Under the pieces are notes generated by a model. It saw only the letters and a list, made by a program, of their open reading frames with translations, was not told the DNA's origin and did no database searches. Below, piece by piece: positions 1 through 64,000 of a stretch of 64,000 bases of DNA. How positions within the stretch are numbered: position 1 is the stretch's first letter; each line of letters begins with the position of its first letter. The stretch covers positions 62,001 through 126,000 of the forward strand of contig NIVC01002504.1 in the NCBI GenBank assembly GCA_002269645.1, read 5' to 3'. The stretch is from Macrostomum lignano (Eukaryota). The position numbers and the translations under genes were made by a program.

Positions 1-230
1 TAGATTATACGAGCGTATGTGCTCAAAACTAGCACGGGAGACGGCAGCTGAGCGCACTCAGTAAACCAGAATCCGTTGTGAAGTTGACGGTTCTTTTATT
101 CTCCCAAGTAGTCGATTAATATCATATGTACTAAAATATTTAATATGTATTTTATTTATATCAATTGGTTTCATTTTTATGTTTATTAACAATATAGTAA
201 ACAATGCTTTCTTTTACAGAATTCAAATAG

Positions 231-948
231 TCATATTAAACATTTTGAATTCTGTGGCTTCGGAGAAGACTGGTCGTGGAGTCGGTCGGCTGCTGTTCCT
301 ATCGCCAGCAATTTAATTTCCATAAACATTGATAAAAGTAGTTCAAAATCGCTCTCAATTAAGTAGTGTTTCCCACTAAGGTCATCTTCGAAGCCATTCC
401 ATCGACACTGCAGCTGTTCGTTACCAATTATCTCTTTAGCATCAGCTGTATTTACCACTACATGTACCGTTCGTGTCTGTAACCTACAAATATACATAAT
501 CCGTAATCGAATATTCGGCTCCGTCAGTTATCGGTCTCCACTAACTGTGTTTTCAATCACTACTTGAATAGCAGCCCGTCAGCACTCGAACTCTCGGACC
601 AGATATTCGTCACACCGCATCTAAGTAGGACACGGCTAAACTATATGAAGTCAGCTCTTAGCTGGCTTCTTGCAACATTCATACTATAGTTTATTACGTT
701 TTGCTTTGAAATATTTCTATTAATTTCGAATGTTTCTTTTTAGCACCAGGGGCTTTAGCACCAGGGGCTTTAGCACCAGGGGCTTTAGCACCAGGGGCTT
801 TAGCACCAGGGGCTTTAGCACCAGGGGCTTTAGCACCAGGGGCTTTAGCACCAGGGGCTTTAGCACCAGGGGCTTTAGCACCAGGGGCGCCAGCACCAGG
901 GACGCCAGCACCAGAGGCGCCAGCTCCAGCCCCAGCGCCAGACGTCGT
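231..948 (-). CDS. Putative last two exons (698..948, 231..483) of an unknown gene; first exon encodes a Gly/Ala-rich (APGAK)n repeat
   Basis: Acceptor TTTTCTAG before 948; reads TTSGAGAGAGASGAGVPGAG(APGAK)n...KKHSKLIEIFQSK; donor GTAATA at 697 (phase 2) matches the acceptor TTTGTAG before 483, continuing into the supplied 231..497 frame to the stop. No homology recognised. Confidence 0.35.
741..935. repeat. 15-bp tandem repeat (TAGCACCAGGGGCTT), about 10 near-perfect and 3 degenerate copies
   Basis: Unit starts read directly at 741, 756, ... 876; variants at 891, 906 and 921. Confidence 0.95.
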
Positions 949-1357
949 CTAGAAAAGTGTTCTGATTAAGAATATAACCAAGAACTCAACATTTATAAGA
1001 CAGATACTAAGTATAGAACTCCATGCGCTTCCTCTACAGATTCTGCAGGTCCAGAACTCCATTTTCGCACAGCTCGAAGACAAGAATATTTGCGCAAATT
1101 GAATAAATATAAAACTGTCATGGATAAATTCAGAGTTCCGCTCAAACTAACCGCATGGCTAGAAAAAATGAAATGCGTGGGCGGATAGCGCAGAGAACCG
1201 GAGCTCGAGTTTGAATTGAGATTCCATGCATAGGGAAGCAAACTTCCTCTTCGCAAATTCGGTTTTTTAAACTCTCAGATTTGCATTTGCCGTCAGTTCT
1301 TTCCTTCTTTGCCTCCTCTTATTCTCCAACTGTGAGCACCACTCAAAAGAACAAAGC

Positions 1358-3258
<1,901 letters not shown>

Positions 3259-6200
3259 TAAAAAATAACAAAAATTCATTTACGCTCGTGATGTACGCAA
3301 AATGAACACTAAATACATAGTTGAAAATCCAGACTAATCAATTTTCCGTGTTTTCTCTTAAAATTCTTTCTAGAAACACAATCGTACTGCGTCATATGCA
3401 TGTAAAGTACATTTTCCAATTCGGTTTATGCAGCGAATGGACTGTTTGCACCATCGACTTCTCCAGTTCCACATACATGTAAGCTAATCCCTAATCCTTA
3501 ATCCCTAATCCTCTCCGAGCCAATTTTCGTTTCGTAGAATTTCTGAAGGATGTCTGTCTGGGGGTTGGGGATTTCTCAGCTGATGGAAGCTGGAGTGAGA
3601 TGAGGCAAAGTAGCAGTCAGTCAATAATATTCCTTCCATTTTTTGTTTCTCTTTCTCGTCTCAGTCTAGGAGAGAGTGGCTGTACGACCGGCCCACCCGC
3701 ATCGGTGCCACTTGTAATGCAACTCTTGGATGCTCCTGTTGCATTCTACTCCCGAGAATGAGCGAGTGGGTGGGATAGGGAGAGGAAGAGAGGAAGAGAG
3801 ACTTGGTATTGGAGAATCGGGTCGATTGTGCCCCAAAAACTGCGTGCACTCGGTTCGGCCAGAATCTGCATGCAGGCTTGTCCGGAAGAGATAGCCCCGC
3901 GGGGTCCGCAACCATTCCCGCGCTGATCCCGACAGGCATGACAAATGCTTGAGCAGCACTGCACTGCAGCAGGGCTCTGCAGAGACGGAACTACGCCAAC
4001 CTTAGCAACTTTTATTTTCCATCCGGGATCTGCATAGTTAATGGCGCCGTTTGGTTTTGAATTGTGGTTCCGGCTCCGCGGGTTTCGCTAGAAAATTGTC
4101 CGGCATGCATTTCTACGAATGCAGGACCGTCATTATGGAGAGAGAGAGAAAGGGAGAGTGGCCGCTGAGGGAGATTCTAACTTTGCCCCCCCCACCCAGT
4201 CTGAACTCTCCCTTTTCTTTTCTCGCCCTGCATCTGCCAAGCCAGCCAATTTCACTTCTACTGACCGACCCCCGGACCCGGGCACTCTGCCCGTCCGGCA
4301 CCCAGCGCGTCCAAATTATTAATGAGCCGGCGCCTCTCTCACCCCGACCGCGCACTTCCCTCTCTCAAATTTCTCGCATGCAATTTCTCTAGGTTTTTTA
4401 TCCCTCGCCTCCCCATCCTCTGAGAACCCGGAATGCCAACTTGCAGAGAGATTCTTTGTGTCACGGTTTTTTTTCTAAACTTCCTGTGCAGTCCTGGAAG
4501 AAACTTTCGAGATAGTTTTGATAGAATTTGATAAAGTTTCTGAATGGACAAGGAAATTTGTGTGTTTGAGTTAGTATTCCGAAGTCCTAGATATCCTTGC
4601 CCAACAACTCCCCATTCTGCATCAGATAGGATCGTATTTTTTGGTGGACCTCGAGATCGGCGCGAAATTCACGCCCAATCATTGACCTATGAAATGGCGG
4701 CCGCAGGATCACGGGCTCTGAGGTCACCTCTCCATCTGTTTACGACCTGCTATCTCATCCCGTAGTTCCCCTAATGCTCTCTCTCTCTTCCTCTCCCGCG
4801 GATCCCTCTTGGACTCATGGTGAAGCCTGTTTCGTCGTCCTCGTGTTACCGACCTGTCTTCGACATGGGGATAGGGGCTTAAGCATTCTCTATGCCCCAT
4901 GCCTGCTCCATGGTCTCTGTGTCTCTCGTTTCCCCTCTCCTATCCAGCCCTATAGCCGCTATGCGGTCCCGCAGCATGCGCTTGTAGGTCTGTGAGTGTG
5001 TGTGAGTGAGTGTGTGTTGAGGCTGAGGGCTGAAATTGGGGTGGCTGGGGGGCCGATGAGGATTTTGGGAAACGAGTGAGCCGGGCGATCTCCCTGCCCT
5101 GCACGCGTCCCCGGTTTCTCTCCCTCTCTCGCCCCCTCTCTCCCCTCTTCCATTCCCTTCTAAAAGCCTTCCTAAGCCCCTCTAGAAGCAGCCGGAGTGG
5201 CGGCGCAGCATCAGTTGTGACTGCTACAACACTGCAGACTTTTGTCCAATTTACATTTCTATCTGTCTCACTTTCACATCCCCAATTTCCATTCATCCGC
5301 GACAATATGTGAGCGAGACGTTGGAGCTTGCTTGGCTAGTTTGGCCTTACAAAATTGCTCCGAGAGTTCAGCTGGAGCCAGGCCGGACATAAAAAGCCGC
5401 GCAGCACGATGGTTTTGACTTCCGAGTCCAGATAATAGCCACCCACGAGTCCAACAGCATGATCAACTTTCTGTCTAGGCCGTTCATCAAGCTAAAGAGA
5501 GTAAGTTTTGCATCAATTGAAAGTTTGAAAGCTCAGTTAAATCTTGCAGAAATTTCTTTCGCATTGGAAATTGATGTTAGGCGTTTTTATTTCTTGCTAG
5601 ATGTCTCTTGTAGACGTCTCCCACTTCCTGGGAATTACCAGGTATCTGGACTTATCCCGTACAGTAATCAGCCGAGGTCGATGATGACGTCATTATCCTT
5701 CGATGCAATGTAAAAGTACATCCTAACATATTTGTCATCGACGTCGATAGACGTCTGGACGTCGGGGGACGTCGCCGATGCGGATTCCGTTCATAGGGGG
5801 TTCATTTGCTACAATTTTTAGGGGACTCTTCATCCTAGAACTTGCCACGCACTCACACAGGCTCACTGTAAGGCATGTTCGCACATTTTGTGCCTTCGCG
5901 GTTGGACTTTACGGATGTGATTGGAATCGAACCCATGAATTCTTCGGCGCCATTGAGCTGGTCAGCCTCTTTGAAGCTAATTGCCTCCGATGTGACTTTA
6001 AGGAGCAGCACGGTTGACTTATCAAAAGTTTCGCTTACCAAATTTCAGAGTTGGCGTTGAAATCGTTCTATTAATAGAGAGAGGGAAAGTCCATTGATCT
6101 TTCAACGCGCGGAAGCACGCGATTAGTACCTATATAAGGATAGTCAACTCCTCTCTCTACTCACCCGACCTTCCTCGTCTTTGCTTTGATGTTGAGTCGA

Positions 6201-6758
6201 AGAGAAAGGGACTAAAGAGCGCCGAGTGACCGTAGCTGCCGCGTGAGTTTTCACCGGCTTTTGGCTTTTTTAGAGCCCAGCAACCGTTCCGGCCCTAAAG
6301 TAAGAAGCTGGTGTTGAAGGTGAAAAGATTCAAGTAGAAAAGAGTGAAGTCTCTTCCGGACTGCCGTAGTCGCTATAAGAGACCAGCGGTTCAATGAGAT
6401 TCTTTGAACAATTGTCGGTTTAAATGATTTGACTTTCACCCGTAATTGCAATCAAGAAGCTCCATTTCTAAAAAGCTTATACACGTACGTAACTGAACGT
6501 AAGGAAGGAAAACGACTCCATAAAATCTTCTGGAGACAGTCGAAGTACAATCAGAGAGGAGGCAGTTGAGCATACCCATGTATTGGTACATGTGTGAAAG
6601 CAAACACTCACACTGGGGTGTTGTTACACTCTGTGCTTTATTGGTTGTACCAAGAAGCCTCGAGCCACCATTCCGTGCATGAATCGAAGCTACAAATGTC
6701 CTCATTCAAAGCCCAACTGACAATTGCCTCCCCCCTTTGACTGTGATTGATCGAACAG

Positions 6759-7303
6759 GAGCTGGAGATGAGGACAAGCTCCAGAAGCGGTTCGCCAGAG
6801 CGACTCTCTACCGCTTCAATGCTTGAAATAGACCGCGAGTTGGCCGCCCAGCAACCGGTCCCCCTGGTGGGCGTTCAGGTCTATCAGCAACAGCGCAGCT
6901 CAAAATCTAGCACCGGTGAGACTCGATATTTTGAATCAATTTTACTTGATAGCAAAGCTATCTGAGTTGTTCGCTGGTCTAAGAGTCAGCATGAGGATAA
7001 GCGCAGGATTCGGTCATCGACCTGGCCTGGGTTCGTCCCCAGGCGCGGAGGCTTGCCGAGTGACACTGCTCCTGTTTTTTCAGACCTAACTATCTTACAG
7101 TAGTTTCTCTAAGCAATGCGGGGTTACCGATTGCATACTACCAAGCGTTTGTGGTCTTTCTTACAGACTCATCGCCAAGACGACGGACCAAGTCAGAGGC
7201 GCCTCTGGCGGCGGCTGCATCTGCATCAGCCACCGCCGCTGCGGACTCTTCACCTTGGTTGACGCCACCGGCTAGTCAGCCGTTTTATCAGCAACAGCAG
7301 CAT

Positions 7304-7358
<55 letters not shown>

Positions 7359-9233
7359 TGGTTAATCATTGCTCGACAGCTCCTCAAAGGTTGCAGCTGC
7401 CACGTCGACGCCTGATAGCAGCTTCCGACTCGCGACTGAATGAGACTTCAGCTGGTGATGACGGCGACAACGGCGAAAGCTCCGCTGCGCAGCGCGATCC
7501 CACGCCAATATTTCGACGCCGCCAGCAGCAACAGCTACAACAGCAGCAGCAATTGGACCAACTGCTGCCTTCTAGACAGCAACTAGAGGCCATCAGATTC
7601 GGGAAGCCCGGGTCCAGCGTTTCATTTCGTCTTAAGCCGACTTTCTCTGATCCGCACCCGCCACCGCCGCCGCCTCCGCCGCTGCCACAGCCTCAGCCTC
7701 AGCCGCCTCCGCCAGAGGAAGACCCAGAGGATCCTGCAGGTCACACGGACCGGCTTCTGCGGGACACGGCCACCCTCCTGCACGACATGGAGGCCCGTCT
7801 GGCTAGAGGGTCCGTCGACAACATCCCCTACGCAGACGAGGAGGCCGCCGACGAAGCTGGCGGCTGCGGCTACTTTGCTCAGGGTGACGCGTGTGACGAC
7901 TTTGCGGACAGCGTGTACGTCGATGAGGACGAGGATGGGAACCTGTCATCAGACTCAGCTGAGACCATCGGGGCAGCTGGCGTCGCATTTTCTGCGACCT
8001 CGCCGCGGCAGATGGACAGAAAGCGAGGCTCCCTGCCCGCTCTGAGCGGCTCCTTTGTACCGCCGATGCAGAATTCGTTTCATCAGTACCATCTGCCGCA
8101 GCAGCCGCAGCAACAGCAGCAGCAACAAGAACAACAGAATCAGCAGCGGAAAAACACAAAGCACAGAGGGATTCGTTTGCGACTGTTTGGAGGTCGGCAT
8201 CGCCAGCAAAAACAGCAGCAGCAGCAGCAACAACAGCAGCAACAGAAGCAACAACAACAACAACAAAAGCAACAACTGCAGCAACAGCAACATCATCAAC
8301 AGCAAAAACAACAACAGCAGCAGCAGCAGCAAAACCATCAATTGTTGCTGATGATGAGACGCCAGTTCTCAGCTAGTAGCGCCGGATCAATCGAGGACAT
8401 GCGCAATTCGGTTTCCCGTCACAGTCTGATTCAGCTGCAGCAGCAGCTAAACCAGCAGCAGTACCCCTACCAGAGCCACTACCAGCCCCAGCATCAGTAC
8501 CAAAGCGCCTGGAGGTACAGCTCGGTATCGGAGCTGAGTCGAATCCGGGAGACGTCTTTCGATGGAGTAGGGTTTTCCAGTTTCCTGTCTAAGAAATCGG
8601 TAAGTGCCTATGATAGATAGACCATTAGGACTGTTGGGAGTACCAGCTGCTTCGGTTTCTGTATGCTTCAAAGCCAAAAATTAACCTCGAATTCAGGAGT
8701 CTCCGCAGCAGCTGTCGCAGTTCTCCACACTGCCGCATATTCGGCATCATCCGCGTCAGCAAGCCGCGTCAGCAGCTACAATGGCCAGTGGCAGCGGAGG
8801 CGGCACAAGCGGCACCGGTGGTCGCCACGCGTCAGCGTTCTCGCCGTTCGACGCCAAGCTGCCAACTTCCAGCTTCGCCGCATCTTCGTCGTTCCCACGC
8901 AATCGGAGCCGCTCCGTCGCCATCCTGTCGAATGCATCAGCCGCGACGACTCCGAACTACGACAGTGACCTGCTGGCTGCCAGCCTGCTGCAGGTCGCGC
9001 AGAAGCTACGTCGCTGCTCAGACGACCTGCTGGGGAAACTGAGACGCAGTCGGCATCTGAGCCGGACGCCCAGCCCAGCCGAGGAGCTGCTGCTGCGCCA
9101 GCGAAGCCTAGACGGAGGCGGAGGCACCAGCGGTGGCAGCAACCGTCTTCCGGAGACTCTTCATTGCTGCATTCACAACCTGCGCGCCGTACAATACCAG
9201 CTGAACTGTGAGTTGAGTTCGAATGGTAATTAG
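6759..9233 (+). CDS. Q/P/S-rich low-complexity protein of unknown function; exons 6759..6915, 7167..8599, 8697..(9207 or 9233)
   Basis: Long open frames with CAG/CAA runs; splice phases agree (phase 1 at 6915/7167, phase 0 at 8599/8697); strong donors GTGAG and GTAAGT. The 5' and 3' limits are uncertain. Confidence 0.65.
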
Positions 9234-9597
9234 CCCGGAAAGAAAGAAATAAATCAATGTACGAGACACAGACACAAATTTTAAAAGTCCTGAAATTCTT
9301 AAAAGCCATTTGTTGGAATCGCAAAGTCAAGTTACCAGAAGAGCCGTGACAGGTGACGGAAACGCTTGAAATGTACATATAAAAGTACAGCAAAGAATCT
9401 AGACGTCACGTGACAACTATTCATAGTTAAATGTGTACATGAGTAAAGCGTCGAGAGTCTCGGGCAAGTAAATGTTACAATAAAGGTTCCATGACCGATG
9501 TTTAGGCCTAAAAAATATAGAACCAAGTGTCAATGAAATTGAATGAAATTGGGAAATAGTACATTGTCTCCAACAGAAAAGTTCAGGGCGGTGACAG

Positions 9598-10660
9598 TCG
9601 ATACACGTCGTCTGTGATGCTTCCGATTCTGCGTCGCATCCTCTCGACTGTATAGTTATAACTGGCGTTCCCAAGTTGTCATGTGGAAGTCCAGGTGCGT
9701 AGTAGTCGTCCCAGGTGGCCTAATTGTCATCTTTTGCAGAGCCGCCACGAAGCTTTGGTTCAGTTGTTCATATTGACCATTTGTGCGCGTACCGCTTGCC
9801 AATCTTCTCGGCAGACAGTTTATCAATAAAGAATTCAGGTAATGTAGCTCGATTGATGAAAAGTAAGTCGATAAAAGAAATAGTCAACATTAATTATATT
9901 CGGCTTTTCAATGCCGATGCATTTCATTCACAATGGACATCGTCGAGCTCACTAACTTTATTAAACGAAGTACGGCTCGTAAGAAATTGTTCTTATATTA
10001 ATTTAAGCTTGGTATCGTTCGTGAGCACAGAGGATGTCCATTGTGGACGAAATGCGTCGGCATTGAAAAGCATAATCTAGTTCCTGTTGATCATTTGTTT
10101 CATCTACTTACTTTTCATCACTGAGTTATTGAATTCGCGCCCTTGATCCCTAAGTAGAGTGTCGGGTCATTAGGAAAACAGAATGCCCTGCAAAGCTCCT
10201 CTGCAGCCGTCCGTGTGTTGGTCTTGGGTAGCACAGAGGCAGGTGAAAAATGGCTGAACTTGCAACGGATAATGAGCAGACATTGAATCAGCAGGCAAAA
10301 ACGGCGGTGGGGCTGGAGGCCTCAGGCAGGGGACCAGCAAAAGACCATGTCGAGGTCTTTGCCAGGCTATCGGCTAACTCGTTACGCAATTATATATATG
10401 TGTGTTTGTGTTATTGTCCCTCTGTTCCCTATAATAGCTGATGGTATACTAAATGTCATAACACCGGTAAAAACAACTCCCACATTCCCGCCGCAGTGAT
10501 CGAGCACGCCATATTTCCTCAGGCAAAGAGTGGGCGAAATTCAGCGCTGGGAAGCTGCTCAGAATCCGAGTACCTGATGGAGCGGGACAGAATCCATGGC
10601 GAGCTGCGCGGCTTTCGCCCGATCGATCCAGGCGGCGGGGCGCAGCAGCAGCAGCAATAG
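9598..10660 (+). CDS. Possible further 3' exons (~9598..9694, 9740..9838, 10207..10242, 10523..10660) of the Q-rich gene or a separate small gene
   Basis: Pyrimidine-rich acceptors and GT donors, with phase-1 junctions chaining across three exons; the last exon ends PIDPGGGAQQQQQ*. I could not close the link to the 8697 exon. Confidence 0.25.
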
Positions 10661-11343
10661 CAGCAACAATAGCTCGTACGACCTACTCATAGCAGAGAAA
10701 AAAAAGAATAATCCAAACTCTTCATTGCTTGTACCTCGTGTAATAATTTGCTTCCAGTTCAAACTGCTTTCTTTTTGTCATAAACAGCTGTCAGGACGCG
10801 TCTTTCCTCTGAACATCGTTTCGAAAAGGAACAAAATAACAATAGGAACTTTATAGTCAGCGTTTGAGCAAAATTATTCTTTCTCTTAGGTCAAAAATCT
10901 ATTGTACTTCGTCGATAGCTGCTTCACAAACATTAGTTATATAACTCTTATTTTTAATCTTTTCTATCTCACCATCCCGCAACAATGTCAGGCTTCTGAC
11001 TTCAACGATAGCAACGATAATCCGCGTGACAACCATTTTTATATTGTGCTAATTAGTCAGTTTAGTAACTCTGAATAAAATTAGATGTTGAACAAGTTTG
11101 CTAAAGCTTTGATGTTTGCAACTGTGTGTGAGGCTAAGAATTTTGTGCGTGCAGTTTACATTTCGATGAAATTATTAAAACTATTGCATTGACGACCAGA
11201 TCTAATCTTGGGATCTATACATTTGTTCTATCTGATCTATCTTGCTCTGTCTGATCTACGAGTATCTGATCTATCTGATCTGTTTTATCAAGATTTGTTT
11301 TATCAAGCTACATCATTTCTTCTACAGAAAAAGACACAACACT

Positions 11344-11640
11344 AGCTATTTGATCTATAAGAACGGACACAACACAAGCTAGTTGATCTATAAGAACGGA
11401 CACAACACAAGCTATTTGATCTATAAGAACGGACACAACACAAGCTAGTTGATCTATAAGAACGGACACAACACAAGCTAGTTGATCTATAAGAACGGAC
11501 ACAACACAAGCTATTTGATCTATAAGAACGGACACAACACAAGCTAGTTGATCTATAAGAACGGACACAACACAAGCTATTTGATTTATAAGAACGGACA
11601 CAACACTAGCTATTTGATCTATAAGAACGGACACAACACA
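11344..11640. repeat. 33-bp tandem repeat x9 downstream of the RasGRP stop
   Basis: Unit AGCTA(G/T)TTGATCTATAAGAACGGACACAACACA, contiguous, without spacers. Confidence 0.95.
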
Positions 11641-11784
11641 ATAGCTAATCAAGCAGACACATAATAAAATTTTATTAGTGATGACAAACTAATCTAGCTG
11701 ATCTAATGTGAATCGATCAAAATTGATGCATATTAGTCAGACTGTTTGTGTCAGAGGCAGGTGATTTTCGCATCAGCTCCCGAC

Positions 11785-19010
<7,226 letters not shown>

Positions 19011-20124
19011 CGAGCTTTGAGAGTGAGCAGAGATGATTACCACTGAGCTGCGCTTCCTCGAGGGAGATGGGAAATCGCTGATTTTATTGCCAGCGATTTG
19101 TGCGTGCTGGCCCTGCTCTTAAAGACCTGCGCCAATGCGCGCAGGTGTGCTCAACAGCGAGGAGAATCGGGTTTCGAAAAAACAGCCGCCCTACCTTGGA
19201 GATGCGGACAGTCACGTGTCCGCCTCATGGCCGATGTCTGGCGCGCAAAGGAAGATAAAAGCAGAAAATGCTTTGCAAAAGGGCTGCAGCTGGCCGGCGT
19301 CCAAAGCTTAGAAGCAAATCTTGCAAATCTTTTTTGCGATCGCGTGGAATATTCTTGGATGGACATAATCTCTGGCACAATGAGCCGACTATAAATAGAG
19401 ATGCCCAGGGTGCTCAACACGTCCCACTAGTGTCCAAGGTTTTATCCCGTGAACTTCATTTATACTCAGCAGAAAAACCGATTTTAGATAGAGATTTTTG
19501 AAGTCCGGCGTATCACATAGTTGTTGCATGTAGCTCACTAATCTGTCGTTTGAATTGATTCAAGGCTCGCATCAATGTATTTCAATCCAAATAGTTAAAG
19601 AACTTTGCTGTTACAATTGGCTATCCCAATTTTCAGTGAGAAACTAGCGATACCAATCAGCGCCCCCTTTTTAGGGGAGCCAAAAACAAAGAATGGAATA
19701 CAATTTTTTGAATAAACTACATATACAAAGTAGCTTCTGACCTCAACCTTGAAACCTCAGAAATTCCCCCAAGCCTTGACATCTCAGCAATTCCCCTAAT
19801 GCATATTAGCCTTAACATCTCAGCAATTCCCCTCATACATGTAAGCAATGACATTTCAGCTTTTCCCCCTGTGAGCCTTGAAATCTCAGAAATTTCTCTC
19901 GATGCTTATTGAAAAGGGTTTTGTGCTGATGAAGGAAAAAATTTTTGCTGGTGAAAGTTTTGATTCATGGCAATTTATTCTTTTCAAAAAAAGAAAAAGT
20001 ATTCCATAGTATAACAAGTATAGCAAGTAGTATAGTATAGCAAGAATTCCATTTTTGATAAATGGAAATGGAAATTAATGGTTACTGTTGGGCCAAAATA
20101 AAAACCACTTGGTGTCATTTTAAA

Positions 20125-21420
20125 GCCCCCCAGCGGGGGGCTGAATGGCTAGTCATCGTCATCAGGTGCTAATCTGGGGGAGTAGAGCTGATCTGGGGAG
20201 TAGTTAATCTGGGGGCGAGTAGTGCTAATCTGGGCTGAGTAGTGCTAATCTGGAGCGAATTGGGCTAATTTGGGGGAGTAGTGCTAATCAGGAGCAGTGG
20301 GCTAATCTGGGGGGAGGTAGTGATAATCTGGGGGAGTAGTGCTAATCTGGAAGGGAATGGGGCTAATCTGGGCGGAGTGCTGATTTTGGGGTAGTGGTGC
20401 TAATCTTGGTGGTCATGAGACTTGCTAATCTGGGCGGAGTGCTAATCTGGAGCGAAGTGGGGCTAATCTAATCTGGGCTGAGATAGTGCTAATCTGGGCT
20501 GAGGTAGTGCTAATCTGGGGGAGGGGAGTGGGGCTAATCTGAGGGGAGGTAGTGCTAATCTGGGGGGAGGTAGTGCTAATCTGGGCGGAGTGCTGATTTT
20601 GGGGTAGTGGTGCTAATCTTGGTGGTGAGACTTGCTAATCTGGGCTGAGTGCTAATCTGGAGGGGAGTGGTGTTATTCTGGGGGAGTAGCGCTAATCTGG
20701 GAGAGTAGTGCTAGTTCGATAGTGCTAATTTGGAGAAGTGCCAATCTGGGGGAGGAGGGGCTAATCTGGGGAAGAAAGGCTAATCTATGGGGAGTAGTAC
20801 CAATCTGAGAGAGTAGTGCTAATCTGGAGAGGAAGTAGTGCTAATCTGGCGGAGTAGTGCTAATCTGAGGAAAGTAGAGCAAATCTGATGGTTGTCCTCG
20901 TGTCAGGTTTGTCGCGCAATTATTGCGAAATTTAATATTGCTAAAAAAAGACTACGAGCGTAACTTATACAATAAAATAACAAATAATGATAAGAGAACT
21001 ATAAATGAATTGACATTGCAAAGTACAAATATTGGGAAATGTAACAGAGCTTTTTTAGTCTCAGTAGAATCGGTGTACAACTGCTTCGAGATTTTCTACT
21101 GCAGAACTGCTTAGAGATTAGTGGCACTTGCTCAGCGACTGTGCAAAACTGCTTATAGATAAGCGCTAAACTGCTAAGAAGCCACCCGGAGGGGGGCTAA
21201 ATGGCTAGTCCTCCTTCCTCCTGTATACTAAAAATGAAAATCTTGCTTGCTTGTATGCTTGTATGTGCGCAATCGATTTTCTCCCGAATGGCTTAACCGA
21301 TTTTCATGAGACTTGCACTGTTCGATCAGAAATTTTCCTGTGTCGGTACATGTGTCTTGGCTAAGAAATTTCTCGATGCTAAAGGCAATAAATATTCGAA
21401 AAACATGCTTTTTAGCAAAG
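20125..21420 (+). mobile_element. Head-to-tail non-autonomous Helitron-like segments
   Basis: Two GC hairpins each followed after 7 nt by CTAG then TC (CTAG at 20149..20152 and 21205..21208); the second TC leads into TATACTAAAAATGAAAATCTTGCTTGCTTGTATG...AACCGATTTT, resembling 5' ends of invertebrate non-autonomous Helitrons. Confidence 0.5.
20165..20890. repeat. Degenerate GTAGTGCTAATCTGGG minisatellite
   Basis: GCTAATCTGG core repeated dozens of times. Confidence 0.92.
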
Positions 21421-21587
21421 GTCAAGCAAACTTTTCGACTTAAAATGCATTGTAAGAATGCTAGAGAAAAAATGACTGGTTGAATTCTGATTCTGAAATA
21501 GATTGCATCATAACTGAATTGTAACTCCGACTTGAATTGAAAATGCAGTGTGGAAGCGTAGCACCAGACTTGATTAGATTGAGTAGC
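21417..21587 (+). repeat. ~170-bp direct repeat, copy 1 (copy 2 at ~26099..26270), flanking the Gypsy element
   Basis: AAAGGTCAAGCAAACTTTTCGACTT...GCACCAGACTTGATT is found at both sites with few substitutions. Confidence 0.9.
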
Positions 21588-24500
21588 TGTAAAGACTCAG
21601 CTTTGGTTGGCAGAACAGTCGACTTGTTAAATTATAATTCTCTTACTCAGCGTTTATATATTTGATTTTGAGCAACGTGCAATTGCACACAGATTGCGGG
21701 GGGGACGTTCCATCGCGTACGTGTTATGCACAGAGCGAGAAGGCTTGAGCCTGGTGAGCAAAGAAAAGGTTACGCGCAGGCGAACGACGAAATAACCAAA
21801 ATAATAATTTTAACTAACTGAGGTCATCGCACCCCTTCACGCCTAAGTTAATAAGCACTATCGAATAGCATAGTTAAGGTCACTAGGTTCATCCTTCATC
21901 AGTGGTATGTCAGTCTGTCAGGCGCAGCACATTTCCGCTCCGAGCGCCGAAGCTGCGGCGCCGCATCCGTCGCACTCGCTTCCTCAGCCGGATCGTCACC
22001 GCCCAGGCCGACTGTCATCGGTGGCCCGCTCTCTGGAGTGGCCTCGGCCGCCGGCGCTGGAGCAGCCTCGGCCGCCGTCGTTGAAGCCGGTGGCAGAAGC
22101 TCTTGCTGCGGTCTGTCTACCACTGGCTTGCGCATCTGATCCACGTGCCGGTGCGCGGTCCGGCCATCTTCAAAACGGCATGTGTAAGACACGGCACCGG
22201 AACTCGCCATCACCGTCGCAGGTCTGAAGCGGCCGTCGTTCGCGAAATCCCGCGCCAGCACCGAGTCACCGACGTTGATGCAGCGATCCTGCGCGTGAGC
22301 ATCGTGCTGCTCCTTTTGAAGCGCCTGCTGAGCCGCCACCTTAGCGGCCAAGTCAGGGCGGACTCGGTCCAGCAGCGTGTGCAGCCTCCGTCCCATCAGC
22401 AGCTCGCAGGGCGCCCTCCCGGTCGTCGCGTGAGGCGTCACTCGGTAGGTCAGCAGGAAACGGGCAACGCGCTCCTCCAAGGTGCCGCTCCGCTGCTTGG
22501 CCAGCGCCCGCTTCAGAGTTTGCACTGCACGCTCGGCCTGGCCGTTTGATGCAGGATGGTAGGGCGCCGTCCGCACATGCCGGATGGCGTTCTTTTCGAG
22601 GAACCTCTCCATCTCTGCGCTGACCAGGTTCGGTCCGGTGTCCGACACCAAGACGTCGGGCAAGCCGTGGGTTGCGAAGCTCATCCGCAGCTTCTCGATC
22701 GTCGTTGCTGACGAGGTCGAAGACGTTATGTGTACTTCGAGCCACTTGGAGTGGGCGTCAACAATGACCAGCAGCATCCGGCCCTCGACCGGCCCGGCGT
22801 AGTCGATGTGCAGGCGTGACCAAGGCTTTCCGGCCATGCCCACGGCTGCAGCGGAACCGGCCCCGGCGACTTCTGTGTCTCCTGGCACTCGGTGCACGTC
22901 GCGGCAGGTTGCTCAATTGCAGCGTCCAGCTTGGGCCACCAGAAAACGCTCCGAGAGAGCGCCTTCATCCTTGTGGCGCCTTGGTGACCTTGGTGCAGGC
23001 AGTGCAGCAACGCAGCTCGATCGGCCTCGGGAATCACGACTCGGCAGCCCCACAGCAGGCAGCCGTCCTGGATGCTCAGTTGGTCCGCTGCGAGCAGTAC
23101 GGCTGTAGCTCTGGTGGTGGTCGATGCGGCCAGCAGCCGGACTCGGTGAATCGCAGAACACGCGACAGGTCGAGATCCGTTCTCGTCCATGTCCGGATGT
23201 GCCGAGCCGTCACGGGACTCTCGTCGATGAAGTCCATGAGCAGAACGATCTCGGCCGGTGTTGGCGCTGCCGCAGGCTTTTCGGGCAGCGGTAGCCGGCT
23301 CAGCGCGTCCGCTCGGAGAAGCGTCTTGCCTGAGCGGTGAACTATGGTGTACTGATAGCCGGCCAAGAGGAGCGCCCACCGCTGGATCCTGCCGATGCTA
23401 GTGCTGGAATCGGCTTGGACTGGTGCAGCAGCCCGAGCAGCGGCTTGTGGTCGCTCACCAGTGTGAAGTCTCGCCCGTAAAGATACATGTGGAACTTTTT
23501 GACACCGTAGACGATCGCCAGGGCCTCCTTCTCCAGCTGCGAATACCGGGTCTCAGCGTCATGCAGCGTGCGCGAAGCAAAGGCGATCGGGCGATCGACG
23601 CCGCCGATGCGGTGGCTGATGACAGCACCGCTCCCGTAGGGCGAAGCGTCGCACTCCAACACCAGAGGCTTCTGCGGGTCGAAATGCGCCAGTACCGGCG
23701 CCTGGCTGAGCAGCGACTTGCACCGGCAGAACGCGTCGTCCTGGGCAGCCCCCCAAAGCCAAGGAGCCCCCTTGTTTAGCAGCCCGTTCAGCAGCGATAG
23801 CTCAGAAGACAGATTCGGCAGAAACTTGCCATAGTAATTTACGAGCCCAAGGAAGCTGCGCAGCTGGGCCTGATCGCGGGGCTTGAGCGCGTCCAGGACC
23901 GCCCGCACCTTGTCCTGCAGCGGGTGGAGGCCTTCAGCGTCGATCCGGTGGCCAAGGTAGCTGATGCTTTGCTGCAGGAAGCAACACTTATTCAAACAAC
24001 AGCGCAGGCCGCTCTGCTGGAGCCGCTGAAGCACCTGTTCCAGAGTTTTCATGTGGCTGACGTCGTCCACGCCAGTGACCAGCAGGTCGTCGACGAAACA
24101 GGTGAAGTGAGATATTCCCTGCAGGAGGCAGTCCATCTGGCGCTGGAAAATGCCGACCGCCGGAGCCACCCCAAACTACAGCCTGGTGTAGCGCAGTAGG
24201 CCCTTCGACGTGTTAATCGTACACAGCTCCTGCGATGCTTCGTCCAGCGGTAGCTGCGAGTAGGCTTGCGAAAGATCGAGCTTTGTGAATTTCTGACCTC
24301 CGGCCAGCTTCGCAAACAGTTCCTCAATCCTCGGCAACGGGTAGGTGTCGGGCTGCACGTCCAGGTTCACCATCTGCTTAAAGTCGGCGCAGATGCGGAC
24401 GGAGCCGTCGGTCTTCAGTACGGGGACGATGGGCGACGCGTAGTCGGAGCTACTCACGGGCTTGAGCACTTCCTGCTCAATCTCCTTCTCAAGCTGAGCT

Positions 24501-26068
24501 TCTACTTTTTCTTTCAGTGCAAGCGGGACATTCCGGGCCTTGAAGAATCTCGGGCGCGCATCCGCCTTCAGCTGTAGGCGAACGGCTGGACCTGCGTATT
24601 TACCGAGACCCGGCTCGAAAACTTCGGCGTACTTGTCTAGCAGGGCCTGCAGCTCTGGGTGCGCGTGCTGCCGCACCTGCTTGATGCCGCGCCAGTCCAG
24701 AGGCAGCTCGGCCAACCAGTCGCGGCCAATCAGGTCCGAGCCGGCACCGTCGACTACGAGCAGCGGCAGCACTTTACTGGCGGCCTCGGTCTGCACGCGG
24801 ACCCGAATCCGGCCGAGCACAGGCACCGCCTCGCCGGAGTATGTTCGCAGCAGGATGTTGGCGCGCTCGAGCTCCGGCCGTCCCCTCAGCACATTGTCGA
24901 AGGTTCTCGATGAGATGAGCGACACCGATGCTCCTGTGTCGACTTCCATGCGCACCGGCGTGCCATCGATCTCAACGGTGGTCTCGATCGGTGGAATCTT
25001 GCCGCTCCCACTGGACGCCATCGCGTGAAGCGAGAAGGTCTCCTCCTCCTCCACCTGCAGCTCCTGGACCGCCGTGTCGCCGCGGCGGCCTGCTCGTTGA
25101 GAAGCAGCGGCCCGATCCTCGCGCTTCGCAGCTGACTTGCGTGCCGCAGCGGTGTGGCCGACTTTCGAGCACGCGAAGCACTTCTTGCTGATGAAAGGAC
25201 ACCTGGCTACTGGATGACGGTGTGACAGGCACCGATAGCACGGCTTGTGCGGCGGCGCAGCTGAATGTTGAAAAGCGTGCACGGTGTCAGAGCCGGTGGC
25301 TTTGGTCACAAGCTGATTGCCTTCGGCCGCAGACTCGTGCGCTTGCGCCAGCGACAGGGCCTTCTCAAGCGTCAGCTCCTTCTCGGAGAACAGTCGACGC
25401 TGAAGCGCGTCATCGCCGATGCCCAGCACCAGTCGGTCTTGCAGCATGCTGTCGAGGCTTCCGCCGAAATTGCAGTCACGGGCCAATTTCCGCAACTCAG
25501 CCAGGAACTCCGCCACCGACTCGCCCTCCTGGCGGCTTCTGTTGTAAAACTTGAAGCGCAGGACAATCTCCGGAGGCACCGGATCGAAGTGCTCCTTTAG
25601 TTTGCCGCATATGTCAGTGTAGGTGGCTTTGTTGGGCGAAAGCAGACTCGAGATCAGCTGGTAAGTATCCCTACCGCAGGTGCTCAGTAGTACAGCTCGC
25701 TTCTTCTCATCGCTGATTTCATTCGCAACGAAAAATTGCTCCAGGCGCTCCTGGTATTGAGTCCAGGTTTCATGCCCTCTTCAAATGGTCCGATTGAGCC
25801 TATCAGACTCATTCCTCGTCGCCACTGTAAAGACTCAGCTTTGGTTGGCAGAACAGTCGACTTGGTAAATTATAATTCTCTTACTCGGCGTTTATATTTT
25901 TTATTTTGAGCAACGTGCAATTGCACACAGATTGCGGGGGAACGTTCCATCGCGTACGTGTTAAGCACAGAGCGAGAAGGCTTGAGCCTGGTGAGCAAAG
26001 AAAAGGTTACGCGCAGGCGAACGACGAAATAACCAAAATAATAATTTTAACTAACTGAGGTCATCACA
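21588..26068 (-). mobile_element. Near-full-length Ty3/Gypsy (Mag-like) LTR retrotransposon
   Basis: LTRs 25826..26068 and 21588..21831 (TG...CA, about 6-7 differences); PBS-like TGGCGACGAG next to the 5' LTR; purine tract GTGAAGGGG before the 3' LTR; domain order gag-PR-RT-RH-IN; imperfect TSD GTAGC/GTAAC. Confidence 0.97.
21899..25812 (-). pseudogene. Frameshifted gag-pol polyprotein
   Basis: Gag (ERLEQFF..., CYRC..RH..C knuckle), protease DTGA, RT FVDD, RNase H CDAS/EKEALA/DHKPL, integrase HH-CC and D,D,E core; split over at least 5 frames. Confidence 0.93.
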
Positions 26069-26529
26069 GTAACCATAACGTTAACTGATACTGACTGAAA
26101 AAGGTCAAGCAAACTTTTCGACTTGAAATGCATTGTAAGAATGCTAGAGAAAAAACTGACTGGTTGAATTCTGATTCTGAAATATATTGCATCATAACTG
26201 AATTGTAACTCCGATTTGAATTGAAAATGCAGTGTGGAAGCGCAGCACCAGACTTGATTTAGATTGCGTAGTTACTGATACTGACTGACTAAGAAATTGA
26301 TTATGTCATAACTGCTTCGTGTGATTTACTCTATGCTTGGAGTTTAAAGTGTTGAATTATATATAGCTCGTAAGTGCTAAATTTGATGTTATCAAAACGA
26401 TGAGAGCTAGCCTGCAGTGAACAAACTGAACTGCTAAATGCAGCGACGATGGTTCGATTTTTAATAAAGTAGAATTTTTTTAATTGAAGCTTTTTAACGT
26501 CAGGAAAACCAAACGACTTTTAAAAAGAA

Positions 26530-26720
26530 GCATCATGTAAAAATCATGGAAGTGTCATGTAAAAATCATAGAAACGTCATGTAAACAATCATAGAAGCGT
26601 GATATAAAAATCATGGAAGCTTATGCAAAAAATTATAGAAGCGTCATTTTAAAAATCATAGAAGCATCATTTAAAGAATCATAGAAGCGTCGTGTTAAAA
26701 ATCATGGAAGCTTCATGTAA
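26530..26720. repeat. Degenerate ~22-bp tandem repeat (AAAAATCAT(A/G)GAAGCGTCATGT)
   Basis: About 8-9 visible copies. Confidence 0.85.
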
Positions 26721-29139
26721 ACTTTTGTGTTGACAGGTGCCGACATAAGAATATAGATCACGAAATAGATTTTTATGGTGCCTCATAACTGGTTGGGGCA
26801 CTTGCTTGGGAGCGGGAACAGAAAAAGGCATGGAGCCAACAAAGACCAATAAGTATGTTATAACAAGAATAAGTATAATTATAAGTTATACTTATTGGTC
26901 TGTGGGAGCCAAGGCCTTGTATATAGCAAACTTACTACCTAGGATTGTGAGATTGCTATACTGTATACGAGTCCTGAATCGGGTCACATCTGCTTAAGCA
27001 AGCAGCATTGTAAACAGAACTTGCTTCCTAGGTAAAAAGCATACGAGTGTCGTCAAAGAGCAAAAAAGAATTGTGGTTCAGTCAATGTACTCGTAGTTCA
27101 GTCTAACTTCATGCTCTCTCCTCTCTCCAGTTCCTCTAGCTTCCTGGCTGCTCCCCTCACATCCCATAACTTAAATTATGGGGAGGGCAGAGGGACCATT
27201 TTTCCTTTGTCTTGTTGACAGAAAACAAGCAGAGGCAGGCTGTGCAAGTAATGAATCTTGTTCTGTGCTCCCCGTCTTGGTTTTCCTGGCTGCCTCTCTC
27301 ACTGTTCCCTTTTGGACAACTTAGCTGTTTGCAAGCCCTACATCCACTGGCAATTTGCGAGGATTTCATTCGTTGGCTGGGATCTGGGAGGATGCACGAA
27401 CGCTTTAATTCTAGCCAATGTATATGCGCATTCAAGATATATCAAGCCTAACACAGAAGTGAATTATCCTGCACTGCAAGGGCGGCATACGAGAGCGGTA
27501 AACGTTTCCCATTCGACTCAATTCCAAAAGACTCAACTTGTTTAGAAAGCAGCTACACTAGAGGTTGTTACAAAATTGGATCTCAGCTATAAGAGATTTC
27601 GGATGAACGCTTACCGACGGATACAGTGGGCCTACTAGCAATGCGGGCCACCATGACGGACGAGCGGGCTGTCAAAATCAGCCTGCGAGGAGCCAATCGG
27701 GGAAAGGCAAAGCGCGGTCATTCACCACACTTGGCTTTCTGCTCATGATAAAGATGTAAGTGACACGGATGTAAGGTCAATAGTAATTTTAGGAGAGAAA
27801 AAGAGAAGTAAAGTAAGAGAAAGGAGAATGGCGTAAAAATAGTGATAAAGAGAGAAGAGAAAATGAGCTTGTCAGAGAGATCCAAGGAGGCAGAAAAAGG
27901 TCAAGAAACATAAAATAGCAGAACATAAAACTTATGTCAGTATAAAAGCTAAAGGGAAGCATCTATTGACACAAATACTTAATTATTTTCAGTGGCAATC
28001 TGGTGCGTCTTCAAGGACCCAACAGCCACAGACATCGACCTACTAGCTAGCCGTGGCTGAGCACCTCCAACATGCGGGATACCGGTGAAGACTGCGGCAG
28101 GCGCAAAGCAACAGTCTGGCTCAGGAGCTCAGCGTGGAGGAAACCGATGGCGAAGCCGACAGAGTCAGAAAATTTTAATTACAGTTGACTTTGTAAGACC
28201 GTTGCTGCATAGCTACAGCCATTTATTTATATTTGTTGGCTTTGCTGGCCAAAATGTTAAATATTCGAGATAATTATTATTTAGATCCCAGTCCCGTTTC
28301 TATGGGAATCAATTTATTTTGTTTCTTGTGAAATGGCCATGAAATGCTGAATGACCGCTTCGAAATCAACTAGTTAAATATGAGAAGCTTTAAATAGGAA
28401 GCAAAAAAGTTGAGAATGGGACGTGCTAGTCGATCTGCATTCTGTTTAAGATTTTTTCGGGATCAACTGCATGGCTGTGCCCGAACCACAGCCACAGTTG
28501 GGTTAATTGAATGCTACGCTTGCAATGCCCCCTATGTTTGCTGTTTAGTGTTTATGCCCTGTAGCTTGGCTTTGGATTGCATTTCTATAGGCTAAAAAGA
28601 AATTATGGGCGTTATACTTTATTGATGGCAATATCTTTGATGTGGCCGATCAGCCAATGCAATATGCTATTCATCGCAATTAAATATGTCTTTGTTGTTC
28701 ATAATTCTGTTTCTATGCTATATTTTTTTATTTAATTATATTATTTAGGATGCTCTTGGAATTGTGTTAACGCAAAGTGTTACTCGTACTCGTATTTAGC
28801 TTTTTTGATAAAATATAGCCATTGGAAAACTAGATATTGTTTGTTGCCTTGAGGCTGATTTTTGACAAGAATTTGGTTTCGATTCTTTAATTTGCTTGTA
28901 GCAAGCATCAGAAACATTAATCAAAGATTCCAACCTGACTACTGATATAAACTCTAAAAAGTAGTGTACTACGATTTGTTAATGGTTGTGAAAATGTTTT
29001 TCTCCAACGTTCGATTCCAACGTTGCTGATGCTTAAAGGCGCGTCAAAATTAATGTTTTTCTAACGTTCATGAAGACTCAAATACCAATAATTGACAAAA
29101 CGTTCCTGCATTGTTTTTGGCAGTCCGGGCTATCAGTAG

Positions 29140-29240
29140 GGTAGAGCTGCCACCACCGTAAATTCTCGTATTACGGAACGAATAAGTCTCAGAGCTTTCT
29201 TTGAGATGAAAACTTGGTTCTTTTACGCCCCACAGGAAAA
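29140..29240 (+). repeat. ~100-bp dispersed repeat with two hairpins (second copy at ~30567..30665)
   Basis: CTGCCACCACCGTAA..TTACGGAACGAATAAGTCTCAGAGCTTTCTTTGAGATG..TTTTACGCCCCAC at both sites. Confidence 0.85.
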
Positions 29241-29267
29241 TAACTTAAGATAGGCTATGGCGATAGG

Positions 29268-29636
29268 GGGGCCGTAGCCCAGTAGTGGTCTAGCGCAGGG
29301 TCTGGTGTGTCAGCGACCCAGGCTCGATTCCAAGTGCAGTCACATTAATTTGGGGCTGAATTGGAATCTCGACTTGGCTCTGCTCGTGCAATTAACGGCC
29401 TTGAGAGCCAACCCCCCCCCCCCAAGGCGCAGTGAAGTGTACATGCCAAACGATAAAATAAAGTTAGGGCCGCTGTACACTGTGCCTGCGTACTGCTGCA
29501 CTATACGTATCCGCGCGCTTGTATGCCTGTTCAGGGGAGTCGGCGGAATGGGCAGTAATGCCTCTCGCTGGGTTGTGTGTTGATGTCGCTTAAAGTGCGC
29601 CAGGGTGCACACAACCCCCTGCCTCTAATAAAAAAA
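29268..29636 (+). mobile_element. tRNA-derived SINE-like element
   Basis: Head GGGGCCGTAGCCCAGTAGTGGT (A box) ... GGCTCGATTCC (B box); ends in AATAAAAAAA. Confidence 0.55.
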
Positions 29637-31221
29637 TGGCTTAATGATCAACGAATAATTAATTGGCGTAGCTTAATATGGTAATTATTATTATTATTCA
29701 AGAAAACAAATGGCTAGGTGTCTGATAATGAGTAGCAGGTAGTTTAAGGTAATTAATTTGTCTACAGAGATTGGTTCGCAGCGGTACCGGGGCGCTAAGT
29801 TACAATAAAGAAATTAAACTAAAATTAATAAACTTCACGGTCGGGCAAAATAGGCTTGGTAGTCAATCGAAAACAATTCAAATTTAACACAAAAGGAGAA
29901 GAAAACAGGAGATGGAAGAGCATGAAAATTATAGAGCCCAAAACGGTAGTTTAAATAGCATAAAGAAATCGTTCAAGCATTGGGAGCACGCACTGGGCAG
30001 AGCTATGGACGACAAAATGACCGGGATGGACAAGGCACAAAATTACAGTAAAACAAAGCGCGGACAAACAAAATTCCATAGGAGGGATGGCAAAACCCAG
30101 GGAAAGGAAAAAGAAAAAACAGATCATGGAAAGGGAAGAATTTAACCACACGGGGGACAAGTGACGCGGATGAAACAGCGGATGGAAAAGTAATCAAATT
30201 TCGCATGCCAATTTTAGAGTTCGAGAAAATTATATGAGGTGGGGGCGGAGAAAGCCTTCTTGGAATGGGTTGATTTGAAAATTAGTTGCTGACACCAGTG
30301 AGGTGGGGCGGATTCCACGTTTGAATTGCCGCCGGTGTTGAGTTCGCACGAATGGTTCCGGAAAATCGCGCAGAAGAATCACAACGAATTACTTTCTCCT
30401 GTTTTACTCCGACAGCCGGGTCCTCAAGTTCCGGGGGGGAGGGTAGTCGTAATCGTAGCGGAGCGGTCGTTAGCGGCGCGGTCGTTCAAAGCGTTGAAAC
30501 GCCAGAGGTTTCTGACTCCGTAAATTAATGCGTCGATTATCTGAACTCGTTACTTTCGGTAGGATAGTTCCTGCCACCACCGTAATTTATGTATTACGGA
30601 ACGAATAAGTCTCAGAGCTTTCTTTGAGATGAGAACTTTGGTTATTTTACGCCCCACGGGCAAATGACTCAAGAAAATACTATGGCTTTGGATTAATGAA
30701 TAAATGGTTGTTAATGAAGTTATTAAGTTTATTAAATTTATAAAGTCTTATTAGAGCAGGCTGAATTAGCAAAGATAGATATTAATCACGACGCTACTTA
30801 GATGAAATCGGGGGCAAAACCAACCACGTAGAGCAGGAAAGAAAAATAAATACTAAACAACGCCCAACTTCTAACCGACATGCAAAATTCATCGCGATAT
30901 ATATATAAAAGGGACATTGACCACGCAACATGGACACGGGGTGGACATGATTCAGGGGGCAGAAAAATACGCAAAAGGACATGAGGCGGTGCGGCATAAA
31001 ACACAGAAAAACAAAAAATAATAAGCAAATCCCCGTTACATGTGACAAACAAAACTGGAACGGGCGGAAAAGAAACACCGCAACGGGAGTGACGTTATTC
31101 CACGTTAAGGGCATACCGCATGCACAATAAGTTCAAAATGTAAGTTTTCAGATCATACTTCGTGGCATCTCGCCATGACCGGATTTTCAGTTCCACGTTC
31201 AGTTCCACGAAAATAAATAAA

Positions 31222-31770
31222 CAAAAAATCAAATGCATACTACAGTAAGGAAAATCTTTTTAAAATTAAACTAATAGCATTTTTGCAATATAACATCTGA
31301 GTAGACCTTACACAAAAAATATCTTTTCAATTGAACATCTGTGAGCTTCGTGGCACACCTCGAATGCTGAAATGGAGTGAATTTTCTTTAGAATTTACGA
31401 CGTAGATGGTGACTGTACAAAAAAATCAAATGCATACTACAGCAAGGAAAATCTTTTTAAAATTAAACTAAAAGCATTTTTGCAATATAACATCTGAGTA
31501 GACTTTACACCAAAAATATCTTTTCAATTGAACATCTGTGAGCTTCGTGGCACACCTCGAATGCTGAAATGGAGTGAATTTTCTTTAGAATCTACGACCG
31601 AGATGGTGACTGTACAAAAAAATCAAATGCATACTACAGCAAGGAAAATCTTTTTAAAATTAAACTAAAAGCATTTTTGCAATATAACATCTGAGTAGAC
31701 TTTACACAAAAAATATATTTTCAATTGAACATCTGTGAGCTTCGTGGCACACCTCGAATGCTGAAATGGA
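31222..31770. repeat. 197-bp tandem repeat, about 2.8 copies
   Basis: AAATGCATAC recurs at 31231, 31428 and 31625 with near-identical intervening sequence. Confidence 0.93.
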
Positions 31771-32639
31771 GAGATTTCTTCCTGCTTTTTTATCTGTTGT
31801 GGAGACGCATCGTTCGCCACAGCGGCAAAAAACACCTGAGCTTGTTTGGCAACGCTGGCGACCTCAGCCTCTTTTTCTCGTCTGTTGAAAGCACAGAAAG
31901 AGGTGGGTTCAAGCGTTGACAGCATATTGAAGACCGAGATGCTGACTGTGTCTGCTGACGTATCAGCGGACCTGACATGCCACGACGCAGACGCACGCTG
32001 CCAGCAGTGGTTCATCACATCAGCGGTCTGGTGCTCCGTGGAGAAAAAAACCTTTCATATGAGGAGCCAGGCCCGAACCCATTGATCAATCCAAACTAGA
32101 TGTACACGTATAGCTGTTCTACGTGTTCTCTATACACTACATATACTTTTTGCAATCTGAACTGTATGTCATCACAGCCTTAAAAGATCCCCTGATAAAA
32201 ATCCGTCTGTATGATCCCGGAGTTCTCGATTTGTGCCCAAGCAGATTCCTATCAGCTATTCGGCTGCATGCTGCTCACCGCTAGCTCCAACCCTTTGATA
32301 CCCATCCCAGGCGGGGGCTCCGGCCTCGCCAGGTCTGGTCATACCGTAGATCCAGGTTCGCCAGGTCACAGAGTGGTGGCAGCCAGTGGGTCATGCAATA
32401 ACCCAATGATCAATATTTGCACCTTAGCTATCGATGGGGCACATTTGGGTCCTTACCGCGTCTCTAATATAGCACTACCAAAAAGTTATCAATATGCATG
32501 GGCGGGACAACCTGAAGGGCGATCTGTCGGTCATAGTCTGGTCATAGACGGCTGGCAGCCATCCATAGTCATACGATCTGATCCTTCCCCCATGAGAAGA
32601 CGGTTCACTAGTAGGGCGATTACATACATGTAAATCATC

Positions 32640-33584
32640 ATCAGTTCGACACTTCATCAGGAGTTCTGCATGGCGACACTTTGGCGCCGTTTCTCTTCGT
32701 GCTGCTGCCACTGGGTGCTTCGGACCGCAGTCTCCTCGGCTAACGACGGCTTCCTGCGCTGCGCAGACGCATCGGTCGCCGCCACGGTGAAAAGCGCCTT
32801 ATTATTATTTGCTTGGCTACGCCGACGAACTCGCCCTCCTGTCCTCGTCCGTTCAAGGTGGCATCCCGCCAGATCGACAGGTTGGTCAAGGTGGCATTGA
32901 GCGTCGGACTGGTTGTCAACACGCTAAAGACCTAGGTGCTGACTGTGCCGGCCGACATCCCAGCGCTAGCGGACCTGACATGTCGCCTCGCAGACGGGCA
33001 GATGACCACGCTCGCGCGCACGCTACCAGCGGGATCACCTACTCGGCGGTCTGGTGCCTCACGTGGACGGACCTCGATCCGGCGGCGCCGAGGACTTGCC
33101 TGGGCGGCCTTCCGTTCGATCCGAGCCGACGTCCAGTCCGAAGCGCTGCCCGACCGCCAGAGGGCTCGTCGGCTGTGGCAGGCGGTGTGCTCTACAACGC
33201 CGAGACGTGGACACTGACGGCTACGCTTAGAGCGGCAGCTGGACTCGGCGCATTCAGGGCTGCTCCGTGCGACCTTTCGAGCTGATGAGAGCGTCGGGAC
33301 TGAGGCCCTGTACGATCGGGCCAAGCTGCAGCGCCCGTCCACCATCCTGCGCCGGCGGCGACTTCAACTGGCGGGCCACGTACGTGATCCGGGCCGAGGG
33401 CTACTGCCCCCAACCTGTTCAGGACGTCCTAGCCCTGTTGCTCACTCTGCAGGGCCCGCTCAGGCGGGTCAGGCCCAAACCCGTCGATACGTGGACTGCC
33501 TCCTACGTACGCGACGCCAGGGCGCCCGACACTGCCAACGGGGCGGACTTCCTCCGCTCTCAGGCTCTGCGGCGCGCCATCTGA
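32640..33584 (+). pseudogene. Decayed RTE-like non-LTR retrotransposon RT/3' region
   Basis: GVLHGDTLAPFLF (GVxQGDxLAPxLF), GYADELALLS (YADD-like), VLYNAETWTLT (VLLYGAETW-like); multiple frameshifts. Confidence 0.8.
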
Positions 33585-34074
33585 AGCACCCTGCTCTGTG
33601 ACTTAATTGATTGCTAGCTGCATAATTTGTTGTTAAGTTGTTGCTGTTATGAGCTATTAACTTTTACTGTGTATATATTTTTTATTCATTTAAGTAAAAC
33701 AATTAGTTGAAACAAGTTATACTTCATGTAGTCCCAGGTAATTTTTTTATAGTCTTAAGAGTAACTAAAAACTAAAACAAAGTTCATCTACGCGTAAATA
33801 TTTAATACCATCATTATAGAGTGACAGTTTTGCTCAGCAAAAGACATTTAAGCATGACTTTTAATGCTTATATTTTATTTTTATGAGGTTAAATTTTCAA
33901 AGAAAGTGCAGATAAATTAAATATCTTTTTAAATTATATAATTATATATACATGTAAGTAAAATTAAAATTAAAATTATAATTATAATATGTAATTAATA
34001 TTATAATTTTATATTAAAATATAATATAATTATAAATTTATATTGAAGAGAGGGTGTGTAAGGAAACTTTCGTT

Positions 34075-34252
34075 CAGTAGTGCAACCAGAAATTTTATGA
34101 GGGGGCGGATTCTGGAGGGTAAAGTCCCGGGAGGTGGGGCGGACGGGGTGGCTCTGTTTTGGCGAAAATTCGCTTGGTCCCCCTTTGATTTTTTGGGTCT
34201 CCGCGCCTATAAGAGGGCGACCGCCCCCCGCCCCCACCTGGTTGCGCCACTG
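34075..34252. mobile_element. hAT-like MITE (~178 bp)
   Basis: 15-bp TIRs CAGTAGTGCAACCAG / revcomp CAGTGGCGCAACCAG; no intact TSD seen. Confidence 0.6.
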
Positions 34253-35252
34253 CCTTTGCCTTAGTGTATTCTCATTCAAAGCACTTCTTCGAGAAGCAAT
34301 GTGCTTAATTTCGTGTGGATAAGTCAGCACGCGGCTAAAATGACTGACGAAAAACTAGTACAATAAAATGTAAAACTATCATTGTAAAAAAATATAATTA
34401 GGCCTAGGCACACTGGCACATGACTAAGATGGCCACAGCTCTAAATATCTAAATAGATAATAATAGGCCTAGGACTAGGTTATATAAATCCTCACCTAGT
34501 AGTATAAGGGGGAGAAGGAGCCTATATGTAAGTATGGCCTCAAACATTGTAATTAGTATGGATAAGCAATAGCCTATTAGTTATAATTAAACTTAATAAT
34601 TATAAATAGATAATATAAATTAATTGATTGATATTTAAAAAATTCAATGTTGTAGCCATCTTGGTCTTATAGGCCTATCCTACATATATCACTAGGCCAT
34701 TTTGCCCTTCCTTTGTCATTCTATCCTAATTTAGTTTTGACATTGTTTTTGTAATTTTGACCTAGGCCTAATTTATTAGGCCTAATAGTATTTGGAATAA
34801 AAATATAACAGCAAAGTAGAATTTGCATATTTAGGAACATTATGGCAAAACCTTTATACTTTTTTAATCATTGGGACAGATATTTTAAACCTAATGTATA
34901 GGGTATTGAGGTGGGGGTGGAGAAGAAAATAAAATTTTTGAACTTGTCAACTTAGGGTTTTTGTCGGCCACGTAAAGCCGAATCGCACTGCGCTGATTCT
35001 TCCTAGGTTACTCCGTCTGCCGGGTCCTCAATTCCGGGGGGAGGGTAGTCGGCAGTCGAATGGTCTAGTAGTGGCCTGGCAGTAAGAATGGGTCAGCTGT
35101 AAACTCGTAATCGTCTGAGGGTTAAGTAGTAAAGGCTGCCCTGAGTCCGTACCGTCCTCAGGCTTTCTAGAAGAGCTGAGGTAGTGCGCACCGTATGAAA
35201 TGACTTAGATTGGCTTCGCTGAACAACTGAATAAATATTAAATGTTGGTTGC

Positions 35253-37627
35253 TGTGACATTGTGGCGATATGCTAGTGTATTTTTATTATTGCAATATTA
35301 TGCTTTGTGCATTCTTAGTTAGTTAGTATTTGCGTGCGCGCTGATTGGCTAATGTGTTTCAGTGCATGTGCACTGCGTTGGGTTGTTTGCATTTTACGCG
35401 TGGCTAGCATGGTGGGGTCTGAGCAGTCAGGCTAACCACCCTCTTTAGTCCTAGGGTTGATGAATATGAATAAACAAGTCATATAAGAGCACAGTTGTGT
35501 GTACTGGCTCTCCACGTTTAACTTTCCTACGCATTCACTACAAGCCTTTAGCTTCAATCTATTACAATGGCGACAAGCTCCGCGCTAGGTGGAATTCCAA
35601 TACTAACTGCCAATACTAACATTGAGGTCTGACTGGAATGGCTCGACCATTACTTTACCTGCAAGGAGGTAAAGGAAGAAGCTAAAGTGGCCACACTCGT
35701 CACTGCCATCGGTGAGGAGGCATATACCGTATTGAGAAACCTGTGTCTACCTGCCAAGGTCTCCAACAAGTCTCTGGCCCAGCTGACCAAGATTCTGGAG
35801 GACCACTACGCTCCAAAGCCGTCCGAGTTGGCAGCCAGATTTCGGTTCCAAAGACGCCTGCAGCAGCCTGGCGAGAGCCTTGCCGAGTTCGTTGCCAGCC
35901 TGGGGTCAAGTCACTGCCAATTTCATGAGGTCTGACTGGAGCTCGCGGCACTCTAGATGAGCTGCCTCGTCACCCATGGTGAGGAGGCCTATACCGTATT
36001 GATGCTACCGCCAAGCTGCCAAGGCCCACCTTCAGACGCTACGGAAAGCTCCGAAGGCAGCCAGATTTCGGTTCCAATGCCAGAGCAGCCTGGCGAGAGC
36101 CTTGCCAGTGTTGCCAGCCAAGGCCTTGCGCAAGTCACTGCAATTTCAGTGCGCCGTGTGAGTCGGCGGCACTCAATGAGCGACTGCAGACGCCTGCAGC
36201 GATGCCAAGCGCCAGCAGGAGCCCAGAAGCAGCGTGAGAGCGGGGCAGCAAGGTCGCATGCGCAGAAGAAGCGGAGCACCAGCTGCGCACTCCGAATAAG
36301 CGCCAAGGACCGTGCAGCAGCTGCGCAAGGGGGTCCACGCAGCAGCAAGTCAGGCTGCCATGCCGGCAGCATCGCTACGCTCGCCGTCACTGCGCAGTGC
36401 CATTCATGCTTCTGCATCTCCGTCACCACCGTGCTGTCCGCGCCTGCCGATTCAGCCGACGCGTCCGCCGGCCAGCCGGTTCGTTCAGCTCCGGTCACTC
36501 TGATGCCCGAGTTTCTGCAGCTCATGCTTCTACCGCGGCTCTCCATGTCACCGTCCGTTGCTGTCCTACGCACCTTCACCGACGAGCAGTTCCGCCCTCT
36601 CGGCCAAGCGTTGGTCTCCGTTCAGCAAGATGGTCAGCAGCTGCAGCTGCCCCTGCTGATCGTCAAGCACGGCGACACGGCCCTGCTCGGTCGCGACTGG
36701 CTGGCCAAGCTGCGGCTAGACTGGCCGAGCATCATGGCGCAGGTTCACGCCGTCCACGACTCCGAAGACATCGGCAGCATCGTTAAGGAGTTCGCACCAG
36801 TCTTCGAGGACGGCCTAGGCGAGTTCCGGCACGGCCAGGTGCGGCTTCAAGTCTCCGAGGACGCTCAGCCCAGGTTCTTCAAGGCGCGGCCGGTCCCCTA
36901 CGTCCTCACGTCCTCCTCCGCGACTACAGCGCCGGCGCGAGAGCCGGCGACACGCCACGCTGGGCTGAGGGTGTCGTCACGGGCGCCGGCAGCCGCAACT
37001 ACACGGTTGACTCGGAGCGAGGCCAGCACTTCCGGCACGCTGATCAGCTGGTGGCAGCCCGCGCTGACTCCGCCGACATCGTCCATCCGCCGCCTGCTAC
37101 GGATGACGGCGCCGCCCCGAGTGACAGCGGCGTGCAAAGCGCTGACGCCGCAGCCGTCGCCGACACGGCCTGTGGGGCGTCATCCGGCACTGACGACGAG
37201 CATGCGAGCGGCGTGCGACACGAGCCGGGCACTACTCGGCGGTACCCACTGAGGGTTCGAGGCCCACCTCAGAGACTTCAGCTGTGAAGGGGAGAACTGA
37301 CTCAGGGGGGAAGTGTGACATTGTGGCGATATGCTAGTGTATTTTTATTATTGCAATATTATGCTTTGTGCATTCTTAGTTAGTTAGTATTTGCGTGCGC
37401 GCTGATTGGCTAGTGTGTTTCAGTGCATGTGCACTGCGTCGGGTTGTTTGCGTTTTACGCGTGGCTAGCATGGTGGGGTCTGAGCAGTCAGGCTAACCAC
37501 CCTCTTTAGTCCTAGGGTTGATGAATATGAATAAACAAGTCATATAAGAGCACAGTTGTGTGTACTGGCTCTCCACGTTTAACTTTCCTACGCATTCACT
37601 ACAAGCCTTTAGCTTCAATCTATTACA
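35253..37627 (+). mobile_element. Internally deleted, non-autonomous Mag-like Gypsy element
   Basis: 314-bp LTRs 35253..35566 and 37314..37627 (TG...CA, about 3 differences); PBS-like TGGCGACAAG; PPT AGGGGGGAAG; internal gag, protease (LLGRDWL) and RT-start (FFKARPVPY) fragments, then the 3' tail. No TSD found. Confidence 0.93.
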
Positions 37628-38204
37628 TGTTTAATTACTTAAGAACTTATTAATATTTCGTTATTATTATTGCGGTTAGTTATTATAGCTACGCGAGATG
37701 AGCGAGACAGGAGCAGAACGAAAATGAGGAGAAGGGAGCAGGAGGAGAAGAAGTATAAAAAATGACTCCGAAGTTAACGCATATATAACAAATTGGCATG
37801 GAGGATCCCAGGGGTAGGACAGAGGATGGGACAAGGGAAGGGACAACGATGGGAAACGAGGAAACCCGGCCGCTGGAAACATTAAAACAACAGGGGCCAA
37901 GGGAGGGAACAGAAAAGGGAACAGACGAGGGAGCAAAGGCGGGAACAACCGGGGGAACAAACCAGGGAACAAAATTAAAACATGACGTCAATTCGTCATC
38001 CTAAGGAATTGGGCGGTATGTCCCGCCGTTGTTCGCGCTGGAGGCCTGCCGTCGTTCACCCCAGTGGTAGACCGGCCTACCACAGTATGAAGGCATTGTC
38101 TAGTATCCAAGCTGCTAATTCTTTTGTACCCACATACCATAGTCTAGATCACATTGAGTGCATGTTGAAATGTTCTAAACCAATGCATGCCAGATTGCCA
38201 GTGC

Positions 38205-38297
38205 CAACTGCCAAGTAGATACACGCCAGTGCCAAGTAGATGCACACTAGTGCCAAGTAGATACACACCAGTGCCAAGTAGATGCACACTAGTGCCA
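38205..38297 (+). repeat. 21-bp array GTGCCAAGTAGAT(A/G)CACAC(C/T)A; resumes in the same orientation at 48381..48478
   Basis: 4-5 copies at each site. Confidence 0.9.
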
Positions 38298-39149
38298 GCC
38301 ATAGTCTGGATCATGTTGGCTACACGCCAGAATAAAAATTGTTTGCACACCAAGGATGCAGAGTTTTTTCAAATTGCACGCCAGTGCATGCCAATGTTGC
38401 ACATCAGGTAGCGCCGATGAAGGGGCAGCGTGATAGAGAATATAGTTGATTGTTGACTACTTTGCTGACGTTGTATTGCGCAGCTCTTGGTTTAGAAAAA
38501 AATGGCGTCGGATGCCCTCGGATGCTGGCGTCACTGTTTCCAGAATAATAGGTTTTGGCAGCCTCGTCTAAAAATTTCTTGCAGGCCTGGCTGCCTATAG
38601 AGGGGATCATCCACTTCAGCTTAGAGCAAAGCTGAAGAGTACTGTTGGATTGTCCCCTGCTGCTGCTGCGATCGCATTGTCAAATAAAAGGACTTGACAA
38701 TGGCTTCTGAAAAAAGTAAGTTGTCACTTAATGTTTTTTTGGTTTGCCATGTTTAATGGTTAAACTATGGTTTGGGATTTTAGAAGCAATAAAATAAATA
38801 CCAGAGCCACCGCAATGAAGTGCTAAGTCCAGCAGCGCATAGGCCTTCTTCCCAGCCCACTGAAAAACGAGCGGATTCACGTAAAACCTGGCAGATCTTG
38901 GTTGTGACTTTTGACACTATGTAACACTTGTTTACAGTGCCAGTTTTGACACTTCTTCGACAATACTTTTGTCCAGCCTGTGACACTTCATTTTGACACT
39001 GGAAATAGAAAAGGAAGAAATGCGAGTGTTACGAGACACTCAATGACAGTTGTCAAATGACAGTAAAGCTGGTAACACTAAAATATGACACTAGTACTTA
39101 CACTCAACTGTGACAGTAGATTGACAGTCCCTAGACAGTGGTGAGTGAC

Positions 39150-39670
39150 ACTGAAGGACACTCAGTTTTACACTGCTTTGACACTGCCTTGACACTCACT
39201 GCCTTGACACTCCTCCGACACTGCCCGACACTACCTGGACACTCCTCCGACACTGCCCTGACACTGCCCGGACACTCCACCGACACTGCCTGACACTACC
39301 CGACACTACCTGGACACTCCTCCAAAACTGTCCTGACACTGCCCTGACACTACTTGGACACTCCTCCGACACTGTCCTGACACTGCCCAGACACTCCTCC
39401 AACACTGCCCTGACACTACCCGACACTACCTGGACACTCCTCCGATACTGCCCTGACACTGCCCTGACACTACCTGGATACTCCTCCGACACTGTCCTGA
39501 CACTGCCCTGACACTACCTGGACATTCCTCCGACACTGCCCTGACACTACCTGGACATTCCTCCGACACTGCCCTGACACTACCTGGACACTCCTCCAAC
39601 ACTACCCTTACACTGCCCTGACACAGCTCTGATACTGGCCAAGTGTGATCTGACAGTTCTCGGACACTGC
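39150..39670. repeat. GACACT-based degenerate tandem array (possible subterminal repeats)
   Basis: GACACTGCCCTGACACTACCTGGACACTCCTCC variants repeated. Confidence 0.88.
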
Positions 39671-40292
39671 TCTCGATATAGAATATAGGAAATGAATACC
39701 AGCAAACACTGCAGGAGAAGAGTTCGATCCAAAAGAAGTTGTAAAGTTGTATTAGATATCAGAGATCAAGAGCGCCAATCAGAGAAAACCAAGCTTATCA
39801 GCCAATATGTTGGAGAACACCAAGCGTATGCACCAAACAGAGAACACCAAGCTTATCAGCTTGTTTTGACAATTCTTGCCAAAGAATTTCAGTTTTTCTT
39901 ATTAGAACAAAAATAGGAAAATAGTTCTACACTGTTTAAATTCCTAAGCAGCAAATGGCAAGCAACGATAGGGAAAATTGGAATACCCGAATTGGACATG
40001 CAAAAGAATTGGCAATATCCGCCAAACAGAGAATACCAAGCTTATCAGCTTGTTTTGAAAATTCTTGCACAGAGAATTTATTTTCCTAATTAGAACAAAA
40101 ATAGGAAAATAGAAAATTGTAATGCCCGAACTGGACATGAAAAAGAATCGGCGATATGAACATGTGAAGTAGCCCCTTCGTAGAGGTGTGGGCATTAAAA
40201 AAACACCTTTCAGTTTGGACTAATGAAGAAATTACTAGTGACTAATTAAAATGCATATTAATTGTTTTAAATAGTAAATTATTAGACATGTT

Positions 40293-40815
40293 CATTGGCG
40301 GGCTGTTTGATTGGGCGGGCATTGTCACCAATCTCGCTAATCTCGCTCCCGACAGTGGTGGTGCCGGAGCCGCTTGCAGCATTGGCAGGCTGCACAATCG
40401 GGCGGGCATTGTCACCAATCTCGCTAATCTTGCTCCCAACAGTGGCGGTGCTGGAGCCGCTCGCAGCATTGGCGGGCTGCACGATCGGGCGGGCATTGTC
40501 ACCAATCTCACTAATCTCGCTCCCGACAGTGGCGGTGCTGGAGCTGCTTGCAGCATTGGCAGGCTGCACGATTGGGCGGGCATCGTCACCAATCTCGCTA
40601 ATCTCGCTCCCAACAGTGGCAGTGCTAAAGCCGCTTGCAGCATTGGCGGGCTGCACGATTGGGCGGGCATCGTCACCAATCTCGTTAATCTCGCTCCCAA
40701 CGGTGGCGGTGCCAGAGCTGCTCGCAGCATTGGCGGGCTGCATGATCGGGCGGGCATCGTCACCAATCTTGCTCCCAACGGTGGCGGTATCAAAGCCGTT
40801 CGCAGCATTGGCGAC
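40293..40815. repeat. 87-bp tandem repeat, about 6 copies, open in four frames
   Basis: Period measured 40311->40398; the minus frame gives the 29-aa unit IGDDARPIVQPANAASxxxTATVGSEISE. Confidence 0.95.
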
Positions 40816-40879
40816 ATTGGTCTTCACATGCTGCCATTCCCACTATCCAGCTGCTTGCAAACTGCGGCGGCCATGTGCC

Positions 40880-42160
40880 AAAATACCTGCGGCAGCTGCT
40901 TGGCGCAAATGGAATGCAGGCCCAATGAATTTATATTCCTCGATAGCAGCCCGCTTGGTCGCATCCGCTGTGGGCCTATTCATGCCATTTTTTATAACCC
41001 AGCCTGTGAAACTGCATGTCCAAGTTCTTCGGTGGAATATACAGCGCGAAGCAGGCTCTAAAGAGCCTTGTCGAGAACCACCACATCCGCTTCCTTTCCC
41101 TTTTTAGTTAGGTAGTTGCGGAATTCCTGTTTGATAACAGATAACGCAGTCGCCCAAACTTGAACGCTTTCCGTCAGATGTGTGTGCTCGTCATCAGCAC
41201 GCGGTCCAACATCGGCCTCGGTGCCAGCTTCCTTAGCCACCGCGCTGTCCGATGGGTTGCTGGGCTTCAGCGGGTCCGACGTACTGTTCAGCACTACAAG
41301 GTCTATTGCGATGTCTTCGTATTGCCGCGGCTCTGTCCCCACGTTAATAGCTCCTGAGTTGCAGGGATCGACTGGGTTGTTAATGTTCGCAGACTTTAAC
41401 CCGGCCAACACGTTGCCGCTGTCCTTGCAAGTGCGCAGTCCAGCGCTCACTGCGGTCGCCACGTCTGCGAATGCATCCTGCAGTACGCGATGTTCCGCCT
41501 TAAGTATGCCTAAGTGGGTGCTGTACGTGCGGAGCACTGACTCTGCAGCCTTCTGGTCGGCTTCATTAGCGGACCGTTGTTTGGCTAGTGTAGCCTTTAT
41601 TTTCTCCAGTTCATTTTTACTTTCTTCTAGCTCAGCTTTGTAGCTGGCAGCTATTGCCTGCTGTGACTTCCGCTCTTCATCTGCAAGCTGCAGTACGCGC
41701 TCCAATTCGGAACGCAGGGTCGCCGCTTCCTGCTGCAGGGTGGCGCAGCGAGTGCAGGTATTCGCCACTCGAATGATTGGCTCCGCTGGCGCACTGACGC
41801 AGCACTTAATGGCTCTCTCACCCTCCTTTTTTTCGGTATACGGCCCCTTGAACAGTGTGCCTTCGTGCAGCGAGGCCTTAGCTGCATTTTTTGCGACGCG
41901 CACAAGGACATGGGCACCTAGTATGAGCAGCTCGCTCTCGGGATGCGTGTCCGGATCCGCTTCCGCCGCAGCAGATTCGGGTTTAACACTTAGCTGCGTG
42001 CGATTCACGAGGCTGACCTCTTTTTTGCCTGTCGCCCAGCAGACGACCCACCACTCGTCCAAATCCTGTTGGGGAACCGTCGTCCGTTGAGTGGTCGACG
42101 AGCAATTTTTCTCTGCAGCTTTTCTCTTTGTGGTGGCATTCAATTTCTTGGGGGCGCCAT
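40880..42160 (-). pseudogene. Transposon accessory protein: N-terminal Trp-containing beta domain, coiled coil, C-terminal BEN-like domain (disrupted by a stop and a frameshift)
   Basis: The 371-aa ORF continues past TAG (41058..41060) as SLLRAVYSTEELG, then with one frameshift CSFTGWVIKNGMNRPTADATKRAAIEEY, matching the BEN pattern LLxxLFxxEELxxxSxTG...LDxxKxxAI. Likely ATG at 42160 in an AAAAATGG context. Confidence 0.65.
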
Positions 42161-43495
42161 TTTTTGTCTGCAAATGGAAGGGAAACGTTGCTTCTGAAAC
42201 GTCCGACTGCTCCGAACATAACGCTAAATTTTTTTTAAATAATAAACTGATGCAACAATGAACAACACTTTTGAAACAATACGAAACAACACAACATTTG
42301 TTTTAATGAAAAAGGCACTTTCCGTAATTCGTTTACTCACATAATAGTAGGCTTAATGAACATTAAGTATAAGATAAACTACCATAGACGACCAATTCCC
42401 CACTTCAAAAGAGCCCAATAAACGACAATTATTGTTGTAGTCAGATTTTAAATAACGGCGATTGTACGTGCTGTAGGGTTGTTTCCTGTTGACTGAAATC
42501 CCACCACTTAGCTATCAATTTGTTGTAGGAGGGGTCGGGGGCTATTGGGAATTTTCGGGGTTTTCTTAGAATTCGGGGGGGGAACTGCGCAATTTATATT
42601 ACTAACAGGAGTAAGCCATAGGTTGCTCCTGGTGGCGTAATGTGTCCGAGTGGCAAGACACAGTTTTTCTATTCAGTCCGGGGGATATAAATGGGGAAAT
42701 TTAAGGGCTTCGCAGTGGACTTGAGTTGCCTGAGGAAATTAGCGCACTGGGGAACTCTAATATTCAGCAGGGAATGCCTGGCATCAGGGGGTATTCAGAT
42801 GGGGAATTAAGAAGGCAATATGCTTGATCCGGGAATGAAGGAAGGCTAGAATTTTAGCCTTAGTAAGGAGGCAATATGCCTGATGTGGGAAGTGGATAGA
42901 TAACTTAGGCAATAGGCCTAGTGGGATAATTAGGCAGTATGCCTGATGTGGGAGTTAGAGCCAGGGCAAACAGGGAGCCTGGTTGGGGAGTTGGCTGATC
43001 GCCGGATCAAACTGAGGGGTCTGGGAGTAGGGAGAGGCTGTACGCCTATTCGGCTTGGGATGAAAAGGGGGTTTGCAATTCGCCAGAAAGGGAAGGGGTT
43101 GTACGCTCTCTCGAGAGGAGTATAGGGGTAGAGGGGTGACTGTTTGCCTTTAAAGAACTGAGTCTGACTCAATAGCTATTTTTAGAACAAGGCGGCACTA
43201 AGGCCTAATAGCTAGAAGGCGGTAAGTCAGATCGCCAGGACGCAGGCAAGTAGGCAAGTTGGTCCTCTATCCATATATTTAGCTTCTTTATATAGCAAAA
43301 ATAATAAAAATGGCGGACAATTATAAACAAATATTACGTCTCGAAATGGTTAGAAGATTGTAAGTTAGCAAAATAGGAACTTATTAGCGCAAATATATAT
43401 ATATATTTCAGTATCATACCATTATTAGAACTATTTTATGAATATTTCAAACGTTAAAAACGAGCTATAGAAGGAACAGGCAGAAAAAATAAACT

Positions 43496-46204
43496 TTAAT
43501 GAGGCACGCAGAACATACTAAACAAATCAACTGTCTCATACGACTCCTTCACTATGTATACTCCTTCACTAGTGTCTAATTTCACAGACGGAGGCTCTAA
43601 CGAATGAGACAAACAGAAGTCCCTTAGAATTAGGAGAATTGGGTGTGTGGCATAAAGTTTCGCTGTCGCAGCATGCAACAAGAACACAAGGCGCAGACAC
43701 TTCGGTGACATCACTGGCAATGTCGTCAAAAGGGTTGACAGACAGTCTGCGAACGTGACTGTATACACAACCGTTGTGAAATTCATTGGTTGACAGCAGG
43801 AAGTAAGGGTGATCGACATCGGTTCTTTCCTCAACAGGTAGTCGAACAACGGAGAGGATGACATCATCCGTCAGGGCCTCGTGGCGTATGGATTGAAGGC
43901 GCGCAAAGATGAAGTCGCGTCTGCTGTCACCGTTCCAGAGCACTAGGAAGCACGACACAGTCTTCTTCAGTTGCAGTCTGGGGTGCCAGATTTTAAGCTG
44001 TAAACCTGTTGGCAGCACCAGACTGTTTAAACGCCCATTCTGTCATCTGCCACCTCTGTATAGGCGGATTCGGAGACGGTGGTATGCGACGGGTTGTCTC
44101 GAACGACAAACCGAGATGTCACACCCAGCTGTGATTGGACACGCCTGCAGATCAGTTGTGTGTTTGTGATTTCAGCCAACTCGGCGGAAATTCGTTTCGA
44201 ACCATGAATACGGCGACGAAGTGTCAGGTGATGCGATTCGTAGATGCCGGCTGACAAGCAGAATATAGGACCGAATAGCACCGCCATGCTGGGAAAATGT
44301 TCGCACACTTGATGCGCATTGTACGACATAAAATTGGTGGAGTATAGAATGCTGAGCAAACGATAAAAGTAACGTAGTGTTCCGTCGGCACGCAGAACTT
44401 GCACTTGAGACGCTCCGTCCATGCAAAGCCAAAAGATAGACATGGACAGAAGCAGGAAGTGGTTGTAGTAGTCTGCGGGTAGGAATTGCTCGAGAATCAT
44501 TAGACCGTAGACGAGCAGAAATGCTTCCGCCTCGTGACCCCTCATGTGCCCGACCTCGCGGAGAGATCGCCAGCACCACTGCATGGATGCTCGCACGTGA
44601 ATGCGAGACTTCGCTGTGTCAATGACAGCTACACGTCTGCTTAAATCGGGGTTGTTTGCGTTTCTGTCGCCCTTCTTCGCTAGTGGCATGAATAGCTGTT
44701 GCATCAGCGATCGGACTAGCCCACAATTTAGCTGGTGGAGATAGCAAGGTGGGCAGTCCTGCATGTAATCGAATCCGATTATTTGCGACATCGGGGAGAC
44801 CCCCGGGGAGTTCGCTCCGTACAGCCTGCTTCCTGTGCCGCTAGAAGGGCTTGTGCGGAAACGGCACATGGAAAGATCCGCGCGTTTCCAGGGCGATTGA
44901 CGTCGTGCTCAGTCAGTGTAGCATGTTCCACAGCCGTGTATTGCGTTAAATCACTTGATAAACATGGCGTCTGCTCGCTGCGGGGCATTCAAAATGAACA
45001 GCAAAGTGTGCAGCCGGACACATCCCGCTTCGTCGCCGTTCACGCCGCCATCATAGGTGTGATGGATGCCATCAGTCCGAAGAGCATTTAGCTCCTGCAC
45101 GAGCCATGGCATGAAGGCTTGGCAATGCAGCTTCCTCTTGGAAGCCCAAAAGCCACAGAGAACTACGTAGCGACTTTTCTTCGCGTCATGTACTTCGTTA
45201 ATCGTCAAATACACTGGGGAGCAATCGTAAACACTATGACAGAATACTGGGAACGCATCCAGATTCGTGCTTACAGACAAGTCGCGCCGAAGCTGCAAAT
45301 CGATGGACCTCTTAAATGCAGTATAGCGGATTGAAGAGCCCATGTGCAAGTATTCCATGCTGGATGGCTGATCAGCGGGGAAAATAACATTCTGCATTAG
45401 GTGGTCGCGCTCTATGAATTGTCGGATCTGACCCTGTATGTCCAGGCGCCAGAATTGTACTACCTCGGGTCCACCTGGCAATTGTTCACGACAGCAGGAG
45501 ATGCAATAACGAATGCCACCGGCGGCATTAATAAAGTTGCCAAGTACCTTGGCTGTTGTAGGGCAGGCCGAGCCTTCAGGCAAGATGTCAATTGAGTAAT
45601 GCAGCAAGTCGTCTGTGCCAATTTTCGTTGACGCGCGCTTTTCTGCGTACATTTGCGCTAACGTTGCTATGGAACCGTACGTGTGCTTCGACCCTGGGAA
45701 AACGGGATCGTTTAAACGGGCCAGATTAGGATCGCCGCCGCCTCCACCAACGTCGCCTCCGCCGCCTCCACCACCGTCGCCTCTGCCGCCTCCACCACCG
45801 TCGCCTCCGCCGCCTCCACCACCGTCGCCTCTGCTGCCTCCACCACCGTTGCCTCCGCCGCCTCCACCACCGTCGCCTCCGCCACCGCCTCCACCGTCGT
45901 CGCTGTCGACGCTGCCCGAACTGTCACCGGCGTCGGAACTGTCACCGGCGTCGGAACTGTCGCCGCTGGCCGGCCGGTCGTAGTCTCTGGAAGCCCTGGC
46001 GGTGCCCTTAGATGCATCGCCTTCGAAGACGCTGAATTTGCCTTCATGGGCCATACTGGCGTCCTGGCCGTCGACTCTCGAGCTCCTTGCACTAACGCCG
46101 CTGGGGTGCGTTCGCTTCGCCATATGTCTGGCAAGCTTTTTTGCGTGCGAGTTTATACAGCGTCTGAATCGGCGACGCGCCTCATCGTCTTCGTCAGATT
46201 GCAT
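43496..46204 (-). pseudogene. CACTA/EnSpm Tnp2-type transposase, disrupted
   Basis: NLDAFPVF..SPVYLTINE (NTDG..WP..LxINE), LNAPQRA..FNAIHGCGTC (DxPARA..QFNGxxGCxxC), CYLH (C/DxxH), LPADYYNHFLLL, SYNAHQ..GP..SAGIYES; stop at 44951 and frameshifts. Confidence 0.88.
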
Positions 46205-47124
46205 GTGTTTCGTGCTAAAAGTGTGTAAACAAAAAGATTTTATATTTACAAAAAGTGGTGTAGCCATAGTCAAATTGCTGTCTCGTCTATGGCCACATCT
46301 CAAGGCCTACAGTTTCCCCTCGATGGCATTCCGTTCAAGTCCCCCGCTCCTAACACTGGTTCTTTCTTAAGCCAAGAATGACTACTTGACGTTGACGAAT
46401 AAATCTTCATAAGTGCACTTCCATTCTACACCACATTTGCTGTTACAACAAAAAGCTAGGTGGGTCCAACCCTTAATATTTTAGCAGCGAAAATTGAAAG
46501 AAATGTACATTAACATTCATTCATTATGCGTACATCAAGACTATTTACACCACACAGGTGCCAATGTAGTTATATTTTAGTTACTGTTTTTAACAGTCGC
46601 ACGTGCACGTACATGGAACTGGAACAGGTGCATGATCGAAAAACTACAAAGGAAAAAGACACTGCAGCTACGGCTACATGCGCTAGACAGCAAATCCCGA
46701 CAAATCTCGGCAACATAATAAAACTGGAGCAGCTTACGATGCACACAGCCGGACAAAGAGGAGAACTGGCAAAGAAAGCCCAACCCCATATCAACGCCGA
46801 CGTTGCTGTCCAACGCAGCACACACACCGATACTAGTATGCATAAAGCAAAGCGCCATTAATTAAATAAAAAAAAATTGTCCAAAATTAAATCCCACACT
46901 GGGATGAGAGTCTGAATCTTAGAGAAAATGGAGAAAAGGGGTAAGATCCTATTTCAGCATTTCAGGAATTGAAATTCGAACTGATCGAAACTGAGATTTA
47001 CTCAGGCTTGGAAGCCTCCGCCTTCTCGCAACGTAAATCTCGCAACGGCCGCTTGCGGCGTCGTAGAGGCCGCATGGCTTCTATCATTCATGATCTCGTA
47101 TCATCACGATCATCAGATCATTCA

Positions 47125-48090
47125 TCACGAAATGATCTCGCCCTTGACATCAGGCTTCAGCCAACCCTGCCAACCCTCGCCATTTAAAATCGTCTTGTGA
47201 ATGGCGCTCACGTAGGAAAATACGTAAACACGTGACAGTCTCTTGTTCAGTTCTTGCAGATGGTTGAACTGTGATGCCATGTCTACAAGCTTAATGGATG
47301 CAATTGAAGAAGTCAGCTCTTCAACTTTCACCTGGAGCTTGTGCAGATCGGCTGTCAGCATGGTGATGATGTTGGTAGCATCAAGAATCGAGCAGTCCTC
47401 GTGGGCTTCGCTCAGACAGCGCTCGATACGGGACACAAGGCTCTGGTGCAGCGCGCGGGCCAGCTGGCACATGTCCGCTTCGATGTCCTGTTCAGTACGA
47501 TAGTGAATTTACAAGTGAAGTTTAGAGTACAGAACATCGATTTGATCTGACAGACATGAATATCTTTTAAGTCGAGTGAATACAAATGAAAGCTATATGG
47601 AATTTTAGCAAAGGCTACTACGGTATGCAAACCTTCTGTTCGCGAAGCTGCCAGTTGACTTCACCACTAAGGCGACGTCGATTGTCCCGTTTCTCCCAAG
47701 CCTTGCAATCTGGTGCAGTCACGACGAGCCAACCCTCCAGGAGCTTCACGCTGTCATACTCGCCACCGGGTTGAATTGACTTGGCGCACTTTTCGTAGCG
47801 AGGATAGTCCGATCTGTGATTTATTTTGTAGTTTCGAAATTAAAATTTTACCTACCTTAAATTACTTGAGATAGGGCACAAACTTAATTACCGACCCAGA
47901 CTCACCTGCGAAAGCACTCACTGCGGACACAAAGAAAGTCGGCGACAGACTTCCACAGCATGGTCACCTTCCAATGTGGTAGCTGGCTGTCCTGGACGAC
48001 CATCATAAACTCTCTGACAGGCGCCAGCAGGTCCAGCAGGCAAAGCATGTCTGCCACAAAGTTGCTGCCAAACAGTTCATTTTGCGAGGT
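47125..48090 (-). pseudogene. Spliced fragment of a probable hAT-related (ZNF862-like) transposase; exons ~48090..47906, 47813..47633, 47487..~47200
   Basis: Phase-consistent GT-AG introns join FVADMLCLLDLLAPVREFMMVVQ, KLLEGWLVV..WQLREQK and DIEADMCQLARALHQSLVSR. The family call is from remembered resemblance only. Confidence 0.45.
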
Positions 48091-49276
48091 TTCGTTGACC
48101 CCGCAATTCATATTTATCATGTTTATTTATTATTTATTATTTATTATTTTTTATATTATTTATCATATTTATTCACACATATTTAATCTCTTTAAATGCA
48201 ATGTACAATTGCTCGCTAAACCATCGCCATCCACGCCATGCAATCCACGCCATGCACGCCTTGCATGCCAAAGTGTATGCCAACCCCTTAAAATATATAC
48301 CAATGCACGCCATGCATGCCAGCTGAAAGCAAATGCACGCCGGAAAATTCAGGCGTGCACTACATGATCCGGACTTTAGGTGCCAAGTAGATACATACCA
48401 GTGCCAAGTAAATGCACACCAGTGCCAAGTAGATATACACCAGTGCCAAGTAGATGCACACCAGTGCCAAGTAGATGCACGCTAATGCCAAGCAAATGCA
48501 TGTCAAACTAATATATTACAGAAAAAACACAACTTTTTGTTTAAAAAATGCTTTTCAAAAAACAAAACTTAAAAATTTTGTAGCATGCAAATATATAACA
48601 TTTCTTTTTGGCACATTAAAATTTACTTGTCATTTTGCAATAAAAATAAGTATGAATTCTTGTCTTTATAAGACCATGTCTTTTCACAAACTTTTGTCTC
48701 AACAAAACATGCCTTACTATCATGCCAGGCCATATTTTATATCAGCTATTCCATGCCATAGCATGCCAATATGCCACTTTTAGTATGTAATACCTAAATA
48801 CATGCCAATGCATGTCATAATTTTTAGGCCAAATTAAATGCGTGCTTAGAATTTTCTAGCATGATATATGCTTTCTAGAGTATAGCTTGCAGACCTACAC
48901 AACAAAGATATGTTTGGATATGTAGTTGCAATATTTGTTTTAGGTATCCATGCAATATATGAAATACATGTTTTTGTGGTTGCAGTTACATATCTATCTT
49001 GTTTCTGAAATGTACCCAAGATATGTAATAGATACATTGCTTTATCCCTTATATGTACCTTATTAGCTGTTATTTCTATCCTTTTTTCACTTTTTACTCA
49101 GCTCACAATTCCCAAATGCAGCCTCAGAATGAATGCTAGTTCATCCTAGTGCACATATGAATCTATAAAAAGTAAACTCAACACAAAAACTTATTCAAAT
49201 TTATTCAAAACTTACATTAAACTATAGTATGTCAAAAGCTGGCACTTATAGATGCCATATAAATAATTAAATTTAT

Positions 49277-52200
49277 ACGGAATTGGAATTGCTGGAATTG
49301 CTTTGACCCAGCGGGAGTACAAGTCCACGATATTTAGTAAATACCGCAGCTGGGGTACGGCTGTTTCGATTGGGTCCGGCACTGGGAGCGGTCCGACTAA
49401 ATCCATGTGGACCATTGTGAAACGCTGTATAGGTGCATGCATGTGGTGCAGTGGTTGGCAAACATGACAACCGATTTTCGCTGATTGACATTGTGTGCAT
49501 TCTGCTGTCCAGCGCTATATGTCTGACTTCATGCATGACCAGAAAAAATGATGGGCGACTAAACGCAGCATGGCCTTCACGCCTGGATAGGCGATGTAGT
49601 GCAGTGCTTGTACAATCTGACGGCGCACGTGCTCTGGTATGAACGGTTGCAGGTTTGGTTTCAAAGTTTCGCAGTACATCGGACAATCTGATAACCTGGC
49701 GTCGAATGGGCGGTAACGGTCACCGCTCGTGAGCCCCGCTTCTCGCTGTGCCTTGGCAATCGCAGAGAGATCTGCGGGCAACTGCAATGTGTGCACGTCT
49801 TCCGATTAGACAGTGTTCACTGTATGCTTGCCAGGTTTGACGATGTCACGAGATAAGGTATCAGTGATCATGTTCTTAGCTCCTATTCTGAGATCACATA
49901 TTCTGAGATGGTGGCCAACTGGCGCTGCTGCCGATCAGATAGGCGCTGCTTATTGCTATTGAATGCACCGACTAACGGCTTGTGGTTGCTAAACACGGCT
50001 GTGGGCTGGCTGTGAATGATGTGTCGCCAGGTCTTGATGGCAGCAAACACGCCTAGAAGTTACGGTCGAACGCGCTATATGCAATTTCCGCTTTGGTGAG
50101 CTTCTGTGAATAGAACGCAATGGGGACTGAATCACCGTCTATATTCTGGTGTAAACTGGCGCCCAATGCGAACGAGCTGGCGTCCAATGTGATGGTGAAT
50201 GAACCAGTTGGGGTCGGGTCTGTCGGGAAGGCGAGAGTCACTGCTGCCGCTAGGCTATCCAAGAGCTTTCGGAAGGCGGAATCATGTTCTGCTTGTCAAT
50301 GATAATCAATTTCGGTGAGCAATCGCAGCGGTTGCATAATGCTTGCGTATTTCGGAATGTGGCGCTGGTAGAAACCAAACATGCCAAGAACGCGCTGAAG
50401 GCTCTTGAAGTCTGCTGGAGATGACAGCTGTCGCAGCGCTTCCACGCGGGATGGTAGTGGCTAACTCCGTCTCGATGCTAAAAAACCGTCTCCTTCCAAA
50501 AAACTTGATGCTACTCTGAAAAAACTGGCATTTTGTGGGTTGAACTCGGAGCCCCTCTTTGTGTAGGCGTTGCAGCACGATCTGAATGTCGTTGTGATGG
50601 TCTGCCTCTGACTTGCTGTGAATCAGTATATCGTCAGCGTATGTGATGACACAGATCAAGTCTCAAAACAGCGAATCGATGAAGCGTTGAAATGTGCTGC
50701 CGGCATTGCGCAACCCGAATGGCGTCCGGACGTATTCAAAAGAGCTGAATGGCATGCAGATTGCTATTTTCGAAATATCCTCCTCGGTATGAAATGGTAG
50801 GCCTTGACCAAGTCCAATTTGCTAAAACACGCTGTTGCTACGAAGTTGGTGGTAAAAATGCCGGATATGCAGAAGTGCGTACCTATTGGCCACCGTCATG
50901 CTGTTCAGAGCGCAGTAGTCCCCACAGGGTCTCCACAATCCGACGGCCTTCTTGACCATCTGGAGTGGTGATGCCCAAGGGCTGCAGGACGGGCGGACAA
51001 TGTCCATCTGTACGAGCTTGTCAAATTCTGCCTTGGCCACCTCGTACTTTGCAGGCGAGAGGGCGCGGCTTGCAGTAGACTGGTTCGCCTGACGTGATGA
51101 TGCGATGCTGCACCGGAGTTGCTGGCAGGATTGAGTGATCCGCAGCTTCGATCAGCCCGGGATATTTGTCAAAAATTGCACTACCGTCGACGTCGGATAC
51201 CACGTGGATTGACGGTGGTCGAAACTCTTGCTTGGCATCGAAATTGAGCGGCGCAACCAGCAAAGTCAGGGGATCTCGAAAGCACTTGGCTCCCATGTCG
51301 ATGGAAAGTTCATAATGAACCAAAAAATCCAATCCAAGAATGGGGGCTGTGTCTGCGACAATGAAGTTGAATTGAAAGGTGCAGCGTAAACCTTTTAACG
51401 AAAACAAAGCATTGCAATGCCCGTGGGTGCGGACTTTGTGCCCACTGCCCCCGCGAAGCTGAACGTTACAGGGGGTGCTGAGGTTAAACGGGACAAAACA
51501 CGGAGGCAATAAGAATTTTTCTGCCCCAGTGTCAACGAGGAATGAAACAGACAAACTTAGTATTTGAGCGCAAACGATAGGTGTGCAGGCCTGTACGTTG
51601 TTATGGCCTGGCCGCAGTACATGACTTACGTACTTGTTTGGGGTCGGCAAAGCCATGCGAGACTAGGCGGGTGTCGACTGACCTTGTCGGAGTATGTTCG
51701 ATGGCTTTGGACCTGGCCACTTGCACCAGGGTCGGCAAGTTCGAAGCTCTGTCAACATAGTAGATGTGCACATTGCAGACGAGTGGTTGCTGCCGTCGGC
51801 GAGGCTAGGCGTCGTGAGCCGGAGGGTCAGGTCGCCGGGAGAAATGCCGGGCCAGTTGCTGCTCTGCATTAGCAGCAGTGGACAACTGATTGATGTCGGC
51901 GAATGGTGAGGGTCGACTGGCAACTGCAAGCATGCTGTCCGCAATCTTGGCAAAATCCTCCAGCGGGCTTGTGCTCATGTCCGACGAGTGCGGAGCGAAT
52001 GTGGGGCAGCAACGCAGAGATAAGGCGTGACTTGACTATGGCGTCGTCAACTTTCAGGCTGACCTCGGTAAATTGGCGTTTTATTTCATTGACAAATTGG
52101 CTTGGTCTCCGATTGCCAAGTTCCATGGCAGAAAGGGCTTCCTCGATTAGCTGATGCCGATTAGCGCGCAGTCCATCGCCCACCGCCTTCTTTAACGCAT

Positions 52201-52450
52201 CGTAGTCGTTGCCGTTGAGGTTGAGTTTGCATGTAATATCCTCTGGGAGGGTTGCTAAGGCATAATGGTATTTGGTGTAGATGCTAGTAAGGTTGGCGAG
52301 CGCAAATTGTGACTCCAGCTGATTAAACCAGGTCTTTGGTGACTTCCTGTAAAAAAACAGGTGGTCAAACCGTTACACGGTTGAGCTCGTTGTGCTGCGT
52401 TGGAAGCAATGGCTGTTCTTGTTGTTGTGTTTGCTGCTTGTGGGCACTCA
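49277..52450 (-). mobile_element. Heavily decayed Ty3/Gypsy element (gag-PR-RT-RH-IN 5' half); LTRs not identified
   Basis: Gag KTWFNQLESQF and LGNRRPSQ; PR FLVDTGA; RT SPWASP..DY..LN and YADD; RH LDASSFALGA; IN VHMDLVGPLP, truncated at ~49277. Confidence 0.9.
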
Positions 52451-53039
52451 AAAGAAAGTACTTTTATTAATTGCAGGGACAGTGGGAAACAAGGCGCTAC
52501 AAATTTAAGTGAAAAATAAAAATTTGTATTCAATATGCTATTGGTTGATTGGTGAAAATAGAACATACTTTATTAACACCGTCAAAACAATTCAGTAGTT
52601 TCAATTCAATTCAATTCATTATAACAATGCATTGTATGCAATTAGCATATACCAAAAAGATGGGAAAACTAACATAGCGAAATCCAAAAACGTGGGGTAA
52701 AACGGTAAAACAAATTTGCGGACATTCGATGGAAGATAATTTATCTAAAAAGCTTTTTGTACTATTGTTTTCATGCTTTACATTGCTGAATAAATGAGTA
52801 AAAAACCACAAAAAAAGCATTTTAAAAGTTTGAGTTGACCAATTTGCAATTGTTTGTTTCACTTTTTTAATTTACAAACAATTAATTTTAAGACTTGTAG
52901 ACCTTGGAGTAGGCTAATTTTTTCACTACTTACAAAACAAAAAGTATTCTGTGTTTTACTTTGTATTTTATTCAAAAAATGAAGAATTTCTAAGGATTTC
53001 CAAGTTTTTCTAAAACCACATAAACTGGCCGGCACCACA

Positions 53040-55970
53040 TCCCGTCATCACCAACGAGCTGTCAAGCAATCAGTGTGCCAGTCCCTGTGTCCCTGTGTGC
53101 CAGGACGGGCCGTTCTGACTCGGTCCGGGTGACAATCGCCGTGTTGTGCCCAGCTTGCACGACGAACTCGGAGAGTTCTGGCCGTGCGCTTTGGCGAGCT
53201 TGGTTAACGATAGGGGCGTCCGTCTCAAAGGTCAGCGTCAACGGGCTTCTCAGTTGCCGACCCATCAGCGCCGAGGGGCTGCCTCGGCCGTCACTACGTG
53301 GAGTCGCTCGGTAGTTCAGCGTGAGCTTAGCCAGGTATGCGTCAAACTGTCCTTGATGAGCTACAAACGCTTTGAGTCCTCGCTTTACAGGCTGCAACAT
53401 CCGCTCGGCGCAGCCATTGGACTGCGGGTGGTACGGCGACGTGAAGAGCTGATTGTAGCCGAACCGCTCCAGCCAGCCTTTAACCACGAGAAGACTGATG
53501 GTAAGCAGTGCTTACCATGGCCCAACTCAACTTTCTGCCGACCAGAGTAATTTAAATTCTATGGCTAAATTGGTAGTATCCGTTCTTGCCGGATATGGTA
53601 AGCACTGCTTACCATGAGTATTCTAGGTTTTCTTGTTTTCTGACAATTATAGGCTTTGTATTCTACATTCTCAATTGTTTCCTCAGTAACGTTCCTTTGT
53701 GCTTTGGTTCAAAAACACACGTTTTGTTCGAAGAGGCTTCAATAAAGTTTGAAATCGAATTTACTAATAACAGAGTTAAACAACAAAAACGAGAATGAAA
53801 AACCTGATAATATTCTGGCTGATCGAACTTACTGCGCATACAGAGCGTACGGCTCGTGCACTACAGAAACTATAACTAGTGAAACTAATATAAATTATCA
53901 AGAGTTGTGAACTAATTTGAGCTAAAGACAAGAGCCAAAAACAGTAAACAGAAAGGATGAAAACTTTAGTTTTAGCGGAAAGTGAGTCCATTCTGCCGAT
54001 GCTCGTACTTTAACGCTGCGAATGCCAGCGTTGGAAGCAATCTAACAAACAAAGTCCCGGGCATCCTGGACATCGGCTGCAGAAATAAACTGTGCGCCGG
54101 GAACTGGCAGAACTGTAGCACATTCTGCACCTTTTCGTTGGTCTGGGCTGGGTAGAACGACCTGGGATTTTCTCCGGAAAATGCTGCTCAGGGACTGCAA
54201 CTGTTTGCAGCATGGAAGCCGGTCGCTTCCTGCCATTTCCAGTTCGCTCTATCAAATCACGGATGCTGGCTTCGAGATATCTGATAAAAGTATTCTGGCC
54301 ACCACACTTGCAGTACAGAACCCAAGCGTTGCGCACCATTTGAAGGCACATATGCAAACCCAGCTTGTGGAACCATTTTTTTGTTTTTCTGCCGGCTGCA
54401 GGGTGCCGTCCAGCGTGTCCACTCCACCCATGCAGCGATTGTAAGTTATCACACTGCGGCTCTTCTGCACTGCCACATGCTGACCAGCTCGATTGATCTT
54501 GACTTTCTCTGCCTTTGACGCAACGTCCTTCGTGTCCAGCAAATACAAGGTCTTGAATCCACTCTGCTTTCTCTCGACAGCCTTCACAATCAGAACACGT
54601 CCCTTCCTCGCAAAAGCTACATTATTCAGAACCACTAAAGCCTGCCGAAGCTGAGCCGGAACTCCTCGGTCTGGCCTCACGGTGCCCGTCAAGAACGTTG
54701 AATGGTCGATAAGGAACTGGGACAACCTGTATGATGTAAACCAGGTGTCAATTGAGGCCAGCAGTTCTGGTAAATTCAAAACATTCTGTCCCTTCATCGG
54801 ACCCAGGCTCGACAAGTCGCCAAACATTCTCAACTTCAGCAGCATCACCATCTGCAAACTCCTGTTCTTCCTTGCCGTCAGGCCCTTCTATGGTTGGAGG
54901 ATTGCCATCCAGTGCTTCTTCGCCAACCTCCTCGCCAGGCTCCTCGTCTATTGTTAAGTAGGAGTCGAGGCTTGCTTCACTGTCAGAGGTCATGTAGTCG
55001 ATCTCAGAGGCAGAAGCCATGTACTTTAGGATATCAGTGAGTAAATACTGTGTCAAATTTAGCGAGAAAAGGCTAACAAACAAGATGGTAAGAGTGTTAC
55101 TGTAAGAAAGCTAGTTTTACTACAAAGGGGACTTGCTGTCTGAGCACAGATTTCTATGGTAAGCAGCGCATACCAAGCAGGCAGCAAGTGAAACTGTTTT
55201 ATTGGCTAAAGCAGTAGTGCTGTTCATTTCCTTCCCGTCTAGCGCGTCAGTTTGAGCCAAGCTGGATCAGTAAGCCTAGCCGGCAGGAATGGAAGTGACA
55301 TGCTATGCCAGAAAATATCTATGGTAAGCACTGCTTACCAAGCAGACGGGAACAGACAAATTATGGATTCTGGTTAGGCAGGAAGAGGTTAAGCCCCTGA
55401 TCGTGGAACTCTGGTGCGTTGTCAGACACCAGAGTGTGCGGTACGCCTAGCCTCACGAAGATGGCCCGTAGAACTCGAATCACTGTCCTCGCGCTCTTGT
55501 CTGCCACGTGTACGGCTTCCGGCCAGCCAGAGAAAGCGTCAACCAGCACCAGGATCAGGCTGACCCCCGACACGTGAGCATTGTGTGTGTGCACCCGCTT
55601 TTAAGGCGTCTCCTCGATAGGCCACGTGTGCACCGTGCGATTGGGCAGTGGTTGGATCCCCGCACATGTGCACTGCTTCACAAATGGTCCTACACCATGT
55701 TCAGCGTTCAGCTCTGTCTGGACGACCTTCGGAACCTTCAACGGAGTGCCACCATCTGTAACTCTCCAATTTAAAATGGTGCAAAAGCATTGTATATTAT
55801 GCAAACATGCCTGGTTTGGTGCCTTGATAGAAAAAAAGGATGTTGGCGGTTTCAGCTCGTCGGGGCCGCGTGGTGGCACTGCTTTAAATGTCCTGAAGGT
55901 CGCCTGTATGTCCACAGGTCAGCCTAGAGGAATGAATCGTCTGTTTAATTCACCGATTATGTCTACTGAC
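53040..55970 (-). pseudogene. Mag-like Gypsy integrase relic split by a piggyBac insertion
   Basis: LVDAFSGWPEA..VSDNAPEFHDQGL (55389 upward) joins KGWLERFGYNQLFTSPYHPQSNGCAER (53483 downward) in frame when the insert and one TTAA are removed. Confidence 0.9.
53484..55388 (-). mobile_element. piggyBac-family internal-deletion derivative (1905 bp)
   Basis: TTAA TSD at 53480..53483 and 55389..55392; acidic N-terminus, DTWFTS, YNRCMGGVDTLD, C-terminal Cys-rich domain (RCRMC..FCSRC..LC..CF..WH); the region with the first catalytic Asp is missing. Confidence 0.93.
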
Positions 55971-58264
55971 TGAATGCTGCGTGCAGAAGAGGATTATTCC
56001 ATTTCAGTTTTAGGAACGCAGCCGTCTCTGAGATGCCAATCAGGTGCTTTTGTTGAAGGTCCCGACGGTCGCCGCCAATGCTTTAGACTGTAATGAAGGG
56101 GACCCTGGTTCCTGGGATACTGAGAAGAAAAGCCTCTACGACTGATATGCATAGTTTTTTGAGGCAAAGTTAGCAGAAAAAATTAGCCATTGTTGGTGGT
56201 TTTTGCCACGACACCCCGAGGAGAACCGTTGAATATCTCGACGATGCCGATTTTTCGTGATTCTTAAAGTTGATTCATCGAATAGAGCGGAAAATGTTAG
56301 CCCGTGTTCTGGATTTTCATGGCAATTGGTTACATCTTTTTGGAGATCCAGACAAAGGAAAAATGCAGTGTGTATTTGAAATACACCCTATGGTATTTCT
56401 ACTGTTAAACAATTCAAGTGTAAAAATTACTTACAGGCTAAGTCCCGTCAATTACTAAAACAGTGGAATGCCTATATTTACCAGTATTTTTAGGATAAAT
56501 AGTTGGATGAATACGAGACATTGTATGGTTATCTGTGGCAGACTCGTAAAATAGTACGGTTCGTCGCAGCTTATCTGAAAATTTCACCTGGCTGTTTAAT
56601 TCAGCAAGTCCTATCACGTTGATTAGCTGCTTCTGCATAAATGTCATTCTGTCCAAAGCAACGCTATATCCTGTAATTTAGAGCCAGCTTTCCTATCCTA
56701 TTCCAGGTTCGCTTACAGAGATTTTGATATAAGAAAAGGTGGGCTTTGGGGCCTCGCTTTTTTACTCATGCTTAGAGTTCGGATACCACTCCACTAGGAA
56801 AATTCTACACATCTGGCTACACATATGGCCCGATCGGGGCAGGCATAATTATTTATTTTTCATTATTCGAAAAGAGTCTGTAAAGATAGGTAAAGATTGC
56901 TGTCGGCTTCACATCTGTCTCAATTTTAGGATGGACCGCAACTGTCCATCCTAAACCGCTCGTGCGAACCGCTCCTTCTGAGATGAATTTATTCTAGGCT
57001 GCTCTACAGATTCTAGATTTTTAGTTTCAGGTTCCTGATATTCGATATTCATGTTCACTTTGGGCCGAAAACAAGACAGTTTCTATTTGATCAATCAACT
57101 AGGAAGATTGAAAAGTAATATCATTTAAAAACAATGCAAGTGGCCACAAAATTTATCATGCAACTGTAATATTTCCTGAATTCGTCCGTACTCATAAGAG
57201 AATTAATTATTTGGATATTTTTCGATATATTTTATGCAACCTTAGATAGGAAGTGCTTATTAAATAGCCCGCATAAGATTTAACAGTTATTAAAAATTGC
57301 TTTACGAACTGTAGTACCTATTTAGCATTACCATTACGAGTATTTTAAGGAAAAGTGATACTGTAAAATACTTTAATTCATAGGCATAGGAACTGCTAGT
57401 TAAGTAGTCTGCTAGTTATAAATTTGGCCCTGGCCCCTAGCTCGTACATATCTCGAAACCGATAGGAAATTGCGTTCGCCACGGCACGGCTCCGGCAACT
57501 GAAAATAATAACGGAAATTGAAGAGTTTCAAAGTAGCATGTGAAAGAGTTGGAGACAGGGAAAGATTGAGGTCCCAAAAGTGCAAAGTAACAGGTGAAAG
57601 ACTTGGAGAAAGGGAAAGATAGTGCACAAAAGTGCAAAGTAGCATGTTAAAGACTTGGAGACGGAAAGATTGAGCTGACAAAATGACATCATTTTTGCCT
57701 ACAAAATAAAGCAACAGTTGGTCTGCATCGCGCGCATTGTTCAATAGTTGGCTTTTAGTGCTAAGAGCTAAAGAGCTAAGAGCTAAAGCTTAAAACCTCA
57801 CGGTGCCTTCTGAAAATTGGCATAATTTATGCCAGAGATGAGAGATATATTCTGTAGAGTTGAAAATCAAATACATGTATGTCTATAAAATAATAGATCA
57901 AGTGTTTAAAACAACGAAACGGTCATATGAAACTTGCGTCTAGCATACTTCGTAGGAAATATAAACCATATACTCGTAAATGGATTAGTAGTATTCTGTA
58001 GGCTGCTGAACTCGATGCTTGGACAAGATGGGCGAAAACTAATGGCGATTAATTTGCTCAAGAATGAAACTAAGCTTCCGTTATTTGTCACACCCCTCCA
58101 CTAGAGTGCCTACTACTCGTAGTATGTATCTGTAAGTTCGTGATAGCGGAATCCCAAAGTCGGTCGGTCGTACACCACCCAATTTCATCACTACACAATG
58201 CGCTTAAGCAAGCCACGAGATTCAATAATTCAGACAAAGTATTTAGCAAGGTGTCATGGTAAAG

Positions 58265-58320
58265 CAGGGGTAGGCAAACTCTGGCCTGCGAAGCCTCGCT
58301 ATCCGGCCCTCGGGTCCTTT
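58265..58320 (+). mobile_element. Orphan hAT (Charlie-type) terminus
   Basis: CAGGGGTAGGCAAACTCTGGCC..ATCCGGCCC; partner end not found. Confidence 0.5.
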
Positions 58321-59111
58321 GAAACTTCACAACAGCACAATAGCAATCCGGTTTGTGTCTTTTCTCAGATTTCTTCTCTGTAATCTCTCTCCTTTTCCTA
58401 TCTCTCTTCCTCTCTTCGGCAAGTGCCTGCGGCGCCAAAATGAAAACCTACGGCGCCAAAAGAGCGTTGACAGGCACGTTTACGCTAAGAAATAGATAAT
58501 TAAAATCTCGCTAATAATGACAACCTGAAATCCTTCAGGCTTTATGTTCCTCTCAGCCAGTCGACCTTTCACTTCCTCCAGGCTCAGAGGGCAGTAGAAT
58601 GCATGAGGGGGCTTCTGGGACAAAATTTTTCACGTCCTCCATAATCCTATTAAATCCATCTATATTATCCCCGACAGAATCAGAAAAAAGGGGGGTCGCA
58701 CTTGCTCCGAAAACTTCGAACATAATCCACCTAAATCCATCCATATTATCCCCGACAGAATCAGAAAAAAGGCTCAGCAATAAGAAAGACTCTTTTCTAT
58801 TTGAGAGAGCTCTTAGCTGAGCGTAGAATACGAGACTTCAACTGGCAGCCAAAGCGGCCTTTATATTATATTGAATATGACCGACGGCAACATGCCGCCT
58901 ACATTAGGAGTACAGCGCGATCAAACTTCAAGCTTTAGCATATAGAATAGAAAGATGCAACGTGCCGCGCGTGCACACTAAGTACGAGTACATTGGTAAT
59001 GAGTACACTAGATATTAAGTACGCAGATACGCAACGCGAGTCAGATATAGTTAGTGAGCGGCGGGCGGCGCCACAATAACTTTGCAGAAATCATTAGGCA
59101 ATTGTGATTTC

Positions 59112-59974
59112 TTACATTCTCTCAATGATCAACGTCAATACAAACTCTTCACCATTGAAATCAACACCCACCCCATCTTCAGTCTCAAACTGTTGCACAA
59201 TCTCGTGAATCTCCTTATTACTCAATACAACTCTTTTCACTGGATTTGGTTTCTCTACCAGCATCTGTCCTCCAGCAACAGAGTTAGAGATGTTGTACAA
59301 AATATTCGTTCGCTTTCCCTTAAATACCCAATCAAGACTGAGATTACTTCTGATTAGAATATTCAAACCCTTTACAATGTCTGCAATATTGGGTGCTAAG
59401 AACAAACCGCTTACATTTTCCCGGACCATGATAACGGCCCTGACGCTTGAGTGGCGGTCTGTGGCGCGGATTCTGCCTTATAAACTTTCTTCTCGAATCC
59501 CAATTCCCTATACCATGTATCATCTTTAAATTCCACCTCCGCATCTTTGTGAACTTGCATGACCACTCTCATTACAGTAAGATCATAGGATAGTTTGACA
59601 GGGAACAATTTTTTATCTGGCTTACTCGCATCAGGTGTCTCAAAATGGTCTCTTTTAGTAAAGACGTTTTCTAGAAAGTAATTGTTGGTATCCACACTTT
59701 GCGTGCTAACAGGGAATACCACAGGTTCTGCTGCTGCACTTTTCCATTTGTAATAAAACTTATTATTTGCTGCCGACACATTAGGAACGTTTGACCAACC
59801 AGTGAAGTCGTTAAGATAGACATGGTAATTTGCACCTGGATCCAGGCGAATCGCCTGCTCTAATTTTTGAACAAATATCCCGTTTGAGTCATTTATTCGC
59901 CCAGTTATTGTAATAGGAATGCTCTCCTTGGAGTGAGAAACAATATTATTTAGTCTTTCAGCAATCGCTTCCAT
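59112..59974 (-). pseudogene. Minor capsid protein (penton, single jelly-roll), one frameshift near 59430
   Basis: IRLDPGANYHVYL..SNVPNV..NNKFYY, ELGF, NILIRSNL..NILYNI..GQMLVEKP..IHEI..GVGVDFNGEEFVLTLII match Polinton mCP motifs. Confidence 0.82.
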
Positions 59975-59993
59975 TTTTTCACATAAAAAATAT

Positions 59994-61279
59994 TTAAACT
60001 TTACTGGATGAATTGTTGATCATGTTAAGCTTCACCTTCCTCTCAAATGCATAGACAATGTACAGGTCCACAGGTGTTGCGACAGTCCTCTCAATGTTAG
60101 TCACGATATTCACAGGGCTGTTATCAGTAGGCATTTGTCTGGCAGACACATCAGCTCCAAACATCGGATATAGAGTTCCGTATTGAAGAGCAGTGATATC
60201 AATTCCATTGTTCTCTTTCACAGCCAAGTCGACCAACTCGCTGTAAAATTTGCTGATCTTGTTCTGACTGAAATCTCCATTTTGTGGCAGTGCAGGGTAA
60301 AGATTATCACTGATTTCATGCTGAATGGACCGCTCGTCTCCATGCATGTAGCGTATAATGCTATTTGGGTTTCTCATGTTAATAATAATATACCTTGGAT
60401 TGCTGCATGATCCCTCTTTAATGCAGATGTTTGTTCTAGTTTCGTTTTGCTCATCTCGACACATGTAGGCCGTGTATGCAACATCAATGTCCTTCTCTAT
60501 TGCCTTGAGATAATCCGCTTTTAGTGCGGTCTTTGGCTCAATGACTTCCAAATACAGCTCGATTCCGGTTAGCTTCACCTCCATCCTAGTGTGGTCCGCT
60601 CCAGTCCACAACACTCTACTGCGATCATCTCTAGCAGTCTAAATGTGTAGCTAAAGTTACTAGTCAGTCGATTAAATGTATTACAGAATCCACTCATGAA
60701 TCTCAGTGGTACAAATACATCAACAGACCAATACTGTGGGTTCTTAGCAGCATCATCAGCACCTTGCAATGCATAGTTGTATCTCTTATTCCTCTTTTTT
60801 TAGCCACTGTCATTGGTGTCTTCTTCTTTTTCATCTGCAATAAAACCTGCACCACTTCCCAACTTAATAAAATCAGGATTCTCGATCAAACAATGAGCGT
60901 CATAGACAATTCCAAAGTTGGCGATTCGCTCCAGCTCAGTGCTCCCATTCGATACACTAAACTCCTTGAACATGTACGCCCAAAAGTTACTGATCAGAGC
61001 CACATCTGCATCATGCTTGTCAACGTTAGCACGAGCCGCATCCGCACCACCCTTTGTCTTGAATTGAAATGTCATATGGAAGCCGCTCTTAAGACTGTGC
61101 ACACTAACCAAAGACAAACATCCATTGTATGTAAGTGTCAGTGTTTGACCAGGACCAAGATTAGTTTCATTCTGATTTTCCTGACTGGGAACTCTTACCT
61201 GAGTCGCTTTGATTGTGCTATCATCACTCAAAATAGGCTTGTTAATTTTGTAGAAAACTGGTGTCAGTGGGTCGTTCAT
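59994..61279 (-). pseudogene. Major capsid protein (double jelly-roll), about 2 frameshifts
   Basis: DDSTIK..., NFWAYMFKEFSVSNGSTELE, SGLKKR (reconstructed), FVPLRFMSGF, NPRYIII, YP, YGTLYPMFGADVS, LYIVYAFER; ~430-codon span typical of Polinton MCP. Confidence 0.82.
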
Positions 61280-61309
61280 TTTTTAACTAAAAATAAAATA
61301 AAATAAGAA

Positions 61310-62618
61310 ATGAAGCGAAAAAGTACACAGCAGATATTTGAATTGGAGAAGCTAGCACAAGCAGAGAAACGAGTTACCGGGCTAATAAATAAGGAGCAAC
61401 AATCCTACAATGAGTTTGTCCAAGCAGCCACAGAGTTTCATAAGCCCGGGTATGGAGAAGCTAAGAAAAACATCGACACTGTGAAGGAAGCAATTGATAA
61501 TATTCAAGAGAGCCAATTGCAAAACACATTGGGTAAAATCCCATCTTCACCAGAACAACCACAGGCTCAGCAACCATGACAACCAGTGCAGATGAATGTG
61601 ACGGATAACTTTTTTGGCCCCGTAATGGTTGATGGAAAATATATTTTTGGAATTAGCGCCTGGCGAAAAGAAATTACCAAGGAACCGGTGGATTACAACA
61701 TTGAAGTGACAAAGGAAAATATTTCAATCAATAAAGGTGCAGAAACTAAAAGAATCCCCTACACTAAAACTTTACTTGATTACATGACTAAAAATTGGGA
61801 AAAAAATCCGAGACACAGTTGAAGAATTATAGAGATCTTGTTACCTTCGCTTTAGAGAGGGACATATACGCTCGTACATTCTCAAGAACAACGGTATTTT
61901 GAAAATGTTATATGAAAACAGAGTTTTCTTGAACGGGTTTAAAGAGTACAAATACTTTAAACAATGGTTCGGTTTGCCAGATCAGCTGGAAGTCATAAAA
62001 TATCTAGAACAACAACAGCAACCGCCACAACAACAGCCGCAACCACAACAACCTCCACCTCCACAGCAACAAAAAATCCCAGCTGAACAAGTTCTTGATC
62101 AACTTGACGCTGCAGAACCGATTTATGTTTGGCAGTACAAAGATAGAAACCCTGATACTTGGCGACAATTAGAGCGGCTCTCCCCAGAACGAATGAAGCG
62201 AATCAATGACAGAGTATTCACACCTAGGCTACAGCAACCCTCACCAGGAACATCCTCCTCTGACCATTCATTCGAATCACCTCCAAGCTCTTCCGGAAAA
62301 GGCATGCCTGAATTCTACAAGCGGTTAGCTGTTCTTCTAGGAGCGGCAAAGACCGGAATGAAAGATGAGAATAGAAAAGAGTTCGTTCATATCCTAGACA
62401 AAATGCTTGAGAGAAAATTCATCGATAAAAGAGCAAGAGAATTTTGCTTTCACGGTTTAACAAAAAATAAATTTCTATTTAAAAAGATGCCAATTATTTT
62501 TAGAAAGACGTGGACAAATACTATGACAAAGAGGAACTTAATCTTATTAAACGCGGATCTGGACTTCCAAGCCACTATCCAAGAAAAGAACGCTCTGGGA
62601 ATGGCCTTGCCGATTTGA
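61310..62618 (+). pseudogene. Conserved Polinton-type hypothetical protein (PW/PZ-like), with a stop at 61577 and about 2 frameshifts
   Basis: Fragments in register (FFGP..IFG, QLKNYRDLV, Q/P-rich linker) ending with RLAVLLGAAKTG..EFVHILDKML, resembling the RLxLLxASxxAGN..EIxxI motif. Confidence 0.55.
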
Positions 62619-62800
62619 TTGCTCAGGGGGCCAAGATTTTTAAGGTCATTGGAGAGAACAAAGAGAACATCAAGAACGTTGCCGAAGCGGCTGGCAGTGT
62701 AGCCACAGCAGCCGAAAAGATAAAGGATACTGTAACACCTAAACAAGAGATTCAACCTCTGTCTCCGCTGGCCCGCTGGCCCCAAATCCAGACAGTGTAG
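62487..62800 (+). CDS. Small putative virion core/membrane-active protein with GxG motifs and an amphipathic helix
   Basis: KRGSG, RSGNG followed by LADLIAQGAKIFKVIG; likely ATG at 62487 after TATTTAAAAAG requires one frameshift. Confidence 0.45.
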
Positions 62801-63444
62801 ACCCTGCAGTCTATGAGAAGATGAGAGCTAGCATTAAAAAAGGAAGTGGTTTCAAATTTGACTAAAGGGTGCTTTCCGAGGGTACAAGACATGTAAGAGT
62901 ATAAGACTAGTCCCAAAATGACACATCTAAGTCCCGAAATGACACATCTAAGTCCCAAAATCATCAGAAAGTTGGTCCACTGGTTGGTGAACGGTGCACG
63001 TCTTTTCAGCTCGTAGAACTGTTCCTTACAGAGAACCCGCTCCATTCTCAGAAAGATCCTCTCGAGCTGTAGGCCGTTTGCAAAGCCATGCTTACCATGC
63101 CGTTCAACTAGTTTATTAAGGTTGGCAATCTGTACAAGCACCGCGTCGATCGTGAATGTTCCCTGCTTAAATTCTTCTAGAGAATGCTCTGGCACAGGCT
63201 CACTGTTGGTCTTGTAGGCCATGCGCAACTCGTCCAGAGCCTTGCTGATTTGTGATTGCTTGTCGGCAGTTTTCGCTAGCCGACCACTGATAGTTGGCTT
63301 CACGATGGGTGACCGAGCAATTGCATTATATTTATCGGCCCAAACATTCCAATTGTCAAGATCTTTACTAGAAAAAACCGCCTTGATGAAGTTCTCCAGA
63401 TTTTCGATGTAAACGTTGTCGCCTGCTTGTATTTCAGCATCCAT
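62752..63444 (-). CDS. Orphan 230-aa helical protein, convergent with the viral plus-strand ORFs
   Basis: Uninterrupted ORF with GCCATGG start and an upstream GC box (63510..63518); the C-terminal third may be out of frame (21-bp duplication). Confidence 0.5.
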   Translation of the reverse strand: MDAEIQAGDNVYIENLENFIKAVFSSKDLDNWNVWADKYNAIARSPIVKPTISGRLAKTADKQSQISKALDELRMAYKTNSEPVPEHSLEEFKQGTFTIDAVLVQIANLNKLVERHGKHGFANGLQLERIFLRMERVLCKEQFYELKRRAPFTNQWTNFLMILGLRCVISGLRCVILGLVLYSYMSCTLGKHPLVKFETTSFFNASSHLLIDCRVYTVWIWGQRASGDRG

Positions 63445-63636
63445 GGCAAGATCCAGAGATTAAGCAAGTGAAAAATAAAAAGTTGCTGGCGCGGCTCAGC
63501 AAAGTCCGCGGGGCGGGGCCAGTTGGAGCAGGCAGGGTAAGGTGAGGGGTGGTGTGAATCGGCTGTTTACATACCATTGGTGTGGGCTCGGGAATCCATG
63601 GATGCATTCTACTGAGGGCTTATATTAACTTCATCT

Positions 63637-64000
63637 TCAAATGCCTCTCTCAAGGCTTTCAAGTGTTAAACTTCGATCCTTCTCTAGCCGACCGGAGGCA
63701 GTGGCAATGGAAGCGGAGTGTCGAACAGCGGCTGGCTTTGAGGACAGATAATACGGTGCGTTAGCAATGATAGTTGGCACTGCGTCCTTCTTTACCTTTT
63801 CACCACCTCCGTGGTAAAGTTCTTCTATCTGTGAAAATTGTTTTCGGGATGTTCCTCGATTTCCCGTGCAGGGAGCACATTCTCGGGTGCTTGGAACTTG
63901 GAAGGAACAAAGCCTTGGCTTGGCTTTTATCCATAAAGCTTTAAGAGCTTCGTCTTTCGGAAAATAATGAAATGTCACCTTTGTCTCGGCTTGTTGCAGA
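63637..64000 (-). pseudogene. THAP zinc-finger domain fragment (P/Harbinger-type transposon gene), runs off the window
   Basis: FHYFPKDE..LW, RMCSLH (shifted frame), KKDAVPTI, PYYLS. Confidence 0.75.

Follow-up and report, generated by a model that had tools for sequence, protein, structure and literature searches.

A broken Polinton-derived insertion with capsid-type genes and 12-bp terminal repeats in the genome of Macrostomum lignano

Do the capsid-type genes found at one locus of the Macrostomum lignano genome belong to a virus of this animal, to a Polinton whose enzyme genes lie further out, or to a smaller derivative? The window, by which we mean the whole 64,000-nt stretch analysed here (contig NIVC01002504.1, positions 62,001 to 126,000), contains a gene group that a preliminary description, made from the DNA letters alone, placed at 59112–63444 and regarded as a Polinton/adintovirus-like virion module and a candidate virus of its host. 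We propose, with a probability of roughly 55%, that it is an integrated Polinton/Maverick derivative with broken capsid-type genes, whose enzymes were most likely lost by internal deletion near position 62961. The element has both ends, a target-site duplication (TSD) and capsid-type genes with breaks, and it belongs to a multi-copy family in which other deletions occur. The Polinton-type virion module is supported by relatives of its major capsid protein (MCP) that pass the Pfam double-jelly-roll (DJR) model and by the 6-bp TSD frame; the candidate virus proved to be a broken remnant, with every gene disrupted and no enzymes.

The ends of the element and its insertion site

The capsid-type gene module is enclosed in a closed insertion of 5,021 bp (58593–63613). 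The left terminus (AGTAGAATGCAT; 58593–58604, plus strand) forms a perfect inverted repeat with the right terminus (63602–63613, plus strand), which is the reverse complement of the left 12 bp. This 12-bp terminal inverted repeat (TIR) is flanked by identical plus-strand copies of GAGGGC at 58587–58592 and 63614–63619; among duplication lengths of 2–11, only 6 fits. Across the whole window, a TSD-type 6-bp flanking repeat occurs in one of 350 inverted 12-mer pairs, namely the ends of the element. The end motif, AGTAGA//TCTACT, agrees with (AGT)2//(ACT)2 at five of six letters, and blastn with word size 7 detects no similarity between the two ends beyond the 12 bp. The TIR and 6-bp TSD that the preliminary description proposed to look for in the flanks were thus found, at 58593/63613; the range it gave covers a real module but missed these ends, and it includes a fifth ORF (62962–63444, minus strand) that went unmentioned.

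Evidence from other copies comes from contigs of sequencing runs X1, X3, X4 and X15, in which summed contig depth does not equal copy number. A joint 59819→58593 in X1 (depth 257) makes position 58593 a boundary in another copy too. This joining of the left terminus to the penton gene at 59819 likely represents one family copy inserted into another. At the right junction, a single X3 contig matches 63590–64000 with 0 differences, with 24 letters inside the element, which is below the 31-letter bar of the method. The uninterrupted flank is seen in the DNA-type runs X1 and X4 as a joint 58589→63614, lying no more than 3 bp from the TSD, at depths of 170 and 25 compared with about 257 and 39 for the respective single-copy flank; this joint misses a clean empty site by 3 bp and is flagged "between: not known". 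A second X1/X4 joint at single-copy depth, 58097–63683, skips 5,585 bp, and represents another version of the THAP-type flank that lacks more than the Polinton piece.

As judged by its sequence, the insertion target is a THAP-domain transposon-like sequence of the host, with a sub-threshold Pfam match: the THAP-domain ORF (63637–63999, minus strand) lies outside the element and scores E 3.7e-4, below the cut-off. Inside the left end, two 52-bp subterminal direct repeats with 81-bp spacing (58640–58772, plus strand; 92% repeat match) form the deepest-covered bin, and their number differs among copies according to the depth table and back-jumping contig joints. They are followed by a low-copy subterminal segment (58776–58975) at about 2–12 times single-copy depth in the contig depth tables. 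A high-copy short repeat (58263–58461) adjoins the left side of the element; its end presumably resembles those of hAT-type MITEs.

Elsewhere, the window contains an animal-type, intron-bearing host gene encoding RasGEF and C1 domains (exons 12681–16896, minus strand) and a ChaC-like exon at 2153–2452. The stretch occurs in 20 sequencing runs from 8 studies, all of which bear the same organism label. Other mobile sequences are piggyBac-type transposase pieces (DDE_Tnp_1_7, zf-Tnp_2; 53498–55342) between palindromic 22-bp repeats at 53498, 53595, 55156 and 55321, and LTR-retrotransposon gag/protease/RT/integrase remnants at 21900–25780 and 49200–52400. Three long minus-strand ORFs at 41061–46306 (413, 292 and 450 aa) have no clear Pfam match and are possibly another transposon.

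Capsid-type genes, their relatives and the enzyme genes

The MCP gene (59994–61279, minus strand) runs from an ATG at 61279 to a stop at 59994, and is interrupted by an in-frame stop at 60800–60802 and a frameshift near 60633. Its own three pieces and an X read-through gave no score against Pfam. The two halves of the protein are 73–80% and 64–72% identical to five full-length relatives, the closest members of an unnamed metagenomic clade (P0001–P0005, P0011 and P0012), and all five MCP relatives scanned passed the cut-off of PF21738, the Pfam DJR family, with scores of 29–45 bits. By way of these five relatives, 64–80% identical, the MCP is predicted to be a double jelly roll. Its acidic loop and KKRNKR motif, originally taken for insertions, align with 0 gaps over 215 aa to P0001, P0004 and P0011 and are nothing unusual for this clade; the basic motif preceding YNY occurs in the sister clade too.

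An MCP profile search returned 291 proteins at E ≤ 0.001, of which 150 were listed. In a rapidly built 92-row tree, composed of unnamed sequences with no named Polinton reference, the window MCP falls in a six-row clade (SH-aLRT 100) with P0012 as sister (99), within a 26-row group (99). P0001 shares 43% identity with P0012 and about 24–27% with full-length members of the wider group. None of 25 looked-up proteins and their clusters carries any name other than "hypothetical protein", and the best reading of these sequences is that the MCP comes from a clade with no named member among the proteins looked up. The suggestion of an undescribed lineage is accordingly neither refuted nor proven: the six-row clade is unnamed and its sisters are only about 24–27% identical, but the tree has no named reference. 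Two ENA proteins, P0013 and P0171, are 84–93% identical to the MCP and penton of the window copy; P0013 has a large internal deletion, and decayed close relatives thus exist in other assemblies.

Downstream of the MCP gene on the same strand, 59112–59974 is likely a penton-type (minor capsid) gene, although the match is sub-threshold. It has a frameshift near 59440–59470 and, at the same place, a real insert of about 20–22 residues relative to eight full-length or near-full-length relatives, slightly shorter than the 25 aa or so first estimated, and shared with P0171 (86–87% identical). The gene layout stands as described: MCP and penton on the minus strand, an ORF starting at ATG 61310 on the plus strand, and between the divergent start codons a 30-bp spacer (61280–61309) with A or T at 28 of 30 positions.

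The plus-strand ORF (61310 to approximately 62460) is broken by a stop at 61577–61579 and shifts near 61800–61880 and 62440, and its family is unconfirmed. It contains what we take to be a PZ-like motif; the label "conserved Polinton ORF" found no significant match in any search, the hhalign comparison with a sister-clade ORF giving E 0.36. The small core-like gene (62487–62865, plus strand), with G-x-G-L/F motifs and two frameshifts, is by contrast confirmed by homology to the gene upstream of the MCP in sister-clade contigs: BLASTP gives E 2e-7, and among 1554 window peptides a profile of five sister-clade ORFs matches 62504–62797 at E 2.2e-9, with the next best at E 5.3. The terminal ORF (62962–63444, minus strand) comprises 161 helical codons in a low-copy segment and is likely cut at 62961. 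No relative of it was found, the sister-clade loci lacking one as well; Atlas hits (best 0.86; gag-type rows 0.83–0.84) are leads only, and its structure model has a pLDDT of 43.7. All four named genes (penton, MCP, plus-strand ORF and core-like gene) are broken, and with a background disagreement in the flank of about 1 gap per kb (X3 record 17), some of the frameshifts may be assembly errors.

The enzyme genes expected of a Polinton were sought within the element. A general Pfam scan gave no pPolB match in its 10 ORF pieces, and neither Pfam nor the integrase protein of sister locus L001 as query detected an rve integrase; the latter matches only an integrase remnant outside the element (55364–55600, E 4e-4). 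For the FtsK/A32 ATPase and adenain-type protease, profiles built from three and four sister-clade ORFs gave best E-values of 0.57 and 1.1, respectively, among the 1554 window peptides. Between the ends, the longest stretch without an assigned gene is about 520 bp. Since the insertion is closed by TIR and TSD, the element itself lacks pPolB, integrase, ATPase and protease. The view that its replication and packaging genes are to be found outside the window is therefore wrong: this copy ends at 63613, where its terminus and TSD match those on the left, without them.

Enzyme genes are present in the sister clade, represented by 13 metagenomic loci of the wider group (L001–L013, 1–9 kb). These include an rve integrase in L001 (E 2e-13), A32-type ATPases in L001 and L008, and protease-like ORFs, adjoining the MCP and core-like genes; there is also a weak Adeno_PX match (E 0.0019), and no pPolB was seen in the 13 loci. 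In L001 (2–2713, minus strand), the integrase domain occupies residues 562–647 of a 904-aa ORF, fused to N-terminal parts that we presume to be HNH- and phospholipase-like. The arrangement differs from that of the window: the sister loci carry the core-like gene directly upstream of the MCP on the same strand, whereas the window MCP and penton face away from it, and no penton of the window's family was detected in the sister loci, whereas the window element has a penton-type gene.

Copies of the family and the origin of the short form

Contig depths define a multi-copy family with many deleted copies. Summed depth over the capsid genes is 140–570 times that of the flank, and at least 15–47 times after division by contig number, compared with 2–12 times for the two subterminal segments. 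In X1, the left and right subterminal segments reach 2,600–3,200 and 1,350–2,600 versus 36,000–146,000 for the capsid genes, and depth falls about 30-fold from bin 62801–63100 to bin 63101–63400. One-off deletions are common in the family, since single-copy depth is also seen for several further internal skips (59285→59652, 59830→60954, 62017→62502 and more). The 1,123-bp skip 59830–60954, found in all four runs, starts 11 bp from 59819 and carries a 7-letter filler. At the two stops of the window copy, all listed contigs have a different reading, and most of the family therefore lacks them; contigs drop rare repeat variants, and the missing stops do not show an error in the window.

The likely deletion junction, marked by its sequence repeat and by contig breaks, is a 21-bp tandem repeat of 2.5 copies (62909–62961, plus strand), through which the terminal ORF reads on in antisense. 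In both X3 and X15, one contig follows the window rightwards from 62961 and on its left side leads into other sequence, and none of the listed contigs bridges 62961. The scans returned no locus of the close MCP clade, and no full-length parent was seen in them.

According to our preferred account, a parent of about 15–20 kb would have encoded rve integrase, pPolB, ATPase and protease, and its integrase would have cut a target with a 6-bp stagger to give the GAGGGC duplication. The copy would belong to a small subfamily (about 2–12 by depth, which is not a copy number) whose ends share 12 bp only; the similarly low depth of the left and right subterminal segments argues for such a subfamily. 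Integration would need no more than a short terminal motif, because the right end shares only these 12 bp with the left. A single deletion at the tandem repeat near 62961, at or after insertion, would then have removed the enzyme genes and cut the terminal ORF, followed by decay, and this copy alone would make no particle. The best reading is thus that the window copy is a decayed and internally deleted member of a Polinton subfamily whose ends are asymmetric and unusually short.

The perfect TSD that frames the 5-kb form could also mean that this form was itself copied and inserted as a unit, a non-autonomous capsid-module satellite moved by its 12-bp ends through the pPolB and integrase of a helper Polinton. 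We regard this as possible but doubtful. The subterminal segments on both sides are multi-copy and similar in depth, the order of the four structural-type genes is preserved, and mobile polB-less polintons are reported in Pieris butterflies, which, like the window element, lost a replication function and kept their ends; these, however, are structural variants of at least 12 kb with LINE/LTR cargo and several copies, whereas the window element has lost all four enzymes (10.1101/2025.02.07.637071). It further speaks against a unit of 5 kb that other right-segment copies enter different sequence at 62961 (X3, X15), that the terminal ORF looks cut there, that all genes are broken, and that no second 5-kb copy was seen among the listed contigs.

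The depth drop and the unlike ends beyond 12 bp, together with a terminal ORF that has no relative in the sister-clade loci, would also be expected of a recombinant of two Polinton families, in which the left end and capsid module of an abundant family and the right 650 bp of a rarer one integrated as a unit; we consider this improbable, as the left subterminal segment is as low in depth as the right, which fits one subfamily, and no second family was seen. It is very unlikely that the short form is an assembly artefact, that is, that the assembly collapsed a full-length copy, or joined it wrongly, at the 21-bp tandem repeat, with part of the breaks being sequence errors: the repeat is just 53 bp long and the unique flank matches contigs almost exactly. 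Such an error would account for a junction that coincides with a tandem repeat differing in unit number from copy to copy and that is bridged by no listed contig, and for stops that occur in no listed contig, but contigs lose rare repeat variants and missing letters mean little.

Relation to known elements and implications

Polintons are described as 15–20-kb elements with pPolB, INT, ATPase, protease, PY (MCP) and PX (penton), and their known concerted losses affect the capsid side, namely MCP, PRO and ATPase (PMC4028283). Intact vertebrate Mavericks span 12.7–24.6 kb with TIRs of 46–1,447 bp, 6-bp TSDs and ends of (AGT)2//(ACT)2 or (AG)3//(CT)3, and 96% of loci are degraded (PMC8097293); Polinton TIRs are elsewhere given as 100–1,500 bp (PMC10748475). 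The window element resembles animal Polintons/Mavericks thus described in its DJR MCP beside a penton-type gene, its AGT..ACT ends, its 6-bp TSD and the decay typical of most copies. It differs in its size of 5.0 kb, its 12-bp TIR, its AGTAGA ends and its lack of pPolB, INT, ATPase and PRO, an enzyme-side loss that reverses the capsid-side losses known. The element is Polinton-derived, but in its four missing enzymes, TIR length and size it is not an autonomous Polinton.

Adintoviruses likewise have hexon- and penton-type genes, a small core-like gene and integration with terminal repeats (PMC8502044; 10.1101/2024.03.25.586562), and the sister-clade contigs resemble them in their rve integrase, ATPase, protease-like ORFs and weak Adeno_PX match; unlike adintoviruses, the window copy is without PolB (OTU-bearing), chromodomain integrase and adenain. 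Orthopolintovirales-related insertions have been surveyed across eukaryotes (10.1101/2025.04.19.649669), and a study of the anole reported finding no non-autonomous Polintons (PMC3014272). In the literature covered, no Polinton was described that has structural genes only and 12-bp ends; supplements of papers and Repbase may hold the clade or architecture. Repbase contains non-autonomous Polinton entries.

The replication, integration and mutual dependence of Polintons are known almost solely from sequence, and a clean 6-bp duplication despite ends with just 12 bp in common suggests that the end signal is very small. Through the MCP, a metagenomic capsid clade that has no name is linked to an animal host with many sequencing runs. 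If a one-off deletion produced the short form, the element is an unremarkable fossil, belonging to a new Polinton family whose ends are odd; if it is a satellite, it would define how little of the ends Polinton integration needs, and would place in an animal host a clade that is otherwise represented by environmental contigs. With enzyme-bearing and enzyme-less copies side by side in a genome, dependence on helpers could be counted.
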